Source of the DNA: Candidatus Moraniibacteriota bacterium
Lineage (GTDB): Bacteria; Patescibacteriota; Minisyncoccia; Moranbacterales; UBA2206
Reading direction: 5' to 3'
Assembly: GCA_049297495.1 (NCBI GenBank)
Contig: JBAQUL010000014.1
Coordinates: 6,359-70,358 of the forward strand
Length of the DNA stretch: 64,000 bases
Shown: piece by piece, positions 1-64,000 of the stretch
Layout: the number at the start of each line of letters is the position of its first letter
Numbering within the stretch: the first letter of the stretch is position 1
Program-made: the position numbers and the translations under genes
Notes under the pieces: generated by a model
Database searches by the model: none
What the model was told of the DNA's origin: nothing
The model's input: the letters and a program-made list of their open reading frames with translations, nothing else

Positions 1-306
1 ATCCACAATCCCATTCCCATCCTCATCTGCAACGATATATATTTCTGGGATATTTGGATGGGGATCGTTTGGGTCCAATAGTCCATCGCCATCACTGTCC
101 TTTTCAATAATTGTTTTTGTGCTGACATTTGTTGTCGTCTTTGTTTCGGTTTTTGCTGAACTACTATTTGAACTATCACGCTCTTCCGAAGAATGCTCTT
201 TTTCATCATCATCGTCATCATCATCGGCCACGACAAAATTTAACGAAGCCAAAAAGGCCACTAGCGATAGAGTGAATAGCAAATAAAATCTTGATCTTTT
301 TTGCAT
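1..306 (-). CDS. Partial (N-terminal) secreted acidic protein with thrombospondin-type-3-like Asp-rich Ca-binding repeats; runs off the window start
   Basis: Own minus-strand translation from the ATG at 304-306 gives MQKRSRFYLLFTLSLVAFLASLNFVVADDDDDDDEKEH...DSDGDGLLDPNDPHPN...DEDGNGIVD. It has a signal-peptide-like N-terminus and DxDxDG motifs. It is not in the ORF track because it is truncated at the window edge. Confidence 0.4.
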   Translation of the reverse strand, partial: MQKRSRFYLLFTLSLVAFLASLNFVVADDDDDDDEKEHSSEERDSSNSSSAKTETKTTTNVSTKTIIEKDSDGDGLLDPNDPHPNIPEIYIVADEDGNGIVD

Positions 307-315
307 ATTTTTTAT

Positions 316-630
316 TTATGATACTTTCGTCGTTTTGCTGCTCGAACCGGATGAACTGGGCTTAGTTACGGTATTATTGGTTGTGGTTGTGATTTGCTGT
401 TTTTTCAACTCCTGTGGCGTGCTATTTAGCGCACGCAGCTTATTCTCCCGATCAGCGGAAATAGCATCCTGAGAAGCCATTATATTCGGATCAATCGGGT
501 CAAGCGTCGAGTTAGTTTCCGTCTTCATTATTAAACTTTTCTGGTCTTGATTTTTAATCACAAGCACCGCAATAGTCATCAGAAGAATATTAATCACAAA
601 GACTAAAATTTTATTGAGATGTTTTTGCAT
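316..630 (-). CDS. Hypothetical small membrane/secreted protein with a Ser/Thr-rich C-terminus
   Basis: ORF of 104 aa with one hydrophobic helix near the N-terminus and a low-complexity T/S-rich tail. No recognisable domain. Confidence 0.3.
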   Translation of the reverse strand: MQKHLNKILVFVINILLMTIAVLVIKNQDQKSLIMKTETNSTLDPIDPNIMASQDAISADRENKLRALNSTPQELKKQQITTTTNNTVTKPSSSGSSSKTTKVS

Positions 631-686
631 AATATTTCTACTTAGCTACTATGGCGAACCTCGGAAAAGTATACCACAAAAAACCC

Positions 687-1391
687 TTAACGTCTAACTC
701 CCATCTTTTCAAAATTTTTCGAAATTTTGTCCTGTATCTTCTCCAGATCAATCTTTTTGCCTTTCGTTTTTAGTTTTAGCTTTTTATCCAAAATCACATC
801 TTCGCGATATTCTTGTAGATAATAGGCCTTTGCTCCGGCTATCCACTTGGCTATTTCCAAAAAATCTTTCTCTGTGTGGATGCCTGGAACGACCGTCGTG
901 CGAAATTCATAAGGCACTCGGCCATTTCTAATCAACTCGACGCTCAACTTTATCCGCTCAGTATCCACTTTCACTCCAACAGTTTTACTATAGTTTTTTA
1001 GTTGATTTTTTATGTCCATTGCCACAAAATCCAACAGTTTTAAATCCAACAGTTTTTTTAAGATATCCGGCCGAGCACCGTTTGTATCGAGTTTGATGCG
1101 AAATCCCAAGGCGCGCACTTTTTTGATGAACTCAATCAAATCCGGTTGCAAAGTTGGCTCTCCGCCCGTAATGCAAACGCCGGCCAATTTCCCCACTCTT
1201 TTTTTGAGAAAAGCAAAAAATTCTTGCTCAGTCTTATTTTGGGTCCCTGAAGCAATTTGACCAGCGCCCAAGACAAGTTCCGGATTATGGCAAAATGGAC
1301 AACGAAAATTGCAACCAACTGTGAAAACAGTAGTCGCCAGAGTTCCGGGAAAATCAATCAGAGTTAATTTTTGATAACCGCCTATATTCAT
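687..1391 (-). CDS. nrdG: Anaerobic ribonucleoside-triphosphate reductase activating protein (radical SAM)
   Basis: GCNFRCPFCHNPEL radical-SAM CxxxCxxC motif typical of glycyl-radical activases. Lies immediately downstream of nrdD on the same strand. Confidence 0.8.
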   Translation of the reverse strand: MNIGGYQKLTLIDFPGTLATTVFTVGCNFRCPFCHNPELVLGAGQIASGTQNKTEQEFFAFLKKRVGKLAGVCITGGEPTLQPDLIEFIKKVRALGFRIKLDTNGARPDILKKLLDLKLLDFVAMDIKNQLKNYSKTVGVKVDTERIKLSVELIRNGRVPYEFRTTVVPGIHTEKDFLEIAKWIAGAKAYYLQEYREDVILDKKLKLKTKGKKIDLEKIQDKISKNFEKMGVRR

Positions 1392-1440
1392 TCTAATTAT
1401 GTCTACTTATTCTTGTAAACTTTTCTTGGACTAGAAAGCT

Positions 1441-1600
1441 CTTCCTCATCCAAAGCCCTCAAATTTTCAATTTCAAATTTTCAATTTTCAATCAATGTCT
1501 AATGATTTAATTTTAAAATTAGAAATTTAGTCATTGGGGTTTGTTTAGAAATTTGAAATTGGAAATTAGAAATTTGAGCGAAATATTAAAGGCAAAAAAA
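1441..1600. repeat. Oligo-repeat element of GAAATTGGAAATT-type units in inverted arrangement (family F3, copy a)
   Basis: aaattttcaatttcaaattttcaattttcaatc ... gaaatttgaaattggaaattagaaatttgag. The same unit recurs at 14521-14560, 46598-46637, 57296-57368 and 57548-57700. Confidence 0.55.
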
Positions 1601-1679
1601 TCATATCCTATTACCTTCTTTAAAAATCAGGACGACACCAGCCATAATGACTAATGTCGCCCCGCCATCTTTCTTTGTT

Positions 1680-1943
1680 TTAGCAAACGCAAGCTGCGTC
1701 ACCCACTTTGAATTCCTTACGATCATCAAATTCTGCCTGCTTGCCACCATTCCATTGCGCTACCGGTCTAATATAACCCACGACGCGCGAATAGACTTCC
1801 GTTCTTTGAAAATTTCGCAGAACCGGATCTGCCTCATGACAGCTTTTGCATTTGCAAAACTCACCGCTCTCCATCACATAATTCATGAATTCTTCATTAT
1901 TCTCAAGCTCTCGGCCACAATCATGGCAAATTTGTTTTTGCAT
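1680..1943 (-). CDS. Stand-alone paralog of the NrdD C-terminal Zn-ribbon plus glycyl-radical domain (87 aa)
   Basis: Protein ends TEVYSRVVGYIRPVAQWNGGKQAEFDDRKEFKV, near-identical to the NrdD C-terminus (TEVYSRVVGYIRPVAQWNGGKQEEFCDRKEFKV). It has its own CxxC...CxCxxC cluster. About 110 nt are ~85% identical to nrdD 2040-2150. Confidence 0.55.
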   Translation of the reverse strand: MQKQICHDCGRELENNEEFMNYVMESGEFCKCKSCHEADPVLRNFQRTEVYSRVVGYIRPVAQWNGGKQAEFDDRKEFKVGDAACVC

Positions 1944-2013
1944 ATTTTTTTAATCTTACTAGGCGTAATTTTAATTTCGTCTAATAAAATATTTTTTATT
2001 TGTTATATTATAT

Positions 2014-4278
2014 TTAAACTTTTTGTTTGCCTTTTACTTTGAATTCCTTACGATCACAGAATTCTTCTTGCTTGCCACCATTCCACTGTGCGACTGGACG
2101 GATGTAGCCCACAACGCGCGAATAGACTTCTGTTTTTTGCTCCATCACGCATTTTGGACAAAAGGGATGCTCACCATTGATGTAGCCATGTACCGGGCAG
2201 ATACTGAAAGTTGGAGTGAGTGTGAAATATGGTAAGGCGTAATTTTCGGCAATCTTTCGCACCAACTGCTTGGTCGTTTCAATGTCCCAAATTCGTTCGC
2301 CCAAAAATCCATGCAGCACCGTTCCTCCGGTATATTTTGTTTGCAATTTATCTTGCAGATCCAGGGCCTCAAAAATATCTTCCGTGTGATGGACGGGCAG
2401 CTGAGAAGAGTTGGTATAATATGGCTCAGCGTTTTTGTCTTTCACATTAGCATTGTTGGCAAAAATAATTTCTGGATGCTTTTTACGATCAATTCGTGCT
2501 AAGCGGTACGATGTGCCCTCAGCAGGAGTGGCTTCCAAATTGTAGAGGTTGCCGGTTTCTTTTTGATACCCGATAATTCTTTGACGCATATGCGTTAGAA
2601 TTTCTTCCGCCATCTTCTGTCCGGCCGGAGTGGTGATATCTTTCCCAATCAGGTTAAGTAGAGCTTCATTCATTCCAATCAGGCCAATGGTGGAGAAATG
2701 ATTAGCCCAATACTGCCCACGACGCATCTTGATTGGAGCAAGGTAGAATTTGGTGTATGGATAGAGCCCGCCTTCAGTCAGTTTTTCCACCATTGTTCTT
2801 TTTGTTTCCAGACTCTCTCTGGCCAAGTCCATCAAATGATTCAATTTTGTCAAAAACTCCTTTTTATTCTTGGCAACATGTCCCAAACGAGGCAGATTGA
2901 TTGTCACAACCCCAATCGAACCTGTGAGCGGATTGGCTCCGAAAAGCCCACCACCGCGCTTATGCAGTTCCCTATTATCCAAGCGCAAGCGACAACACAT
3001 TGAACGAGCATCATCGGGATCCATATCAGAGTTCACAAAATTAGCAAAGTATGGGATGCCATATTTAGCTGTCATTTCCCAAATCGCATCAAATCTTTTG
3101 TCAGTCCAGTCAAAATCCTTGCCGATGTTATAGGTCGGAATCGGGAACGTGAAAATCCGCCCATTCGCATCCCCCTCGGTCATCACTTCCGCAAAAGCTT
3201 TATTAATCACATTCATCTCCTCCTGAAATTCTCCATAAGTTTCTTTCTGAGGAAAGCCCCCAAAAACCACCGCCTCATTTTTCAAATTCTTGGGACAAGT
3301 GATGTCCATCGTAATATTGGAAAACGGTGTTTGAAAACCAACGCGGGTAGAAACATTCATATTGAAAACATAGGACTGAATTTCCTGCTTCACTTCTTCA
3401 TAAGTCAGTTTGTCATAGCGCACAAACGGAGCGAGCAATGTGTCAAAATTTGAAAATGCCTGTGCGCCTGCCACCTCGCCTTGCGTGGTATAGGTGAAAT
3501 TCACCATCTGACCCAAAATTGAACCTAGGTGCTTGGCGGGTTTACACGCCACTTTTCCCGGAACGCCAGTAAAGCCCCGTCGGAGAAGATCTTGCAAATC
3601 CCAACCACAACAATAGGCTGCAAGCAATTGCAAGTCATGAATATGAAAATCCCCTTCCTCATGTGCTTCGCGAATGGCTTTTGTATAGACCCGATTCATC
3701 CAATATTTCGAACTAACAATGGATGATATGTAATTATTCAACCCCTGGAGAGAATAGGCCATGTTGGCGTTTTCCTTCACCTTCCAGTCAATCTCTTGAA
3801 TATATTTATCCACCAGGTTCACAGCCTCATCCAGAGATTGCTCTGCCTCACGCACCTTTCTATGTTGCTCACGATAAAGAATATAGGCCTTGGCAGTTTC
3901 TTCAAAATCCAAGATCATGAGCACTCTTTCCACCAAGTCTTGAATTTCTTCAATCTCCGGCACATAGCCTTCCTTGTGTTTTCGACCGAGTAGTTTTACT
4001 ACTTTTTCTGTTACCTTTTTGGCATCATCCACTGTACCTTCTTTGGTTGAAGAAAGCGCCTTAGCAATCCCTTTAGCAATCTTACCTTCATCAAAATTAG
4101 CAATAACGCCATTGCGCTTGATGACTTTTTTGATCTTAATCGCATTTGCTATTTCTTTTTTCACAACCTTAACCACCACTTTTTTGGCAGCTTCCCCCTT
4201 TTTACTGTTCAGTTTCTTTCCCCCTGTTTTTGGACTGACCTTCTTTCCCCCGTTTTTTTTCTTTTTGTTTTGCACCAT
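2014..4278 (-). CDS. nrdD: Anaerobic (class III) ribonucleoside-triphosphate reductase with a Lys-rich N-terminal tail and ATP-cone
   Basis: 754 aa. Lys-rich N-terminal tail, ATP-cone (VIKRNGVIANFDEGKI), C-terminal Zn-ribbon cysteines and a glycyl-radical loop RVVGY. Followed by nrdG. Confidence 0.9.
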   Translation of the reverse strand: MVQNKKKKNGGKKVSPKTGGKKLNSKKGEAAKKVVVKVVKKEIANAIKIKKVIKRNGVIANFDEGKIAKGIAKALSSTKEGTVDDAKKVTEKVVKLLGRKHKEGYVPEIEEIQDLVERVLMILDFEETAKAYILYREQHRKVREAEQSLDEAVNLVDKYIQEIDWKVKENANMAYSLQGLNNYISSIVSSKYWMNRVYTKAIREAHEEGDFHIHDLQLLAAYCCGWDLQDLLRRGFTGVPGKVACKPAKHLGSILGQMVNFTYTTQGEVAGAQAFSNFDTLLAPFVRYDKLTYEEVKQEIQSYVFNMNVSTRVGFQTPFSNITMDITCPKNLKNEAVVFGGFPQKETYGEFQEEMNVINKAFAEVMTEGDANGRIFTFPIPTYNIGKDFDWTDKRFDAIWEMTAKYGIPYFANFVNSDMDPDDARSMCCRLRLDNRELHKRGGGLFGANPLTGSIGVVTINLPRLGHVAKNKKEFLTKLNHLMDLARESLETKRTMVEKLTEGGLYPYTKFYLAPIKMRRGQYWANHFSTIGLIGMNEALLNLIGKDITTPAGQKMAEEILTHMRQRIIGYQKETGNLYNLEATPAEGTSYRLARIDRKKHPEIIFANNANVKDKNAEPYYTNSSQLPVHHTEDIFEALDLQDKLQTKYTGGTVLHGFLGERIWDIETTKQLVRKIAENYALPYFTLTPTFSICPVHGYINGEHPFCPKCVMEQKTEVYSRVVGYIRPVAQWNGGKQEEFCDRKEFKVKGKQKV

Positions 4279-4334
4279 AGCATTTTTTAATTGTTAATTA
4301 TATTGAAAAAAATTATTTTTTAATTTGTATATTT

Positions 4335-4423
4335 GCCTGCCTGCGCTCCGTGCGCCACCGCTAAAGCTTTAGCGACACACGGTCGGCCATAGCCTTTGGC
4401 GGCGTGCTACCGGTAGGTAGGTA
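4335..4423. repeat. GCCTGCCTGC...CCGGTAGGTAGG palindromic element (family F4) with an internal gctaaagctttagc palindrome
   Basis: gcctgcctgcgctccgtgcgccaccgctaaagctttagcgacacacggtcggccatagcctttggcggcgtgctaccggtaggtaggta. Related short palindromes occur at 46309-46333, 46446-46470 and 57647-57669. Confidence 0.45.
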
Positions 4424-4434
4424 ATTCGTAGTAT

Positions 4435-4884
4435 CTATTTATCAAACGTATCCAATTCTCTTTTGAAACTTTCAATATTGGAAAATGATTTATAGACGCT
4501 GGCAAATCGCACGTAAGCTACTTCATCCAATTCCCGCAGTTTTTTGAGAATAATCTTGCCAATTTCCTTCGTGCTTATCTCTGGTTTTTCCTTGGTACGA
4601 ATTTCATATTCCACCTCTCCGATAAATTGGGTAATTTTTTCTTCCGTCACTGGACGTTTTTCCAGCGCCTTTCTCACGCCGGTCTCAATCTTAGTTTTGT
4701 CGTAATCCACTTTGAGGCCACTCTTTTTCAACACACTTAACCGCAAAAGCTCTATTTCTTCATAGGTACTGAAACGCGCCTCGCATTTCAAACATTCTCG
4801 CCGCCGTCGCGTGATTTTGCCCTCATTAGTTTCTCGCGAATCAACGACCTTTGTTTCAGTGTTGTAGCAAAACGGACAATTCAT
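4435..4884 (-). CDS. nrdR: Transcriptional repressor NrdR (Zn-ribbon plus ATP-cone)
   Basis: MNCPFCYNTETKVVDSR...CLKCEARFSTYE zinc ribbon followed by an ATP-cone. Adjacent to nrdDG. Confidence 0.9.
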   Translation of the reverse strand: MNCPFCYNTETKVVDSRETNEGKITRRRRECLKCEARFSTYEEIELLRLSVLKKSGLKVDYDKTKIETGVRKALEKRPVTEEKITQFIGEVEYEIRTKEKPEISTKEIGKIILKKLRELDEVAYVRFASVYKSFSNIESFKRELDTFDK

Positions 4885-4900
4885 ACTTTTTTTCCTTTTT

Positions 4901-4916
4901 ATACTATATATAGTGT
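4901..4916. promoter_or_regulatory. NrdR box (palindromic operator) 17 nt upstream of the nrdR start
   Basis: The reverse complement of atactatatatagtgt is ACACTATATATAGTAT, matching the NrdR-box consensus acaCwAtATaTwGtgt. Confidence 0.5.
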
Positions 4917-4983
4917 ACCGCCATAGAATTATACCACAACCGAAATTCCTGACAAGGGGTGCATTCTAAGCCAAGAAACGGAG

Positions 4984-4992
4984 TTATCCACA
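4984..4992 (+). promoter_or_regulatory. Perfect DnaA-box 9-mer (TTATCCACA) about 100 nt upstream of nrdR, within the recurring 12-mer AGTTATCCACAG
   Basis: gagttatccacagggg. The same 12-mer is at 47553-47564 and 58264-58275. Confidence 0.3.
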
Positions 4993-5071
4993 GGGGAGAA
5001 TCATGATTTACAACTACGAAAATATTATGGCATATTTCTATTCGAAAATCATCAAACCTAAGGCCAACGGG

Positions 5072-5314
5072 CTACTTTCCCCGCATTCCCAATTTCGCCG
5101 CAATAATCACCAAAGGGCAATAGCCAGTCAAGGAAAAATTGACCAGCATTGCACCAACCAACAAGGCAAAATATTGGAAATTGAAATATCCTGCCAACGA
5201 CATAAGTACCGAAAAAACAACAAGCAAACCCGCAACCAAAAACACTACCCTTTCCAGATACCAATGATCAATATTTTGACGATAGATTTTTTTAGACATA
5301 TTTTTTATTTTCAA
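5072..5314 (-). CDS. DUF2892/YgaP-like small inner-membrane protein
   Basis: 80 aa with two TM helices and a GYCPLVIIAAKLG motif typical of DUF2892. Confidence 0.5.
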   Translation of the reverse strand: MKIKNMSKKIYRQNIDHWYLERVVFLVAGLLVVFSVLMSLAGYFNFQYFALLVGAMLVNFSLTGYCPLVIIAAKLGMRGK

Positions 5315-5328
5315 AAACTATTTTTTAA

Positions 5329-8300
5329 TTATTCCTGCACAGATTTATCCCATTTTTTATGTTCAGAAATGTAATAAGCGATGGGAAAAATGACGAGCGT
5401 GAGAAAAGTTGATGCGGATAGGCCGAAAATAAGTGACCAGGCTAGTCCTTCCCAAACTGGATCAGAGATGATTGTGAGTGACCCCAGGATAGCTGTTAGA
5501 GAGGTCAGCATGATTGGCAGGAGGCGTATCCGTCCTGTTTCAATCAACGCCTCCATCAGGGGTCGCTTTTGTTTTCTGAGCGGTTCCAGATATTTCAGGA
5601 AAATTACCGTATTTTTGACGGAAAGTCCCGCCAGAGCAATCACGCCAATCATCGAAGTTGCGTTGAAATAGGTGCCTTTGATCGCGTTTAAAATCGCAAA
5701 TCCTGGGAAAACTCCAATCAGGCCAAGCGGGATACTCACCATCAAAAGCAGCGGAAGGAATAACGATTCAGATTTAGCTGCCAGCACAAAATATATAAGG
5801 AAAATTGCCACACCCATTGCCAAACCTAAATCACGAAAAACTTCTAGCGTTAATTTCCATTCTCCACCGAGCTGGGCGAAATAATGTTTTCCTGTTTGCA
5901 AATCTTCATACTCTGCCCCAAGCAAATTCCAACTCACAAGCTTTCCCTTTCCATCAGGAAGTTTGTAAGCAATCAGTTTTGGGAAAAAATCAATGACTGC
6001 ATACACGATGCTTCGATCTTGCATTTCTGCGCTAAGGTACGTAGTGGGCCGACGATCATCAGACAAAATTGGCAGATCGGTCGCCACATTTGTTTTTTCG
6101 ATGATTTCCAATAGCGGAATGCCAGTGCCATTTCGCGAAGGAATTTCAATCTTCGACAAATCAGCTTCGCTATCGCGATCATCTTTCGCGAGACGAAGAA
6201 TAATATATTCCTGTTCCGGTTTTCGCAAATCTTCCCTAGTTGCCTCGTGATACAAGCCAATTGCAGCGCCCGATAGTGCGGTATGCAAAAGCGCGGAAAC
6301 ATCACTTGGCGCCACTCCTAAGAGCTCTGCTTTATCAGTCCGAACACGATAGGTATAGTCCAATGTCCGCTCCTTGGTTGATCGATCAATATCAGTCACA
6401 CCACGAATGCCCGCCATGTCAGATTCAAAATCACGCGCTATCTGTTCTCGCACCTTCTCATCATCCCCTTTTACCTTCAGTAAAAATGTTGCGAGAACCG
6501 GTGGTCCAGGTGGATCTTCGACGACTCGCATTTGCGCATTAGGATGCTCCAGGAGAAACCCTTTCGTCCCTGTCACAACTTCCTGGGCAATTTTTTCCGA
6601 ACTGTGTTTGCGTTCATCAATTCCCGTAAGATTCACCCGCAGCGTCGCTTGATTTTGAAAAAATCGAAAGGAACTGCCTCGAAATAAACCATTAAAATCC
6701 ACTATGGGCGACTCCCCGACGAAGCTTTCAATATTTTTTACTTCTGAGTTTTCTAAAATCAGTTCCTCGAGCGATTTGGCTATCGACCGAGTTTCTCCGA
6801 CGGCAGTGCTAGATGGCAAATCAATATAGACATACAATTGCTCCTTATCCGCTTTGGGAAGCATACGGAAAGGAACCAAGGGAGATAATGGCAAGATAAG
6901 TGAAATAACAAAAACAGCAAAAGTAACGGCGATTATTGTTTTGCGCCGCTTATTCGTTTCCAAAAATGCAGCGAGTAGTTTGGCGTAACGCTCTTCAACT
7001 TTTTTGAAAATCCGGAAAAAAAATCCATCTTCATAGCTCTTCTTTTTTGTTAAATCTTTGGGAGTGAAAATCAGTGCCAAAAAAGGATTAATGGAAACAG
7101 AGAAAATGAGCGAGACAAAAAGTGCCGTCGGCACAAAAAATGGGATGGGTGCCATATAAGGTCCCATCATACCACTCACAAAAGCCATCGGGATAAACGC
7201 AATCGCCATGGTAAGTGTAGAAAGTGCGAGTGCCCCTCCCACCTCATCCACAGCCCGCACGATGAGCCTCACACGATTCTCATTTGGATAGAGGCGAAAA
7301 TAGCGGGCCACATTCTCAATGACTACGATGGCATCGTCAACCAAAAGTCCCAGGGATAAAATAAGCGCAAATAGTGTGATACGATTTACCGTTTGCCCAA
7401 AGAGTAGTCCCACGCCAAAAACCGCCAAAAGAACCAAGGGAATGGAAACCGAAGCCATCATCGCATTGCGAAAACCCAAAAACATCATCAGGAGAACAGC
7501 CACAACAAGAATGGATTTCAAAAGGTCAAAAGTAAGCTTTTTAATTTCTTCGCTCGCGGTCTTGCCTTCATCGCGCAAAACCGAAACATTCGTCTCAGAA
7601 GAAAGCAGAGAGCCCCTCAGTGTTTCCAATTTTGCCAAAGCATTTTTTGAAACTGTTGTTGCATTAGTCCCTTTAAGCTTGGAAAGTGCGATATGCACAA
7701 CAGGAACTTCGCCCTGATCTTTTTGAGTCAACGTGACAAAGCTAGTGATCTCTCCTGGTCCATAAGTAATCTTTGCAATATCTCCCAAGCGGAGAATGGA
7801 CGTTCCTTCATGCCTCAGGACCAAGTCTTCCAAATCCTTAACTCCCCGAATATTCCCCGAAACATTCAAAATTGGATTTTGCGTCTGCCCTTCAATCGGA
7901 TTAACACTAAAAACAGAATTCGCTCCCATAATCGCTCCCATGACTTCCGAGAGAGAGATGTTTCGCGCTGAAAGTTCGCCGACGCGTGGTTCAACAAAAA
8001 GATGATTTATGCGTCCGCCTTTAATTTCCACCTTTGATACCCCCTCAGCCTGCTTCAACTCATCAGAAACATCGAAAGCCACCTTGCGCAGGGATCCTTC
8101 AGACAATGTTTTAGAAGAAAGACCGATATCCAAGATTGGCACATCATCAGGGTCGATTGATTGCACGACAGGATTCATTGCTCCAGCCGGCTTTAGACCA
8201 ATATTGTCTTGCAATTTCTGGTTCAATTCAATCTTAGCATCTTCTCGGTTTGATCCGACCAAAAATTTCACGGTCACGACGCTGCGACCACCGGGAAAAG

Positions 8301-8607
8301 TTTGCGAGGAAATATCATCAATCTTGGTCAGTTCTGAAATCTTATCCTCCATCGGACGCGTGATCAATTCATAGACCTCGGAAGCGTCAGCATTGGGAAA
8401 ATCAGTCGTGATAACAAATGCGGGAGCAACGATTTCAGGATTATACTGTTTAGGGGTAAGCACGAATGATAGCACCCCCCAAACTGCGATAATTATTATC
8501 ACTAAAATCGAAAGTTCCTTTTTTTCAAGAAACACTCGCGTAATTTTTCCGGCCAGACCCAATTTTTCCTTGTGAGTCTCATCAAAAGGTTGCTCAGTAT
8601 TGTGCAT
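5329..8607 (-). CDS. RND superfamily efflux transporter permease (AcrB/CzcA-like), 12 TM with two large loops
   Basis: 1092 aa with typical RND topology and motifs (two periplasmic loops, conserved TM4/TM10 regions). Co-oriented with the adaptor gene upstream. Confidence 0.85.
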   Translation of the reverse strand: MHNTEQPFDETHKEKLGLAGKITRVFLEKKELSILVIIIIAVWGVLSFVLTPKQYNPEIVAPAFVITTDFPNADASEVYELITRPMEDKISELTKIDDISSQTFPGGRSVVTVKFLVGSNREDAKIELNQKLQDNIGLKPAGAMNPVVQSIDPDDVPILDIGLSSKTLSEGSLRKVAFDVSDELKQAEGVSKVEIKGGRINHLFVEPRVGELSARNISLSEVMGAIMGANSVFSVNPIEGQTQNPILNVSGNIRGVKDLEDLVLRHEGTSILRLGDIAKITYGPGEITSFVTLTQKDQGEVPVVHIALSKLKGTNATTVSKNALAKLETLRGSLLSSETNVSVLRDEGKTASEEIKKLTFDLLKSILVVAVLLMMFLGFRNAMMASVSIPLVLLAVFGVGLLFGQTVNRITLFALILSLGLLVDDAIVVIENVARYFRLYPNENRVRLIVRAVDEVGGALALSTLTMAIAFIPMAFVSGMMGPYMAPIPFFVPTALFVSLIFSVSINPFLALIFTPKDLTKKKSYEDGFFFRIFKKVEERYAKLLAAFLETNKRRKTIIAVTFAVFVISLILPLSPLVPFRMLPKADKEQLYVYIDLPSSTAVGETRSIAKSLEELILENSEVKNIESFVGESPIVDFNGLFRGSSFRFFQNQATLRVNLTGIDERKHSSEKIAQEVVTGTKGFLLEHPNAQMRVVEDPPGPPVLATFLLKVKGDDEKVREQIARDFESDMAGIRGVTDIDRSTKERTLDYTYRVRTDKAELLGVAPSDVSALLHTALSGAAIGLYHEATREDLRKPEQEYIILRLAKDDRDSEADLSKIEIPSRNGTGIPLLEIIEKTNVATDLPILSDDRRPTTYLSAEMQDRSIVYAVIDFFPKLIAYKLPDGKGKLVSWNLLGAEYEDLQTGKHYFAQLGGEWKLTLEVFRDLGLAMGVAIFLIYFVLAAKSESLFLPLLLMVSIPLGLIGVFPGFAILNAIKGTYFNATSMIGVIALAGLSVKNTVIFLKYLEPLRKQKRPLMEALIETGRIRLLPIMLTSLTAILGSLTIISDPVWEGLAWSLIFGLSASTFLTLVIFPIAYYISEHKKWDKSVQE

Positions 8608-8633
8608 ATTTTTAAGTTTAAATTTGCTATTTG

Positions 8634-9797
8634 TTATAATTCTTTTTCTTCAATGGCATCTCCCTCCCGTAATTGATATTGTCCTTCAATAACAACCCTC
8701 TCTCCCTCACTAATTCCAGAAAGCACCTCTCGTTGCTCTCCCGATGACTCGCCCAGTGTTATCTTTTTTTTCGCAACAACTCCATCATTTTTCGCGACAT
8801 ACAAAAAAGTATCATCATACTCGAAAAGAATGGATTTCTCGGGAATAAGCATGGCTTTTCGCATATTTCCAGACGAAACAACCACACTCACATATTGTCC
8901 AAGAGAAAGCAGCTCACTCTCTTTGGAATCGGCAAATCTAATTTTTAAATTCGACTTTTGAGTCGCACTCCCCGTCCCGTGGGAAGCAGAAAAAACATAT
9001 CCCGGAATCGTTAATCCGGTCTGCCCTTCAGCGTTCACAATTACCGCATCTCCCTTGGAAAGCTTCTCACTGATTGCCCCAGGCACAGAAAGACTTATTT
9101 CCAGATCCGCTGGAGATGAAATGGCATAAAGAGGAGTTCCGGGCGCAGCAAACGACCCAACTGAAGCATATTTTTTAGTAATAACGCCTGAAAAAGGCGC
9201 AACAATCGTTGAATTTTTAGCAGCCATATGCGCCACAAGCTCACCTCCTTGGGCAGCGGCAACATTAGCTTTTGCCCCGGCATTCTGCAAGTCGCGCATT
9301 TTTTTTGCACTACTCACCGCTTCTTCTCCGATCTTAACGTCTTTCTTGGTAGCGTCTCCATCAGAATAGCTTTCTTTAGTTTTTTTAAGCATTGTCTTGG
9401 CTTCATCGACTTTTTGATCATAGAAATTGCTCGTTTCTTCAAGCGTCTTATTAATTGCATTCACTGAAAGCATAGCGCTTTTCTCCATAGCCATAAGCTC
9501 ACTGCCATCAAGCACTGCGAGTATCTCTCCTGATTGAACTGCCTCACCTTCCTCCTTGAGCATTTTTGTCACATAGCCACCGACTTTTGGAGAAACATCA
9601 GTTTGCTTCACGCCAGTGACAAACCCGGAAAATACTTCCGTTGAACGAAAGTCAGACACTACCGCGTCAATCATTCTGACGTTTTTTGTCGCAGAACCAC
9701 CAACCTTCTTTTCTTCCCCCCTGGCGGATAAGCTGGTCCAAACAAAATAGACAACCAGAGAAAAAACCAAAACAACGACAATATTTTTTTTATTCAT
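8634..9797 (-). CDS. Efflux RND periplasmic adaptor / membrane-fusion protein (HlyD/biotin-lipoyl-like)
   Basis: N-terminal TM, lipoyl-like and beta-barrel segments. Positioned immediately upstream of the RND permease. Confidence 0.75.
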   Translation of the reverse strand: MNKKNIVVVLVFSLVVYFVWTSLSARGEEKKVGGSATKNVRMIDAVVSDFRSTEVFSGFVTGVKQTDVSPKVGGYVTKMLKEEGEAVQSGEILAVLDGSELMAMEKSAMLSVNAINKTLEETSNFYDQKVDEAKTMLKKTKESYSDGDATKKDVKIGEEAVSSAKKMRDLQNAGAKANVAAAQGGELVAHMAAKNSTIVAPFSGVITKKYASVGSFAAPGTPLYAISSPADLEISLSVPGAISEKLSKGDAVIVNAEGQTGLTIPGYVFSASHGTGSATQKSNLKIRFADSKESELLSLGQYVSVVVSSGNMRKAMLIPEKSILFEYDDTFLYVAKNDGVVAKKKITLGESSGEQREVLSGISEGERVVIEGQYQLREGDAIEEKEL

Positions 9798-9806
9798 AGT
9801 GATTTA

Positions 9807-10049
9807 TTATTTTTTGATTATTTCTTTCAATAATTTTCCTAATTTCTCCTTGTCACTAACTTTCATCTTTGCGGCACAATCCATTAAATTTTGCTCAGTA
9901 TATTGAATCATTACTCGTTCAAAAGAAGCTTTAGCCGCTTTCATTTGGATAAGCACGGAAAAACATTCATTTTTTCCTGAGAGCATTTTTTTTATTCCTT
10001 CGAGTTGTCCAATCACGTTATTAATTAATTGCTCGTTACTTTTTTGCAT
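9807..10049 (-). CDS. csoR: CsoR/RcnR-family metal-sensing transcriptional repressor
   Basis: 80-aa all-helical protein with conserved Cys (NECFSV) and C-terminal Cys/His positions as in CsoR. Adjacent to copA. Confidence 0.7.
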   Translation of the reverse strand: MQKSNEQLINNVIGQLEGIKKMLSGKNECFSVLIQMKAAKASFERVMIQYTEQNLMDCAAKMKVSDKEKLGKLLKEIIKK

Positions 10050-10089
10050 ATTTTTTATTATTATTACTTAGTGATTCGAAGTTTAGCAT

Positions 10090-10106
10090 ACACCCCCAGG
10101 GGGTGT
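10090..10106. promoter_or_regulatory. Perfect GC-rich inverted repeat ACACCCCCAGGGGGTGT; candidate CsoR operator overlapping a TTGACA -35 (minus strand) upstream of csoR
   Basis: 8-bp perfect arms. Resembles known CsoR operators (pseudo-palindromes of C-tract/G-tract). The minus-strand TTGACA at 10104-10109 overlaps it. Confidence 0.45.
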
Positions 10107-10197
10107 CAAGGGTTTATGTTAAAAAACTTCAAACCCCACAAAAAAAGCCCTCCCCCATCTCCGCAGGAAGCGCTTTTATTGAAAAAATCTAATATTG

Positions 10198-12389
10198 CTA
10201 TTTCGAAACCCTAAGACTATTCAAAACCACCGAGACCGAACTAAAAGACATTGCGGCGGCGGCAATGGCAGGTGTCAGAAAGCCCATCATGGCAAGAGGA
10301 ATCGCTATGACGTTGTAAGAAAATGCCCAAAACAGATTTTGTCTGATAGCTCGAAATGTTTTTCGAGAAATCAAGATTGCTTCAACCACCTTATTAAGAT
10401 TATTTTCCAGCATCACAATTTGCCCCGCTTCTTTGGCAATATCCATCGCACTGCCCATGGCAATTCCGAGATCAGCTGCAATGAGGCTTGGCGCGTCATT
10501 GATTCCATCACCGACAAAAACCACTTTTTCTCCTTGGATTTGAAATTGCTTAATCGCTTCCAACTTTTCATGAGGCATGACTTCAGCGATAACTTTATCA
10601 ATCCCTAATTTTTTTGCCACGACGCGAGCCACAACCATGCGATCACCAGATATCATCCCCACTTTCAGATGCATCTTTTTCAAAGTTGCAATGACATCCT
10701 TAGCCTCATCGCGAATCTCATCTTCAATGAGAAACGCGCCAAGAACCACTCCATCGCACGCCACAAAGAGCAATGCGCCAGCCTGATTGCTCGGCGCTTC
10801 TTCCATCTCAGCTACCCAGGAACTACTCAACTTATTTTCCGTAATTATTTTTGCATTACCCAGGTACACGCGTCTATTTTGGCTATCCACACCAGAAAGA
10901 CCACGACCCTTATCTTCCTTGATATTTTCAAGCACATTTCCATTGGCAACCAAATTCATAGTATTAGCATAGGCTACAATTGCTTTGGAATAGGGATGTT
11001 CAGAATTAAGCGCCAGATCATAAGCCAAACTCAAAAGATCAGCCTTAACCTCTTTTGCTTTGGGATTTATGAGCACTTCTCTGACAGCTGGTTTTCCTTT
11101 GGTAAGCGTTCCGGTCTTATCAAAAAGCACCATTGAAATATCTTTGATTCTCTCAAAGCTCTCTCCACTTTTAAAAAGAATTCCTTGTTTTGCCCCGCGT
11201 CCCGCTCCTACCATAATCGCAGTTGGCGTCGCAAGTCCAAGCGCACAAGGGCAAGCAATGACCAGAACCGAAACAGCATAAATAATCGCTCTCATCATCT
11301 CATGTGCGATCAATGACCAACCTAGAAAAGTCAAAAATGCAAGAATGAGAACTGTCGGCACAAAAATCCGGGAAGTTTTATCGGCCAATTTTTGAATCGG
11401 CGTTTTGGAATTTTGCGCCTCCTCCACTGTTCGGATGATTTGCGCCAGCGCCGTTCCTTCCCCTGTTTGCGCCACACGCACTTTCAATATTCCATCCTCA
11501 TTGAGCATTGCACCAAAAACATAATCTCCCACTTTCTTTTCCACTAAGAGTGACTCACCAGTCAGCATGGATTCGTCAACAGCCGACTGTCCATCAACCA
11601 CAAATCCATCAAGCGGAATTTTTTCTCCTGGGCGCACGACTACGACGTCCCCAATCTTTAATTCCGAAATTTCCACCTCTTTTTCCTCACCGCTAACCAG
11701 AATACGTGCCCGCTTCGCACCAAGTTCCATGAGACGACGCATCGCTTCGCCAGTTTTTTGCACACTAATATCCTCTAAATATTTTCCCAAAAGGATAAAC
11801 ATGATGATGGCAGCTGCCGTCTCAAAGTAGTCTTTTTGACCATTGAAAACCGCCCAGAGACTGAAAAAATAGGCCACCAATGTCCCCATGGAAATCAAAC
11901 TATCCATATTTGCCTCTCCTTTTCTCACCTGAAGAAAGGCCATGCGATGAAATGGCCAACCAAGGATAAATACAACGATTGCCGCCAATCCGACATGCGT
12001 CCACATAACCAAATCAAGTCCGAAAAGCATAATTCCGAATTTAAATTTCCAAACCATCCCAAGTAGAATTGGAAAAGAAAAAATTACAGACAAAATAAAA
12101 CGGACTTTCACATTGCCAAACAGCTCGTTCTTATACTGAGCATATTTATTGACTATCTGATATCTGCGAGAACGTTCTCCGCCAATTCCATAGCCATTGG
12201 AAAGAATGATTTTTTTCACATCACTCTCATTAAGTAGCTTTTCGTCATATTCCACCAAAGCCTTTCTGGTCGCGAAATTAATGGAAGCTTTTTTGATCCC
12301 TGGCGTCTTGGAAAGCGCCCGCTCATTGCTGGCACTGCAACTAGCACAAGTCATCCCGGTTATTTCAAAAATGATTTTTTTATTTGGCA
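10198..12389 (-). CDS. copA: Copper-translocating P1B-type ATPase
   Basis: N-terminal HMA GMTCASC, CPC in TM6, DKTGT phosphorylation site, HP and GDGINDAP motifs. The ORF-track N-terminal extension (to 12513) runs into a repeat element and is rejected; start taken at [18 protein letters not shown]. Confidence 0.9.
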
Positions 12390-12444
12390 TATGTTTAATT
12401 AAACTAATTAATCCCACCTCTAGACTTCTATCCCTAAATAAAGA

Positions 12445-12592
12445 TGTCATCCTGAGCGGAGTTCGTACTCGGACGCAGTCGAAGGATCTGCTTACGATAA
12501 TCCTAGTTTTCACGATTTATTACAAAACCTGCGATAACCTAGAGCAGATTCTTCGACTTCTCCGCCAGCTGGCGGATTCGCTCAGAATGACA
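12445..12592. repeat. MITE-like element family F1 (TGTCATCCTGAGCG...CGCTCAGAATGACA terminal inverted repeats), copy 1
   Basis: ~148 nt with 14-16-bp terminal inverted repeats and internal stems (cgaaggatct/agatccttcg; ccgccagctggcgg). Four copies at 12445, 14009, 44515 and 46982. Confidence 0.7.
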
Positions 12593-12614
12593 AAAATAAA
12601 GACAACGCCAACCC

Positions 12615-13979
12615 CTATTCCACAATAAACTTCCCTCGCACCATTCCCATCCAACAACTAAACGGGATTTCTCCAACCTTGTCCGGGGTAAAATTAACAA
12701 TATTATCACCAGAACTTAGGGCTTGCGAGATTCCCAAACTTGGAACAATGATTTTATTAGTACAACCTGTAATACTATCCCCTTTTATAACCCAGCGAAC
12801 CGGCACGCCTTTTTTCAGACGCAAAACATTTGGTGAAAAACCGGCGCTAGTTACATGCATCTCGACCAGTTGCTCAGTTGCGTCAGTTTTCACATTTTGT
12901 GACTGATTTTTCCCATCATTTTTTCCAGCGTTACTTGGGCGACTGAACAAATTTTCAGAAGCGCCAACTAAAGCTAGCCCGGAATTAAAAGTATAAAAGG
13001 CAAAAAGGACAATCAGCATCCCGGCCACTTTCTGAAATATAGCAGCATTTTTGCTTTTACTCCAAGCAGTTGTCACGCCGAGCGCGAGCAGTGACGGCAC
13101 AGTGCCAAGCGCAAAGAGAAGCATCCCCAAGCCCCCGCGCATAAAGCTACCAGACGCAATCGCCAGAATTTGCATACTCTGTGTGAAACCGCAAGGCAGA
13201 AAAAAGGTCATTACACCCAAGAGAAATGGCGCCGCCGGATTTTCTGACTTTTTTAGTTTGCCCCATGGGGAACTAAAAAATCTCGGCATCCGCATACCAA
13301 GGCTCGCAATATCAGGAAATAGTCCCAAAATATTGAGGCCTAAAATCGCAAGCACGATGGCAATGATTATGGTATAGATCGCGATAAAATTGCCACTAAT
13401 ATTTATCCCACCACCAATCGCGCCAAGTAGTCCACCGAGCACGAAAAAACCACCCAGTCTGCCGAAATGAAAAAATAGATTTGGCTTCACGGCGCCACTC
13501 AAAAATCCATTTTTCTCTCCTCGATATTTTTCCGAAAAAGCAATTACCACTGATCCGACCACCACCAAACAACTAGAAACAGAAGCAACGAGACCAATCA
13601 AAAACGCTGTGCCCAAATCAGCACCCGCTCCAGTCACGCCGATTTTTTGCCCAAGACTGGAATTTTCAAACAGTCTGAAAGCAACTATACCAAGAACGAC
13701 AAGGGCAACCGCCCAAAGCCAAGATTGCCAAGAACTTTTTTGAACTGGCCCAGCAGACGCACCTTCTTTTTCTTGCGATGCAACGTAACCAAATTTTTCC
13801 GCTATCTTTTTGACCTCGAAAAAATCCGGCTCGGCCTTATCATAATCCAGTTCCACAATGCCTTTTTTCCGATCCGCCCGAACGTGCAGAACACCGGGAA
13901 TATTCAAAAGCTCATCGTCAAGTAGCTTTTCGCAACTGACGCAGTGCATGCCTTTGATATAGATTATTTTTGTTTGCAT
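12615..13979 (-). CDS. HMA-domain / polytopic permease (TauE-like?) / C-terminal cupredoxin-like domain fusion protein; probable metal (Cu) handling
   Basis: N-terminal GMHCVSC HMA motif, about 8 TM helices, and a C-terminal beta domain ending FSCWMGMVRGKF (Cys/Met-rich cupredoxin-like). Start trimmed to MQTKIIYIKGMHC because the upstream extension enters an F1 repeat. Confidence 0.6.
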   Translation of the reverse strand: MQTKIIYIKGMHCVSCEKLLDDELLNIPGVLHVRADRKKGIVELDYDKAEPDFFEVKKIAEKFGYVASQEKEGASAGPVQKSSWQSWLWAVALVVLGIVAFRLFENSSLGQKIGVTGAGADLGTAFLIGLVASVSSCLVVVGSVVIAFSEKYRGEKNGFLSGAVKPNLFFHFGRLGGFFVLGGLLGAIGGGINISGNFIAIYTIIIAIVLAILGLNILGLFPDIASLGMRMPRFFSSPWGKLKKSENPAAPFLLGVMTFFLPCGFTQSMQILAIASGSFMRGGLGMLLFALGTVPSLLALGVTTAWSKSKNAAIFQKVAGMLIVLFAFYTFNSGLALVGASENLFSRPSNAGKNDGKNQSQNVKTDATEQLVEMHVTSAGFSPNVLRLKKGVPVRWVIKGDSITGCTNKIIVPSLGISQALSSGDNIVNFTPDKVGEIPFSCWMGMVRGKFIVE

Positions 13980-14008
13980 AATTTTATGATTACAAGACTT
14001 ACGCGCTT

Positions 14009-14168
14009 GAATTAGATTTGTCATCCTGAGCGAAGTCCTGTACTCAGGACGTAGCCGAAGGATCTACTAACCGTAACCCATGTCTTCCTATTTCATAACC
14101 AGACTTGAGATGATAGCAAGCAGATCCTTCGACTTCTCCGCCAGCTGGCGGATTCGCTCAGGATGACA
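14009..14168. repeat. MITE-like element family F1, copy 2
   Basis: tgtcatcctgagcgaagtcctgtactcaggac...ccgccagctggcggattcgctcaggatgaca, with perfect 16-bp terminal inverted repeats. Confidence 0.7.
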
Positions 14169-14217
14169 GAGGTTGGTTATTTTTTCGGCAAACGCATAAG
14201 TTATAAATTAAAAAAAA

Positions 14218-14487
14218 TTATTTGCTCATTTTATTTAGTTGCAAAATCTCATCAATCATTTGTTGTTTTCTTTTTTCATTCGTACCTTTCATGGCCCCTA
14301 TAAAGCAACTATTGAGATGGCGCGCCAAGAGTTTGTCATTGGCCGCTTTCAAAAGTCCCATCACTGCCAGATTTTGCTGCATAATCGAAACGCAATATTC
14401 CCCACCTTCCACCATCGCAATCACTTTGGCCAAATGCGTCCGCGCCTTTTTGAGACCAATTAAAATCTGCCCATCTTCTTTTTGCAT
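14218..14487 (-). CDS. Second CsoR/RcnR/FrmR-family metal-sensing repressor
   Basis: 89-aa helical protein with YCVSIMQQ and HLNSC motifs matching the CsoR-family metal ligands. Confidence 0.65.
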   Translation of the reverse strand: MQKEDGQILIGLKKARTHLAKVIAMVEGGEYCVSIMQQNLAVMGLLKAANDKLLARHLNSCFIGAMKGTNEKRKQQMIDEILQLNKMSK

Positions 14488-14576
14488 ATTGATATAAATT
14501 TAAAATTATTATAATTCGTATTTTTTGAAATTGGAAATTAGGATTTTGAAATTTACCAGACCTCCCCCCTAGGTAT

Positions 14577-14605
14577 AATATACACCCGCCCTAAAATGTT
14601 GTCAA
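14577..14605 (-). promoter_or_regulatory. Sigma70-like promoter on the minus strand (TTGACA-17-TATATT) for csoR-like gene 14218..14487, overlapping a CCTAGGGGGGAGG C/G-tract
   Basis: Minus-strand TTGACA at 14605-14600 and TATATT at 14582-14577. The G/C tract at 14561-14573 is a possible operator. Confidence 0.3.
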
Positions 14606-14640
14606 ATGAAAAAGCATTGATACTGAATCAATGCTTTTCA
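14606..14640. terminator. Hairpin aagcattgat-actga-atcaatgctt (10-bp perfect stem) downstream of the EamA gene
   Basis: Perfect inverted repeat followed by a T-rich run on the minus strand. Confidence 0.4.
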
Positions 14641-14672
14641 GTCTATCTCTGCTCTTAGATAAGCCCATTTTA

Positions 14673-15518
14673 TCACTTCAACAAAATCACCCCCACTGCA
14701 GCGATAATGGCGCCAAAAATTTTGAGTGGGATTTTCTCTCTTTCTCGTAAAAAAATAACCGCCAAGATTACCGTGAGAATAATTTCTGCCCGAAAGAGTG
14801 GTGCCATCTGCGAAGCATTAGCACCCATATTCAGGGCTACGTAATAGCAAATCGCTTGGATTCCATAGAAAAAACAATACAGCGACAAATTTTTGACGTA
14901 AGTTGCGTTAATATAGCTCTTGAGTTTAGTCACTACCCTTGGATTAAACAGCAAAAGGATTATTCCTGGGAGCAGTGACATTACTGGCGTATATGACACG
15001 GCGTCATAGGTTTTCAAGATATGTGTGTCACTAACCACCGCTACTGCATAACACGACCCACCGAGTAGTCCCAGCCACGTCCCCCGCCTTCCTGAAAGAC
15101 TGGTTTTTTTCTGAACAATAATAATTGCAATGAGAATTAGCGCTGTTCCCAAGACTTGTCTCAAAGAAAATGGTTCGCCCAAAAAGATGATCCCTCCGGC
15201 AATCGTGATAATTGCGCTAAAAGCTGTGAGAATCGCCAACTCTGAGGCTTCAATCTCTTTGATCGCTTTGAAAATGAGAAATGTACCGGCTGCATAGAAC
15301 ACGGCGCTATTGAGGAAATACAAGGGAAACTGGGAAAATGGTGGTGCGTGGAATCCATAGAAAAAGGCAAAAACACCGGTGATGAGCGTCAGCACGAGTT
15401 GAAAAAAGATTCCCGCTGCCAGTGGGTCACTCTCAGTTTCTCGCATCGCCAACTTTTGATAGATGTTAGCAATCGCGATGGCAAAAATTGAAATTAATGC
15501 GAAAATAAACCAGGTCAT
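14673..15518 (-). CDS. DMT superfamily transporter (two EamA domains)
   Basis: 281 aa with 10 predicted TM helices and EamA-like repeats. Confidence 0.7.
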   Translation of the reverse strand: MTWFIFALISIFAIAIANIYQKLAMRETESDPLAAGIFFQLVLTLITGVFAFFYGFHAPPFSQFPLYFLNSAVFYAAGTFLIFKAIKEIEASELAILTAFSAIITIAGGIIFLGEPFSLRQVLGTALILIAIIIVQKKTSLSGRRGTWLGLLGGSCYAVAVVSDTHILKTYDAVSYTPVMSLLPGIILLLFNPRVVTKLKSYINATYVKNLSLYCFFYGIQAICYYVALNMGANASQMAPLFRAEIILTVILAVIFLREREKIPLKIFGAIIAAVGVILLK

Positions 15519-15919
15519 TTGTTTGCTTCAGCTAACATATTTTTTAGTCCGGAAACAATATCGTCAATTTTGTCATATTCAATTATCAAATCAGCGATAC
15601 CTTTTGCGGTGTCTTTTAATAAAGTCCCTTTCTTTGCGATCACAATTATTTTTTTGCCCATCGAGAAAGCCATCCCGGCTTCAATAGCGCGACCGGTTGA
15701 TTTATCCGTGAGATCAATGAGCAATGCGTCGCAACCACTTATTTCTTGCCTTGCGCGTATCATTAACTCTCGTGAGTCATCAAAAATTTTTTGATAATTT
15801 TCAACGTCTCGAATAAAACAAAAATCTTCGAAACCAGCCTCTCTCACTAGATTGCAAAGATGTTCTATTTCTAACTTGTTTTCTCCCTGTCTAAATTGAG
15901 CAGTGATAAATATTTTCAT
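15515..15919 (-). CDS. Nucleoside 2-deoxyribosyltransferase-like (Rossmann-like) family protein
   Basis: 134 aa. The motif DLTDKSTGRAIEAGMAFSMGKKIIVI resembles PF05014-type proteins. Confidence 0.45.
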   Translation of the reverse strand: MKIFITAQFRQGENKLEIEHLCNLVREAGFEDFCFIRDVENYQKIFDDSRELMIRARQEISGCDALLIDLTDKSTGRAIEAGMAFSMGKKIIVIAKKGTLLKDTAKGIADLIIEYDKIDDIVSGLKNMLAEANK

Positions 15920-16006
15920 AAGTTTATACTAGAGAATTTTGTGACCCACTTTAATATAATATCCGCGAAAGCTTTTTCCTTTTTGTCATAGCTTAGTCAT
16001 TTCCAC

Positions 16007-16873
16007 CTATTTGACCGTGCCGAGAATTATGATTCCCCCAATCGCTAACCCTGCTGAAATCAGTTTCTTTATTATGCCTTCGGTATGCTTTAAAACAAAA
16101 AACTCAAACAAAATAATTAAAAATATCTGAGAATTATTTATTGCGTCAACGCGCCCAACTTCTCCTCCAAATTTATAGGCAGTGAAAGTGAAGAAGTTAA
16201 ATAGAAAATAGCCTATGCCGGAAATAATAATCGGTCGGTACGCATTCAATTTTTTTCCTTTAATAGAATTTATCACACTCCTGCCTCCCAAGACAAGCCC
16301 CCATAGTGCAACCATAGTAAAGGCCCAAAAGATATACACCAACGGATGAATATCCAGTATTATACTTTTGTCCAAAGTATAAGAAATACCAAAAATAACA
16401 CTCGCCGCCAAACCATAGAAATGATTCTTCTCCAAAATAGCATTCTTATAGTTTGCCACAACAATAGCAACCAAAATAAGTCCGATTCCTATGAATTTTA
16501 AATAACTCGTCGATTCGGAAAAAAAGATAATTCCCAAAGAAGTTGAAACTATCGCTGAGAAAGAGATGAAAATTGCAGAAATACTGATATTTTTCACCTT
16601 AAAACTTTTGAGATACAGCACCATTGATATAGAGGAAATGAAGGTTACCAAAAGAACTTTAGGAAAAATGGTTGGGTTAAAAATAGAAAAAACTTGATTT
16701 GATATCCCAAGCATGAAAAGAAAAGGTATGGTTATGATTGATTGAACCAGAAAAGTCAAAACAGCACTTGCTCTCTCGCCAAATGCATTTTTCATATTCA
16801 ATAGATGCTGCTGAGTCAATTCCGCTACTGCTAAGGCAAAAATCGAAAGGATACTAAAAGTAAACCAAGTCAT
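16007..16873 (-). CDS. DMT/EamA-like transporter paralog
   Basis: 288 aa with 10 TM helices, similar to neighbours at 14673 and 16918. Confidence 0.6.
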   Translation of the reverse strand: MTWFTFSILSIFALAVAELTQQHLLNMKNAFGERASAVLTFLVQSIITIPFLFMLGISNQVFSIFNPTIFPKVLLVTFISSISMVLYLKSFKVKNISISAIFISFSAIVSTSLGIIFFSESTSYLKFIGIGLILVAIVVANYKNAILEKNHFYGLAASVIFGISYTLDKSIILDIHPLVYIFWAFTMVALWGLVLGGRSVINSIKGKKLNAYRPIIISGIGYFLFNFFTFTAYKFGGEVGRVDAINNSQIFLIILFEFFVLKHTEGIIKKLISAGLAIGGIIILGTVK

Positions 16874-16917
16874 TTATTTCGTAATAATATCAATTAAATT
16901 TCCCCAAAAAAAACCGC

Positions 16918-17808
16918 TCAATAAACCATAACAAAAATTCCCAAGATAACGATAACGGCTGCGATTATTTTTTTCGCAAGACCACTTTTTTCTTTATGCA
17001 TAACCGAAGCCACCAAAACATTCAAAAGAACGGACGTCGCCAAAAGCGGTGCTATAAAGATAATTTCGGCGGCCTGCAGAGCGCGAATACTAAAAAGGAG
17101 TAGCAGTCCCCAAGAAATTCCTGTAATTATATAATATTTCTGCCTATTTGATTTAAACTCTTTGCTAATCTCACCTAGAGAATGCCTCCCAGTTAAAAAA
17201 ATAAAGCCACCGGGAATGATAAGCGTGAGCATGACATAGAATGGCAAGTTGAATTGTTTTGAAATGCCCACATCAATCATTAGCGCTGTCGCCATAAAAA
17301 AAGAAGCCGTCACACTCAAAATTACATTTTTATTAAACTTTAGCTTCCCCTTGCGATAAAACAAAAGCACATTTCCCAAAAGGATTAGTCCGCCACCAAC
17401 CAATTTATTCATAACAACCGGCTCATGAAAAAGTGTAATGCCGTACAAAACCATGAAAACCTTGGACAACTGATTTAGAATTGTATATACAGAAACATCC
17501 AAGTTTTTGCGTACCGTTGTCTGCATCCGATCATTGATTGCATAAAAAATCGTAGCTAGCAAAAGTAGCAAATAGATCCACAAATCGTTTGGGAATCGAA
17601 AGGAAAAAAAGGGCACAAAAAAGAGCACGCTGATTCCTGCTACTAGTTGCAAAATTATAGTTGAAGCCCCTTCGCATTGGGTTTCTTTGACGGCTAATTT
17701 ATAGAACTGAATAAGTAAGACTGAAAAAACCAAGCTCATCGCCAGATTAAATTGCCACGAATCAAAAATTATTTTCAATAACTCCATATATCCTATCTGT
17801 AGCATCAA
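16918..17808 (-). CDS. DMT/EamA-like transporter paralog
   Basis: 296-aa polytopic membrane protein with a duplicated 5-TM architecture. Confidence 0.55.
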   Translation of the reverse strand: MMLQIGYMELLKIIFDSWQFNLAMSLVFSVLLIQFYKLAVKETQCEGASTIILQLVAGISVLFFVPFFSFRFPNDLWIYLLLLLATIFYAINDRMQTTVRKNLDVSVYTILNQLSKVFMVLYGITLFHEPVVMNKLVGGGLILLGNVLLFYRKGKLKFNKNVILSVTASFFMATALMIDVGISKQFNLPFYVMLTLIIPGGFIFLTGRHSLGEISKEFKSNRQKYYIITGISWGLLLLFSIRALQAAEIIFIAPLLATSVLLNVLVASVMHKEKSGLAKKIIAAVIVILGIFVMVY

Positions 17809-18452
17809 TTAAACTTCTTCCAAACTCCTTCGGAAATTATCTCTATTTTCCCATCCTCAATTTTAATCGCCGAATTATCATCAAGGGCATAGAAAGTCTC
17901 TGGGAAATCCTTGGCGATTTTTTCCAGGTTTTCCAAATTCAAGCCTGAAAAATATGGAGAATTTAGGTGTGGTCGAATTTGAAAATCCACAAGACCCAAT
18001 CCGTTTTCGTCTTCATGTTCATATTCGCCTTGATAATAAAGCTTAAGAAATGAGTTTTTCCGTGAAGTCACCATTGCTCCGGCGCTAATTCCCACATAAA
18101 CTTTAGTTTTGAGCATTTCTGGCAACAATTCTTTTAGGCCAGATTTTTCCAGCCAATGCATTAAATGAAAAGTATTTCCACCCTCGAACATAAGCACGTC
18201 TGCCACTTGAAGACGCGGAAACCAAAGATCCCTGGGAATAGCCGAAATGTCGACAATATCAATTGATTTAAACCCGAGATTCTTGCAATAAATCAAATCA
18301 TTAATCACCCAATCTTTATCACCCTCTTCCACATTAGACGCCGTCGGGATAAACGCCAAGTTAAGTTCCGAAAACGGTCGTTCAGTCAACTCCAAAAGAG
18401 CATTGGAGATTGATTTATTAGACAATCCTGCTGATGTGAGGAGTAGTTTCAT
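17805..18452 (-). CDS. pepE: Peptidase S51 (dipeptidase E / cyanophycinase-like)
   Basis: GGNTFHL and GISAG motifs of the S51 family. Confidence 0.7.
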   Translation of the reverse strand: MKLLLTSAGLSNKSISNALLELTERPFSELNLAFIPTASNVEEGDKDWVINDLIYCKNLGFKSIDIVDISAIPRDLWFPRLQVADVLMFEGGNTFHLMHWLEKSGLKELLPEMLKTKVYVGISAGAMVTSRKNSFLKLYYQGEYEHEDENGLGLVDFQIRPHLNSPYFSGLNLENLEKIAKDFPETFYALDDNSAIKIEDGKIEIISEGVWKKFN

Positions 18453-18471
18453 GGATTTGATTTAGTGGATC

Positions 18472-19053
18472 TTATTTCATCGTAAAAACTTTCATTAGTG
18501 AACGATGCCGGCTTTCGATTTTTTTCTTGGCAAATGGAAAAAATATTTTTTTATTATAATCCCGATCTAATTTTTCCAACGCACCTTCGTTATAGTCTTT
18601 CGCTGGCACCTCCCCCGTTGTCGCAATTCTCAGATAAAAATCGTTTTCATAATGCGACATTGCATCGGCAGAGGCTAATATTTTGCCTTCGAGTGTTTCA
18701 GGAAGGATGCTGTAGCAAGCATGCGAAAGAATTATCTCTTTCACTTTCAAAATAGTTTTAGCATCATAGCCAAAATCTTTCAGAACTTTTTCCGCTTCCC
18801 TAGCTCCAATTTTCTGATGATCCCCTTCAATATTTCTAACCCTTTGCAAATCATGCAGCCAAACACCCAAAAGGACGACTTCTCTATTTGCCTTAGGCAA
18901 GTTATTTAGCAAAAACTTAGCCGCTTTTTCAACAGCCAATAAATGATTTTCATAGAACCAGTTGTTGGCACCCATAAATTCATCACACTCTTTTTTCACT
19001 AATTGTTTGATTTTGTTGATTTTATCCATTGGTTTGAAATCATCCTTTCTCAA
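18472..19053 (-). CDS. HD-domain phosphohydrolase
   Basis: The H...HD...H...D motif (WLHDLQR) is present. Confidence 0.6.
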   Translation of the reverse strand: MRKDDFKPMDKINKIKQLVKKECDEFMGANNWFYENHLLAVEKAAKFLLNNLPKANREVVLLGVWLHDLQRVRNIEGDHQKIGAREAEKVLKDFGYDAKTILKVKEIILSHACYSILPETLEGKILASADAMSHYENDFYLRIATTGEVPAKDYNEGALEKLDRDYNKKIFFPFAKKKIESRHRSLMKVFTMK

Positions 19054-19373
19054 TAAAGATTCCTAAATTTTAGTTCATCAATAATCGCTCCGTAAAATGA
19101 TGGGCGACTAACCACAACATCCTCTGAATAATTATTTATCCGCTCAATCAGTTCATTGTCGGAATAACCACTAACAACCAAGTCTCTTTTTTTATCAATA
19201 GTATCTTGTCCGAATGAACGCACATTCGCACATTTCAGCGCATTCAATATCTCGAAAACTTCGGTTAATTTTAGGAGATTTAAACCGGCAACCCTTCTGT
19301 CTTTGTTTTCTCTGGGACTTAGTTCTTCTGCATTGCTCTTTTTTGGACCTGGAAATTCAAATAGTTTAGCCAT
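19050..19373 (-). CDS. Hypothetical protein
   Basis: 107-aa ORF whose stop overlaps the HD gene start, suggesting an operon. No recognisable domain. Confidence 0.35.
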   Translation of the reverse strand: MAKLFEFPGPKKSNAEELSPRENKDRRVAGLNLLKLTEVFEILNALKCANVRSFGQDTIDKKRDLVVSGYSDNELIERINNYSEDVVVSRPSFYGAIIDELKFRNLY

Positions 19374-19403
19374 ATATTCAATTTATTTTTCCACTATATC
19401 ATT

Positions 19404-20585
19404 CTAAATACACTTCTCAAAAATATCCAATCCGCTTTTGGCTGTTTTTTGATCGATATTTAAGGCCGGGAAAAGTGTGATTATGTTTTGACTAAGTGTC
19501 GCAAAAATTAGACCACTTTTCCTGCACTTCTCGACAAGCTCGCTTGCATAATTCGCATCACTAAATTCAATCCCAATTGCCAGTCCTTTTATTCGTATTT
19601 CTGCTTTATGCCTAAAAGACATTTTCCCTAACCGTTCTTTAAAATATTTCTCCATTTCAATCACATTCCCCAGGATTCTTTTTTCATTTTTCAATAGATA
19701 TTGCAGATTAGCAATCGTTGCCTCAACACTAAGCGGATGCCAGCCAAAGGTCGAATAGAAACTAAAATCAAACTCCATGGACCTGGCAACTTCTTTGGTC
19801 ATAATCGCTACGCCCAATCCTCCATATCCGCCAGTCAATCCCTTGGCGAGGCACATGATATCAGGATCTAAATCATAATATTCCGACGCAAACATTTTTC
19901 CTGTTCTTCCAAAACCAGTCGCTACCTCATCTATAACAAACAGTGTGCCATATTTCTTGCAAAGCTTCTGCGCTTTTTGCATAAATTCTTTTTTGGGAAT
20001 AACGACACCGAGATTACAAATTATCGGTTCCATCACAAAAGCAGCAATGTCTTTTTGCGCCAGTAATTTTTCCACTTTTACCAAAGCTTTTTCATCCAGT
20101 GGCGGGTTGATTTTATTACAATGAAACAAAAGGTTTTTATACCACTTTCGAAAATCAGACATTCCGATACTCATCGCCCCAATAGAGTGCCCGTGATAGC
20201 TCCCCTCAATTGAAATAAACTTATGTCTTTTGGTGTGCATCATCGCCGCCTGCATCGCAATTTCAACCGCTTCCGTCCCACCAGTTGCGCGAAAACTTTT
20301 TTCCAGTCTCCCTGGTGTCATTTTTGCCAAAAGCTCAGCCAGCTGCGCCCATGGCGCATAGAGATAGGATGGCAAAACATAATCGGGGCCAGCATAGTTT
20401 TTCAGTCTTTTTTTGACTTCCTTATTCCCCCAACCAATATTTCCCACACACCAACCCATCAGAAAATCAATATATCTTTTCCCACTCGCATCAACGAGAT
20501 AATTGCCATCAGAACTGACAATCTCCAATTGCTCAGCTGGAACATCCCTGCCTAGGTATTTTTCGTCTTTTTGTTGGATACTCAT
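19404..20585 (-). CDS. Class-III PLP-dependent aminotransferase (acetylornithine/GABA aminotransferase family)
   Basis: DEVATGFGRTGKMFA signature with PLP-binding Lys. Confidence 0.85.
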   Translation of the reverse strand: MSIQQKDEKYLGRDVPAEQLEIVSSDGNYLVDASGKRYIDFLMGWCVGNIGWGNKEVKKRLKNYAGPDYVLPSYLYAPWAQLAELLAKMTPGRLEKSFRATGGTEAVEIAMQAAMMHTKRHKFISIEGSYHGHSIGAMSIGMSDFRKWYKNLLFHCNKINPPLDEKALVKVEKLLAQKDIAAFVMEPIICNLGVVIPKKEFMQKAQKLCKKYGTLFVIDEVATGFGRTGKMFASEYYDLDPDIMCLAKGLTGGYGGLGVAIMTKEVARSMEFDFSFYSTFGWHPLSVEATIANLQYLLKNEKRILGNVIEMEKYFKERLGKMSFRHKAEIRIKGLAIGIEFSDANYASELVEKCRKSGLIFATLSQNIITLFPALNIDQKTAKSGLDIFEKCI

Positions 20586-20594
20586 AATTAAACA

Positions 20595-21323
20595 TTACCT
20601 GTTAGGAATAATTTTGTTATTGTTTTCAAGTAAATCTAATCTATGCTCAATATTACTAAAACTTTCACTACTTACAATGCAAGTATTTTTAATAAAACCA
20701 TCAAAACCCGCCCAAAGAAAAAGATACGGAATTGAAGCTATAAAAACACCTAATAACAAAAGATTCCAAAAATACCTACTAAAATACTCCTCTGGAAATA
20801 CTATCTTTCTGTCTTCTTTGGTAGCAACCCATTTTTGAGAAAAATAATCAAGTAATATCACGAACCCAGATAAGCAAGAAAAAATAATCAAACTAAAACC
20901 TGCGATCCTCCAAAAATCACATACATAACGTAGAATCTGAATCTCTATCGAAATAAATGTAAAAATTGAAACGAAAAGACCAATGAAAGTAACCCACTGA
21001 GTTTTTGTTTTTTCTATTTGTTTATTTGACTTGTAAATATCGGCCTTTAATTCATCATTCTCCGCAGTTAAATCCTTCATGTTCGCAGAGATTTTATCTA
21101 AAATATTGCTACTGCCTTTTTCGCTATCCCAGTCTAGCTGTTGCTTAATCTTACCAATGTCCCCCTGCATTTTCGAAAATTCCTTGAGCATCTCCTGCTG
21201 GACTTCATCGCTAAACTGGGAAACTGAATCTACCTTACCTTTTATGTCTTCGTCCAAAAAAACACCTGATAAGGCGGTAGATGATTTGCTATATACTTCT
21301 TTTGATTTGTTCTTTTTCTGCAT
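20595..21323 (-). CDS. Hypothetical protein with an N-terminal coiled coil and a C-terminal 4-TM domain
   Basis: 242 aa. Coiled-coil/charged N-terminal half, then four hydrophobic helices. Confidence 0.4.
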   Translation of the reverse strand: MQKKNKSKEVYSKSSTALSGVFLDEDIKGKVDSVSQFSDEVQQEMLKEFSKMQGDIGKIKQQLDWDSEKGSSNILDKISANMKDLTAENDELKADIYKSNKQIEKTKTQWVTFIGLFVSIFTFISIEIQILRYVCDFWRIAGFSLIIFSCLSGFVILLDYFSQKWVATKEDRKIVFPEEYFSRYFWNLLLLGVFIASIPYLFLWAGFDGFIKNTCIVSSESFSNIEHRLDLLENNNKIIPNR

Positions 21324-21326
21324 AGA

Positions 21327-22025
21327 TTAAATATTCGGGAAATCCTTTATAAAATCACACGTCCTGTCAATTGCATAACTAATTATCTCATTAAAATTGT
21401 CTGCTTTTAGATGAGCGGAATCCATTATTTCCGCGATAGTATTTATGTCTGTTTGAATAATTATTATATTTCCTCCCTTGCCATCAATCGTGACTAAATT
21501 ATTCATTTCAAAGTTTCCAGAGTTACCAGCTCGGTTAAAGCGAAATGACAGTTCTTTTGGCTTATTAAATTTATTACTTTGAATAAACTCCTTTTTTAAA
21601 TAGTTATTAGCAGTTTCATCTTCTTCATCTAATGTTATCTCGGCCACAACAATAAATCCAATTCTGGCTACTTCTATTGCTTCGTTAACTAAAAAATTAA
21701 AAATATTTAAGGCGTTATTTTTTTGTGTTTCCAGTAGCACGCTAATATTTTCAAAAGCAGAATCGACTTCAGGAATATTATAAAAAACGTCCGACCTAAC
21801 AGGCGAAACATTGCAACTAAATTTACCATCTAAACTATTCAACACAAACCTTGGAAATTCTGGAGGAGCGTTGCTTGGAATAGGCAGCTGATTTGGCAGC
21901 GCATTAAAAATTGAGCGGGCGTGTTCATTGATTTTTGTCAGCAACTCAGCTCTTCTGACATCATCATTTATACTAAAATTTCTAGTAAAAATTGCGGTTT
22001 GAATTTGTTTAATTTTTTTCTCCAT
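21327..22025 (-). CDS. Hypothetical protein (start placed at the internal Met MEKKIKQ to avoid overlap with the upstream gene)
   Basis: ORF 21327..22082 in the track. No domain recognised. Confidence 0.35.
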   Translation of the reverse strand: MEKKIKQIQTAIFTRNFSINDDVRRAELLTKINEHARSIFNALPNQLPIPSNAPPEFPRFVLNSLDGKFSCNVSPVRSDVFYNIPEVDSAFENISVLLETQKNNALNIFNFLVNEAIEVARIGFIVVAEITLDEEDETANNYLKKEFIQSNKFNKPKELSFRFNRAGNSGNFEMNNLVTIDGKGGNIIIIQTDINTIAEIMDSAHLKADNFNEIISYAIDRTCDFIKDFPNI

Positions 22026-22047
22026 ATATTTTAAAAATTTTTTATTT

Positions 22048-23073
22048 TTATTTCCACCCCTGTCCAATCGCTCTCCAAACAATTTGCTCCTGTGGAATAT
22101 TAATCATTCCTTGTGGAGTTTGTTGTTGGATATTTTGTTGGACTTTTTTAAATTCTAGGGTGATTTCAAAAAATTCACTGTCCAAATCGTTTTCGACAAA
22201 TGCGATTTTGTAGGCTTTTCGGCTGACCGGTCCGTTTCCTCCCATTTCAATTTCCGGATTCCAAATTTCCGTCATTCGCATTTCTTTGTTATATTCCACA
22301 TAAATTTCCGTCATCAAATCAGCTAATTCCTTGTCAGATTCGACTACAGTTTTAATTCCCAATTCCTCCTTGGCTTCTTTGCGTCCAATGTAATATTGAT
22401 GAGAATAGAGATCTTCGGTCAAAAATTTAATAATCTTGTCGACTTCTTCTTCTCTCAGGTGCTCCTTATGACTTTTGAGCAATCTCTTGGCAAGAAGTTT
22501 GATGAGATTATGCGTGCGGTTCACATTGCCCAAGGCCAGAGGATGAATTGATGGATTGCTTTCGACAAATTTATTGAAAATCTTAGTCAGCTCTTCGTCG
22601 CTTTTAATGCCAAATTTGTTTTTAGCTAAATCAAAATAGCTCATCACTTCTTCCACGGAAATTGGAATTCTTGCTTGCGGATTTTGTGGATCAATTGGAT
22701 TGAAAACATTTGAGGTTGATGGATCGATTGGTGAAAGTTCACTCATATCACTCATCACTATTTCATCCGCACCGAGCGAAATCATTGTGGCCGCACTATG
22801 GGCTTTGTAGGGAATGATCACAGAAAATTGATTGCAATATTCGCGAATCATAGAAACCAGGCGCCACGGCACCATAGTATCCCCTCCGGCGCTATACAAA
22901 ACGAGGTCAATCTTTTCTTGTTTTCCGATACGTCGCAATTGAGCGCTAATAACTGGAATAATATCCATGGCTACGCGCGCATTGACTGGTCCTGGTCGGT
23001 CGCTAGTCGCATAGGTAATCACTTTTGATCCGCGCAGCTTCTCAATTTTTTTGATAATTTCTTGTGTATTCAT
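22048..23073 (-). CDS. ClpP/crotonase-fold serine protease of the SDH (PF01972) family
   Basis: N-terminal region LVLYSAGGDTMVPWRLV ... KAHSAATMISLGADEIVM matches the SDH/ClpP-like Ser-His fold. The C-terminal ~200 aa are unknown. Confidence 0.5.
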   Translation of the reverse strand: MNTQEIIKKIEKLRGSKVITYATSDRPGPVNARVAMDIIPVISAQLRRIGKQEKIDLVLYSAGGDTMVPWRLVSMIREYCNQFSVIIPYKAHSAATMISLGADEIVMSDMSELSPIDPSTSNVFNPIDPQNPQARIPISVEEVMSYFDLAKNKFGIKSDEELTKIFNKFVESNPSIHPLALGNVNRTHNLIKLLAKRLLKSHKEHLREEEVDKIIKFLTEDLYSHQYYIGRKEAKEELGIKTVVESDKELADLMTEIYVEYNKEMRMTEIWNPEIEMGGNGPVSRKAYKIAFVENDLDSEFFEITLEFKKVQQNIQQQTPQGMINIPQEQIVWRAIGQGWK

Positions 23074-23272
23074 AGGTTTTTATTAGCTTTTAGTCAGTTA
23101 ATTATCGCATATTGCGGTTTGGATTGCAAGAATTTGAATTATTATAAAATCCACCTCACCCTTTCATCCCCATGCCGATGGGAATGAAATCTCCTTGGTA
23201 AGGAGAGGGAATAAATACAAAAAACACCAACCCCAAGATTGATGCTTTGTTTCCTAGATAACCTCAAAAAAT

Positions 23273-24379
23273 CTAGTGATACTTCCCCATCCCCAAAATT
23301 CCGATGATAATTCCCATCAGCGCTGTGACGGCGGTGAAGATCCAGATGCGCATGGTGACTTTGGTTTCCGGCCAGCCTTTGGCTTCGAAGTGGTGATGAA
23401 TGGGGGCGGCGAGGAATACTTTGCGATGGAAGAATTTTTTGGAAGTCATTTGAATCACCACTGAGCCGGATTCAAGTACATAGATGAAAACAATGATAAA
23501 CAAAACTAGGGTTGAATTGGTGAGCATGGCCACGACGCCCAAGGTCGCACCCAAAGAAATCGCTCCGGTGTCTCCCATGAAAAACCGGGCGGGATGGATG
23601 TTGAACCACAGAAAAGCGAGAAGCGCTCCGGCAATCGCCACGCAAAAAGCGGCCAAGTCCATTTTATTTTGAAAAAAAGCAATGAGACCAAAAGAGCTGA
23701 AAGCGATGAGAAGCACTCCACCATTAAGTCCGTCCAGGCCGTCTGTTTCATTGGAAGAAATTGCGGCAAACAGAATAACGAACATGAAAAGTGGAATGTA
23801 CCAAAACCCAATATTAAAATCCCCCATGGCTGGAACGTGGATGTGGTGCCAATCTAGTTTATAGTAAAACCACCAAGCACCAAGAGCAGAAATGAGAATC
23901 AGCCAGCCAAAACGCGAAAGAAAGCGAATGCCTCCGCCTTTGTTTTTGCCCAGTCCGCGCACGCTCGCCCAATCGTCACAGAAACCCAAGATTCCAGCTG
24001 AAACGAGAGCGAAAAGTGGAAGCCAGACTTGCTTTCTGCTGAGAAAATCGAGACGCGCAAAAAAATTGATCCCCGACCACTGAGCAAATAGAGGGAAAAC
24101 GTAGTGCGAGGCTAAAGCCAGAACTAAAACGGAAAACCAGACCAAAATCCCTCCCATAACAGGCGTACCGCTTTTGTGCTTATGCAGTTCACTGACATAG
24201 GTCAGTTTTTCCCCATCAACCGAATTGGTTTTTATCTTTACCCCAATCTTATATTTATACAAAAAATGGGTCAGGACTGGCGTCAAAAAGAAGGCCAAGA
24301 GAAAAGCCAAAAAACCGGTGAAAAAAACTTTGAGCACATTGAGCACATCGGGAATAGTTTGAATTTGCGCTAGTTCCAT
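23273..24379 (-). CDS. mraY: Phospho-N-acetylmuramoyl-pentapeptide transferase
   Basis: NETDGLDGLNGG, FMGDTGAISLG and the MraY-specific PIHHHFEAKGWPETKV motif. Confidence 0.8.
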   Translation of the reverse strand: MELAQIQTIPDVLNVLKVFFTGFLAFLLAFFLTPVLTHFLYKYKIGVKIKTNSVDGEKLTYVSELHKHKSGTPVMGGILVWFSVLVLALASHYVFPLFAQWSGINFFARLDFLSRKQVWLPLFALVSAGILGFCDDWASVRGLGKNKGGGIRFLSRFGWLILISALGAWWFYYKLDWHHIHVPAMGDFNIGFWYIPLFMFVILFAAISSNETDGLDGLNGGVLLIAFSSFGLIAFFQNKMDLAAFCVAIAGALLAFLWFNIHPARFFMGDTGAISLGATLGVVAMLTNSTLVLFIIVFIYVLESGSVVIQMTSKKFFHRKVFLAAPIHHHFEAKGWPETKVTMRIWIFTAVTALMGIIIGILGMGKYH

Positions 24380-24387
24380 AATATTAT

Positions 24388-24531
24388 GACTTACACATTT
24401 ACCAAAAACAATCTTTAAAGCGCGTGGCTGTTTGTGGTTTGTTTTTTGCTTATTTTAACCCCTAAAACCATTAAAGTTTTCGGGATTAATCCTGGCTACA
24501 AAAAAGCTTATTCTTGGCAAACGTGTAAGTC
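24388..24531 (+). repeat. MITE-like element family F5 (GACTTACGCGTTTACCAAAAACAA...TTGCTTTTGGCAAACACATAAGTC terminal inverted repeats), copy 1
   Basis: 144 nt with ~24-bp terminal inverted repeats. Other copies at 56415-56559 (same orientation) and 59255-59398 (inverted). Confidence 0.7.
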
Positions 24532-24557
24532 CTTAGTGTTACAAGACTTTTTTAAAT

Positions 24558-25610
24558 CTACTTCCATTCATAGTTATTATAAACCCAATTCAAAAGCACC
24601 TTCATATTATCCCAACGCTTTTCATCATTAAGCAGCACGGTGATCACTTTGTGCTTGCCGGTCGGGTCAGTCGATCCCATGAGCAAGGATTTTCCGGCCA
24701 GCGGAGTGAAACCGGTTTTTCCACCTAAGCAGTTCGAGATGTTGCCCAAAAGCAAGTCAGTGTTTTTCAAAAGATGCATATATTTTCCATCAGTCGAATA
24801 GAACTGGCCTTCGGTTATTTTCATTGTATCCCAAATCAAATCATATTTCAAAGAAGCAGCTCCGATTCTAGCGATATCATAGGCAGAAGAATAGCATTCA
24901 TTTTCCCTTCCATCAATTTCTAGTCCGGAAGGAGTACAAAAATGCGTATCAACCAAGCCCAAATCTTTCGCCCGTTGATTCATTCTTTCCACAAATTTTT
25001 CCGGTGTTCCTGCGATATGAATCGCGAGCGATGTCGCGGCGTCATTAGCACTGTTGAGAAGCATCGCTTTGAAAAGATCGATGGCCCGCACCTTCTCACC
25101 GACATACATCCGGTTCCCATTGCAAAATACACTGGTCGGACAACCCACCACCGTCCCCGCAACATTCAAGCCTTCTTTTTTTATCACAACTTCTTCATTA
25201 AAATCCTTGATGTTTTCCACCGCCAAAATTGCCGTCATTATTTTTGTCAGTGACGCAATTTGGGTCTGCTTTCTCCCATCATCATAATGCAAGATTGTTC
25301 CACTATCAACATCAATCGCTACCGAAGAACCGGCCCACATTTTCAAATCAGTACAACTAGGTTTTCTTTTTGGCACCAAACCGGAACCAGCCAAGTTAAA
25401 AGGAGAATACTCTTTTTTCTGTGTCGCCTCAAAATCCCTCGTGACACCATCCCCGGCCACGACCCGAGTTTCTTCTTCACCTAAAACTTTCTGCCCGCCA
25501 CTATTAGCAAAGACGTCATTCTTTATCCGATTAAATTCGCCCGAAATATCCCCAGAAAAAAGACTGGGCAAAAATAGGAAAAATAGAATTGTAGCTATCA
25601 CATTAAACAT
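24558..25610 (-). CDS. dacA: D-alanyl-D-alanine carboxypeptidase (peptidase S11, PBP5-like)
   Basis: SLTKIMT (SxxK), LLNSAND (SxN) and KTG-like motifs, with a signal peptide. Confidence 0.8.
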   Translation of the reverse strand: MFNVIATILFFLFLPSLFSGDISGEFNRIKNDVFANSGGQKVLGEEETRVVAGDGVTRDFEATQKKEYSPFNLAGSGLVPKRKPSCTDLKMWAGSSVAIDVDSGTILHYDDGRKQTQIASLTKIMTAILAVENIKDFNEEVVIKKEGLNVAGTVVGCPTSVFCNGNRMYVGEKVRAIDLFKAMLLNSANDAATSLAIHIAGTPEKFVERMNQRAKDLGLVDTHFCTPSGLEIDGRENECYSSAYDIARIGAASLKYDLIWDTMKITEGQFYSTDGKYMHLLKNTDLLLGNISNCLGGKTGFTPLAGKSLLMGSTDPTGKHKVITVLLNDEKRWDNMKVLLNWVYNNYEWK

Positions 25611-25660
25611 GCAAAAATAACATCGTTAGCGAAATTTATTAGTAATCACTGCTCGCCGTG

Positions 25661-26272
25661 TCAAAGATTTTCCCCATCAGCTGGCAGTTTTTCATTTTCA
25701 GGAGCTTCTGTGGTGGGTTCAGTTTGCTTCTCCGGAGCAGAAACACCACCCTCCTCTATTTTTTTATTTAAGGTTTCCCAATCTGGCAATTTTTCCACGC
25801 TATCCATCCCCAATTTTTTCAAAAAATCAAATGAAATATTGTAGAGATAGCGCCGATTGTCTTTGATATTTTCCGTTCTGTCCAATAGCCCACGGATAAG
25901 CAACGCTCTCAAAGTAAAGCTGCAATTCACACCTCTAATTGCTTCGATCTCTGCGCGTGTGATTGGTCCTCGATAAGCCACAATTGACAACACTTCTAGC
26001 GCAGCTTGGCTCAAATTTTCTTGAATTTCGCTTTTCACCAGTTCAGCCACAAATTCAGCATTATCGGGATTGGAAGCCATCTGGATTGTATCTTTAATTT
26101 TAATAATTCGCAACCCTCGACCCTTTGCATAGTCCTCAGCAAGGCCAGAAATGGCCGCTTCCACTTCCGCCTCAGTAGCATCAGCAACTTTTGCCAATTT
26201 AGTTAACCCCAATGGTTCACCACTGACAAAAAGGATACTTTCAATAATTGATTTTAGTTTTTCTGGATCCAT
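25661..26272 (-). CDS. scpB: Segregation and condensation protein B
   Basis: SIIESILFVSGEPL N-terminal motif and two winged-helix repeats. Downstream of scpA. Confidence 0.85.
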   Translation of the reverse strand: MDPEKLKSIIESILFVSGEPLGLTKLAKVADATEAEVEAAISGLAEDYAKGRGLRIIKIKDTIQMASNPDNAEFVAELVKSEIQENLSQAALEVLSIVAYRGPITRAEIEAIRGVNCSFTLRALLIRGLLDRTENIKDNRRYLYNISFDFLKKLGMDSVEKLPDWETLNKKIEEGGVSAPEKQTEPTTEAPENEKLPADGENL

Positions 26273-26320
26273 AATATTTTATAACTTATTTTTATCGGTT
26301 AAGATAATTTTTGTTTATAT

Positions 26321-26467
26321 CCCCTTCTCCATTAGGGAGAAGGTGGCTGAAAGCCGGATGAGGGTGCTATGAGTAACATCAATGCTTTTAATTTAACTAT
26401 TAGCTTTATCTGCATAGGTAAAAACCCTCACCTGCCCTACGGGCATCCTCTCCCGGAGGGAGAAGAG
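26321..26467. repeat. Structured palindromic element family F2 (CCCCTTCTCCATTAGGGAGAAGG...CTCCCGGAGGGAGAAGAG), copy A
   Basis: ~150 nt between scpA and scpB with conserved hairpins and a covarying long-range stem. Other copies at 41512-41673 and 60180-60333. Confidence 0.7.
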
Positions 26468-26471
26468 AATA

Positions 26472-27182
26472 CTATTCCGTTCCGCTCCGCATACTCAGTT
26501 TAATATCATGAAACAGCTCTTTTTGTTCCACATGAATTATCCGTTGTTTCACCATTTCAAGCATCGCAAGAAAGGACACGATCACATCAATCTTATCCTT
26601 CGCCTGAGCGACTAATTCTGAAAAACAAGTCTCGAGTTTATTGCGCAGCGCAATTTCCAAATCACTGATTCGCTCTTCCAGGGTAACAATCTCACCCACA
26701 ATTTCTTCTTGCAAAACTGACACGACTGGAATTTCCGAAAGCACTTTTTGAAAATAATTTTTCAAATCATAGGCGTTGATGCCTTCTGGCGGATAGAAAA
26801 CTGACCTGATTCCCTGATATGGCGCTTTGGAATATGAGACTTGCTGCGCCATGGCCAATTTCCCAATTTTGGCGGAAATTTCTTTGAACCGCTTATACTC
26901 TGCCAATTGGTGAGCAAGATCCTCAATCTCTTCTTCTTCCTCATCACTAAATTTCAGGATTGGCAAAAGAGCGCGAGATTTAATGAGGATCAGTTTTGCT
27001 GCCACGGACAAAAAATCTGCCAAATTTTCCAGATGGATATTTTTATTATCTTTTATATGCTCCAGATATTGATCAGCTACATGAGCAAGGTTTAGCTCTG
27101 TTATACTCAATTTCTCTTTCTCAATCAATTCTAGGAGCAATTCCAATGGTCCTTCAAATTTTTCCAGCTTTACTTGATACAC
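26472..27182 (-). CDS. scpA: Segregation and condensation protein A (kleisin)
   Basis: ELLLELIEKEKLSITELNLAHVADQYL N-terminal motif. Confidence 0.85.
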   Translation of the reverse strand: MYQVKLEKFEGPLELLLELIEKEKLSITELNLAHVADQYLEHIKDNKNIHLENLADFLSVAAKLILIKSRALLPILKFSDEEEEEIEDLAHQLAEYKRFKEISAKIGKLAMAQQVSYSKAPYQGIRSVFYPPEGINAYDLKNYFQKVLSEIPVVSVLQEEIVGEIVTLEERISDLEIALRNKLETCFSELVAQAKDKIDVIVSFLAMLEMVKQRIIHVEQKELFHDIKLSMRSGTE

Positions 27183-27255
27183 AAATTATATACTAACAAT
27201 TTAACTCTCCCATTTTAGCATCTTTTCTCCAATACTGCCAAATCACCAATTTTTT

Positions 27256-30200
27256 CTAAACCACAATTTTCCTCTTCACAACTCCTCTCTCTTTTAAGGT
27301 AATAGTCTCTTCTTTTTGAGCAAACTGACTGGCATTAGTCATGGTCTTTAGAATGTAGTCTCCCGAGTTAGCCAGTAGAATGTAGCGTCCCTGTTCATCA
27401 GAGATAGTTCTAGCTATCAGTTGTTTGGTGTTACGATCAAGGAGAGAGATGGCGCTAAAAGGTTGCTTGGTGCCTTCTTTGTTGACGACATAGCCCCACT
27501 TGGAACCAAGATGAGTCATATTTCTGATGATGACATTGGCCAGGTAGATGAGTGTGATGAAAAGATTGAGACTAGTGGGGTTGGAGAGCGTGATGAAAAT
27601 GGTGAGAGCAAAACCCAAATAGAAGATAGCAGCAAAGAAGAAGTAGGAGAGGCGCTTGTTTTTGAAAGATTTCTGGTCGGGGTTAGTAGCCTTGAGACAG
27701 AGGTCATAGCAGATGATGCCGGAATCAGTGAAAGTCAGCTTTTTCTTTTCCGGATCAGTCAGGACATTTGTGTAGTAAGTTTTAGCGTCGATGTCATGAC
27801 TGTCAATGACATAGCCACTCTTTTTGATTTCTAGTTGGTATTCGCCCTTGGGAACGAGGAAGTAGTAGCTGCCAAGCTTATCAGTTAATTTTGTTTCTTT
27901 GGTTTTTCCAGTCGCAGCTTCAATCACACTGATGGAAACGAGCGGGATCGGGTCGCCGGTGGCGGAGTCATAGACCGTACCCCACATCTTTTTCTTTTTG
28001 GTTTTAGAAAGCAAACCGAAGAGTCCCAGGGGAAGATCGCGCAGAAGAATAGTCATATTTCGTTTTGCTGCGCGGGCTTGATAGAGTAGCGGAAGGAGTG
28101 AGGTGGAAAGTGCCATGGCCGCGACCGCTTGCGCTTCAGCTTCTTGCTCCTCGGGAATAGCGGGGAAAAGCGGAGGGGCGATGCGCTCCTCTCTATCTTC
28201 GATATTCGCAAGGATCCGTTTCTTTTCTTCTTGCTTTTTTGTTTCAGCTAATTTCTCTTCCTCCTGCTTAGTGGTTTCGGGCGTTGTTGGTTCATTGCTT
28301 GGGTTAGGCGGGATCAGCTCTTCAATTGGCACCGTATTCAATGCAAAGTTCGCCACAGCAAAGATGTTTTTGGTGATACTGGTATCAGTTCTGGGGTTTT
28401 GGACGTTGCCATCACTCCAATCAGTGAAGTGGTAGTTGTTGTCAGGGATAGCGGTGATTGAGGTACCACTCTCCCCTGCTTTTACAGTTTGATTAGCATT
28501 GCCGGAAAGGGTGCCGTTGCCTCCGGAAGTATAGGTGAGGGTGTAGGTTGTGTCTGTGGGAGTTTCTGTGTCGGAAGCAAAGTTGGCGGTGAGAGTGAGA
28601 TCAGCTTTGATGTCAGTATCAGTTCTCACCCTTTCTGTTTTGCCGTCACTCCAGTTAGTGAAGTGATAGTTAGTAGCAGGGAGAGCTTCGACTTCTTCTC
28701 CATCTTCTTTGTATTTCACTGTTTGATTAGCATCTCCTTGGATTGAACCATTGGAGTTGGCATTGTATTTAAGGGTGTATTCCTCTTTTTCAAATTCAGC
28801 GGTGACAGAGAGGTCTTCTTGGATGTTTTTGTCTTTTCTGGGATTACTGTCTTTTCCGTCACTCCATTCTTTGAAGAGATAACCGGTGTTAGGTTTAGCT
28901 TCCACTTCTTTGCCATCTTCGTCATAGCTGATAGTTTGGGTTTCGTCGCCATCAATTTCTCCGTTGCCGTCATCTCGGTATCTTAGAGTGAAAGTGTTTT
29001 TTTCGAAGTTGGCGGTGAGGGTGAGGTCAGTTTGGACGTTGGTATCGGTTCTAGTGGCTGACTCCAGATTGTCACTCCAGCTTACGAAGTGGTAGCCGGT
29101 GTTGGGAGTGGCGGTGACCGGTGTGCCATTGCTGCCGATGGTGACAGTCTGGGGAGTGGTGCCAGTGATGGTGCCGCCTGGGCCGGCGGTGTAGGTGAGG
29201 AGCAGCGCATTGCTAAAGTTGGCACTAACGTTTAGATTGGCTTGGACGTTAGTATCAGTTCTCGGGTTTTGCGTAGAGTTGTCACTCCAGTTCACAAAAC
29301 GATAACCAGCTATGGGAACGGCCGTGATTTGGGTGCCACTTTCTCCATGAGTAACAGTTTGAGAAGTGGTTCCGGTGAGTGATCCATTGGCATTGGCGGA
29401 ATATGTGAGAGTGTAAGAGTTGATGGCAAAGTTAGCGGTGTAGGTCGCATCCGCTTGGATATTGGTATCAGTCCTAGGGTTGTCGATTGAGTTGTCAGAC
29501 CAATCAGTGAAGTGGTAACCAACATTGGGGGTCGCTGTAACTTCCGTACCATCATCACCATAACTGACATTTTGTGGGTTGGTGCCGGTAATGGTTCCGC
29601 CTGAACCGGCGATGTAAGTGAGGATAAGGGCGTTACTGAAGTTAGCGGTAACAGTGATATTGTTTGTTACGTTAGTATCTGTCCTGGGGTTTTCTGTTGA
29701 ATTATCTGACCAGTTGACGAAGTGATAGCCGCTTGCTGGGACAGCAGTAATTTGGGTACCATCTGCTCCATGGTTCACGGTTTGCGGTGTCGTGCCAGTG
29801 AGTGATCCGTTAGCGTCGGCACTGTACATGAGAGTGTAAGAGTTGATCGCAAAGTTAGCAGTGACGGTGAGATTACTTGTTATGTTGGTATCAGTTCTGG
29901 GGTTGTCGGTGGAATTATCAGACCAATCGACAAAGTGGTAGCCGGTGTTGGGGACAGCGCTGACAGCTGTTCCGTCTGATCCGTGATCTATGGTTTGCGG
30001 GGTAGTGCCTGAGATTGTTCCGTTGGTGTCATGATTGTAGGTTAAAGTATAAGTGTCGATGGCAAAACTAGCCACTACGGTGATGTCTCCGGTAACATTG
30101 GTGTCAGTGCGAGCTGGATTGGTGCTGCCGCCATCCCAAGAGACAAAGTGCCAGCCGGGGTTCGGGATAGCAATGACTTCGGTTCCATTGCCTCCATAAT

Positions 30201-33200
30201 TGACTGTTTGGGGAGTGGTACCAGAGATAGTGCCTCCTGTTCCAGGATGGTACGTTAAGGTGTAGGCGTTAATGGCAAAGTTGGCAGTGACGGTAAGATT
30301 GCCAGTCACATTAGTGTCAGTTCTCGGGTTGTCAGTGGAACTGTCGGACCAGTTGACAAAATGATAGTTGGAGTTTGGGACAGCGCTGACAGCTGTTCCG
30401 TCTGCACCATCATTAACTATTTGAGGTGATGTACCAGAAACTCCTCCGTTCGCTCCGGCAGTATAAGTAAGAGTGTGGGTTATGACTGCGTTTTCGGCAA
30501 AGTTAGCAGTGACGGTAATATTGCTGGTAACATTAGTATCGATTCGAGGATTATCAGTATTGCTATCAGACCAATCAACAAAGTGATAGCCCACAGCAGG
30601 AACAGCAACAACTTCTGATCCGTCACCATTTTCAATCACAGATTGAGGAGTTGTTCCTGAGATTGATCCATTAGCTCCGGCAGTATAGGTCAAGGTGTAA
30701 CTCGTAACGCTTCCGAAAGTCCAAAGCTCTCTCCCATTATCACCATTATCAGCCACAAATATTGGCACATTATTAAGATTGACAATCCTGGCATTAGCAT
30801 TTACACCATCACCTCCAACAAAAATATCTTCCACCATCTTCGTTCCAACAGTTGTTCCATCTGATTCCCAAAGTTCGGACCCATGACTCGAAGAACCATC
30901 AGTTGCCTTAAAATACATGATACCATCAACATTGGTCAGCTTACTGGGTTCAGTGGCACCCGCTCCAGAATAGATATCTTTAACTAGGACTGTTCCGCTT
31001 TCAGTTCCATCAGTTTTCCAAAGTTTTCCCGGGTACTGGCCAGCACTAAAATAGAGGCTAACATCGGAAGCGGCATAATTATTTGGGTTGGAAAATGCTC
31101 CCACTGTAATATCCTTTACCAGAACCGTTCCACTTGCGGTGCCATTTGATTTCCAAAGTTCATTGCTATGAACACCATCATCTGCAGCAAAATACACCTC
31201 ATTATTATACACAAAGAGATTATATCCAAAGGACCCATTAGACCCGTCGTAAATATCTTTAACCATTACCGTTCCACCCACTGTACCATCTGATTTCCAA
31301 AGTTCACTGCCATTAATACCATTGCTAGCATTGAAATACAGCGCATTACCGATACTCACTAATGTTTCTATGCCAGAACCATTCGAACCCGGATAAATAT
31401 CCTTGACCATCGTTGTGCCATCACTTGTTCCGTCCGAACGCCACAACTCAGGACCGTTGACATTGTCATTGGCCTTGAAATATAAAATGCCATTCATGCT
31501 GGTGAGCAGATATGGATAGATTGAATCATCTCCCACTCCCGGATAAATATTTTTCACCATCTCCGTTCCACTCTCAGTACCATCTGATTTCCAAAGCTCA
31601 TAGCCATTACCATCATTAGCGGAAAAATAGAAAATGCCATTCACGTCGCCCCTAGCGCTCGCCCAATAATACAAGCCATCTTGCGTACCAATATAAATAT
31701 CTTTCACGAGCACTGTTCCACTTTCTGTGCCGTCTGTTTTCCACAATTCTCTCCCATGCACACCGTCATCAGCCGCAAAATATAGCGTATCGCCCACAAC
31801 GTGGAAAAGACTAGGTGAAGCATAAATTGAATTCCCAAGATTAATATCTTTAACCATGGTAGTTCCAATAATTGTGCCGTCTGTTTTCCAAAGCTCATAG
31901 CCATGAATACCATCGTTAGCAGAAAAATATGTCTCCCCATTAAAGATAGTCAAGTTATCTGGGTATGCACTACCTTTTGTTAGATTCGTATCCCGCACAA
32001 GAACAGTTCCCCCACTTGTGCCATCTGTTTTCCAGGGCTCTTCACCATGATCACCATCACTAGCAGCGAAATACAGTGTTCCACCAGCATCAACCATGCG
32101 TGATGCCAATGAGCCATTAAATCCAGCGAAAATATCTTTCATCATCACTGTTCCCCCTGATGTACCGTTTGATTTCCAAAGCTCCTTCCCATGGACACCA
32201 TCACTGGCCTGAAAATACAATTCTCCCCCAAATCCTCCTGTAATTCTCATGTCACTATAGAAAACCAAAGAAACACCATCAGAAATACCTGGGTTAATGT
32301 CCTTAACCAAGTTAGTGCCAAGATTCGTTCCATCCGACCGCCAAAGCTCATTACCATCAGGACCATCATTGGCAAAGAAATATAATATACCACCAACGTT
32401 GGTCAAGAGACTGGGATAGGAGGAGCCACCAATAACACTGATATCTTTAACAATCGAAGCGCCACTACCATCAGCTTTCCATAACTCAGCACCATGAGAA
32501 TGATGTTGCTCATCAAAAGAATCATAATAATAATCTGTCGCTTGAAAATACAATGCGCCATTCATCGTCTTAAAATAACTCGGATCCGAACCAATCGCTC
32601 CCTCATAGATATCGCCAACTATTGTCGTGCCAGCGCTTGTTCCGTCCGATCTCCACACCTCATCACCAATCGCTCCCGTCCTGGCAACGAAATAGAAAAC
32701 ACCACCAACATTTTCCGCAACCTTAAAACCATTGTTCTTCGCATATCCATAAGTAATAGAATCAAGTCCGCTACTGCTTCCAGCATAAATATCTCTCACC
32801 ATCTCAGTTCCACTAGGCGTTCCATTAGATTTCCAAAGCTCATAACCATTAACACCATCATCTGCCCCAAAATACAAAATTCCGTTGACATCAGTCAGGC
32901 CAAGAATAAATCCACCTGTAGCGCTAGGGTTCGTGTCCTTCACGATCTCAGTTCCAATTTCCGTGCCATCAGATTTCCAAAGAGTGTCGTTACACGCCCA
33001 ATATAAAGATCCACCGCTCGCTACGGGATCTGAATGATCAGCGCAAACTTCAACGCCTGATTTCACCAATACCGTACCAGCTATCGTCCCATCAGATTTC
33101 CACAGTTGATCCTCTGACGCGAAAGTAAGCACTCCATAGAATGCAACTCCATTAACATCAGTTATGTCAATTCTGTCGCTATTCATAAAAGTACCCAGAA

Positions 33201-36200
33201 GCACAGTTCCATCGTGCGTTCCGTCAGAACCCCAAACTTGCATACTATTTCCCGATGTACCTTCCAGTGTGTCACCACCTTTCTCCGTGAAAAAAACCTT
33301 CCCGCCACTTCCTTCCATGCTCCAAATTGTTCCACCAGCATCCGTTGTCTTGTTGATATCAATCATGTACGGATCCCCGAGTATTCTTGTAAAATTAACT
33401 GTAACGGAAATATTGGAATTTATATCAGTGTCCGTTCTGGGATTCTGAGTGGATCCATCACTCCAATCAACAAAACGATAGCCTGCATCCGGAATTGCAG
33501 TTACGACCGTACCATCTCTTCCTGGATTAACTGATTGAGACAGATTGCCCGAAAGAGTCCCTCCGGCTTCTCCGGTATAGCTTAGAGTATAAATAATATT
33601 TGAAAAGGTAGCGGTTACATTAATATTGCCAGTAACGTTAATGTCGGTTCTGGGATTTTGAGTGGATCCATCACTCCAATCAACAAGATGATAGGTAGAA
33701 TCAGGAATTGCCTCAACTGCTGAACCGCTAGCACCATGATTAACAGTCTGTGCTGTTACTCCAGAAAGAGAACCATTGGCCGCAGCAGCATAATTCAACG
33801 AATAAACATTGATTGCAAAATTAGCGGTAACCGCAATATGATTTGTCACGTTCGTATCAGTTCGACTGGCCGTCATCACTCCGTCGCTCCAATCGACAAA
33901 ATGATAACCCGTATCGGAAACGGCAGTAACAGCAGAAGCATCATTACCATCATCAACTACCTGCGGAGAAACACCGGAAATTGTTCCGTTTAATCCGGCG
34001 GTATAGGTTAAAGTGTAGGGAGCAAAAAGAGCCGTGACAGTAATGTTATCCTGAACATTAGTATCGGTTCTTGGATTTTGAGTTGAGCCATCACTCCATC
34101 TCGTGAAATGATATGTCGAATCAGGACTTGCCGTAACCGCGCTACCATCTGCCTCATAGGCAACTGTCTGGGGAGTTGTACCACTAATAGAACCATGCAG
34201 TCCCGCGACATAAGTCAACGTTAAATTTTCTGGAGCAAAATTAGCAGTGACAGAAATATTATTCGTCACGTCCAGATCTGTTCTCGGATTTTGAGTGGAA
34301 CCATCGCTCCAACTGGCAAAATGATAATCTACGTCAGGAATCGCCGTGACCGCCGTTCCATTGGAACGGTAAGCGATAGTTTGAGAAGTTGCGCCAGAAA
34401 GTGTTCCATGCGCTCCTGCGGCATAGCTCAATGTGCGAGTATCATTTTGAAATTCTATCGTAACATCTGAAATTGAGGAGGCATTTCTTCCATCGGACAA
34501 AAGAAAAATTTTATATTGAACATATTGATCATCGGTCTTATCATTCTGAGTATCATCAATCAATTCATCCCCGACAGAATCAGTGAAGTATGTCGTTGAA
34601 CTGCAAGATCCCGCGACGCCATCATTCGGTCCACACCAAGGAGTCCAGTTCGCATTGTCCGGAGAAGTACGAAGCTGAAAATTAATATCAGAACCAGGAA
34701 GCAAAGTTTCATTCCAACGCAACTTTCCCATAATCGCCAGCAGAAGATTCGTGTTATAGCTTGAAGATTGAAGAATTTGATTAGTTGGATAATACTGATA
34801 ATTGAAAGTAATGTCGCTCAAGGTCGGCGTTGCAGTTGTGTCCGTAGTGGCTAAATTCGCACGATACTGAAAATATTGACTTGTACCAAGCGCTGAGATA
34901 CTTGCTCCAGTCGAAACATCAAGTTGCCAATCCGTCCAAGTCCCATCAGGCGTTCCAACACTTCCCGCACGAATATCAATCGTTAGGGTTGTGTTTGCCG
35001 GAGTAGTTTTGGTAAATGCAAGTGTGTCAGGAAAAGATTTTTGACCTGAATCTATGATGGATGAAATGAATGTTCCTGGGGTGCTAAATGTTATCGCGCC
35101 AAAATTAAAATTTGGTCCAGCATCCTTCACTTGAGTTGGTGTGAGTCTTTGTGTCGTGGTCATGTCGCCCAATTGACCATTACCATTATTCCCCCAACAA
35201 TAAACCGTATTGCCTGATTCAAAAGTACAAGAATGTGCATTGCCCGTTGTGACATCGCTAGCACCAGCTAGATTGCCAGATCCACCAACTCCCAAGACTT
35301 GAATTGGAGCTAACTTTTGAACAACAGTATTATCGCCTAGTTGACCATTGGTATTAAGCCCCCAGCAATATGCTGAACCGTCAGATATAGCCGCACATGA
35401 ATAGGCATAACCAGAAGCAATTCGACTAACACCAGCCAAAGTGCCAGCACCGCCCACACCCTTCACTTGGGTTGGGATAAGTCTTTGGGTCGTACTATTA
35501 TCACCCAATCTTCCGTTAGTGTTTAGCCCCCAACAATAAGCCGCACCGTCTGATTTGACAGCGCAAGTATGCGCATCTCCAGCTGAAATTTGATTAACAC
35601 CAGTTAGACTGCCCAATACCTGAACGGGAGCTGGCCTTTGTGTGGTAGAATTATCTCCCAATCGTCCGTTTAAGTTATATCCCCAGCAATAAGCAGTACC
35701 ATCAATTTTTGCGGCGCAAGTATGCGCCATTCCTGCAGAAACCCGACTGACACTTGTTAAGTTTCCCGCACCACCTACGCCCAAAACTTGGATAGGTGCG
35801 TTTCTCTGTGTCGTAGTATTATCTCCCAATTGACCAGTGCCATTACTTCCCCAACAAAAAACTGTATTATCCGTTTTAACAGCGCAAGTATGAAAACTTC
35901 CGGCTTCAACACTACTAACACCCGTCAAAAAGCCACTCCCACCAACTCCCTTCACTTGAACTGGCGTATATCTGATTGAAGTTGTATTGTCTCCAATCTG
36001 GCCACTACTATTACTTCCCCAGCAATAAACTGTGCCATCCGTTTTTAATGCGCAAGAGTGAGAATCTCCCGTTGCTACCTGACTAACGCTGGTTAAATAC
36101 CCAGTTCCGCCAACATCCACCACCTGAACTGGAGCAGATGAACCAGAAGATGAATTATTTCCCAGCTTGCCGCTACTGCCATCTCCCCAGCAATATGCCG

Positions 36201-39200
36201 AGCCATCTGATTTGGCAGCACAACTATGATATGGTCCTGCTGAAATCTGACTCGCGCTTGCGATATCTCCCACCGTTCGCACATATACCGGAGTAGATCT
36301 AGTTGTAACTGAAGTGTCTCCTAGCTGACCGTTGCTATTATATCCCCAACAATAAGCCAAACCATCAGATTTAAGCGCGCAAGTATGAAAAGTTCCCCCT
36401 GCAATTTGCCTGATGTCAGCCAAATTACCAACACCCCCGACGCCCAAAACTTGAACCGGAGTGGTTTTTATTACATTAGTACCATCCCCCAATTGATAAT
36501 AATTATTCCTCCCCCAACAAAAAGTGGAACCATCTGGTTTAACAGCACAAGTATGATATGCCCCCAGAGCTACCTTGCTGACACCTGTCAAAAATCCAGT
36601 TCCTCCCACACCTCTCACCTGAACCGGGGTCAATCGTCCCCAAGGACTCGACCCAACAGTCGTGCCATCTCCCAACTGACCATAATCATTTCCACCCCAA
36701 CAGAAAACCGATTCATCAGATTTGGTAACACAAGAGCTATTACCATTCGACTCTAATTGGGTAGCATCAGTTAAATATCCAACCCCGCCAACTCCCTTAG
36801 TTTGCACCGGGGTTAATGCTTGAATAGTAGAATTATCACCAAGTTGGCCATTACCATTGCCTCCCCAACAAAAAACAGTGCTATCAGACTTAAGCGCGCA
36901 AGCATGCTGATTTCCTGCCGAAATTCGACTCACGTCAGTCAAATTACCCGTTCCGCCAACACCTAGCACTTGCGTTGGTGTAAGCTTTCGCGCGACAGTA
37001 TTATCACCTAATTGACCAGTGCCATTATAGCCCCAGCAATAAACTGAACCATCGGATTTAAGGGCGCAAGTATGAGAACTTCTTGCAACAATCTGACTGA
37101 CTCCGGCCAAAGTATCAACTCCATCAACTCCTAATACTTGAACAGGAGCGGTTCTTTGCACCAGAGAATTATCTCCTAATTGTCCATTATTGTTTCCACC
37201 CCAGCAATAAACTGAACCGTCGGATTTAAGGGCGCACGTATGAGTATACCCTGCCGCAATTTGAACTATACTGGTCAAGTTTCCTGAGCCGCCCACACCA
37301 ACTACTTGTACAGGAACATATCTATCTCCAGTAGTATTGTCGCCCAAATAACCACTAGTATTACTCCCCCAACAAAAAACCGTGCCATCTGGTTTAAGAG
37401 CGCAAGTATGTGTATCGCCTTCAACCACCTGATTAACCGTACCTAAGAGACTTACAGCCGAATTACTACTTTGCGTATTAGAGTTAGTTCCCGCATTAAA
37501 ATCCGCATTAGTGGTTTGAATTTCTGAGCCACCTTTTGATTGAAGTAATAACTCTGTTGTCGCTGCAATATCGCCATCCTTGCTTGAATATTCAGTCCAA
37601 TTTTGGGCATTGCCGGCATGACTCGCAATATCGCTTGACACTCCTCCGATCCAACTAGTCTGCGTCCACGCTTCATGCAAATCATCAATACCGATTGAAA
37701 AATTAGCCGTAACATTAACGTCGCCAGTTATATTGATATCCGTCCTACTAGCTGAAGTTGCCCCATCGCTCCAATTAAAGAAATGATAACCAGTATCAGG
37801 AACTGCGACTACGGTTGAACCACTTGACCCATAATTAACAGTTTGTGGTGAAGTGCCAGTGAAAGTTCCGTTGGGACCGGCGGTGTATGTCAAGGTATGC
37901 GAGTTAATCGCAAAATTAGCGCTAACCGAAAGATTACTTATCACATCCGTGTCCGTTCTGGGATTTTGCGTTGAACTATCGCTCCAGTCGACAAAGTGAT
38001 AGCCCACACTAGGAACAGCTGTAACCGCAGAACCATCCGACCCACGATCGACTGTTTGCGGTGAAGTACCAGAAATTGTTCCATTAGCGCCTGCAACATA
38101 AGTCAATGTATAGGTATCGATTGCAAAATTTGCGGTAAAAGTATTGCTAACTTGAACGTTAGTGTCTGTTCTAGGATTTTGCGTTGAACTATCGCTCCAA
38201 TTAACAAAGTGATAGTTCGCGTTAGGAACAGCCGTAACAGCAGAACCATTACCATCAAAAATAATTGACTGAGAATAGTCGCCAACTATCGTTCCATTGG
38301 AATCTGCAACGTATGTTAACGTGTAAACATTGGAAAAATTAGCAGTCACATTGATATTGCTTGTCACATTAGTGTCTGTTCTAGGATTTTGAGTAGAACC
38401 ATCATTCCAATCTACAAAATAATATCCGCTATCAGGATTTGCGGTGACCGCCGTCCCGCTACCGCCATCGATAATAGTTTGAGGAGATGTCCCAGAAATA
38501 GATCCATTAGATCCAGCCGTGTACGTTAAAGTTCGAAACACAACAGTAGTGTCCAGCGACATTAGTTCAGATCCATTCACGCCGTTATTTCCTGAAAAAA
38601 ACAAGTATTGATCTTTTTTCGTAAAGTTTTCTATCTCGGAGACGGTATTATCAACCTGTATTGTATTGGAACCGTCCGTCTTCCAAATATGACTGTCCCA
38701 CCAGTTCCCGGTATCAAAATATGAGAAATATAAAACATCATTCATGTCAATCATTTCATCACAACCCGCAGTGCTTGTACCACCCATCACAAGCGTAGCG
38801 CCTCCGCTATCAATTTTCCAAAGACCATTATTGCCAACACTGGAATTATAGATAAGCGTATATAGAGCGCCATTTGAGATGACATTGCTGTCTGGATATG
38901 AGTCACCCACCCCCAAGTTAACATCTTCCAATAGGACTGTTCCGCCTTCGGTACCATCAGATTTCCAAAGCTCTCCACCATGAACACCGTCATCAGCAAA
39001 AAAATACAGATTACCATCAAATACTACAAAATCACAGGGATCGCCGTCACTCGTTCCTGGATTAATATCCTTTACCAGTACAGATCCTGATGCCGTGCCA
39101 TCAGATTTCCAAAGTTCATATCCATGCTCAGCATCAGTGGCTTCGAAAAATAGACTTCCATTAAAGACGATAAAATTATAAGGATCAAGACTGGAATCAC

Positions 39201-39870
39201 CACGCAAGACGGTACCAATTTCTGTACCATCTGTTATCCACATTTTCCACTCACCTGTATCATCAGAAGCATTAAAATAAATAAGTCCATTGAACTCAAC
39301 AAAGCTATTCGCATAGCTGTCTCCACTTCCCAGGTTGATATCTTTCAGCATTACTGTGCCAATTTCTGTGCCATCGGACTTCCAAGGTTCAACTCCGTGC
39401 ACACCATCGTTTGCAAGAAAATAAAGAACATCATTAATATTACTGATATTATAAATATCAGCATTGCCAATGCCCGGATTAATATCTTTCACCATTACTG
39501 TCCCGGCTGCAGTACCATCTGACTTCCAAAGTTCATTTCCATGAGTACCATCATCATTAACGGTGAAATAGATTAGGTTGCCCACCGCAAAACTCAGATG
39601 AGGAACGGAATCATCAATGCCCGGATTGATATCTTTCACCATTACTGTTCCGGCTGCAGTACCATCTGACTTCCAAAGTTCTTGTCCGCTAACACCATCA
39701 TTAGCTACGAGATACACCAAATCTCCGACACGAAGAGAATCGGAGATTTGACCGCCATCTGCTCCTGCATAAATATCTTTGACAAGCACTGGACTAGCTG
39801 CACGGACATTCCCTGCACCCAAGAATATGGTACTACAAACCAAACTAAAAAGAAGAACTTTGTATTTCAT
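27256..39870 (-). CDS. Giant (~4200 aa) secreted/membrane-anchored multi-repeat surface protein with ELWxxDGT repeats, Listeria-Bacteroides (Flg_new) repeats, an RCC1 double propeller, and C-terminal TM plus carboxypeptidase-regulatory-like domains
   Basis: Single uninterrupted 12.7-kb ORF (the track gives 27256..39951; start placed at MKYKVLLFSLV, a signal peptide). See the finding for the domain map. Numerous antisense ORFs inside it are ignored. Confidence 0.85.
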   Translation of the reverse strand: MKYKVLLFSLVCSTIFLGAGNVRAASPVLVKDIYAGADGGQISDSLRVGDLVYLVANDGVSGQELWKSDGTAAGTVMVKDINPGIDDSVPHLSFAVGNLIYFTVNDDGTHGNELWKSDGTAAGTVMVKDINPGIGNADIYNISNINDVLYFLANDGVHGVEPWKSDGTEIGTVMLKDINLGSGDSYANSFVEFNGLIYFNASDDTGEWKMWITDGTEIGTVLRGDSSLDPYNFIVFNGSLFFEATDAEHGYELWKSDGTASGSVLVKDINPGTSDGDPCDFVVFDGNLYFFADDGVHGGELWKSDGTEGGTVLLEDVNLGVGDSYPDSNVISNGALYTLIYNSSVGNNGLWKIDSGGATLVMGGTSTAGCDEMIDMNDVLYFSYFDTGNWWDSHIWKTDGSNTIQVDNTVSEIENFTKKDQYLFFSGNNGVNGSELMSLDTTVVFRTLTYTAGSNGSISGTSPQTIIDGGSGTAVTANPDSGYYFVDWNDGSTQNPRTDTNVTSNINVTANFSNVYTLTYVADSNGTIVGDYSQSIIFDGNGSAVTAVPNANYHFVNWSDSSTQNPRTDTNVQVSNTFTANFAIDTYTLTYVAGANGTISGTSPQTVDRGSDGSAVTAVPSVGYHFVDWSDSSTQNPRTDTDVISNLSVSANFAINSHTLTYTAGPNGTFTGTSPQTVNYGSSGSTVVAVPDTGYHFFNWSDGATSASRTDINITGDVNVTANFSIGIDDLHEAWTQTSWIGGVSSDIASHAGNAQNWTEYSSKDGDIAATTELLLQSKGGSEIQTTNADFNAGTNSNTQSSNSAVSLLGTVNQVVEGDTHTCALKPDGTVFCWGSNTSGYLGDNTTGDRYVPVQVVGVGGSGNLTSIVQIAAGYTHTCALKSDGSVYCWGGNNNGQLGDNSLVQRTAPVQVLGVDGVDTLAGVSQIVARSSHTCALKSDGSVYCWGYNGTGQLGDNTVARKLTPTQVLGVGGTGNLTDVSRISAGNQHACALKSDSTVFCWGGNGNGQLGDNSTIQALTPVQTKGVGGVGYLTDATQLESNGNSSCVTKSDESVFCWGGNDYGQLGDGTTVGSSPWGRLTPVQVRGVGGTGFLTGVSKVALGAYHTCAVKPDGSTFCWGRNNYYQLGDGTNVIKTTPVQVLGVGGVGNLADIRQIAGGTFHTCALKSDGLAYCWGYNSNGQLGDTSVTTRSTPVYVRTVGDIASASQISAGPYHSCAAKSDGSAYCWGDGSSGKLGNNSSSGSSAPVQVVDVGGTGYLTSVSQVATGDSHSCALKTDGTVYCWGSNSSGQIGDNTTSIRYTPVQVKGVGGSGFLTGVSSVEAGSFHTCAVKTDNTVFCWGSNGTGQLGDNTTTQRNAPIQVLGVGGAGNLTSVSRVSAGMAHTCAAKIDGTAYCWGYNLNGRLGDNSTTQRPAPVQVLGSLTGVNQISAGDAHTCAVKSDGAAYCWGLNTNGRLGDNSTTQRLIPTQVKGVGGAGTLAGVSRIASGYAYSCAAISDGSAYCWGLNTNGQLGDNTVVQKLAPIQVLGVGGSGNLAGASDVTTGNAHSCTFESGNTVYCWGNNGNGQLGDMTTTQRLTPTQVKDAGPNFNFGAITFSTPGTFISSIIDSGQKSFPDTLAFTKTTPANTTLTIDIRAGSVGTPDGTWTDWQLDVSTGASISALGTSQYFQYRANLATTDTTATPTLSDITFNYQYYPTNQILQSSSYNTNLLLAIMGKLRWNETLLPGSDINFQLRTSPDNANWTPWCGPNDGVAGSCSSTTYFTDSVGDELIDDTQNDKTDDQYVQYKIFLLSDGRNASSISDVTIEFQNDTRTLSYAAGAHGTLSGATSQTIAYRSNGTAVTAIPDVDYHFASWSDGSTQNPRTDLDVTNNISVTANFAPENLTLTYVAGLHGSISGTTPQTVAYEADGSAVTASPDSTYHFTRWSDGSTQNPRTDTNVQDNITVTALFAPYTLTYTAGLNGTISGVSPQVVDDGNDASAVTAVSDTGYHFVDWSDGVMTASRTDTNVTNHIAVTANFAINVYSLNYAAAANGSLSGVTAQTVNHGASGSAVEAIPDSTYHLVDWSDGSTQNPRTDINVTGNINVTATFSNIIYTLSYTGEAGGTLSGNLSQSVNPGRDGTVVTAIPDAGYRFVDWSDGSTQNPRTDTDINSNISVTVNFTRILGDPYMIDINKTTDAGGTIWSMEGSGGKVFFTEKGGDTLEGTSGNSMQVWGSDGTHDGTVLLGTFMNSDRIDITDVNGVAFYGVLTFASEDQLWKSDGTIAGTVLVKSGVEVCADHSDPVASGGSLYWACNDTLWKSDGTEIGTEIVKDTNPSATGGFILGLTDVNGILYFGADDGVNGYELWKSNGTPSGTEMVRDIYAGSSSGLDSITYGYAKNNGFKVAENVGGVFYFVARTGAIGDEVWRSDGTSAGTTIVGDIYEGAIGSDPSYFKTMNGALYFQATDYYYDSFDEQHHSHGAELWKADGSGASIVKDISVIGGSSYPSLLTNVGGILYFFANDGPDGNELWRSDGTNLGTNLVKDINPGISDGVSLVFYSDMRITGGFGGELYFQASDGVHGKELWKSNGTSGGTVMMKDIFAGFNGSLASRMVDAGGTLYFAASDGDHGEEPWKTDGTSGGTVLVRDTNLTKGSAYPDNLTIFNGETYFSANDGIHGYELWKTDGTIIGTTMVKDINLGNSIYASPSLFHVVGDTLYFAADDGVHGRELWKTDGTESGTVLVKDIYIGTQDGLYYWASARGDVNGIFYFSANDGNGYELWKSDGTESGTEMVKNIYPGVGDDSIYPYLLTSMNGILYFKANDNVNGPELWRSDGTSDGTTMVKDIYPGSNGSGIETLVSIGNALYFNASNGINGSELWKSDGTVGGTVMVKDIYDGSNGSFGYNLFVYNNEVYFAADDGVHSNELWKSNGTASGTVLVKDITVGAFSNPNNYAASDVSLYFSAGQYPGKLWKTDGTESGTVLVKDIYSGAGATEPSKLTNVDGIMYFKATDGSSSHGSELWESDGTTVGTKMVEDIFVGGDGVNANARIVNLNNVPIFVADNGDNGRELWTFGSVTSYTLTYTAGANGSISGTTPQSVIENGDGSEVVAVPAVGYHFVDWSDSNTDNPRIDTNVTSNITVTANFAENAVITHTLTYTAGANGGVSGTSPQIVNDGADGTAVSAVPNSNYHFVNWSDSSTDNPRTDTNVTGNLTVTANFAINAYTLTYHPGTGGTISGTTPQTVNYGGNGTEVIAIPNPGWHFVSWDGGSTNPARTDTNVTGDITVVASFAIDTYTLTYNHDTNGTISGTTPQTIDHGSDGTAVSAVPNTGYHFVDWSDNSTDNPRTDTNITSNLTVTANFAINSYTLMYSADANGSLTGTTPQTVNHGADGTQITAVPASGYHFVNWSDNSTENPRTDTNVTNNITVTANFSNALILTYIAGSGGTITGTNPQNVSYGDDGTEVTATPNVGYHFTDWSDNSIDNPRTDTNIQADATYTANFAINSYTLTYSANANGSLTGTTSQTVTHGESGTQITAVPIAGYRFVNWSDNSTQNPRTDTNVQANLNVSANFSNALLLTYTAGPGGTITGTTPQTVTIGSNGTPVTATPNTGYHFVSWSDNLESATRTDTNVQTDLTLTANFEKNTFTLRYRDDGNGEIDGDETQTISYDEDGKEVEAKPNTGYLFKEWSDGKDSNPRKDKNIQEDLSVTAEFEKEEYTLKYNANSNGSIQGDANQTVKYKEDGEEVEALPATNYHFTNWSDGKTERVRTDTDIKADLTLTANFASDTETPTDTTYTLTYTSGGNGTLSGNANQTVKAGESGTSITAIPDNNYHFTDWSDGNVQNPRTDTSITKNIFAVANFALNTVPIEELIPPNPSNEPTTPETTKQEEEKLAETKKQEEKKRILANIEDREERIAPPLFPAIPEEQEAEAQAVAAMALSTSLLPLLYQARAAKRNMTILLRDLPLGLFGLLSKTKKKKMWGTVYDSATGDPIPLVSISVIEAATGKTKETKLTDKLGSYYFLVPKGEYQLEIKKSGYVIDSHDIDAKTYYTNVLTDPEKKKLTFTDSGIICYDLCLKATNPDQKSFKNKRLSYFFFAAIFYLGFALTIFITLSNPTSLNLFITLIYLANVIIRNMTHLGSKWGYVVNKEGTKQPFSAISLLDRNTKQLIARTISDEQGRYILLANSGDYILKTMTNASQFAQKEETITLKERGVVKRKIVV
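35150..37420 (-). repeat. ~14 tandem RCC1 repeats (CWGxNxxGQLGD) inside the giant protein gene (approximate bounds)
   Basis: Repeated CALKSDGSVYCWGxNxNGQLGDNT units read from the minus-strand translation. Confidence 0.7.
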
Positions 39871-40295
39871 CCTATTAAAAGATTTTATCTGACTATTTAT
39901 TTGATTATTTTTTTTAAAACTCTCCGTCTCACATTCATCCGACACCAACATGACGGAAATTTACTCAGAGCCGCCCCTGAAATTTCACTCTAATAATTCT
40001 CAGGCTACATTTAACTAATCTCACTCTAGACATGCATATTTTCAGATTTCAGCTTCAACCCTAATTTTCTTCAACCATTCTTCTTACTTGCTCTACTGTA
40101 TCACAGTTATCAAAAGATAAACACCCCTCAAATAAACAATATTGATTATTACTAAAATAACCAGACCATCATTAAAATCAACACTCCTTCTCCGCACAAC
40201 TCTCACATGAATCATAGCACGGCTAGCGCTTTTTTTGAAAATACAAAACAAACCCGTCACTATTCCCACAATAAGTCAAATCATTAATAGCTTCG

Positions 40296-41501
40296 TTAAC
40301 TTTGGATTGTCTGGCGCCTATTTTTTCTCACTATTTTGTTTTCCGACAAATAAAAAGCTGGAACCAAAGCAGAAAAGACCACTAAGGCCGATAAAATAAA
40401 AATGACAGAGAGGGGCAAGAACAATAAAATCACAAAAGAAAGGCTAGCTGCCAAGATATAGCCGACCGGCATCGCCGTACGAAAAAAACCAATAAGATCA
40501 ACGTCATCACCATCAATTCGCTTATAAAAGTATGAATCGCGTAAAATTTCCACCATCGCCGCCCCAATTCTTGTCAAAAGCAGAACCAGCGACCAAACAA
40601 GAACGCTTGGTGAATTAGTTAAAAACACTAGAATAGCAGAAAAAGCCATGATAAAAAGGGCAAAAAACAATAGTTTTTTTTCTCCCATTTTTTTATCAGC
40701 GAGAAATCCCATTGGATATTGCAAGACCACAAAAGGCAAAAGCATTACGGAAAAAATAATACCAATCTGATCCCAGTTCAACCCCAAATCCATAAGATAA
40801 ATGGGCATATAAATTATCATCAATGCAAAAAAGAACTCCAAAACAAAAGAAATGTAATAGATATACAAAACATTCTTCCGCTTGTAAACTTTCCTTAATA
40901 AATCAATAACAGAAATGTCCGTACTTGTTTTCCCATTCGTATCCCGGAGCTTAAGCAGGGCATAAAAAAAGACTAAAATATTAAATATTAAAAGAAAAAG
41001 GAATATACCGGAAAAATCAAATCTTCCCAAGAGTCGCGTCGAAACAAACGGTCCCAAAAGAAACCCCGCATTTAAAATCGTTAGATGCTTTCCGCGAATC
41101 CTTCCCGACTCCTTGTCGCAAGAGAAAGACTCCAAAATTGTATCAAGACTCACCCACTCTAATCCAGAAGATATCACGTAAAGCATCAATACAAAGATGC
41201 CCCAGCTTGATGGGTGCGAATTAGTCAGAAAAATAAGACTGATTATTTTAAATACCAAAACAAGCAAAAAAACACTAGTTTTCCCTAGTGTTCGCGCTAG
41301 TTTATGCATATTTAAAAGAATCAGGAGTAAAATTGAATACGCAATAAAATAAAAACCACCAACATTCTCCGTTCCAGAGGCTTCCTTAAAATAGGAAGAC
41401 ATCACATAAATCAAAACGGCTTGAGAAAATCCCAAAAAAAAGGAAACATAACCGATGGTTTTTGTTTTTTTTCGATCTAAATGTTCTTTGTGTTTTGGCA
41501 T
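40296..41501 (-). CDS. MFS transporter
   Basis: 12 TM. Start placed at MPKHKEHL because the longer ORF (to 41570) runs into an F2 repeat. Confidence 0.7.
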   Translation of the reverse strand: MPKHKEHLDRKKTKTIGYVSFFLGFSQAVLIYVMSSYFKEASGTENVGGFYFIAYSILLLILLNMHKLARTLGKTSVFLLVLVFKIISLIFLTNSHPSSWGIFVLMLYVISSGLEWVSLDTILESFSCDKESGRIRGKHLTILNAGFLLGPFVSTRLLGRFDFSGIFLFLLIFNILVFFYALLKLRDTNGKTSTDISVIDLLRKVYKRKNVLYIYYISFVLEFFFALMIIYMPIYLMDLGLNWDQIGIIFSVMLLPFVVLQYPMGFLADKKMGEKKLLFFALFIMAFSAILVFLTNSPSVLVWSLVLLLTRIGAAMVEILRDSYFYKRIDGDDVDLIGFFRTAMPVGYILAASLSFVILLFLPLSVIFILSALVVFSALVPAFYLSENKIVRKNRRQTIQS

Positions 41502-41511
41502 TGTAGTAGCG

Positions 41512-41673
41512 TCCCCTTCGCCCTTAGGGAGAAGGTGGCCGAAAGCCGGATGAGGGAGGGAGCTCACCATGAAAAACTAGTTTTTTTATTTTTATTTAAT
41601 ATTATTCTTTTCCTATAGCCTCCTCCCTCACCTGTCACGAGTACGTGACATCCGCTCCCTAAGGGAGAAGAGG
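41512..41673. repeat. Structured palindromic element family F2, copy B
   Basis: tccccttcgcccttagggagaaggtggccgaaagccggatgagggaggga...cctcctccctcacctgtcacgagtacgtgacatccgctccctaagggagaagagg. Confidence 0.7.
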
Positions 41674-41684
41674 CGTAAAAAAAC

Positions 41685-43004
41685 TTACGGCGTAATTCGT
41701 TTTACATCACGAGGAAATAGGATTGCCTCCTTAATGCTTCCCAGAGCAAGAATTTTCTGCACAATCCGTTCCGATCCCAAACCCCAGCCTCCGTGAGCCG
41801 GCATACCAAGTTTAAAAATATCCAAATAATGTTCAAAATCTTCCGGCTTTAGGCCATGCTTTATGATACTGTTTTTTAGTTGCTCATAATCATGAATTCT
41901 TTGCCCGCCACTGGCAATCTCCACTCCGCGAAACAATAGGTCAAATGTTTCGGTATATTGACCATCAACGCTTGGCATGGAATAAAATGGTCGCACACTA
42001 ACAGGATAGTGTGTCAAAAAAACAAAATCCGAATTATGCTTCTTCTTTGCCCATTCGCAAATCAAACGTTCACCTTCAGGATCAATGTCCACATCCTCAG
42101 ATTTTTTGCCATACTCCTTATCTAGAATCTCCAGGGCTTCAGTGAGTCGTAGACGGGGAAATTTATCTGAAAATAAGAGCTCGCCTGCATCATATTCGGA
42201 AAGTTCCACCTGACAATTTTTTGAAATATCCAAAAGCATCCTCTGCATCACTTTCTCCAGCGCGTCCATCACGTCAGAAAAACTGTCAATAAATCCCATC
42301 TCGGCATCAAGTCCCGTATACTCATTGACATGCCGAGTCGTAAAATGCGGCTCTGCTCGAAAAACTGTTCCGATTTCAAATACTCGTTCAAAAGCGCCTA
42401 CTCCAGCCTGCTTGTAGAACTGAGGACTTTGAGCCAGATATGCATCACGCTCAAAATATTTTATCTTAAAAAAATTGGCACCGCCTTCCGTCGCAGCAGA
42501 AAGAATTTTAGGAGTCTTGATCTCGAGAAAAGAATTTTCTCGCATCACATCGCCATACGATTTAATCATTTCTGCGTACACTTTGAAAATGTCATTGATT
42601 TTCTTGTTTCGCAAAACCAAATTACGATTATCCAAAAGCGTATTGAGATTGGCATCCAATTCACTTTTGGCCACATCAAACGGCAGCTCCGCCTCAACTT
42701 TCGAAATAAGCGTTATTTTTGCCGCCTCAAGCTCGATTTTCCCCGTCTTAGCATCTTTCTCCAATCCGCCTGGACGCTCCTTGACGAGTCCTTCGATTTC
42801 CACCACAAATTCGCTACGGATATCCTTAGCATTTTGATAGGCGCTCTCCTTATCGGGGATAACCACGATTTGCACAACGCCACTCCGATCACGAAGATCG
42901 ATAAAGATCAACTTGCCATGATCACGACGCGAATTGACCCAGCCAGCTAATTTAACATATTGCCCAATCATTCTTGGCGCATCCGCTATAAGTGTTCTTT
43001 CCAT
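41685..43004 (-). CDS. aspS: Aspartate--tRNA ligase, archaeal/type-2 form (probably non-discriminating)
   Basis: Class II aaRS motifs (FRAEPHFTTRH, GGWGLGSERI). The C-terminus LFPRDVKRITP is typical of short AspRS2 rather than AsnRS (PFPRTP). Confidence 0.75.
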   Translation of the reverse strand: MERTLIADAPRMIGQYVKLAGWVNSRRDHGKLIFIDLRDRSGVVQIVVIPDKESAYQNAKDIRSEFVVEIEGLVKERPGGLEKDAKTGKIELEAAKITLISKVEAELPFDVAKSELDANLNTLLDNRNLVLRNKKINDIFKVYAEMIKSYGDVMRENSFLEIKTPKILSAATEGGANFFKIKYFERDAYLAQSPQFYKQAGVGAFERVFEIGTVFRAEPHFTTRHVNEYTGLDAEMGFIDSFSDVMDALEKVMQRMLLDISKNCQVELSEYDAGELLFSDKFPRLRLTEALEILDKEYGKKSEDVDIDPEGERLICEWAKKKHNSDFVFLTHYPVSVRPFYSMPSVDGQYTETFDLLFRGVEIASGGQRIHDYEQLKNSIIKHGLKPEDFEHYLDIFKLGMPAHGGWGLGSERIVQKILALGSIKEAILFPRDVKRITP

Positions 43005-43103
43005 AATCTTACTTGTCCCCCACTAACTCAAACAGTGTCCTGGTTAGTTCGGAAAATTAAAGTTTTAATAAAATCAAATCAAAAATCCAGAAGATAATCT
43101 CAG

Positions 43104-43490
43104 CTATCCAAGAGCAGTCTCCTCACCATTTGTCAGTCTTTTGATTTCTTCTACCATTTCACTTGGCGTGTATTGCGATTTTGTAATAAAACCATTTGCC
43201 CCAAGTGCCATCACCTTATCTCGTTCTTCCTTTTGGCTTAGATTGCTTGAAATCACAATCTTAATATTTGGGTCATAGTTACCATTCCTTAAACTTTCAG
43301 TTACTTGAAAACCGTCCATCTTAGGCAAAAGCAAATCCAAAAGGATAATATCCACCTTTTCTCGCTTAACTATTTCCAAAACTTGCTCACCGGAAAGAGC
43401 AGTCAAAACCTCATAACCTTTTTCTGAAAATTTCCGCTGGTATATCTCGGAAATCATCAAATCATCTTCGGCAATTAGAATTTTTGTCAT
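43104..43490 (-). CDS. Stand-alone response-regulator receiver domain (CheY-like)
   Basis: 128 aa with DD...D57-like ILLDLLLPKMDG and a conserved Lys. Confidence 0.75.
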   Translation of the reverse strand: MTKILIAEDDLMISEIYQRKFSEKGYEVLTALSGEQVLEIVKREKVDIILLDLLLPKMDGFQVTESLRNGNYDPNIKIVISSNLSQKEERDKVMALGANGFITKSQYTPSEMVEEIKRLTNGEETALG

Positions 43491-43572
43491 ACTTTATTTT
43501 AAACAATTTCAAACCGACATATTAATGCCCTAATCAAACTTCAATTGAATTATAGCTAATTGGCAGAAAAAA

Positions 43573-44484
43573 TCAAATCTTCACGGCCGTTTCGCCCCAA
43601 AGCTTTGTGCTAAGATATTTTTCTCCACGATCAGGGAAAATAACCGCCAGCCTACCGGAGATATTTCGATTAGCTAATTCGAACGCAGCAAGCATTGCAG
43701 CGCCGGAAGACATGCCCACAAAAACCCCTTCCTCCTTTGCAATTCGCCGTGCCATATCAAAAGCTTTTTCACTTTCAATATTCACAAATTCATCAATTTG
43801 CTTTTTGTCATATATCGCTGGAACAATTGCCTCATCCATATTCTTGAGCCCTTGAATGTAATGACCTTTTTCTGGATAAGCACAAACAATTTTTATATTT
43901 GGATTATACTCTTTCAGATATTTCCCCACCCCCATAATCGTACCGGAGGTGCCAATCGACGAAACAAAATAATCGATTTTTCCATCCATGTCATCCCAGA
44001 TTTCCTTGGCAGTTGTTTCATAGTGAGCAATTTTGTTGTAAACATTAGAAAACTGATCAGGCATAAAGTATTTTTCAGGATTGTTTTTCACCAATTCTCT
44101 GGCTTTTACAATCGCGCCATCTGTTCCTTTGCTCGCATCAGTCAGAATTATTTTTGCCCCAAAAGCCTCAAGCATCTTCCTTCTTTCCATGGAAACCGCC
44201 GCACTCATCACAATTTCCACGGCATAACCCAAGACTGCTCCAATCATGGCGATTCCAATTCCGGTATTGCCCGAGGTTGGCTCGATAATCGTCTTGCTTC
44301 TCGTCAACTCCCCACTCTCAATTCCTTTCTCCAGCATCTTAAGCGCGACGCGATCCTTGATACTTCCGCCAGGATTTTGTCCCTCTAATTTGGCAAAGAT
44401 TTCTAGATTAGGATTTGGGTTGAGTTTGTTGATTTTGATAAGCGGAGTATTACCGATAGTTTCTAAAATATTTTGATAAAGCAT
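43573..44484 (-). CDS. cysK: Cysteine synthase (O-acetylserine sulfhydrylase)
   Basis: PTSGNTGIGIAM PLP-lysine region and a GTSGT glycine-rich loop. Confidence 0.85.
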   Translation of the reverse strand: MLYQNILETIGNTPLIKINKLNPNPNLEIFAKLEGQNPGGSIKDRVALKMLEKGIESGELTRSKTIIEPTSGNTGIGIAMIGAVLGYAVEIVMSAAVSMERRKMLEAFGAKIILTDASKGTDGAIVKARELVKNNPEKYFMPDQFSNVYNKIAHYETTAKEIWDDMDGKIDYFVSSIGTSGTIMGVGKYLKEYNPNIKIVCAYPEKGHYIQGLKNMDEAIVPAIYDKKQIDEFVNIESEKAFDMARRIAKEEGVFVGMSSGAAMLAAFELANRNISGRLAVIFPDRGEKYLSTKLWGETAVKI

Positions 44485-44514
44485 AGATTTTTAAATTATT
44501 ATAACTAAAATATT

Positions 44515-44655
44515 TGTCATCCTGAGCGAAGTCCTGTACTCAGGACGCAGTCGAAGGATCTGCTCGAGGTAATCCTAAGTTTTACCACAAAGAATTAAGC
44601 TAGTGATAACGGTGAGCAGATTCTTCGACTTCGCTACGCTACGCTCAGAATGACA
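44515..44655. repeat. MITE-like element family F1, copy 3
   Basis: tgtcatcctgagcgaagtcctgtactcaggacgcagtcgaaggatctgctcgagg...ctacgctcagaatgaca. Confidence 0.7.
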
Positions 44656-44884
44656 ACAAAAAACAAAAATCCCGACTGTCTCGGGAGTTAGCGTCAAATC
44701 TTTTTCCTATATATTCTTTAACAGAAAAAAGCTGCTCCCGAAGCAATGGCATGATCACAGCAACAACAAAAAAGACTGCCGAGTTGAAAATTCTGAGAAT
44801 TAGACTTTTTTAAATTCATTTTTTTACAAGTTTTAACCTGAAATTAATATAACCTAAAATTTGAAATTAAGCAAATACGTCATA

Positions 44885-44913
44885 TTGCTTATTCTTTTAA
44901 TTAACTATACAAT
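44885..44913 (+). promoter_or_regulatory. Sigma70-like promoter TTGCTT-17-TACAAT upstream of prfA
   Basis: TTGCTT at 44885-44890 and TACAAT at 44908-44913; prfA ATG at 44938. Confidence 0.35.
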
Positions 44914-44937
44914 ACTAAAAGCAACAAAAATATCAAT

Positions 44938-46002
44938 ATGCGCGAACAAATCGAACAAATTAAAGCCGAATATGCTCAAATAGCCGAAGAACTCAGCAAT
45001 CCTTCAGTAGTTTTTGATACGCAAAAAATGACCACGCTATCCAAAAAACAGGCAGAGTTGAATGAGGTTATGCGTAAAATCGAAGAACTTGAACTTGTCG
45101 AAAAAAATATGCGGGAAAACGCCGAAATCGTAAATAGCGAAGAAGACTCCGAAATGAAGCAAATGGCCATGGACGAAAACATTTCCCTTTCAGGGAAAAA
45201 AGCGCTATTGGACAAAGAACTAGAAACACTTCTCTTGCCCAAAGACCCACATGATGCAAAAAATGTTATTGTCGAAATTCGCGCCGGGGCCGGTGGCGAT
45301 GAGTCAGCTCTTTTTGCTGCCAGTCTTTTTCGCATGTATTCCCATTATGCTGAAAACAAGCATTGGCAGCTGGTCCTCCTTAACTCACACCAAAATGGAG
45401 TTGGCGGATTTAAAGAAGTTGTTTTTGAAATAAATGGAACTGGGGCCTATGGCAAGATGAAATATGAATCTGGAGTGCACCGTGTCCAAAGAATTCCTGA
45501 AACTGAAAAAAATGGACGCATCCACACCTCCACTGCCACTGTCGCAGTTCTCCCCGAAGCAGAAGAATTCGATTTCAAGATTGAAGAAAAAGATATTCGG
45601 ATTGATACATTTTGCTCATCTGGCCCGGGCGGCCAATCGGTCAACACAACAAAATCAGCCGTACGCATCACCTATCTTCCCACAGGAATGATCGTTTCTT
45701 GCCAAGATGAAAAATCTCAACTGAAAAATAAAGATAAGGCCATGAAAGTTCTCCGCTCACGTCTTTTGCAAGCCGAGGAAGAAAAGCGCAGTAAAGACCT
45801 AGGCGACCAAAGAAAATCCCAAATCGGCACAGGAGACCGCAGTGAAAAGATCAGAACCTACAATTTTCCCCAAGATCGCATCACTGACCACCGCATCAAG
45901 CAAAACTGGAGCAATATCTATGGCACACTAGAAGGCAATATTGAGCCAATTATCTCCGCTCTCGAAGAAGAAGATATAAAGATAAAACTCGCCAATCTTT
46001 AA
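44938..46002 (+). CDS. prfA: Peptide chain release factor 1
   Basis: GGQ motif ([11 protein letters not shown]) and a PxT-type tripeptide (PET). Confidence 0.9.
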
Positions 46003-46006
46003 ACCT

Positions 46007-46951
46007 GTGACAACAATCCAAGCCATCCTCGACAAATACAGGCAAAAAATAGACCGCCTTGACCTTGAACTCCTCATCGCTCACGAACTGAAAAAGTCTC
46101 GTGAGTTTATTTTGGCGCATCCAGAAGAGACAGTGGACAAGAAACAGGAATCAGGAATCAATAAATTACTAACCAAAAGACTTGAAAATGAACCACTGGC
46201 TTATATCCTGGGCCAAAAAGAATTTTATGGTTTGGATTTTAGAGTTACCCGTGACACTCTCATCCCCCGCCCAGAAACAGAATTGCTTGTCGAAACTGCA
46301 ATATGTAACCTGCCTACCAGACAGGCAGGCATGGAACATATAACATGTAGCAAGAATGAGGCGATAAAAATTATTGATATCGGAACAGGGTCGGGAAATA
46401 TTATTATTTCAATTGCAAAAACAATCGCGAGTAAAAATTTGTTACATGCCTGCCTGTCCGGTAGGCAGGCTTCGGGTTACATGTTGTATGGTATTGATAT
46501 TTCTCAGAAAGCTCTAAAAATTGCAAAATACAATGCCAAAAAACTCGGATTAGATAAAAAAATAAAATTTATTCACGGAAATCTCCTTGATCCCTTAATT
46601 GGAAGTTGGAAATTAGAAATTGGAAATTCCAGAATGATAATTCTGGCAAACCTCCCCTATCTCTCAAAAGAAATATATTCCGCCACCGCGCCAACTGTCA
46701 AAAACTTCGAACCAAAGTCTGCGCTCTATAGTCCAAAGGCCGGACTAGGCCATTACGAAAAACTTCTAAAGCAAATTCAAGACTTGAAAAGACATTGTTA
46801 CGTGTTACATATTACATGCTTCATGGAGTTCAGTCCTGAACAAAAAAAAGGCTTAACAGGTTTAGTTAAAAAAATCCTACCTTCCGCCAAGATTCAATTC
46901 AAGCAAGATTTGGCCGGAAAGTGGCGAATTTGCATGCTTGAGTTAATTTAA
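46007..46951 (+). CDS. prmC: Release-factor glutamine N5-methyltransferase PrmC/HemK carrying three in-frame insertions of palindromic repeat elements
   Basis: DIGTGSG SAM motif and an NPPY-type catalytic motif (ANLPYL). The extra segments LPTRQAGMEHITC, LHACLSGRQASGYM and IGSWKLEIGNSRMII coincide with repeat copies at 46309-46333, 46446-46470 and 46598-46637. Confidence 0.8.
   Translation: MTTIQAILDKYRQKIDRLDLELLIAHELKKSREFILAHPEETVDKKQESGINKLLTKRLENEPLAYILGQKEFYGLDFRVTRDTLIPRPETELLVETAICNLPTRQAGMEHITCSKNEAIKIIDIGTGSGNIIISIAKTIASKNLLHACLSGRQASGYMLYGIDISQKALKIAKYNAKKLGLDKKIKFIHGNLLDPLIGSWKLEIGNSRMIILANLPYLSKEIYSATAPTVKNFEPKSALYSPKAGLGHYEKLLKQIQDLKRHCYVLHITCFMEFSPEQKKGLTGLVKKILPSAKIQFKQDLAGKWRICMLELI
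46309..46333. repeat. F4-type palindrome cctgcctaccagacaggcaggcatg inside the prmC coding sequence
   Basis: Inverted repeat cctgcct/aggcagg. Paired with 46446-46470 atgcctgcctgtccggtaggcaggc. Confidence 0.55.
46446..46470. repeat. F4-type palindrome inside the prmC coding sequence
   Basis: atgcctgcctgtccggtaggcaggc. Confidence 0.55.
46598..46637. repeat. F3-type GAAATTGGAAATT repeat inside the prmC coding sequence
   Basis: ggaagttggaaattagaaattggaaattccagaatg, containing the ggaaattggaaattcc palindrome. Confidence 0.55.
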
Positions 46952-46981
46952 AGAAACACTTACGCATTTTAATTAAAAATA

Positions 46982-47107
46982 TGTCATCCTGAGCGAAGTC
47001 CTGCACTCAGTCTGCTCGAGGTAATCCTAAGTTTTACCACAAAGAATTAAGCTAGCGATAACGGTGAGCAGATTCTTCGACTTCGCTCCGCTACGCTCAG
47101 AATGACA
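46982..47107. repeat. MITE-like element family F1, copy 4 (internal deletion relative to copy 3)
   Basis: tgtcatcctgagcgaagtcctgcactcagtctgctcgaggtaatcctaag...cgctacgctcagaatgaca. Confidence 0.7.
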
Positions 47108-47151
47108 ACAAGGGATTATTTTTTACACAAACAAAGGGTTGCCTCTATAAA

Positions 47152-47184
47152 ACAAAAAACCGCATGTTAGCGGTTTTTTGTTTT
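47152..47184. terminator. Bidirectional rho-independent terminator (aaccgc-atgtta-gcggtt flanked by A- and T-runs)
   Basis: aaaacaaaaaaccgcatgttagcggttttttgtttt, downstream of prmC (+) and of the small basic ORF (-). Confidence 0.55.
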
Positions 47185-47278
47185 ATATTCAACGTTGATA
47201 TAAATTCTATGTCAGGCTACTTAGCCCAAGACATAGAACGCTTCCCGATAAACCAGGAAGCACTGCTATGTAAAAAGA

Positions 47279-47371
47279 CTATTTTTTCTTCTTCTTTGTA
47301 GCTTTCTTTTTAGCGACTTTTTTTACAGTCTTTTTTACAGCTTTTTTAGCTGCTTTTTTCTTTGCTGCCAT
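47279..47371 (-). CDS. 30-aa Lys/Ala-rich highly basic peptide (MAAKKKAAKKAVKKTVKKVAKKKATKKKKK); candidate small nucleic-acid-binding protein
   Basis: Own minus-strand translation: ATG at 47369-47371, TAG at 47279-47281. An upstream aggatggtg purine tract may serve as a ribosome-binding site. Below the ORF-track size cutoff. Confidence 0.35.
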   Translation of the reverse strand: MAAKKKAAKKAVKKTVKKVAKKKATKKKKK

Positions 47372-47554
47372 TTTAATTCACCATCCTTTCTATTTTTATT
47401 TTTTTCCAAAGTTTCGTTTAAGAAACTTCTCTGAAATATTTTTAATAATTTTGTTTCGACCTTTTATTTTACAAAAATTATTTTTAAATTTTTTAGAAAT
47501 AATTTTTGTATTTAAATTATACAACATATATATTTTTATGCAATAGCAAAAAGT

Positions 47555-47760
47555 TATCCACAGTTATTTTTTCAAATAAAATAATATAAAACAAAATATT
47601 TCAATCCAATAGTGAAATTTTTTCAAATAAATAAAATATTTTTGATAATTATTTCAAATAATAATCGCGAGATATTTTATTTATATAATTATTATTCACA
47701 AAATAAAAAAATATTTATCGGCCCCCTGCTCAGCAAAAAATACTAAAACGCTGATCCACA
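47555..47760 (+). promoter_or_regulatory. Cluster of three co-oriented DnaA-box-like 9-mers in a 580-bp AT-rich ORF-free region (candidate oriC-like or DnaA-regulated region)
   Basis: TTATCCACA at 47555-47563, TTATTCACA at 47692-47700 and TGATCCACA at 47752-47760. The surrounding sequence is >80% A+T with no ORFs from 47380 to 47960. Confidence 0.35.
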
Positions 47761-47961
47761 TTTCATTTGCCAAATTACCCCCAAATATACTACAAACTAA
47801 ATTCAACATCTTGTCTAGTTGACGCGCATCTCAGCTTTGCTAAAATTTAATATTAGAAACCCGATTGCTAAAGAGCGATCACAGCTTCAACGCAAGCACA
47901 TTAAAAATTTAAACCCCAAAAGTCCTAACTAATCAGGATATAGGGCAAACTAGAAAGGAAG

Positions 47962-48606
47962 GTGAAAATTATGGAATTTAATCAAGAATCAAGCGATGAG
48001 CAAAATTCAAGCGAAGACATGTTAGATGAGGAAAACAATCAGTCGACAACCCAACAGTGGTTTCAAGACAATCTAAGAATAATCGTGAGCATTTTCATCG
48101 TTGTTATCATTGCTGCTGGTATCTATTCCTATTCCAACCGTTCACAAAATGTCGCTCAAGAGGAACAAACTGAGCAAAGTGATATTTTGAAGGATTTAAC
48201 GAAAAATGACGGGAAGACCGATACTGAAACCTCTAGCGATACTAAGACAGCAGACAAAGCTGAAAATAAAGCCGACAAAACCTCTTCAGTAACAACCAGC
48301 CAAGAAACTGACCAATCATTTATTGAAACAGCTGGCAAAGGAGATGGCACCACTAAGCTAGCGCGTAAAGCTCTAGCGGACTATTTGGAGAAAAATTCAG
48401 ATTCCTCTCTCACCCCAGAACACAAAATCTACATCGAGGATTATCTCAGAAAGAATGTAGGTCATAAGGGAGGAGTGAAGATTGGAACATCAGTAGAATT
48501 TTCCAAAAGCCTAATCGGAGACGCAATTGCCAAGTCTAAAAATCTCAGCGACGGACAACTCAAGAATTTACACAAATATGCGGTAAGAGTACCGTCTCTA
48601 TCATAA
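47962..48606 (+). CDS. Hypothetical membrane-anchored protein with a low-complexity acidic/Thr-rich linker
   Basis: 214 aa. One TM (IIVSIFIVVIIAAGIYSY), a T/S/D/K-rich region, and a conserved-looking C-terminal ~90 aa. Confidence 0.45.
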   Translation: MKIMEFNQESSDEQNSSEDMLDEENNQSTTQQWFQDNLRIIVSIFIVVIIAAGIYSYSNRSQNVAQEEQTEQSDILKDLTKNDGKTDTETSSDTKTADKAENKADKTSSVTTSQETDQSFIETAGKGDGTTKLARKALADYLEKNSDSSLTPEHKIYIEDYLRKNVGHKGGVKIGTSVEFSKSLIGDAIAKSKNLSDGQLKNLHKYAVRVPSLS

Positions 48607-48672
48607 ATTTCAGTAAGCACGATCTTGTAAAATAAAATTCTACTGTTCTTTCTTACAAGCCAAGTATATCAC

Positions 48673-48712
48673 TACTTTCCTTAAAAAACACAAAACCCCG
48701 TTTACGGGGTTT
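48673..48712. terminator. Strong bidirectional rho-independent terminator between convergent genes
   Basis: aaaaaacacaaaaccccgtttacggggttttgtgtttttt has a perfect 14-bp stem, a tttA loop, and A/T runs on both sides. Confidence 0.7.
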
Positions 48713-48735
48713 TGTGTTTTTTAAGTGAAAGAATA

Positions 48736-49770
48736 TCACATCGACTCGCTCTTTCTAATTTTGGACAATTTTTTATTTATAATAAAAGAAGCGATGAGCA
48801 TAATTGAGACAGAAATCAATAGCGTAATGCTTTTGCCAATAATTCTTGTATTAAGTGCAATAAGAGCAACTATTGCTGTCATGACGTAATAACAAATTGC
48901 AATTTTTTTCTGCGACCAACCGATATCTAAAAGCTTATGATGCAAATGATTGTTATCTGGCTTAAAAATTGGCTGCTTACGCCTTATTCTTTCCCCAATA
49001 ACCCAAATAAAATCAATAATCGGTATCACGAGCACTAAAATTGCCGTTGCAATTTTAGTGCCAGAAAAAATCGCCAGAATTGAAAGCGATAAACCCATAA
49101 ACATCGCGCCAGAAGTTCCAGCTAACACTCGAGCCGGATTAAAGTTGAAAATCAAAAAACCTAAGATTGCTCCAAATATCACACAGGAAATAATCGCCAC
49201 TGGCGGTTGATTGACTTCCGGTTTAAAACTGAGAAGGAAAATCGTTCCGATAGAAATTAAGCTAATCCCACCAGACAAACCATCAACCCCATCGATCCAA
49301 TTCACTGCATTCATCACAAAAACAATCCAAAACACAACCAGGGCCAACGAGATGAGAACTGTGCCTCCTGAATCTAAGTTAATAATCCCACCAGTCAACG
49401 GATTTGTTATATAGTAAATCCTCACACCAAGAATAAAAATAAGAAAGGCAGTAGACATTTGGAAAAAAAGTTGCGTTTTCCAAAACATTTCTCTTATGTC
49501 ATCTCGAATTCCCACCAACATCAAAATAACGGAGGCTAACATGAAGCCCAAAAGCTCAGGCGTCATGACAAGATTGGCGTCAAGGATAACGGTTAAATTA
49601 AAAGCTAATACCATTGCGACTCCCCCAATCCGATAAACACCCTTTTTATGAATATGCCTACCAAGACTTCGCCCACTCCAATGAATTTTTTTTGCCACCG
49701 GTAAAATAATACTGACGATAAGCACGGTGAAAAAAAAGGCTTCTATGAATGGAGTAAGGTATTTTAGCAT
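48736..49770 (-). CDS. Polyprenyl-phosphate N-acetylhexosamine-1-phosphate transferase (WecA/TagO-like, MraY/WecA family)
   Basis: NAVNWIDGVDGL motif and 10-11 TM helices. It lacks the MraY-specific HHH motif found in 23273..24379. Confidence 0.7.
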   Translation of the reverse strand: MLKYLTPFIEAFFFTVLIVSIILPVAKKIHWSGRSLGRHIHKKGVYRIGGVAMVLAFNLTVILDANLVMTPELLGFMLASVILMLVGIRDDIREMFWKTQLFFQMSTAFLIFILGVRIYYITNPLTGGIINLDSGGTVLISLALVVFWIVFVMNAVNWIDGVDGLSGGISLISIGTIFLLSFKPEVNQPPVAIISCVIFGAILGFLIFNFNPARVLAGTSGAMFMGLSLSILAIFSGTKIATAILVLVIPIIDFIWVIGERIRRKQPIFKPDNNHLHHKLLDIGWSQKKIAICYYVMTAIVALIALNTRIIGKSITLLISVSIMLIASFIINKKLSKIRKSESM

Positions 49771-49808
49771 AAGCGGTAATCTTATTAGGAATAGTCAAGC
49801 GATCTTTC

Positions 49809-51545
49809 TTATTTCTGTTTTTCGACACTTTTTTTCGGAGTTACCCAAAACTCACCAAAATATTTACCCAGCATAATTCTTGTTTGAGAATCAATGGCTG
49901 GGAGCGAACCAAGCAATGGAGCAATAATCGGCACAAGTACCCATTGCAAAAGCATATACACATTTCGCCAGCGAGAATATTTCGCAGGACGCGGAGGAAG
50001 AAGGAGAAAGCTTAGCGACATTGAAACAGCCAAGCCAATCATAGCGAGCGTCATCAGATAGCGCGTATAGATCGGTAAATTCTTTGCTATAACTTGCTGA
50101 TTAAATTCATCTCCACCCAAAATCAAGGGCAACCAACCCAAGATCGCTAAAATTAGCGATGAGGTCGCCCAAGAATGATGCCCCTCTAGCATTTCAAACG
50201 CCGTTCTGAATTTCTGTCTAAAGCCAATTTTCCTATTCGGCCCGATTGCTCGCATAATCACAGGAAAGTTTTCAATTCCATAGGCCCAGCGTCTTTTCTG
50301 CTTATATTGATTCACAATCGTTTTCCAATAAGTATCAGCAAGAACCGCATCCAGTGAAATCGGTAAATAAATCGGCTTGACACGATAATCTCCATTATAA
50401 TAGGTAAAGCACTTCCAATAAATAATCGAGTCCTCACTGATCATATTTACCGGCCAAAAATCAACATTATAGAGCGTATCAAAAGGTTCACTGTGAGAAG
50501 AAAAAGTTACCATACCATCCAATCTCGTACTTTGAAAGATGTGCCAAAAACTAGAACCAGTCACGATCACGCGCACGAAAGCGTTGGTATCCCAAAGATT
50601 GTTGTGATACATCGGAAGAGGCTGATAACTCCGTTGCAGTCTTTTTGGGTCAATGATGTAATGATAAGTCAAAGCAGCAAAATATTCCTTATGCGCCACA
50701 CTATCACAGTCAAAATTGGAAAAAATCACCCTGCGAAAGTCAATATTCTGCGCTCTCAAGTATTTAACCAACTCCCGCGCGGCAAAAGTGGCGTTCGCTC
50801 CCTTCGCCTTCATTTCATCATCGCGAACTCGATGTGTCGTCACAATAAACTCACGAAATACCCCTGCAAACTTATTTTTGAGATAATCCACTTTCTGCGT
50901 TCTATGCGCTTCATCCTCCCGCTCTTCTGTAGCCAAGAGAATAATGATTTGCTCATTAGGAAAATTCGCTTCTTTAATCGCAGCGATTGAAGGCTCAATC
51001 ACTCCAGCTGGCTCACCAGCCGTAGGGAGCATGATTACATGGATGATTTCCCTCCAATCCAAAACATCACTCGAAATCTTCTCTACTTCCTGTACCTCTT
51101 GTAAATATTTTTTTTGCCGCTTCAATTCCCCTTTCAAAACCCGCACCTCTCTCCTCGCCATACCATTTCGATCATGTAGACTCTCTTCCATTTTCAAAAT
51201 TCGCGCACTAATCAGTTCTATGTATTTCTTAGGATTGCTAATATTTTGACAGCGCTCCCACCAATCAATTGTTTTGCCATCATTTAGCTTTTTATACCCA
51301 TCGATCGAATAGTAAGCAATAAAAATTGTGCGCAAAATCCAATAAATATCAAAAGTAATGATAAAATAAGCCACCCAGTCAGGTAGAAAAAAAGAAAAGG
51401 CAAACATGCCAATAATCGTAAACCAGGTCAAAATACCAGGAATTACCTCCAATGTGCGCTGTATTCTCCGCTCTTTTGGGTTTTTAGTCTTTGGATCAGG
51501 AAATGCGAACATAATTGATGTATTAATAGTTAATAATGATGACAC
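49809..51545 (-). CDS. Processive family-2 glycosyltransferase (cellulose/chitin/hyaluronan-synthase-like) membrane protein
   Basis: Cytoplasmic GT-A domain with D,D,D residues and the QxxRW-type motif YKQKRRWAYG, plus N- and C-terminal TM helices. Confidence 0.65.
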   Translation of the reverse strand: MSSLLTINTSIMFAFPDPKTKNPKERRIQRTLEVIPGILTWFTIIGMFAFSFFLPDWVAYFIITFDIYWILRTIFIAYYSIDGYKKLNDGKTIDWWERCQNISNPKKYIELISARILKMEESLHDRNGMARREVRVLKGELKRQKKYLQEVQEVEKISSDVLDWREIIHVIMLPTAGEPAGVIEPSIAAIKEANFPNEQIIILLATEEREDEAHRTQKVDYLKNKFAGVFREFIVTTHRVRDDEMKAKGANATFAARELVKYLRAQNIDFRRVIFSNFDCDSVAHKEYFAALTYHYIIDPKRLQRSYQPLPMYHNNLWDTNAFVRVIVTGSSFWHIFQSTRLDGMVTFSSHSEPFDTLYNVDFWPVNMISEDSIIYWKCFTYYNGDYRVKPIYLPISLDAVLADTYWKTIVNQYKQKRRWAYGIENFPVIMRAIGPNRKIGFRQKFRTAFEMLEGHHSWATSSLILAILGWLPLILGGDEFNQQVIAKNLPIYTRYLMTLAMIGLAVSMSLSFLLLPPRPAKYSRWRNVYMLLQWVLVPIIAPLLGSLPAIDSQTRIMLGKYFGEFWVTPKKSVEKQK

Positions 51546-51933
51546 TAATAGCAGAAATAAGCAAGCTCAATTGCACCATTAGCGCAGTTAACAGCACCAC
51601 GTAGCTGGCCACACGCTCCTTTTGAACATAGAAAAAGAAGGAAAGCATTACATTGAAAAATAGGATAATGGTGCCGATAAATGGCAAGATATAGGCGCTT
51701 CGCGCCGCTCCCATGGAATCGACGCCAAAATACACATTATAATGCAAAATCACATAACTTTCAGCTGGGGGTAGCAAAATTTTCAATACAGACCAATTGA
51801 CGATATCAAACAAGACGCCAAAGAAGAGTAGCCAGACAATAATTCGACTTTTGAAATACTCCCGACCAAAAAAAAGCTTGATTTTTTCATTCAAGCTTTT
51901 TGCAAAAAAAATTTTATCCGTATTTTCAACCAT
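51523..51933 (-). CDS. Hypothetical small membrane protein
   Basis: 136 aa with four hydrophobic helices. Overlaps the GT2 gene start, so the true start is uncertain. Confidence 0.3.
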   Translation of the reverse strand: MVENTDKIFFAKSLNEKIKLFFGREYFKSRIIVWLLFFGVLFDIVNWSVLKILLPPAESYVILHYNVYFGVDSMGAARSAYILPFIGTIILFFNVMLSFFFYVQKERVASYVVLLTALMVQLSLLISAISVIIINY

Positions 51934-51938
51934 TTTTA

Positions 51939-52541
51939 TTATAGTTTTCTTTTTGCAATAAACTGCTTCAAGCCGATGATCTTATTGATTACTTCTTCAT
52001 TGGGACCTTCAAGAAATTCCAGAACAAACTTATCCAGCATATTCAAGCGATATTTAAATTCGTCCATTGTCATAAGGACAAAGCTGATCTCTTTGCCAAT
52101 TTCCGCTTCCAGACTACTCATCAAATTTTTCAATTTCGCCTTACCAATATCATCTCCCACAATAATCATATCCGCTTTGCTTTTGTGATAATTAATAAAA
52201 ACGCCACTGATTACCGCCAACTTCACATTACCGATATTGCCAATTTTCTCGAGACTTTTGCATTGCGGAGAAGTGTTTGACTTGGCAATTAAATTTTTCA
52301 ATTCTGGATAGAAATCAAAATCTTGGTTGAGACGGTAATAATACTTGCCCTTTTGAGTGTTTTTGATAATAAACTTTACCCGCACAAGCATTTCAATTTC
52401 TCTTCTAATTTTCGCTCCTTTGAGCATGTTTCTCCTGGCAATTTCCGCTGATTCAAAATGACTTTCCGGGTTTTGTAAAAAAAATCGAAGTAAACGAGCA
52501 CGTTCCTTGGAACCAAAAAGGCTTTCTAAAATTTCAGACAT
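51939..52541 (-). CDS. Hypothetical protein (possible N-terminal winged-helix)
   Basis: 200 aa. No confident domain call. Confidence 0.35.
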   Translation of the reverse strand: MSEILESLFGSKERARLLRFFLQNPESHFESAEIARRNMLKGAKIRREIEMLVRVKFIIKNTQKGKYYYRLNQDFDFYPELKNLIAKSNTSPQCKSLEKIGNIGNVKLAVISGVFINYHKSKADMIIVGDDIGKAKLKNLMSSLEAEIGKEISFVLMTMDEFKYRLNMLDKFVLEFLEGPNEEVINKIIGLKQFIAKRKL

Positions 52542-52660
52542 CTGGGTGTTGTTAATTAAAGATTAATTTGATAGCTACTATTAAGTATAGCTTTTGGAAA
52601 TAAAAAAGCAACTACCCTGATAAACAGCCTTCTCTAAGCACAAAGTGTTTTTTTAAAGAT

Positions 52661-54049
52661 TTACATTTCTTGCCACGGTCTATCTTTCCACTCCGGATTT
52701 TGACGGCAAAGCAATTCTTCGGCGCGATTCGGCTCAGCCATAACTTCTTCCACTACTTTTTCCATACGCATTCCCTGTGAACCCTTGACCAAAACCACGT
52801 CGCCTGAGCGCAATATTTCTTGCAATTTTTTCCCCGCCTCCATTGGACTCCTAAATTCGTAAATTTCTCCAGCAAACTTGTGCTTTCGCAACTCATCAGT
52901 GGCAAATTTCATCCTCACGCCAACTGCCAAAAATACATCACCACCGACTTCCAGAAACTTTTTTGCAACTTGGCGATGTTCTACTTCCGTATTCGGACCA
53001 ATCTCCAGGATATCCCCCAGCACCGCAATCTTTCTACCATTTCTAAATTCTCGCAACACCTCCAAAACACCTTCGACAGATGTAATGGAAGAAGAATTAT
53101 AGGTATCATCAATGATATTGGTGTTTTTTATTCCTCGGATCAAATTGGTCCTACCAGAAGGCAAGATAAATTTTTCCAAACTCGCAGCAATATCCACCAA
53201 GTTGACTCCCAATTCGATACCAACCGAAACACCCGCAAGCGCCGCATATATGCTGTGACGAGCGAGAACGTTGTTCAGTCGCAATGGCATTGTCGTACCC
53301 TTATAGTTCAACTTAAAACTCAACCCATTGACCTCTTTTCCGGACAAATCATTTTCATCTCCGTGATAATTCATAAATACATCCATCGCGCGTGCGTCAG
53401 CATCCTCTTCAAATCCAAAAGAAAATATTCGACCAGTCACTCCAAATTGGCGCGGATTTTCTTTAATTTTCAAAAGATACTTGTTGTCCGCGTTGATAAC
53501 CAGCAAACCTTTTTCCGATAGGACTCGTGCCAATAGCATCTTTTCCTTAAAGATAGCGTCAGTATTTTTGAAAAATTCCAAATGGCTGGAGGCTATTTCT
53601 GTGATAACGGAAATATCAGGCCGAGCCAAGTCGGTAAGATATTTCAGATCGCCCGGCTTGTCCGCTCCCATTTCCAAGATTATTATCTCTGGAAATTTTA
53701 AGGGAAAAATGAAATACAAAAACCAACGCAGAAAAACACCAATCCATTTCAGGAGAGACTTGCCACCACTTTCCGCACCGATAATCGTCAGAGGAACGCC
53801 AATTTCGTTATTGTAGTTTTTCTCACTTTTGCGAACAGAATAGCGACCAGAGATTACAGCAAAAATCGCTTCTTTTGCCGAAGTTTTCCCAACCGAACCA
53901 GTCACCGCGATTATTCGTGGCGTATATTTATTCAAAAGAGTTTTCGCCATGAAAAACAAAAATCTCTCCATTTTTGTTGCTCGTCGCTCTGAAACTTCGT
54001 TCGGTTTATTTTTTCTTTGTTTTTCTTCCATCTTTTTTATCAACTTCAA
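52661..54049 (-). CDS. murF: UDP-N-acetylmuramoyl-tripeptide--D-alanyl-D-alanine ligase
   Basis: Mur ligase P-loop AVTGSVGKTSAKEA and its position in the dcw cluster after ftsI. Confidence 0.8.
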   Translation of the reverse strand: MKLIKKMEEKQRKNKPNEVSERRATKMERFLFFMAKTLLNKYTPRIIAVTGSVGKTSAKEAIFAVISGRYSVRKSEKNYNNEIGVPLTIIGAESGGKSLLKWIGVFLRWFLYFIFPLKFPEIIILEMGADKPGDLKYLTDLARPDISVITEIASSHLEFFKNTDAIFKEKMLLARVLSEKGLLVINADNKYLLKIKENPRQFGVTGRIFSFGFEEDADARAMDVFMNYHGDENDLSGKEVNGLSFKLNYKGTTMPLRLNNVLARHSIYAALAGVSVGIELGVNLVDIAASLEKFILPSGRTNLIRGIKNTNIIDDTYNSSSITSVEGVLEVLREFRNGRKIAVLGDILEIGPNTEVEHRQVAKKFLEVGGDVFLAVGVRMKFATDELRKHKFAGEIYEFRSPMEAGKKLQEILRSGDVVLVKGSQGMRMEKVVEEVMAEPNRAEELLCRQNPEWKDRPWQEM

Positions 54050-55919
54050 TATTTAACTTGTTCCCACCGTCTCTTTCTTCTTCCGGTTCATCTTCTTTAA
54101 TAAATGAATTTCCCAACGTGTGTGTTTGACTGAATTTGTCCACGTCAGCTTGTGTGTATTTTTCGGTTGGTTCAATATGGTAGTATTCCAGTAAAAATTT
54201 CATCAACTCTCCAAATGTCGGCGCCGCACTAGACTCTGCCCACTGCACCGTCTTGGGGTCATCCAAACGGACAAGAATTGTGAATTTCGGATTATCAATC
54301 GGTGCATATCCCGCAAATGATCCGATGCTTTTTCCATCTTCATAGCCGCCACTTGGTCCCACGACCTGAGCTGTTCCAGTTTTACCTCCGACTAAATAAC
54401 CAGGGACATTCGCTTGCTTCCCATGGCCGTCCACAACGACGCTCCGCAGCATTTGAGATATTTGATAGGCACTCTGTTGTGAAATCACTCGGCGCACTTC
54501 TTGAGTTGACGACTCAGACACACTACCATCGCTATGCATTACACTATCAATAATTTGTGGCTTCAGAAGAATTCCATTATTTGCCAAAACGTTATAGGCC
54601 ATAACTAATTGCAATGGTGTCACAGTAATTCCCTGCCCAAAAGATGCGGTAAAATATTCGATATTTCTCTTTTGATTAGAAAGATTGGAAATATTTCCCG
54701 GAACTTCGGCAAAAATATCCACTCCGGTTGATTCGCCAAAGCCAAATTTCTTGATATAATCGCCGAAAACTTGATTTCCCATGAGCCTTTCCGCATAAAT
54801 CACCCCCGTATTTAAGGATTTTTCCAAAACTTGTGTCATCGTCTGCACACCATTAGATTTGAGATCTGAATTTTTGATTACATACCCAGCCTCGCTAACT
54901 GCCCCGGTATCAACATAGGTTGTCTCCGGACTGATTTTTCCTGCATCAATGGCTGAAGCCAATGTGAAGGACTTGAACACACTGCCACATTCATAAGGAT
55001 CACTAACGGCCAAATTCCTAAATACCTCCATATTTTCCACCTTGGCATATTCATTAGGATTGAAAGTAGGATAGCTTGCCATGGAGATGATCTTGCCCGT
55101 CGCAGCTTCCACGACAATTACAGTGCCCCTTTCCGCTTGATATTTTTCCACTGCCGCTGCCAAAATTTTTTCCACCTTATACTGCACACTATGATCAATA
55201 GTCAAGATTAAATTATCACCATTTTTTGCGTAAGCGATATCTCGCTCGCCTGTTGCAATCCACCTCCCTGATGCATCCTTATTTTGGAAAAGCTTCCCAT
55301 TTTCACCCCGAAGCTCTGATTCGAAAAATAATTCACTGCCATATCTCCCTCCAAATTCGTTATCTTTCCAACCAACAAAGCCCAATATATGTGAAGCGAG
55401 TTCTCCTGCCGGGTAATAGCGAAAGTCTTCATTCGTCAAATGCACGCCTTTCAGTTTTAAATTTTTTATTCCAGTTATCTCATCATCACTAAGTCGATGC
55501 TTTAACACTTCATACATATCGTCCTTCTTGTCCAACTTAACGAGCAGTTCACCATGTTCCAAGCCTAAAGTTGCCGCTAAACCAGTGCTAGCAGCAGTCA
55601 AATCCTCAATCTCTTTTGGCACCGCATATGCCATCTTTGTCTCTCGATTAACTGCAACAGGATAAAGAGCATCTCGATCCTTCAAAAAAATCTCTCCGCG
55701 TTCCGGAATCAGTTTACGAAAAAGTGAATGTTGATTCTCAGCAAGTGCTCGGTAATATCCCTGACTGCTAACTTGCAAAAAATATATTCTTCCAATGATT
55801 ATAAAAACAATAACGACAACCAAGAAGGCCAAAGCATAAATCCTTGGTTTTTTTATGTTTTCCTCGGGAGAGTTCCGAGCGCTAACTCCATATTTTTTAT
55901 TCCTTTGCGCATTGGACAT
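54006..55919 (-). CDS. ftsI: Penicillin-binding protein 2/3 (FtsI-type transpeptidase)
   Basis: N-terminal TM anchor, SVFKSFT (SxxK), SLN (SxN) and GKTGTAQ (KTG) motifs. Confidence 0.85.
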   Translation of the reverse strand: MSNAQRNKKYGVSARNSPEENIKKPRIYALAFLVVVIVFIIIGRIYFLQVSSQGYYRALAENQHSLFRKLIPERGEIFLKDRDALYPVAVNRETKMAYAVPKEIEDLTAASTGLAATLGLEHGELLVKLDKKDDMYEVLKHRLSDDEITGIKNLKLKGVHLTNEDFRYYPAGELASHILGFVGWKDNEFGGRYGSELFFESELRGENGKLFQNKDASGRWIATGERDIAYAKNGDNLILTIDHSVQYKVEKILAAAVEKYQAERGTVIVVEAATGKIISMASYPTFNPNEYAKVENMEVFRNLAVSDPYECGSVFKSFTLASAIDAGKISPETTYVDTGAVSEAGYVIKNSDLKSNGVQTMTQVLEKSLNTGVIYAERLMGNQVFGDYIKKFGFGESTGVDIFAEVPGNISNLSNQKRNIEYFTASFGQGITVTPLQLVMAYNVLANNGILLKPQIIDSVMHSDGSVSESSTQEVRRVISQQSAYQISQMLRSVVVDGHGKQANVPGYLVGGKTGTAQVVGPSGGYEDGKSIGSFAGYAPIDNPKFTILVRLDDPKTVQWAESSAAPTFGELMKFLLEYYHIEPTEKYTQADVDKFSQTHTLGNSFIKEDEPEEERDGGNKLNIEVDKKDGRKTKKK

Positions 55920-55928
55920 TTTTATTCT

Positions 55929-56333
55929 TTATCTTATCGCGACAGTGCTATTAACTTCTAAATAAGTTACATTGACAGGACTAACTAAGTTAAAATCTTG
56001 GGCAGATTTTTCAATCACATACATTGATCGCAACTCCATTTCCCGAATCTGCATCTGCTTATTTTCCTTCTCCAACTCACTGATTTTATTTTCCAATTCA
56101 CGAATATCATAACCCTTAACCGCCAGATCATTTACTTGAAACAAATAATAGGCACAAGAAAAAATTACAAAAAATGCCACCAAAAACCCCGTACTTGCCA
56201 AGCCAATCCTAACACTACCTTTCTTGGATGCAACCAACCCAATCAAAGAAGATTTGTTCTCCTGAACTTTTCTGGATGCCCTTTCGTGATAATTTTGCGA
56301 ACTATGCTTGTTAATGATAAGAATTTTTGCCAT
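55929..56333 (-). CDS. ftsL: FtsL-like cell-division protein (single TM plus coiled coil)
   Basis: 134 aa. TM helix followed by the coiled-coil ELENKISELEKENKQMQIREMEL. Its position between rsmH and ftsI is canonical. Confidence 0.5.
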   Translation of the reverse strand: MAKILIINKHSSQNYHERASRKVQENKSSLIGLVASKKGSVRIGLASTGFLVAFFVIFSCAYYLFQVNDLAVKGYDIRELENKISELEKENKQMQIREMELRSMYVIEKSAQDFNLVSPVNVTYLEVNSTVAIR

Positions 56334-56414
56334 TTTTGTTTTACTATCCAGTTAAGTTGCCATAAGTCCGATTTTTTATGGCAGGATCAACAAGATATTT
56401 TTTTGTTTTTTTAT

Positions 56415-56559
56415 GACTTACGCGTTTACCAAAAACAATCTTTAAAGCGCATGGTTTCCTGGAGTTTGTCTTTTGCTTATTTTAACCCCTAAAACCATTA
56501 AAGCTTTTCCGGATCAATCTTGGCTATAGAAAAGCTTGCTTTTGGCAAACACATAAGTC
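56415..56559 (+). repeat. MITE-like element family F5, copy 2
   Basis: gacttacgcgtttaccaaaaacaatctttaaagcgc...gcttattttaacccctaaaaccattaaagc...aagcttgcttttggcaaacacataagtc. Confidence 0.7.
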
Positions 56560-56567
56560 CTGTTTTT

Positions 56568-57545
56568 TTATTTTGAGATAAATTCACAAACGCGGAGCTT
56601 CGCACTCCTCGCACGTGGATTTCTTTCGACTTCATCAGGACCCGCAATGACTGGTTTTTTTGTTATTATCTTTAATTTTGCCAATTTTTCACAAAGACAG
56701 ACTGGGAAATCTTGGGGACAAATGCATCCCCTAGCATTTTCCCTAAATATTTCTTTCACAATTCTGTCTTCTAATGAATGAAAGGAAATTACCGCGAGCC
56801 TCCCTCCAAAACTGAGCATTCCTATCGCTGCTGACGTAAACTCACGCAAACTGTCCAATTCTTGATTAACTTCAATGCGAATTGCCTGAAATGTTTTTGT
56901 GGCTGGACTGATTCGCCCCCTTCGATATCCATCAGGCACATGGCTCTCAATTATAGAGACCAGCTCTCGCGTACTTCCAATTCTTTTTTTCGCCCGATAG
57001 TCCACAATTCCTCTGACAATATTTTTACAAAATCTCTCTTCTCCATAATTTTTGATAATTCTCTCTAAATCTTCCCGGCTATACTCATTCACGATTTTCT
57101 CAGCTGTCAACTCTTGTGATTGGTCAAAGCGCATATCCAGCGGTGCGTCTAACTGAAAACTAATTCCTCTTTCCGCATCTTCCAGTTGATCAGAGGAATA
57201 GCCAATATCAGCCAAAATCGCATCCACCTTCTCAATTCCTATCGCCTGCAATACATCTTTTAATCCAGAAAAATTATTATTAACTAAATAAATGTTTTTA
57301 AATTTGAAAATTGGGATTTGGAAATTGTTTGGAAATTTAGATTTGGAAATTGGAAATTCCGCAAACCGCTCTATTGCTTTAATATCAGCATCCAAAGCAA
57401 TCAATATTCCCTTATCACCAATAACTCTTAGTATTTCGCGGCTGTGTCCGCCTCCACCAAGCGTTGCATCCACCACAACAGAACCTTCTTTTAAATTCAG
57501 AGCTTCAATTGTTTCTTCCAGTAAAACCGATTTATGGATAGTCAT
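56568..57545 (-). CDS. rsmH: 16S rRNA (cytosine1402-N4)-methyltransferase carrying an in-frame F3 repeat insertion
   Basis: MraW/RsmH motifs (DATLGGGGHS, DIGYSSDQL). The segment FPISKSKFPNNFQIPIFKFKNIY corresponds to the GAAATT repeat at 57296-57368. Start placed at MTIHKSVL because the upstream extension lies in a repeat. Confidence 0.85.
   Translation of the reverse strand: MTIHKSVLLEETIEALNLKEGSVVVDATLGGGGHSREILRVIGDKGILIALDADIKAIERFAEFPISKSKFPNNFQIPIFKFKNIYLVNNNFSGLKDVLQAIGIEKVDAILADIGYSSDQLEDAERGISFQLDAPLDMRFDQSQELTAEKIVNEYSREDLERIIKNYGEERFCKNIVRGIVDYRAKKRIGSTRELVSIIESHVPDGYRRGRISPATKTFQAIRIEVNQELDSLREFTSAAIGMLSFGGRLAVISFHSLEDRIVKEIFRENARGCICPQDFPVCLCEKLAKLKIITKKPVIAGPDEVERNPRARSAKLRVCEFISK
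57296..57368. repeat. F3-type repeat (tttggaaattgtttggaaatttagatttggaaattggaaattcc) within the rsmH coding sequence
   Basis: Tandem (T)TTGGAAATT units ending in the ggaaattggaaattcc palindrome. Confidence 0.55.
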
Positions 57546-57547
57546 GG

Positions 57548-57700
57548 GCTTAATTTTCAATTCACAATTTTCAATTTTCATCAAATTTACAATGTCTCAA
57601 TTTCCAATTATTTTTGATTTTGAAAATTTTAAATTGAAAATTGATTGCCTGCCTGCCGGTAGGCAGGTAAATTGTAAATTGGTTATTGAAAATTTTATTA
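57548..57700. repeat. Composite F3 plus F4 repeat block between rsmH and mraZ (inverted GAAAATTG arrays flanking gcctgcctgccggtaggcaggta)
   Basis: aattttcaattcacaattttcaattttcatc ... ttgaaaattttaaattgaaaattgattgcctgcctgccggtaggcaggtaaattgtaaattgg. Confidence 0.55.
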
Positions 57701-58171
57701 ATATACTCCCAGCTTACCTAGTTGTTCAGCAATCTCATCAGTATTTTTTTCAGCATTCTTTTTATATTCATTCCATTTTACTTCGTCCCAGATTTCCAGG
57801 CGATTATAGATTCCGGCGATAATCACATTTTTGTCCAAGCCGGCATATTCTTTCAAATAATCTGGAATCAAGATTCTCCCTTGCTTGTCAGTTTCCACAT
57901 CAGTCGCTCCCGCAAGCATAAGTCGCACAAAACTTCTCGTGCCTGACTCTCCAACTGGAATCGCTCCCAGTTTTTCAGCTAACGCTTGCCAAACCTTCAT
58001 CGGATAAATAAAAAGGCATTTGTCGAGTCCGCGCGTCACAACCACTTTGTTTTTCAACTCATCGCGAAACTTGCTTGGCACCGCCAATCTTTTTTTTGGA
58101 TCAATCGAATGTTGGTATTCGCCGATAAACATAAGTGTTTTTTTATCAATTCCCCACTTTTCACCACTCAT
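57698..58171 (-). CDS. mraZ: Transcriptional regulator MraZ (tandem SpoVT/AbrB-like domains)
   Basis: MFIGEYQHSIDPKKRLAVPSKFR with a duplicated DxxxR motif. First gene of the dcw cluster. Confidence 0.85.
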   Translation of the reverse strand: MSGEKWGIDKKTLMFIGEYQHSIDPKKRLAVPSKFRDELKNKVVVTRGLDKCLFIYPMKVWQALAEKLGAIPVGESGTRSFVRLMLAGATDVETDKQGRILIPDYLKEYAGLDKNVIIAGIYNRLEIWDEVKWNEYKKNAEKNTDEIAEQLGKLGVY

Positions 58172-58193
58172 ATAGACTACAAATCTATTTTAC

Positions 58194-58218
58194 CCCACTA
58201 GCTCGCACTCGTCAACAC
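58194..58218 (-). promoter_or_regulatory. Three direct GTGNN repeats at 10-bp spacing upstream of mraZ (candidate MraZ autoregulatory boxes)
   Basis: On the minus strand: GTGTTgacgaGTGCGagctaGTGGGgtaa, 25-50 nt upstream of the mraZ ATG. E. coli MraZ binds GTGGG repeats with the same periodicity. Confidence 0.4.
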
Positions 58219-58265
58219 ATTTAGCATAAACTAAAAACGCCTAGCTTAAGCCTTTATTAAAAAAG

Positions 58266-58290
58266 TTATCCACAGGATGTGGACAAAATT
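58266..58290. promoter_or_regulatory. Inverted pair of DnaA-box-like 9-mers (TTATCCACA ... TGTGGACAA)
   Basis: aaaagttatccacaggatgtggacaaaa in the mraZ / 58462 divergent intergenic region. Confidence 0.3.
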
Positions 58291-58396
58291 TCGCTTTTCC
58301 CATATTTCAAAATAAAAATCATTCATCACTCATTAAAAAAATACTTTTCATCGATTTTAAAAAATAATAAAATATTCCATTCTCCAAAAAAATTAC

Positions 58397-58425
58397 TTGC
58401 ACAATAATCCTAAAAAATGTATAAT
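58397..58425 (+). promoter_or_regulatory. Sigma70-like promoter TTGCAC-17-(TG)TATAAT for gene 58462..59229
   Basis: TTGCAC at 58397-58402, extended -10 TGTATAAT at 58418-58425, and ATG at 58462. Confidence 0.4.
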
Positions 58426-58461
58426 TGCTTTATAAAATAAAAATACTAAAACAAAACAAAG

Positions 58462-59229
58462 ATGGAAGAAAAAAATATTAACGATGACAATAAGAACGCG
58501 GAAAAAATTCAAGCACTCCGTGATATGATTTCTACGGCTGAAACAACTCTGCAAGGAGCCAAATCAATGCTCTTGCAACTTGAAGGCAAGAAGAAAGTCG
58601 GCAGAAGAAGAAAAGCTGAAGACTCCGATGATGAAAAAGTAATTGAAGGAACTTTCGATGGTCAGATTATGCTAGGAACTGATGGAAAACAATACCCTGT
58701 TCCAGCTAACTACGCTTCAAAATCAAAATTAGTCAAAGGCGACATGATGAAGCTGTCAATCACTAGTGACGGCTCTTTTATCTATAAACAAATCGGACCA
58801 GTCATAAGAAAGATGGCAATTGGCACAGTCAATCAAGACACTGATGGAAACTATTTTGTCGTGGCCGAAGGCAAGGCCTATCGAGTCTTACTTGCTTCCA
58901 TCACATACTTCAAAGTGGAGCCGGGTGATGAGGTAACGCTAGTCACTCCTCGTGATCTCGACTCCGAATGGGGTGCAATTGAAAATCTCTTACAGAAATC
59001 TCGTGAAAAAGAAACACCAAAAAGAGAGATTTCCCAAGACATTGGCGGATTCAAAAAAATTGACGATATTTTCAATGAAAAACCAACATCGGTTGAGCCA
59101 GTCACAAAGACAGCACCAACACTAAAAAATGAAGTCATCCCCAGTAGCGATAATCTTTCAGCTATCGACGAATGGATGCCCAACCTAGAGGAGCTACGAA
59201 AAGAACTTGAAGAAAAAACGAACGAATAA
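58462..59229 (+). CDS. Hypothetical protein (coiled-coil N-terminus)
   Basis: 255 aa with no recognised domain. Confidence 0.45.
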   Translation: MEEKNINDDNKNAEKIQALRDMISTAETTLQGAKSMLLQLEGKKKVGRRRKAEDSDDEKVIEGTFDGQIMLGTDGKQYPVPANYASKSKLVKGDMMKLSITSDGSFIYKQIGPVIRKMAIGTVNQDTDGNYFVVAEGKAYRVLLASITYFKVEPGDEVTLVTPRDLDSEWGAIENLLQKSREKETPKREISQDIGGFKKIDDIFNEKPTSVEPVTKTAPTLKNEVIPSSDNLSAIDEWMPNLEELRKELEEKTNE

Positions 59230-59254
59230 AAAATACTAACTTTAAAAAAATCAG

Positions 59255-59398
59255 GACTTACGCGTTTGCCAAAAGCAAGCTTTTCTATAGCCAGAATTGA
59301 TCTGGGAAAAACCTTAATGGCTTTAGGGTTAAAATAAGCAAAAACAAACTCTAAAAAACCAAGCGCTTTAAAGATTGTTTTTGGTAAACGTGTAAGTC
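59255..59398 (-). repeat. MITE-like element family F5, copy 3 (inverted orientation)
   Basis: gacttacgcgtttgccaaaagcaagcttttctatagcc...ggtaaacgtgtaagtc is the reverse complement of copies 1 and 2. Confidence 0.7.
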
Positions 59399-59410
59399 AT
59401 AAAAATAAAT

Positions 59411-60061
59411 ATGGAAGAAATAAAAATGACGAGAAAAGACGTCGCGTTTGCAACTGGCGCCGGCCTTCTTATTGGACTTCTGCTGCTCCCAGTTCTAAAA
59501 ACCGCCAAACCAGAACTCTATTACAGTCTATCACTCTGGATTGTGCCATTTTTTCTCATTGCCACTCCCTTTGGGCTAACTGTCGCCTATTATATCAGCA
59601 AAAAAATTGCCGTCATCTGGCAACTAGGGAAATTCGGTGTCACAGGAGTGATGAATGTTTTGGTTGATATGGGCGTCCTCTCTCTGCTGATCGCCTTTTT
59701 CAGGGATTCATTTAGGATTAATGCCAAAGATGCGGTCATAGCTGGACTGGGAATTCTCACTTTCTATTCCCTCTATAAAGCCGCTTCCTTCATCATTGCC
59801 AACATCAACAGCTACCTTTGGAACAAATATTGGACCTTCAATCAAACTGGTGAAAAGAAAACTGAATTTATCCAATTTTTTCTCGTCAGTGTTCTTGGCT
59901 TCATCATCAACGTCACTGTCGCATCACTAGTTTTCCGCTTGGGCAATCCCACTGGCGATCTTTCACAAGGACAATGGGGTCTAATCGGCGCCGCCATGGG
60001 AAGTATTGTCGGCCTGGCTTGGAATTTCATTGGTTACAAGTTTTTCGTTTTCAAAAAATAG
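59411..60061 (+). CDS. GtrA-family membrane protein with an N-terminal 2-TM extension
   Basis: KFGVTGVMNVLVDMGVL and YLWNKYWTF motifs of the GtrA family. Confidence 0.55.
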   Translation: MEEIKMTRKDVAFATGAGLLIGLLLLPVLKTAKPELYYSLSLWIVPFFLIATPFGLTVAYYISKKIAVIWQLGKFGVTGVMNVLVDMGVLSLLIAFFRDSFRINAKDAVIAGLGILTFYSLYKAASFIIANINSYLWNKYWTFNQTGEKKTEFIQFFLVSVLGFIINVTVASLVFRLGNPTGDLSQGQWGLIGAAMGSIVGLAWNFIGYKFFVFKK

Positions 60062-60179
60062 CTATTTTTAACCAAAAATCCTGTCACTTAGGCAGGATTT
60101 TTCTTTTTGTCTAAATGGTGGTAAGCTAGGAATATAAGAAGCGCCAAAGCTTACAATCCGGAAAAGTCTTTATTTATTT

Positions 60180-60333
60180 CCCCTTCTCCATTAGGGAGAA
60201 GGTGGCCAAAGGCCGGATGAGGGCAAGGGTGTTATATTGAGCAAAAACGAAGCTAGTTTAGATTATTCCTAATATATAGCCCTTGCCCTCACCTGTCACG
60301 TGCTCGCGACATCCTCTCCCGAAGGGCGAGGAG
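60180..60333. repeat. Structured palindromic element family F2, copy C (upstream of dnaX)
   Basis: ccccttctccattagggagaaggtggccaaaggccggatgagggcaagggtg...cccttgccctcacctgtcacgtgctcgcgacatcctctcccgaagggcgaggag. Confidence 0.7.
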
Positions 60334-60361
60334 ATTAGGTACTAAAATCGCAAAAAAAATC

Positions 60362-62029
60362 ATGTCCCAAACCCTTTATAGAAAATATCGTCCAAAAAAC
60401 TTTTCGGAAATTATCGGACAAGCGCACATTGTGCGCACTCTTTCCAATGCCATCAAAAATAACCGTGTCGCCCACGCCTATCTTTTTACTGGTCCCCGCG
60501 GTACCGGAAAAACCACTTTCGCCAGAATCTTCGCGAAAACCATTAACTGCCAGGACCACGCCGATATCAATGCTTGCGAAAAATGCCCAGCTTGCCTCAC
60601 CATTCAATCAGGAAAAACTCTCGATATCATCGAAATTGACGCGGCCTCCAATACCGGTGTGGACAATATCCGCGAGCTAAAAGAAACAATTGCTCTTCCT
60701 CCAACCCTCTTGAAATATAAAGTCTATATTATTGACGAGGCCCACATGCTTTCGACCGGAGCGTGGAATGCTCTGCTCAAAACCCTTGAGGAACCACCTG
60801 CCCATGTCATCTTTATCATGGCCACAACTGAGATTCATAAAGTTCCGGCCACCATCGTTTCTCGCTGTCAGAAATTCGACTTTCCGCGCTGGCCAATGGC
60901 TGACATCATTGAAAAGCTAACCTTAATTGCTAAGGAAGAAAAAATTACCGTTGAAAAAGAAGCGCTGGAGATGATCGCGCTATCAGCCGAAGGCGGAATG
61001 CGCGACGCTGAATCACTACTTGGTCAAATCATTGCGCTTGAAAATCAAACTATTTCTGCTAAAGATGTGGAAGAAATTTTGGGTACAGTGGATAAGAGTT
61101 TTATTGGCGATGTGGCGGAAGAAATTGTCTCGAAAAATACGAAAAAAGCACTAGAGAAAATCAATGAACTCATCTCTGGTGGCTATGATTTGCAGATATT
61201 CAACAAAGCCCTTACTAATCATTTCAGACAACTAATGCTTCTCAAAATTGATGAAAATTTCAAAACCTATTTCGTACGCGAACTGACCCAAGATAAGATT
61301 GAAAAACTCGTCGCACAAGCAAAGAAAAGTGAGCTCTCGCAAATTGTAGCCACCATTGATTTGCTCTTGGTCGCACAAAATAAATTATTCTCCTTCCTTC
61401 TCCCCCAGCTCGCACTCGAAATTGCCATCATCAAAGCCACGCAGAAGTTTCCCGCACCGGCTCAAATGATATCTAGTATCAAGTATGAGGTAGCTAGTAT
61501 AAATGCGGAGAATAAACCAGTAGCTAAGCTAGGTGAGCAGGAAACAAGAAATGCCACTCCCCTTTCCGCTCACAAGATAGAACCTGATTCGAAGCCAGCG
61601 CAATCACAACAGACGAAGAGCACTGCCATAAATTCCGCTGTGGAAATTGACCGTGATATGCTCAAGAGCCGTTGGAACCGCCTGCTCATCGATATCCGCC
61701 CCTACAACCACTCCCTCTGCGCACTCCTTACCAACTGCCAAATTTTGACCACAGAAGGCAATCTCATCACACTTGCCACGCCCTATGAGTTCTATAAGGA
61801 AAAACTAGAAGATCCGCAAAATAGATTGACAATCGAGGAAGTTTTTAGTAAGATTTTAGAATTGGCCGTTCGGATTCAAGTGGTCGTCGACAAGACCCTG
61901 GCTCCTGTTCAAAACTCCTGCGCCGACGACGAAATCGAGCAAGCCAAAGAAAAAGAAAAAACCACCCACGAACAATCATCTCTTCTCAGCTCCGCAATGG
62001 AAATTATGGGTGGGAAGATTGTAGAATGA
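60362..62029 (+). CDS. dnaX: DNA polymerase III subunit gamma/tau
   Basis: Walker A GPRGTGKTT, Zn module CQDHADINACEKCPAC and an SRC sensor motif. Confidence 0.9.
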   Translation: MSQTLYRKYRPKNFSEIIGQAHIVRTLSNAIKNNRVAHAYLFTGPRGTGKTTFARIFAKTINCQDHADINACEKCPACLTIQSGKTLDIIEIDAASNTGVDNIRELKETIALPPTLLKYKVYIIDEAHMLSTGAWNALLKTLEEPPAHVIFIMATTEIHKVPATIVSRCQKFDFPRWPMADIIEKLTLIAKEEKITVEKEALEMIALSAEGGMRDAESLLGQIIALENQTISAKDVEEILGTVDKSFIGDVAEEIVSKNTKKALEKINELISGGYDLQIFNKALTNHFRQLMLLKIDENFKTYFVRELTQDKIEKLVAQAKKSELSQIVATIDLLLVAQNKLFSFLLPQLALEIAIIKATQKFPAPAQMISSIKYEVASINAENKPVAKLGEQETRNATPLSAHKIEPDSKPAQSQQTKSTAINSAVEIDRDMLKSRWNRLLIDIRPYNHSLCALLTNCQILTTEGNLITLATPYEFYKEKLEDPQNRLTIEEVFSKILELAVRIQVVVDKTLAPVQNSCADDEIEQAKEKEKTTHEQSSLLSSAMEIMGGKIVE

Positions 62030-62130
62030 TGTATTAAGTAGGATGTATAATGTATAATGTATTTTAATTTAAAAAATCTTTCAGATTTTTTTTGCTTGAT
62101 ACTTAATACTCAATACATAATACTTACCCA

Positions 62131-62205
62131 GTGGGGAGTAGCCAAGTGGTAAGGCACCCCGCCTCGGCGGGGCATGCGAAGGTTCGAATTCTACAGCCCC
62201 AACAT
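62131..62205 (+). pseudogene. tRNA-like degenerate copy (5' half identical to tRNA-Gln; aberrant anticodon and T arms)
   Basis: The 5' portion TGGGGAGTAGCCAAGTGGTAAGGCA is identical to the tRNA at 62490. The anticodon arm ccccg-cctcgg-cgggg has a 6-nt loop, and the T-stem and acceptor 3' strand pair poorly. Confidence 0.4.
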
Positions 62206-62219
62206 TGTGTAAAAAAATT

Positions 62220-62471
62220 ATGTTCTTTTTTGTTTATATTCTCAGAAGTATTAAAGATAATAAGCTCTATATTGGTCAAACCAATAATTTAGAAGATAGA
62301 CTCTTGAGACACAATGCTGGTAAAGTTACTACTACGAAAAATAGAAGACCATTTGCTATGGTTCATAAAGAAGAATACCTGAGCAGAGCGGAAGCAATGC
62401 AACGAGAAAAATATTTGAAATCGCTAAAAGGAGATTTAGAAAGAAAATTGAATATAAAATTTGGAAATTAA
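62220..62471 (+). CDS. GIY-YIG nuclease family protein (YhbQ/UPF0213-like)
   Basis: FFFVYILRSIKDNKLYIGQTNNLEDRLLRHNAGK ... YLSRAEAMQREKYLK is a GIY-YIG-type motif, closely resembling E. coli YhbQ. The track ORF begins at a TTG at 62205; an ATG at 62220 is preferred. Confidence 0.7.
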   Translation: MFFFVYILRSIKDNKLYIGQTNNLEDRLLRHNAGKVTTTKNRRPFAMVHKEEYLSRAEAMQREKYLKSLKGDLERKLNIKFGN

Positions 62472-62489
62472 ATAAATTGCACCCAGAGT

Positions 62490-62561
62490 TGGGGAGTAGC
62501 CAAGTGGTAAGGCAGGGGCCTTTGAAGCCCCCATGCGAAGGTCCGAATCCTTCCTCCCCAA
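62490..62561 (+). tRNA. tRNA-Gln (anticodon UUG)
   Basis: Manual fold: acceptor TGGGGAG/CTCCCCA (U1:A72), D-arm GCC-AAGTGGTAA-GGC, anticodon arm GGGGC-CTTTGAA-GCCCC, variable CATGC, T-arm GAAGG-TCCGAAT-CCTTC, discriminator A. 72 nt. Confidence 0.8.
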
Positions 62562-62579
62562 CCTTGTGTGTAATATCAA

Positions 62580-62637
62580 AAGTGTAAGGCACCCCGCCGT
62601 GGCGGGGCATGCGAAGGTCCGAATCCTTCCTCCCCAA
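62580..62637 (+). pseudogene. Partial tRNA copy (3' two-thirds: D-loop remnant, aberrant anticodon arm, intact T-arm and acceptor 3' strand)
   Basis: agtgtaaggcaccccgccgtggcggggcatgcgaaggtccgaatccttcctccccaa. The 3' 31 nt are identical to tRNA-Gln and the middle resembles copy 62131. It lacks the 5' acceptor strand. Confidence 0.4.
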
Positions 62638-62726
62638 CATAGGTCATGTAACTTACCACGTTACCAAAAAATAAGCCTTACCTAAAAATAGCTATGAATT
62701 ACTCTTAGGTTGGAAGAAATAAAAAT

Positions 62727-63272
62727 ATGAACGAACAAATAAAAAATCAATTTCAGAAAACTCAGGTTGAAAAAGAATCGACTTCCCTTTTCAAATCTGA
62801 GCTATACGATCCGTGCAAAATATCCTGGGATGAAATTAAAGAGACTGTTTTTGATTTAATACGCACTAATTGTGGTGAAGAAATATTCAATGATCCATAT
62901 TTCACTAAAGAAGTAATAGAAACTCTCTTTAATGATCCGCAAAGTATTGTTGTATTATTGCGAAGCGCAGAGAAAAAAATTATTGGATATCAACTCGCCG
63001 TTCCTGATTCTGAACAGCCGGAAGGTACGGCGTCCTATATCTACGCAACCGATATTTATCCCGAATTTCAGGGAAAGAGTTTAGTTGAAAAGCTTTCAAA
63101 ATTAACGGAGGATGAAATGAAAAGAAGAGGCTATCAATTTATGACTCGTGATTCAGCGATCTATAATGGTTATGCGCTAGCTATTGAAAAAGCCTATGGA
63201 GATCGAATTATAGAAAAGAAAAATCACCGTAGCGACTATGGTGCCCAACGATATTTTAAGATTAAATTGTAA
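62727..63272 (+). CDS. Possible GNAT-family N-acetyltransferase
   Basis: IGYQLAV...YIYATDIYPEFQGKSLVEKL resembles GNAT motif A. Weak call. Confidence 0.4.
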   Translation: MNEQIKNQFQKTQVEKESTSLFKSELYDPCKISWDEIKETVFDLIRTNCGEEIFNDPYFTKEVIETLFNDPQSIVVLLRSAEKKIIGYQLAVPDSEQPEGTASYIYATDIYPEFQGKSLVEKLSKLTEDEMKRRGYQFMTRDSAIYNGYALAIEKAYGDRIIEKKNHRSDYGAQRYFKIKL

Positions 63273-63344
63273 AAAGTTCTATCTTTTTATTAATTTTCAA
63301 AATATACGCTCTAATAACGTCCCACAGCCCCAACAAATTAAATT

Positions 63345-63869
63345 ATGACCGAAAAAAAATATTACAATATATTACTCATTGCCGAAAAAAAGTCTTGTCT
63401 ATCTCTAGAAAATCTAAGGATGGATCTTGTTGGCTCAAAACTTGTCGATCTTCAGCCTCCGCACGTGACGATAAAAAGGAAGTTTTCGCTGAAAAATAAC
63501 TTTTCAGAAAAAGACTTAGTTGAATTATTAAAAAATTTTGAAATGTCAAAAATAATTTTTCCTTTTGATAAATTGGAGCGATTTGGCGATGCAATAGTAC
63601 TGTCTGGAAAAAATAGGGTGCTTTTTGAAAAACACAAAGAGCTTGTCGCATTATTAAAAGATTACACGCAAACGGTAAATCCTGAGTGGGAAGAGAACAA
63701 TTTCACAGCACACCTGACGATTGTTCAAGATCCCGAAAATCGCTTCCAGATTAAGAAAGAAGACTTGGGAATAAAAGAAATTCCTTTGGATGAAATTCGG
63801 CTTGTCGAAATAGATCCTGCTCCCATCAAAATTCATTCGAGGCTACTTTATTCAAAAATTTTAATTTAA
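63345..63869 (+). CDS. 2H phosphoesterase superfamily protein (LigT / 2'-5' RNA ligase-like)
   Basis: Two H-x-T-x motifs (PPHVTIKRKF and TAHLTIVQD) at the expected spacing for a 2H fold. Confidence 0.55.
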   Translation: MTEKKYYNILLIAEKKSCLSLENLRMDLVGSKLVDLQPPHVTIKRKFSLKNNFSEKDLVELLKNFEMSKIIFPFDKLERFGDAIVLSGKNRVLFEKHKELVALLKDYTQTVNPEWEENNFTAHLTIVQDPENRFQIKKEDLGIKEIPLDEIRLVEIDPAPIKIHSRLLYSKILI

Positions 63870-64000
63870 GATAATTAAGTTCTAACTTCGTCCCACAACC
63901 TCAACATGGAAAAAAGAGGCTTAAACAATGCCTCTTTTTTGATGAGAAAGCTTGTGCTTTAAATAAATATCTCAGACCTTGCTTTTATTGGCCAGAAATG

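Follow-up and report, generated by a model that had tools for sequence, protein, structure and literature searches.

The 64-kb stretch of DNA analysed here (hereafter, the window) probably carries two distinct kinds of repeat that are read in frame in genes: an inserting 21-nt palindrome, F4, and tandem arrays of heptanucleotides. Two F4 hairpins and five array sites were located in prmC (release-factor glutamine N5-methyltransferase; 46007–46951, + strand; 314 aa), and a further array in rsmH (16S rRNA m4C1402 methyltransferase; 56568–57545/57584, − strand). An earlier note on this DNA had described repeats inside these genes, and its central observations were borne out: both open reading frames are unbroken and contain the quoted peptides, loops of PrmC and RsmH read repeat DNA in frame, and the repeat families also occur between genes (one 20-nt F4 copy and five heptamer arrays in the window). 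In profile searches, PrmC scored 222 bits against the equivalog TIGR03534 (curated cut-off 199) and RsmH 351 bits against TIGR00006. The listed form of rsmH reaches a TTG at 57584 by way of a heptamer array, and the start is probably the ATG at 57545 (MTIHKS). Both genes had been called essential, which is an overstatement by general knowledge of E. coli; in that species, rsmH is dispensable and loss of prmC causes a growth defect.

The F4 palindrome

F4 (CCTGCCTACCGGACAGGCAGG; pattern CCTGCCT-ACCGG(A)C-AGGCAGG) folds into a 7-bp GC stem with a 6–7-nt loop. The window contains three copies, two of which lie inside prmC, and none of the shuffled controls reached two matches. Copy 1 (CCTGCCTACCAGACAGGCAGG, 21 nt; 46309–46329, + strand) lies where two units of a (CATGTAA)n array meet and encodes LPTRQAG, a 7-aa excess over the nearest relatives in alignments. 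Copy 2 (CCTGCCTGTCCGGTAGGCAGG, 21 nt; 46449–46469, + strand, in the orientation opposite to copy 1) adds ACLSGRQ and is an exact insertion without target duplication when compared with the empty sites of L002 and L005. Copy 3 is a 20-nt intergenic form (CCTGCCTGCCGGTAGGCAGG; 57648–57667) in the mraZ–rsmH spacer, flanked by the heptamer arrays (TTGAAAA)n on its left (57620–57644) and (GTAAATT)n on its right (57667–57681; TRF).

That the F4 palindromes are insertions relative to the closest relatives was confirmed by alignments and by pairs of filled and empty sites. The members of each of three prmC pairs differ by exactly the 21-nt palindrome, with collinear flanks (site 2, window versus L002/L005; site 3, L007 versus L067/L004/window; site 1, L029 versus L005; array sites are described below), and two RsmH proteins of 85% identity (P0124 and P0123) differ by TSPTGRQ; precise presence or absence of a unit of about 20 nt, nested in repeats, was found in these three prmC pairs and one RsmH pair. 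Judged from such sequence comparisons, F4 is a true inserting element that makes no target duplication, and any single pair could also have arisen by precise excision. Copies are nested either in heptamer arrays, whose phase they preserve, or in a 'CGCGAA' palindrome family.

The earlier note had estimated 15–20 aa per insertion. The gain per F4 copy is exactly 7 aa (21 nt) instead of the 13–15 aa of the quoted F4 peptides, the rest of which (MEHITCS, NLLH..ASGYML) belongs to a separate, older (TGTTACA)n array common to relatives. The first F4 had moreover been placed between the SAM and NPPY motifs; it lies upstream of the SAM motif, and the second motif reads NLPY.

In the Moranbacteria sample, all five full-length F4 copies inside genes are 21 nt long, and at least six of the eight 20-nt copies are non-genic (Fisher p 0.0008 to 0.02). 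This association of the 21-nt form with genes is limited to this small sample; in viral contigs, 21-nt copies are also present in seemingly non-coding DNA. About 20 copies were counted in 1.3 Mb of related DNA, i.e., about one per 50–70 kb. Counting was done with family-specific patterns, as a generic census of GC hairpins was swamped by terminators and chance stems.

The two prmC copies form a 33-nt inverted pair (I5; copy-1 arm, 46309–46341) that is 91% complementary and private to the window genome among the relatives compared. The predicted long-range duplex of this pair encloses the SAM-motif codons and has a minimum free energy of −68.8 kcal/mol (z = −6.9). The two copies were also considered as the ends of one MITE, a reading that was rejected because the intervening 95 nt encode the invariant SAM-binding motif.

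The AlphaFold2 model of the window PrmC matches E. coli PrmC (2b3t_A) with a target-normalised TM-score of 0.89, and in this model the fold is kept. Residues 106–111 and 149–155 have a pLDDT below 50, nowhere else does the value fall that low, and both segments coincide with the two F4 copies, in support of the loop placement given in the earlier note.

Heptanucleotide arrays in prmC

Site 0 is a CAGGAAT-type array (46137–46160, + strand, by lag-7 scan; 46141–46160 by TRF) encoding KKQESGINK within the confident N-terminal helix of the PrmC model, in a segment of 17 aa in all 81 PrmC homologues. Site 1 is a remnant of a (CATGTAA)n array (46330–46351, + strand; identified from the sequence and alignments with relatives), i.e., the TGTTACA family read on the opposite strand, and encodes MEHITCS at the position where relatives have MKHATCN or MKHETYN. 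Site 2, a (TTACATG)n array, is cut in two by F4 copy 2 (left half, 46437–46448; right half, CTTCGGGTTACATGTTG, 46470–46486; both + strand) and reads AAT TTG TTA CAT GCT TCA TGT TAC ATG where uninterrupted in relatives. Site 3, labelled 'F3', is a (GAAATTG)n array of 4.6 units (46597–46628, + strand; TRF and lag-7 scan) encoding IGSWKLEIGNS directly before motif IV (NLPY). Site 4, which the earlier note had not listed, is a degenerate (TGTTACA)n array (46796–46817, + strand; lag-7 scan at a lower threshold) encoding HCYVLHITC; relatives have CYMLHVSC and similar peptides there, some with a nested GC palindrome.

The F3 block had been taken for an insertion, a claim contradicted by segments of equal length in the aligned relatives and by the 81 PrmC sequences, in which array-bearing segments are not longer than array-free ones (median lengths at the five sites 17/17, 19.5/19, 18/17, 19/18, and 17/17 aa, respectively). 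As the prmC arrays add no length, they are replacements rather than insertions. The neutrality in length is also compatible with insertion followed by a compensating deletion under selection for loop length. Only two prmC pairs above 78% identity were available among GTDB representatives, neither of them informative, and protein-level database pairs were used instead: in a PrmC pair of 89.6% identity, an array block is swapped and the repeat type differs while the length is unchanged. The gene was intact and in frame in 81 of 81 cases recovered.

Period-7 arrays numbered 211 in Moranbacteria, as compared to at most 43 at any other period (4–12) and five in shuffled sequences. Coding DNA holds 125 of the 211 (59%), and 114 of these 125 (91%) are in prmC, at five positions, an enrichment that overstates recurrent targeting because the 114 arrays share ancestry and are not independent. 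Arrays of other periods in prmC numbered 0–3, and the remaining in-gene arrays are hosted by rsmH, dnaX, pheS/pheT, and one glycosyltransferase. Outside prmC, the density of coding arrays is about 0.01 per kb; that in non-coding DNA is 0.43 per kb. The arrays of the window have 3–4.6 units and are mostly degenerate (84% matches by TRF); array spans are 21–63 nt of 7-nt units, which are direct tandem repeats and not palindromes. Coding and intergenic arrays matched exactly in unit type in 19% of comparisons within a genome and 8% between genomes, a modest excess, and among prmC homologues neither the unit sequence nor the strand or position of the arrays is conserved.

Between genes, the F3 family is represented in the window by an array pair, (AATTTTC)n and (GAAATTT/G)n (1462–1492 and 1548–1577), and another (AATTTTC)n array (57552–57580; TRF) overlaps or immediately precedes the rsmH start. 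MraZ boxes were considered as an identity for the heptamers and rejected: the arrays are located between mraZ and rsmH or in genes rather than ahead of mraZ, and a spacing of 7 bp is at odds with MraZ sites.

The rsmH array

The rsmH array is a degenerate (AATTTCC)n repeat on the coding strand (approximately 57297–57359, − strand; TRF and sequence). It encodes EFPISKSKFPNNFQIPIFKFK and makes the protein 12 aa longer than array-free alleles, such as that of the near relative P0126. In the AlphaFold2 model, the segment has a pLDDT of about 79–87 and its end joins a sheet. A reading of the segment as a recent private insertion is at variance with its occurrence as nearly identical DNA across distant CPR lineages. 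The codons of the array are identical between genomes at 10–11 of 11 positions, as against about 54% of same-residue codons elsewhere in the gene, with no synonymous change in the array across the distant lineages compared. Perfect four-unit arrays occur in the rsmH of L162–L165, and in L165 all four units have changed together. On this sequence evidence, the array shows concerted unit change; the conserved, moderately confident peptide may also have a role at the protein level. Matches listed in the metagenome scan for rsmH DNA of relatives were mostly non-CPR (40–48% identical), with L082 alone being useful, and no rsmH was found in the 10 kb to either side of the prmC loci.

F4 outside the window

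The exact F4 20-mer and 21-mer were found in 12 and 15 stretches of viral contigs, respectively, and two composition-matched control sequences in none. One F4 host, which encodes a P22-type portal and a terminase, is a genuine phage; its endolysin and D5 primase open reading frames contain F4 in frame. In phage contigs, F4 also lies inside other F4 copies, and verbatim F4 occurs in hosts with 33% to 70% GC content. None of 20 small or unassigned open reading frames of the window gave a transposase or RAYT domain in a Pfam scan. Searched against Rfam, the entire window yielded two tRNAs and no other family, with F4 and the arrays unmatched.

Proposed origin of the repeats

F4 probably enters DNA that is prone to non-B structure, i.e., unit boundaries of arrays, centres of palindromes, and other F4 copies. 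Its mobiliser is inferred and is possibly an activity on single-stranded DNA that recognises hairpins (HUH/Y1-type). The 21-nt form is frame-neutral and is the only full-length form in genes of the Moranbacteria sample; the 20-nt form is seen between genes. In PrmC, each copy is predicted to form a disordered loop of seven residues on a helix-to-strand connection, and in the topology of class I methyltransferases such connections presumably face away from SAM and the substrate site. The F4 peptides are most likely tolerated passengers without function.

The heptamer arrays are the dominant simple repeat of the lineage. Three 7-nt units equal seven codons, and an array can therefore fit the reading frame. 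As the prmC arrays fill five segments of fixed length, we infer homogenisation rather than insertion as their origin or upkeep, for which correction of slipped mispairs in 7-nt steps, short-patch conversion, and swapping of alleles by recombination are candidate processes. The (AATTTCC)n array of rsmH would be an old addition of 12 aa that is kept repetitive at the DNA level by concerted evolution.

Comparison with known repeat systems

The closest analogues of the window elements are the STRR heptamers and SDR mini-palindromes of cyanobacteria, rather than Rickettsia palindromic elements (RPEs). The SDRs of heterocyst-forming cyanobacteria, reportedly described by Elhai et al. in 2008 (Genome Res 18:1484; cited in PMC3116915 and PMC4390886), are little over 20 nt long, and we know of no enzyme that mobilises them. 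F4 shares with them its tiny size, exact insertion, and nesting in repeats and in itself; the two differ in that F4 occurs in CPR bacteria and phages, verbatim across hosts and in frame in housekeeping genes, whereas SDRs are cyanobacterial and probably unrelated in sequence. SDR5 inserts between the third and fourth nucleotide of HIP1 (PMC4390886). STRRs of Calothrix/Nostoc and the GGGAATC repeat of Xanthomonas are tandem 7-nt repeats that are over-represented relative to other unit lengths (PMC4692102, PMC2670836), and STRR-type repeats are reported to lie mostly between genes and to be under-represented in coding sequence (PMC4692102). The arrays of the window lineage show the same excess of tandem repeats at period 7, but instead of being predominantly intergenic, 59% of them (125/211) are in genes, and their units are A/T-rich rather than G-rich. 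To our knowledge, the length-neutral filling of fixed coding segments has not been described for STRR-type repeats.

REPs and REPINs, which are mobilised by RAYTs (IS200-like Y1), are GC-rich imperfect palindromes of 20–40 nt that form hairpins in single-stranded DNA, and F4 is likewise a short GC-rich imperfect palindrome within this size range. Insertion into or beside existing copies has been reported for REP/REPIN elements (PMC3116915, PMC3733652). REPs are extragenic, species-specific, present in hundreds of copies, and located near RAYTs, whereas F4 is low in copy number, in genes (two of the three window copies), and spread across unrelated hosts.

Alternative explanations

The analogy to RPEs drawn in the earlier note holds loosely, in that repeats are read in frame within genes, and fails for the size and host range of a 21-nt hairpin and 7-nt arrays with one dominant gene. 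RPEs are selfish-looking elements of about 150 bp that are read in frame at fold-compatible positions in conserved genes of a reduced genome and are spread over many unrelated genes, with 44 integrations in R. conorii (PMC10969869). They comprise ten families with conserved peptides of about 40–50 aa, as opposed to the 21 nt (7 aa) and low copy number of F4. It is unlikely that all four segments are selfish palindromes of this type, inserted in frame and adding 15–20 residues each to surface loops. The residues in excess of solved HemK and RsmH structures do fall at repeat sites, F4 is palindromic and truly inserted, and related repeats lie between genes. But F4, which has the hairpin (a 7-bp GC stem), adds 7 aa only, F3 and the other heptamer arrays are direct tandem repeats, F3 adds no length in prmC, units of 21 nt and 7 nt fall well short of about 100–150 bp and a peptide of tens of residues, and the hosts are very few genes instead of many unrelated ones.

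A selected function of the repeats has a slim chance, be it as cis-elements (mRNA structure, protein-binding sites, internal promoters) or through diversifying selection on PrmC surface loops, with the repeats as the source of variation and, e.g., conflict with phages that manipulate the reading of stop codons as a driver. The extreme, period-specific concentration in prmC speaks for it, as do the differing repeat types in loops of the 89.6%-identical PrmC proteins, the lack of synonymous change in the rsmH array, and the low-energy duplex of the inverted F4 pair. Against this, unit sequence, strand, and position are unconserved in prmC, Rfam gave no match, the inverted pair is private to the window genome, the F4 peptides are predicted to be disordered, and concerted evolution alone accounts for the identity at the DNA level. 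A similarly slim chance is given to a bolder version, by which an approximately 150-fold, prmC-focused writing of 7-nt periodicity at five surface segments would be a dedicated diversification of release-factor tuning and not passive junk DNA, with F4 as a second layer and conflict with phages that recode or manipulate stop codons as a possible driver.

Phase variation, in which gain or loss of 7-nt units would shift the frame, toggle PrmC or RsmH, and alter termination efficiency or decoding fidelity in part of the population, is highly improbable. Both hosts modify the translation apparatus, the 7-nt unit is not divisible by three, and the four-unit rsmH arrays of L162–L165 are perfect, but all 81 prmC genes are in frame with no frameshifted allele seen, and the arrays are short, mostly degenerate, and five per gene as opposed to the usual single tract. 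The NeuO tract is reportedly single, long, perfect, and located at the 5' end, varying between strains and switching the gene; the tracts found here are several, short, degenerate, and internal, with no off allele among the 81 prmC genes. Heptanucleotide repeats are a known device of this kind, e.g., in neuO and in H. influenzae (PMC13001214, PMC2651432), and the 7-nt coding repeat of NeuO yields a heptapeptide period that stays in frame at multiples of three units (PMC13001214).

An artefact of assembly or sequencing, i.e., a chimeric join or error giving false in-frame continuity, has practically no probability even though the source is a metagenome-assembled genome, given a separately assembled Logan contig (L001; 2435 nt) that agrees with the window at every base, which also disposes of the sequencing error named as a refuter in the earlier note, the record of the window PrmC protein on four contigs, and homologous repeats at matching sites in dozens of independent genomes.

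Implications

The preferred reading, with an inserting palindrome beside homogenised arrays, has consequences for both kinds of repeat. F4 offers unusually clean evidence that a 21-nt sequence acts as an inserting element, with exact indels, no target duplication, and self-nesting; it is carried in frame in core genes and is common, verbatim, to CPR bacteria and unrelated phages, and it thereby bears on the movement of very small repeats that encode nothing. Heptanucleotide arrays, in turn, can fill coding DNA with the length of the protein unchanged, and nearly all sampled in-gene arrays of the lineage are found in one gene, whose product modifies translation factors. We know of no current model of simple-repeat evolution that explains this concentration in prmC. 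Surveys of CPR proteomes should expect loop peptides derived from repeats, such as the PAGRQA/LPTGQAG, WKLEIGN, and CYMLHAS types, which can lead alignments, domain calls, and phylogenies astray.

Gene identity and assembly integrity

The window belongs to a Candidatus Moraniibacteriota (CPR/Patescibacteria) metagenome-assembled genome. The prmC gene (46007-46951, + strand), which follows prfA (44938-46002), scores higher than the curated threshold for the PrmC equivalog, and rsmH (56568-57545, − strand), downstream of mraZ, matches the RsmH equivalog. The peptides that an earlier note had read as repeats inserted in frame into both genes, by analogy with Rickettsia palindromic elements (RPEs), are present, and both ORFs are intact. 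Records with 100% identity to the window PrmC were found in NCBI and Logan (contigs of up to 74.7 kb), and a separately assembled Logan contig matches the window over 2435 nt without a difference, so false frame continuity through assembly errors is ruled out. Catalytic motif IV of PrmC (window residues 215-218) is NLPY, not the canonical NPPY, and is invariant in 30/30 aligned Moranbacteria PrmC (protein alignment A1). A MITE-like family (~125-145 nt; terminal inverted repeats TGTCATCCTGAGCGAAG...CTACGCTCAGAATGACA; 8 half-sites found vs. 0.2 expected) has four copies in the window, two bracketing the prfA-prmC operon (44517-44653 and 46984-47105) and two a gene at 12615-14024 (12447-12590 and 14021-14166). 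Most direct repeats (D1-D20) of the window are supplied by an ORF of 4231 aa (27256-39951, − strand) with several internal repeat families of ~48-71 aa units, unrelated to the repeats treated below.

Heptamer arrays in prmC

PrmC was aligned first with 29 relatives at 54-72% identity and, in a second step, with 80 homologues taken from genomes. Its variable segments hold peptides such as WKLEIGN, CYMLHVT, MKHATCN (opposite strand), CSMFHVP, TNYKLQI, and TKYKIQN, which read three copies of a 7-nt unit cyclically (GAAATTG, TGTTACA, TGTTCCA, ACAAATT, ACAAAAT), three units making 21 nt or seven codons. The GAAATTG block (F3) is such a period-7 tandem array (site 3, 46597-46628); the other prmC arrays of the window lie at 46137-46160 (site 0), around 46330-46351 (site 1), at 46437-46486 (site 2), and at 46796-46817 (site 4). 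Related repeats do occur in intergenic DNA, as the earlier note had stated, with similar arrays at 1462-1577 and 57552-57681 and a 20-nt copy of the GC-rich palindrome F4 at 57648-57667, between rsmH and mraZ. Two more heptamer arrays, (ATGTATA)n and (CTTAATA)n at 62043-62126, lie directly upstream of a tRNA gene (62132-62202).

A lag-k self-similarity scan of the window and 80 prmC-centred loci (1.36 Mb, 85% coding) detected 211 arrays at period 7; none of the other periods in the 4-12 range exceeded 43, and shuffled sequence gave 5. Predicted genes contained 125 of the 211, and prmC 114 of these 125, which share ancestry and do not count as 114 independent events; prmC holds 0-3 arrays at periods other than 7. 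Array density per kb was ~1.5 in prmC, 0.43 in non-coding DNA, and 0.01 in other coding DNA. At least one array was carried by 54/81 prmC genes, at five recurrent positions, and the remaining hosts were few (pheS, pheT, a glycosyltransferase, and, in rsmH-centred loci, rsmH and dnaX). Heptamer arrays are the characteristic simple repeat of the lineage, and to find five sites occupied within a single protein of 300 residues is exceptional even given shared ancestry. In one genome (JAPLXG010000014.1), a 90-nt intergenic (AAATACC)x13 array adjoins dnaX (locus L162, 1050-1139), and the same unit occurs in dnaX and in TKYQIP-type peptides at prmC sites 3 and 4 (locus L002), which suggests that unit families may be genome-specific and common to coding and non-coding arrays.

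Median segment lengths with and without arrays were 17/17, 19.5/19, 18/17, 19/18, and 17/17 aa at sites 0-4; the site 0 segment measured 17 aa in 81/81 sequences, and total PrmC length was ~300 aa independent of array number. The arrays add no length in prmC and are therefore replacements or in-situ conversions, so the F3 block was not borne out as an inserted peptide. Three homologues (P0017, P0043, P0013; 89.6% identical) differ in repeat type at sites 3 and 4, their lengths being the same or nearly so, which indicates block swapping or rapid turnover there.

The AlphaFold2 model of PrmC (mean pLDDT 85; target-normalised TM-score 0.89 vs. E. coli PrmC 2b3t_A) places sites 1, 2, and 4 in helix-to-strand connections and site 3 in the beta3-to-beta4 connection, which, judging by how class I methyltransferases are generally folded, would point away from the face that takes SAM and substrate. 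Values of pLDDT below 50 are confined to residues 106-111 and 149-155, the two F4 heptapeptides. The placement in loops proposed for F4 is supported. The site 0 array is within a confident helix.

F4 as a precise insertion

Both F4 palindromes claimed within prmC were confirmed (46309-46329 and 46449-46469; no shuffle reached two matches). At site 2, the window reads ...TTA CAT G, then CCTGCCTGTCCGGTAGGCAGG, then CT TCG GGT TAC ATG, and loci L002 and L005 read ...TTA CAT GCT TCA TGT TAC ATG, with no F4. Exact 21-nt differences without target duplication also separate L007 from L067, L004, and the window at site 3, and L029 from L005 at site 1; two RsmH proteins (P0124 and P0123, 85% identical) differ by TSPTGRQ within the heptamer segment. 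Judged from these comparisons, F4 appears to be a precise 21-nt insertion. Because the differences are exactly 21 nt, each window copy in prmC adds 7 residues (LPTRQAG; ACLSGRQ), not the ~15-20 aa first proposed; given the surrounding arrays, those longer peptides combine an older (TGTTACA)n array with the hairpin. Where F4 is nested in an array, the array resumes in phase after the insert, with CA at the start of the 3' flank; further copies occupy the middle of a larger palindromic element, 'CGCGAA'. In the Moranbacteria sample, full-length in-gene F4 was the 21-nt form in 5/5 cases and the 20-nt form was mostly extragenic (Fisher p 0.0008 to 0.02, depending on the scoring of two ambiguous cases). 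A Pfam scan of 20 small or unassigned ORFs found no transposase in the window.

The two prmC copies together form a 33-nt inverted pair. With their flanks (46295-46485) they can pair in mRNA as a duplex of ~30 bp (MFE −68.8 kcal/mol, z = −6.9) around 95 nt that code for the SAM-binding motif.

In IMG/VR contigs (GC 33% to 70%), 12 stretches matched the exact F4 20-mer and 15 the exact 21-mer, and two composition-matched control palindromes had 0 matches; the range of F4 extends beyond the Moranbacteria lineage. Six copies occur on one 28.8-kb contig, a genuine phage (P22-type portal, terminase, D5 primase), in which endolysin and primase ORFs hold F4 in frame and several copies are interrupted by another F4 copy. 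This P22-like phage (IMGVR_UViG_3300038551_000082; 58% GC; L182 2768-3774, L188 1925-1945) carries exact 21-nt F4, three copies in the N-terminal part of a glucosaminidase endolysin ORF and one in a D5-type primase ORF.

Arrays in rsmH

In rsmH, the block (~57297-57359) is a period-7 array in degenerate form. An added in-frame repeat is supported insofar as array-bearing RsmH alleles exceed array-free ones, such as P0126 (86% identity to the window RsmH in aligned columns), by 12 aa; against a recent, private insertion, the array-bearing form is shared with distant CPR lineages labelled Berkelbacteria and Pacebacteria. In loci L162, L163, and L164 (RsmH identity to the window 83%, 66%, and 59%) the same codons are occupied by a perfect G(AATTTCC)x4, with 10-11/11 array codons identical among them vs. 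~54% of same-residue codons in the rest of the gene. In L165 the array is (AATTTTC)x4, all four units being altered in concert, a signature of concerted evolution. Slippage-type homogenisation would keep the heptamer arrays of the lineage repetitive, and recombination would exchange them. A GC palindrome is nested within the rsmH array of L082, and the mraZ-rsmH spacer has heptamer arrays in some genomes and is missing in others. The stretch of RsmH encoded by the array is modelled at pLDDT ~79-87 and connects at its end to the sheet.

An inverted pair of ~165-nt repeats (56408-56569 and 59245-59405; third, partial copy at 24379-24446) flanks rsmH, mraZ, and an ORF at 58462-59229, and may mark a recombination-prone cassette around rsmH. 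The 3' two-thirds of P0126 is nearly identical to the window RsmH, and its 5' third is different and array-free. Two further RsmH proteins (P0150 and P0171) have a 34-residue in-frame insert in the CIC|P region (protein alignment A2, columns ~339-372; LPALQLQLLQEKYIKAVETGSMEADELEKALRAG, the second protein having a 60%-similar version), which is missing from an 86%-identical relative and by analogy would be a larger, more RPE-like element.

Known systems and alternative explanations

The analogy to RPEs was not upheld for F4 and the arrays: RPEs are ~150-bp palindromes in frame across many genes (PMC10969869), and the 21-nt and 7-nt elements are unlike them in size, architecture, and host range. 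REP/REPIN elements are hairpins like F4, but occur outside genes, at high copy number, and in association with RAYT genes (PMC3116915). The period-7 excess of the Moranbacteria arrays is shared by heptameric SSRs (cyanobacterial STRRs among them); these SSRs are described as lying mainly between genes (PMC4692102, PMC2670836). The closest analogue of F4, as matched by description in citing papers, is the class of cyanobacterial SDRs, described there as very small elements inserting precisely into other repeats (Elhai 2008, as cited in PMC4390886 and PMC3116915).

Three alternatives are less supported than F4 insertion and array homogenisation. That the F4 pair acts as a functional mRNA structure agrees with its capacity to form a duplex, but the inverted pair is private to the window genome, and an Rfam scan of the whole window matched two tRNAs only. 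Diversifying selection on PrmC loops likewise has less support. Phase variation through gain or loss of one heptamer unit is opposed by 81/81 intact prmC genes and by tracts that are short and degenerate.

The reading that fits F4 best is a very small inserting palindrome that targets structure-prone DNA and persists in genes, within tolerant loops, solely in its frame-neutral 21-nt form. The repeat-encoded peptides are most probably passengers.

Follow-up and report, generated by a model that had tools for sequence, protein, structure and literature searches.

Results

Organization of the tRNA-Gln locus

The 64-kb stretch of DNA that was analysed (the window) carries towards its end, in this order, dnaX, a degenerate tRNA-Gln copy (copy 1, named psi5), a GIY-YIG gene, the true tRNA-Gln(UUG), a 5'-truncated tRNA-Gln copy (copy 3, named psi3) and a genome-specific islet (Table 1). 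A mosaic tRNA-Gln locus had been described here in a sequence-only reading, and all of the elements it described were present, either at the positions it gave or shifted by no more than 1-5 nt. ARAGORN was run on the whole window and called a single tRNA, the tRNA-Gln(UUG), in which T-loop position 55 is C and not U. The same arrangement recurs in assemblies made independently (Logan, JGI, ENA and NCBI), which rules out an assembly artefact. The claimed duplication of the 3' flank was confirmed, CCCCAAC-N-TTGTGT following both psi5 and the intact tRNA.

Table 1. Positions of the features at the tRNA-Gln locus, numbered from the first letter of the window.
Feature	Position	Strand	Basis or remark
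Candidate sigma-70-like promoter, TTGATA-17-AATACT	62096-62124	+	9/12 matches; 8 nt 5' of the degenerate copy
psi5, full-length degenerate tRNA-Gln copy	62132-62204	+	Replaced anticodon arm; T and acceptor stem mismatches
Hairpin 1, CCCCGCCTCGGCGGGG	62157-62172	.	Putative nuclease recognition hairpin with SRM-like core
A-rich leader, TTGTGTAAAAAAATT	62205-62219	+	Separates the 3' end of psi5 from the nuclease ATG
Single-domain GIY-YIG nuclease gene, 83 aa	62220-62471	+	Pfam PF01541
Intact tRNA-Gln(UUG)	62490-62563	+	ARAGORN; Rfam 66.3 bits
Leader-like remnant, TTGTGTGTAATATCAAAAGTG	62564-62584	+	Compared with L011, L052, L055 and L002
psi3, 5'-truncated tRNA-Gln copy	62585-62638	+	TAAGGCA, hairpin and 31 nt of the real tRNA 3' end
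Hairpin 2, CCCCGCCGTGGCGGGG	62592-62607	.	Pattern search of the window; DNA fold
Genome-specific islet, start	62639-64000	+	Homology to all relatives ends exactly at the psi3 3' end
GNAT-like ORF in the islet	62727-63272	+	5' of the first tRNA-3'-end-like motif
tRNA-3'-end-like motif, first copy, ..CGTCCCACAGCCCCAACA	63302-63339	+	Between the GNAT-like and 2H-like ORFs
2H-like ORF in the islet	63345-63869	+	Weak 2H family matches
tRNA-3'-end-like motif, second copy, AAGTTCTAACTTCGTCCCACAACCTCAACA	63872-63910	+	Followed by a terminator hairpin, 63910-63940

The promoter upstream of psi5 is regarded as a candidate only, because the promoter scan of the region gave 11 such sites versus 6.8 ± 2.6 in shuffles, a count not above that of the shuffles. 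No terminator was called in a scan of the region, which missed the hairpin 3' of the second tRNA-3'-end-like motif. A leader comparable to the A-rich one ahead of the nuclease gene was observed 3' of the tRNA or pseudo-tRNA end in all relatives. The segment that directly follows the intact tRNA resembles this leader plus the final bases of the nuclease ORF in relatives with the gene downstream of the tRNA, and may have been left by the deletion of another nuclease copy.

A palindrome replaces the anticodon arm in both tRNA pseudo-copies

The 5' identity of psi5 with tRNA-Gln was recovered, although it spans 25 of 25 nt (62132-62156, equal to 62490-62514) and not the 26 nt that had been claimed. 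The final 31 nt of psi3 (62608-62638) equal 62532-62562 of the real tRNA, as had been proposed; its tRNA homology extends 8 nt 5' and 31 nt 3' of the hairpin, and the 5' acceptor strand is missing. psi5 (62132-62202) scored 30.8 bits with the Rfam tRNA model versus a gathering score of 29; its anticodon loop has 6 nt, three pairs of its acceptor and T stems are non-canonical, and ARAGORN did not call it. Neither psi5 nor psi3 combines the cloverleaf, the 7-nt anticodon loop and the tRNA-finder call of a functional tRNA, and ARAGORN called neither of them as a tRNA of another isotype, in keeping with the mosaic that had been described.

Both hairpins are the same perfect 16-nt palindrome, CCCCGCC-NN-GGCGGGG, located exactly in place of the 17-nt anticodon arm. 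A pattern search of the window found this palindrome at these two positions only, with 0.04 matches expected from shuffles. The predicted DNA fold of hairpin 1 was -8.7 kcal/mol for a 31-nt stretch with flanks, versus -4.2 kcal/mol for the 17-nt real arm alone, and the hairpin stems are kept while the neighbouring T and acceptor stems of psi5 decay. The aberrant anticodon arm reported for both copies is therefore present in both, but it does not represent degeneration, since the arm is a conserved palindrome. Because this palindrome is conserved and carries the core of an Ssn-related hairpin motif (see below), the aberrant arm is probably the cis-site of the nuclease.

Two other sources of the copies were considered and rejected. 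An inverted anticodon arm would not produce the palindrome, as the reverse complement of the real arm gives another sequence. A group I intron or a split tRNA, with psi5 and psi3 supplying the 5' and 3' exons, is at odds with the absence of any Rfam intron match; the joined exons would also have no anticodon arm, and an intact tRNA lies between them.

The gene between the copies encodes a single-domain GIY-YIG nuclease

The identity of the ORF between copy 1 and the intact tRNA as a GIY-YIG nuclease was upheld by its match to Pfam PF01541 (68.4 bits, cutoff 22.6; E 6.6e-19; residues 3-75). Translation starts at ATG 62220 and not at TTG 62205, the homologues being 82-83 aa long. An alignment of 16 sequences showed no variation at Y6, Y17, G19, R27, H31, E63 and K67 and almost none at N32, so that the catalytic residues of the GIY-YIG superfamily (Y6, Y17, R27, H31 and E63) are conserved. 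The best relatives of solved structure were the UPF0213/YhbQ/YazA proteins (PDB 1ywl and 1zg2; profile scores of 61 and 60 bits), and with these PDB matches and the Pfam match the fold is regarded as settled at the sequence level. Every match in the NCBIfam search was below cutoff; TIGR01453 (group I intron endonuclease) matched weakly at the N-terminus (26.7 bits versus a cutoff of 56.05, residues 4-34 only). PADLOC returned just weak matches to PDC-S14.

The nuclease and its hairpins resemble Ssn systems

Ssn proteins are recently described single-domain GIY-YIG nucleases of about 94 aa that cleave single-stranded DNA site-specifically, and neither double-stranded DNA nor RNA; they bind GC-rich hairpins (SRM), their cleavage site lies upstream of the hairpin, and such hairpins typically flank their genes (Chenal et al, 2025, PMC11893778). 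Family members belong to the cd10448 clade of CDD and have flanking inverted repeats of 20-50 nt, and the published SRM consensus is HGTCWYN(0-2)YYVSBRHN(0-5)WNVSBRGN(0-2)RNCYNB; for SsnA of Neisseria meningitidis, the hairpins are the SRM/NTS repeats (PMC11893778). The main text of that paper mentions tRNA 0 times (PMC11893778).

With 83 aa and a GIY-YIG domain alone, the nuclease has the size of an Ssn protein (<150 aa, one domain), and it is flanked by hairpin 1 on its 5' side and hairpin 2 on its 3' side. The core of the palindrome, YCCCG...CGGGR, is also the core of the SRM. A search of the window with the SRM consensus as a regular expression gave 0 matches; the flanks of the pseudo-tRNA hairpins are GGCA/CATGCG, versus GTCWY/RNCYNB in the SRM consensus. 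Canonical SRMs were matched in the spacers next to dnaX of L054/L007.

Canonical SRMs (CGTCATCCCCGCGAAGGCGGGGATCCAG) lie on both sides of a homologue from Azospirillum (39.5% identity, E 5e-7), their stem being CCCCGC/GCGGGG as in the window. The nuclease scored 53 bits with UPF0213 YazA and 52 bits with this SRM-flanked protein, and both the nuclease and the Azospirillum homologue match UPF0213 structures best. A profile search for SsnA of Neisseria or Wolbachia gave no direct link, the best 120 of 6477 matches all being close relatives, and no Ssn structure was found in a PDB sequence search with the nuclease.

In both kinds of system, a single-domain GIY-YIG protein of about 80-100 aa is encoded between GC-rich hairpins that measure about 30 nt with their flanks, the hairpin-gene-hairpin layout is IS-like, and the stem cores are alike (CCCCGC...GCGGGG here, ATCCCCGCG...GCGGGGAT in Azospirillum and TTCCCGCG...GCGGGAA in Neisseria). 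Unlike those of Ssn systems, the hairpins here lie inside tRNA pseudo-copies, exactly at the anticodon-arm site and with tRNA-derived flanks, and the gene occurs in tight linkage with a real tRNA. The hairpin is present in 2 copies in 64 kb and at 1-3 sites per matching contig record of the genome collection, without the amplification to hundreds of copies seen in Neisseria.

The nuclease gene is linked to tRNA genes of many isotypes

A tRNA was located within 150 bp of the nuclease gene in 36 of the 45 metagenomic relatives and was co-oriented with it in 35; the background in the same loci was 0.037 tRNA per kb, so that tRNA adjacency is about 60-fold higher. The adjoining tRNAs represent more than eight isotypes (Gln, Pro, Val, Asp, Glu, Met, Ile, Ser and others). 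Pieces from the 5' and 3' parts of the local tRNA, 100% identical to it, border the relatives' genes, and this bears out the earlier proposal of a nuclease cassette travelling with tRNA fragments. The same layout is shared by all four additional named genomes (Bacteroidia, Fulvivirga, Ignavibacteriae and Margulisbacteria).

About 40 pseudo-copies carry the YCCCG...CGGGR palindrome at the position of the anticodon arm. These arm-replacing palindromes are 16-21 nt long, and in 35 of the approximately 40 the stem is perfect and 7 bp or longer; in some other copies, hairpins are inserted in the D- or T-loop. Upstream copies hold the entire 5' part and just 5-18 nt past the hairpin, while downstream copies start about 7-8 nt 5' of the hairpin and hold about 8 nt before it together with the entire 3' part. 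What is kept on either side of the gene therefore comprises about 8 nt, the hairpin and 6 nt or more, and so has the size of an SRM. The start point of the downstream copies is also an indirect hint of cleavage upstream of the hairpin. These loci show that the core accompanies homologous nuclease genes beside many tRNA isotypes with flanks that are always local, and because the core is constant while the flanks come from the local tRNA, the hairpin belongs to the nuclease and not to the tRNA.

A tandem tRNA-Gln duplication followed by random decay, with the nuclease adjacent by chance, would produce a degenerate copy 1 and a truncated copy 3, but is scarcely credible for a perfect palindrome conserved across genomes and phyla, for the enrichment of tRNA adjacency and for a pattern repeated at so many isotypes. 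The hairpin copies might instead be functional tRNA-like RNAs that signal processing, act as decoys or regulate the nuclease mRNA, with the capped arm barring translation. The Rfam score of psi5 above threshold, an arm length that is nearly kept (16 versus 17 nt) and the co-orientation of every copy with the tRNA are consistent with such RNAs, as is a full-length copy in a Peribacteria relative (L053), in which the CCA is encoded and the acceptor and T arms are perfect. Most copies, however, lack one end, the acceptor and T stems of psi5 are mismatched, the tRNA elbow would be lost in copies with a hairpin in the D- or T-loop, conservation is centred on the hairpin, and SsnA does not bind RNA (PMC11893778); we consider a function as RNA decidedly improbable.

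In a literature search on GIY-YIG proteins with tRNA adjacency, pseudo-tRNA or CPR, the only pertinent work was the Ssn paper and that on phage SegB, and no published description of a tRNA-grafted hairpin-nuclease design was found.

Empty and occupied sites among relatives

Two related Moranbacteria (L071 and L072) carry GtrA-dnaX followed by one clean tRNA-Gln, and no GIY-YIG gene, pseudo-copy or hairpin was found at their dnaX/tRNA-Gln loci, which are empty sites. The comparison suggested by the sequence-only reading thus came out in its favour: with a single uninterrupted tRNA in L071 and L072, the locus of the window is the product of insertion events, and three functional tRNAs in the same arrangement were found in none of the relatives compared. 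The module is held by at least 10 other genomes in differing permutations. Occupied sites (the window, L002, L005, L007, L009-L011, L052, L055 and L059) show at least four arrangements, namely psi5-GIY-tRNA-psi3, psi5-tRNA-GIY-psi3, tRNA-psi-GIY-psi3 and tRNA-GIY-psi3. The psi5 of the window differs from those of L007/L054, whose flanking genes are 85-90% identical to the window's. These comparisons show that the ancestral state is dnaX followed by tRNA-Gln and a terminator, and that the module (a tRNA piece with hairpin, the nuclease and a second tRNA piece with hairpin) is present or absent by lineage and is rearranged even among near-identical genomes.

The DnaX of L009 groups with those of L052/L055 (79-80% aa), whereas its nuclease clusters with those of the window group (80-90% versus 67-75%). 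Identity at third codon positions in this comparison was 0.70-0.77 for the nuclease gene versus 0.50-0.58 for dnaX; AT-biased codon usage could be partly behind this higher synonymous identity, and ancient paralogues that were differentially lost could give the appearance of transfer.

Such a conflict between the nuclease tree and the host gene tree would also be produced by a free-standing homing endonuclease of the SegB type, which would cut the double-stranded DNA of nuclease-free tRNA-Gln alleles and be copied in by repair, the pseudo-copies being co-conversion debris and the replaced arm a cleavage-immune substitution. The GIY-YIG domain, the N-terminal resemblance to TIGR01453, the existence of empty and occupied alleles and the anticodon stem of the real tRNA-Gln, which is wholly different between close relatives (GGGGC/GCCCC, ACGGA/TCCGT and ATGGA/TCCAT), all agree with homing. 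The 83-aa protein, however, has no C-terminal DNA-binding domain of the homing type, which makes the classical homing endonuclease that had been suggested unlikely, and the TIGR01453 score is far under the cutoff. Immunity to cleavage needs no perfect, conserved palindrome common to many tRNA isotypes, the core of that palindrome is the SRM hairpin of single-stranded DNA nucleases, and the nuclease family is nearly absent from viral contigs (4 relatives in IMG/VR, none beside a tRNA).

The downstream islet is specific to this genome

The 2H phosphoesterase reported downstream has two HxT motifs (HVT and HLT), but its family matches are weak (LigT_PEase, 25.4 bits versus a cutoff of 23.3; 2_5_RNA_ligase2, 26.7 versus 27). 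Its assignment to the same unit as the nuclease was not supported, as it sits in the genome-specific islet, which is missing from the closest relatives. A fuzzy search with the tRNA-3'-end-like motif of the islet found a 19/20-identical copy that replaces a tRNA 3' end in a Parcubacteria relative (L065), and matches of an nhmmer profile of the motif were confined to its own genome and, weakly, to the 3' end of copy 1.

Duplicated tRNA 3' segments, present here together with their trailer, had been read as a sign of site-specific integration, and the locus could accordingly be the footprint of integrase-mediated integration or excision, with the nuclease as passive cargo and the copies as decayed attL/attR remnants. 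The variable islet, bounded by tRNA-3'-like remnants and a conserved anchor of 3' end plus terminator, and a recombinase-like fragment that adjoins tRNA-Gln in L071 are in line with this. Yet no integrase ORF or Pfam match was found from 62 kb to 3.9 kb past the window end, and the nuclease is the only gene between the repeats. The repeats are not confined to the 3' part as in a tRNA island, since psi5 repeats the 5' 25 nt and 5' halves are duplicated generally across the family. Identical architecture is seen at many tRNAs, and a hairpin in place of an arm would be left unexplained. Integration by an integrase is thus an improbable origin of the nuclease module; it may apply to the downstream islet.

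Discussion

The explanation that we favour and consider fairly probable is that of an inserted cassette, in which an Ssn/UPF0213-like nuclease would be combined with its cognate hairpin in tRNA pseudo-copies and would spread or rearrange via tRNA homology. Cleavage and mobility of the cassette are what we infer. By analogy with the published Ssn family, the protein would bind the hairpin in single-stranded DNA and nick a few nt 5' of it, i.e. in the D-loop part of the pseudo-copy. Breaks would arise in replication, transcription or the uptake of transforming DNA, and their repair would be recombination with adjacent or homologous tRNA sequence. Such repair could generate the partial duplications and maintain the identity between the pseudo-halves and the real tRNA, and could also allow the cassette to enter any genome with the same conserved tRNA gene, the tRNA acting as portable homology arms. 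The real tRNA would be kept intact because it is without a hairpin, and a same-strand tRNA 15-40 nt away may permit expression of the nuclease from the tRNA promoter. The precise swap of the arm is not explained by a hydrolytic nuclease alone.

More tentatively, and with appreciably less confidence, these cassettes may be an unrecognised, widespread kind of selfish element of tRNA genes, in which the hairpin of a hairpin-specific single-stranded DNA nuclease is grafted with base precision into the arm or the D-/T-loops of a duplicated tRNA gene and the universally conserved tRNA sequence is used as landing pad and homology arms; they would have moved among at least 10 isotypes and several phyla (CPR, Bacteroidota, Ignavibacteriota and Margulisbacteria). 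Possibly, the DNA cloverleaf itself is also used by such an element, and small cargo islets with tRNA-3'-like ends at their borders may be seeded in the same way.

Several known systems share part of this design. Seg proteins are about 200 aa or more, have DNA-binding domains and cut the double-stranded DNA of a rival genome; these homing endonucleases are phage-borne and have no hairpin-substituted tRNA copies. With enzymes of the phage T4 SegB type, the locus shares a GIY-YIG gene between or beside tRNA genes, presence/absence polymorphism and co-inherited flanks, whereas the nuclease family described here is chromosomal and rare in viral contigs. REP/BIME sequences with RAYT (TnpA-REP) and the IS200/IS605 elements likewise consist of a lone small nuclease gene flanked by its single-stranded DNA hairpins, in a pairing that is selfish or domesticated, as here. 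The RAYT enzyme, however, has the HUH Y1 fold and not GIY-YIG, and REPs are dispersed in hundreds of copies without tRNA scaffolds, while the hairpins here are grafted into tRNA. In tRNA genomic islands formed by tyrosine or serine integrases, direct tRNA 3' repeats also bound the inserted DNA, and earlier 3' ends decay after being displaced distally, in agreement with the downstream islet; the unit here differs in being about 0.4 kb with one gene, no integrase, duplicated 5' halves and a palindrome in the arm. The UPF0213/YhbQ/YazA proteins (SLX1-like single-domain GIY-YIG) are similar in size and catalytic motif; in the one case examined, B. subtilis yazA, the gene lies in a housekeeping operon (trmNF-yazA-rsmI) and is not tRNA-adjacent. 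Compared with the known Ssn nucleases with flanking hairpins, what appears to be new is the placement of the hairpins in tRNA pseudo-copies and the linkage to a real tRNA.

The locus provides a natural setting in which a nuclease, its hairpin and a defined genomic target, the tRNA gene, are locked together, and function and mobility are therefore directly testable with a few oligonucleotides. The hairpin/nuclease pairs would constitute a natural panel for single-stranded DNA tools. Such cassettes would account for one class of the tRNA fragments and pseudogenes by which tRNA annotation is confused in CPR and Bacteroidota genomes, as with one such copy in L053, for which ARAGORN calls a 98-nt 'tRNA-Leu'. 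The locus also shows that no integrase is needed for the remodelling of tRNA loci.

One genuine tRNA-Gln flanked by two pseudo-copies

The mosaic proposed in the sequence-only reading, comprising a degenerate tRNA copy, a GIY-YIG ORF, an intact tRNA-Gln(UUG) and a 3′-partial copy, was confirmed by ARAGORN, Rfam and the identities among the copies. ARAGORN called only the middle copy, which scored 66.3 bits with Rfam; the degenerate full-length copy (psi5) scored 30.8 bits, its loop has 6 nt, and its acceptor and T stems contain three non-canonical pairs. The reported identities were borne out, spanning 25 nt (5′ end) and 31 nt (3′ end). Both psi5 and the 5′-truncated copy (psi3) carry a CCCCGCC-NN-GGCGGGG hairpin in place of the anticodon arm, and no such site was present in the window outside these arms (0.04 matches expected by chance). 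Folded as ssDNA, a 31-nt stretch with the palindrome reached −8.7 kcal/mol, and the real anticodon arm on its own (17 nt) −4.2. Database proteins matching the nuclease and DnaX at 100% identity carry the name Candidatus Moraniibacteriota, a lineage of CPR/Patescibacteria.

Features of the tRNA-Gln locus in the window.
Feature	Position	Strand	Remark
dnaX	60362-62029	+	upstream neighbour of the locus
psi5	62132-62204	+	degenerate full-length tRNA-Gln copy
A-rich leader	between psi5 and GIY-YIG gene	+	15 nt
GIY-YIG gene	62220-62471	+	83 aa
tRNA-Gln(UUG)	62490-62563	+	sole genuine tRNA in the 64-kb window
Leader-like stretch	between tRNA-Gln(UUG) and psi3	+	21 nt
psi3	62585-62638	+	5′-truncated tRNA-Gln copy

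The genuine tRNA and its surroundings also vary among relatives, whose contigs are given L-numbers. The T-loop (62543-62549) is TCCGAAT, with C at the nearly universal U55, as in L002, L007/L054 and L052/L055; psi5 and other relatives retain the canonical TTCGAAT. When the window was compared with L005, L009-L011, L052 and L055, all or most of the five anticodon-stem pairs (62515-62531) differed (GGGGC/GCCCC, ACGGA/TCCGT, ATGGA/TCCAT), and the tRNA outside this stem was nearly invariant. The dnaX-to-tRNA spacer (62023-62124) is packed with short AT-rich repeats, tandem or inverted, that are specific to each lineage: TGTATAA type in the window, GGTATTT (×10) in L005 (5700-5800) and CATGTTT in L055 and L059.

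The nuclease module is an insertion that rearranges among close relatives

Upstream of the locus, the order MraZ, 255-aa ORF, GtrA and dnaX was conserved in all relatives (63-90% nucleotide identity), and homology ended exactly at the 3′ end of psi3. The nuclease module at tRNA-Gln is an insertion: in L071 and L072 (DnaX identity 71% and 66%), GtrA-dnaX was followed by a clean tRNA-Gln, single and uninterrupted (a comparison that the sequence-only reading had proposed), and the nuclease, pseudo-copy and palindrome were all absent from this site. At least 10 genomes besides the window carry the module, in varying order: psi5-GIY-tRNA-psi3 (the window, L002, L007/L054, L009), psi5-GIY-tRNA (L059), psi5-tRNA-GIY-psi3 (L011/L057, L052), psi5-tRNA-psi-GIY-psi3 (L010), tRNA-GIY-psi3 (L055) and a tRNA-psi-GIY-psi3 remnant (L005). 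Recurrence in independent assemblies ruled out both neutral decay and assembly artefact.

In L007/L054, with flanking genes 85-90% identical to those of the window, psi5 lacks the D arm and GGGGAGTAGC runs straight into the palindrome; in L002 and others the D-loop holds a second palindrome. L009 and L052 are close in dnaX (80% aa), yet differ in the side of the tRNA on which the nuclease lies, and the L009 nuclease clusters with the window group and not with that of L052. At third codon positions, identity was 0.70-0.77 for the nuclease versus 0.50-0.58 for dnaX. This incongruence fits either transfer or repeated conversion, but could also be explained by old paralogy with differential loss and by AT-biased codons.

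Related nuclease genes recur beside other tRNAs

Metagenome contigs were scanned with nuclease peptide patterns containing no tRNA sequence, yielding 45 loci with 40-95% identity to the nuclease. A tRNA lay within 150 bp in 36 of the 45 and was co-oriented in 35 of these 36; the remainder of those loci held 5 tRNAs in 136.5 kb. Among relatives of at least 59% identity the nearby tRNA, where present, was tRNA-Gln, and more distant ones adjoined tRNA Pro, Val, Asp, Glu, Met, His, Asn, Gly or Ile. Four further named genomes had the same layout, beside tRNA-Ser (Bacteroidia), tRNA-Pro (Fulvivirga and Ignavibacteriae) and tRNA-Glu (Margulisbacteria). Most loci have the nuclease gene bracketed by exact part-copies of the tRNA beside it, covering nt 1-25/28 on the upstream side and nt ~45-75 on the downstream side. 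Units can be amplified in tandem: four psi5 copies spaced 104 bp apart precede tRNA-Pro in Fulvivirga (L068 ~900-1330), L023 and L033 have two psi5 copies, and L024 and L037 have two consecutive nuclease-psi3 units. The family was nearly absent from viral contigs.

Of the suspected mobile footprint, insertion and a nuclease travelling with tRNA fragments were upheld; integrase-type integration and a homing nuclease were not. Integration by an integrase does not account for the nuclease module: no integrase is present from 62 kb to 3.9 kb beyond the window end, and 5′ halves are duplicated in addition to 3′ halves. With 83 aa and no DNA-binding domain, the protein is unlikely to be a double-strand homing endonuclease of the SegB kind; nor would a target that is simply immune require a perfect, conserved palindrome.

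A separate repeat was observed in Peribacteria (L053), where tRNA-Gln(CUG) and ~115 bp of downstream flank recur 1.2 kb on (5104-5300, 6316-6530). The repeat copy, miscalled by ARAGORN as a 98-nt tRNA-Leu(CAA), is a pseudo-tRNA with two hairpins, in which the acceptor and T arms are perfect and CCA is encoded; the ORFs bracketed by the repeats are unrelated and include no nuclease gene.

The palindrome belongs to the nuclease gene

Systematic extraction gave ~40 pseudo-copies (Gln, Pro, Glu, Asp, Val) in which a 16-21-nt palindrome, YCCCG...CGGGR, replaces the 17-nt anticodon arm (for example CCCCGCC-NN-GGCGGGG, TCCCGAC-TTAG-GTCGGGA and CCCCGAT-TTC-ATCGGGG), with perfect stems of at least 7 bp in 35. 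Other pseudo-copies have small palindromes in the D- or T-loop instead of the arm. In upstream copies the 5′ part is complete but just 5-18 nt remain 3′ of the palindrome; downstream copies keep ~8 nt 5′ of it, then the entire 3′ part and trailer. Each side of the gene thus retains the palindrome, preceded by ~8 nt and followed by at least 6 nt. The core is constant while the scaffold varies with tRNA isotype, indicating that the palindrome belongs to the nuclease gene and not to the tRNA. An exact search of 185,579 species genomes found the Gln version at just ten sites, all in CPR (Moranbacteria and Peribacteria/Peregrinibacteria; 1-3 per contig record matched). That the pseudo-copies act as functional tRNA-like RNAs is unlikely, given that the majority are truncated, psi5 has stem mismatches, and inserts in the D- or T-loop would wreck the tRNA elbow.

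Another conserved hairpin, CCTGCCTGCCGG(T/C)AGGCAGG, occurs by itself in a spacer of the window (57644-57667); the identical 20 nt sit in the psi3 T-loop of L052, L009 and L005, and also lie closely upstream of the nuclease unit in a Margulisbacteria genome (L070 ~1400). A ~45-nt repeat in two copies 1.6 kb apart (12546-12590, 14122-14166) contains the palindrome TCCGCCAGCTGGCGGA and, read on the other strand, starts with TGTCATYCTGAGCGAA; it may represent a further family of hairpin repeats.

Resemblance to Ssn nucleases

Ssn proteins are single-domain GIY-YIG proteins of ~94 aa (CDD cd10448) that bind a GC-rich hairpin repeat in ssDNA, cut upstream of the hairpin and are inactive on duplex DNA and on RNA (Chenal et al. 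2025, PMC11893778). The Neisseria repeat, NTS, is CGTCATTCCCGCGMAVGCGGGAATCYRG, its generic form is named SRM, and SRMs typically lie on both sides of Ssn genes; the main text mentions tRNA nowhere (PMC11893778). A homologue of the window nuclease in Azospirillum lipoferum (tblastn, plasmids; 39.5% identity, E 5e-7) interrupts the sufB-sufC interval and has canonical SRMs, CGTCATCCCCGCGAAGGCGGGGATCCAG, on its flanks; their stem CCCCGC/GCGGGG is that of the aberrant arm in the window. The published consensus also matched dnaX-adjacent spacers in L054/L007, as an inverted pair ~190 bp apart between GtrA and dnaX plus one more copy (TGTCATYCYCGCGAAGGCGGGRATCCAG; L054 ~4692-4719, ~4833-4860 and 6608-6635; L007 1011-1038), and a near-canonical copy lies 2.1 kb past the window end (L001 3472-3500, same genome). 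The window spacer 60143-60361 has a different GC-rich inverted repeat, GAGGGCAAGGG...CCCTTGCCCTC.

The pseudo-tRNA palindromes are flanked by sequence derived from tRNA and fall outside the consensus, and by sequence the nuclease is equally close to UPF0213 (YazA; PDB 1zg2, 1ywl) and to the Azospirillum protein. We therefore claim only a similar way of working and not clade membership: by analogy, the module probably works like an Ssn/SRM pair.

A genome-specific islet downstream of psi3

In L005 and L010, psi3 runs directly into a conserved anchor, ATTCAATAAATCAGGCTTTTTTAAGCCTTTTTTG...TTGACAAAA; this anchor is displaced by 1.2 kb in L002 and 2.7 kb in the window genome, each time preceded by a decayed tRNA-3′-like end. 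The 2.7-kb segment encodes a GNAT-like ORF, a 2H-like ORF and two ORFs without a match, and was not found in any relative compared. A ~30-nt motif, AAGTTCYAACTTCGTCCCAC(A)GCCCCAAYA, resembling the T arm and acceptor 3′ end of tRNA-Gln, occurs inside it (window 63302-63339 and 63872-63910; L001 2740-2775), with a fourth copy past the anchor (L001 4105-4142) and none within the first 62 kb of the window. A Parcubacteria contig has a copy (L065 2370-2399; 19/20 identical) exactly at the expected tRNA 3′ end, ahead of a second psi3-nuclease unit. The absence of the segment from relatives and its motif copies indicate that the 2H gene is islet cargo and not a nuclease partner; for this islet, integrase-mediated integration is possible.

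Proposed mechanism

The comparisons demonstrated insertion polymorphism, fast rearrangement, flanks from the local tRNA and a conserved palindrome travelling with the nuclease. The nuclease may nick ssDNA a few nt 5′ of the palindrome, roughly at the start of the downstream copies. Recombinational repair off neighbouring or homologous tRNA sequence could then generate the partial duplications, hold the pseudo-copy halves identical to the real tRNA and allow the cassette to enter any genome with that tRNA; its place beside a tRNA would also provide for transcription. The base-precise swap of the anticodon arm, the most interesting point, is not explained by nick and repair. A literature search found no published description of tRNA-linked cassettes of a hairpin plus a small GIY-YIG nuclease; the window locus is one member of this widespread class.
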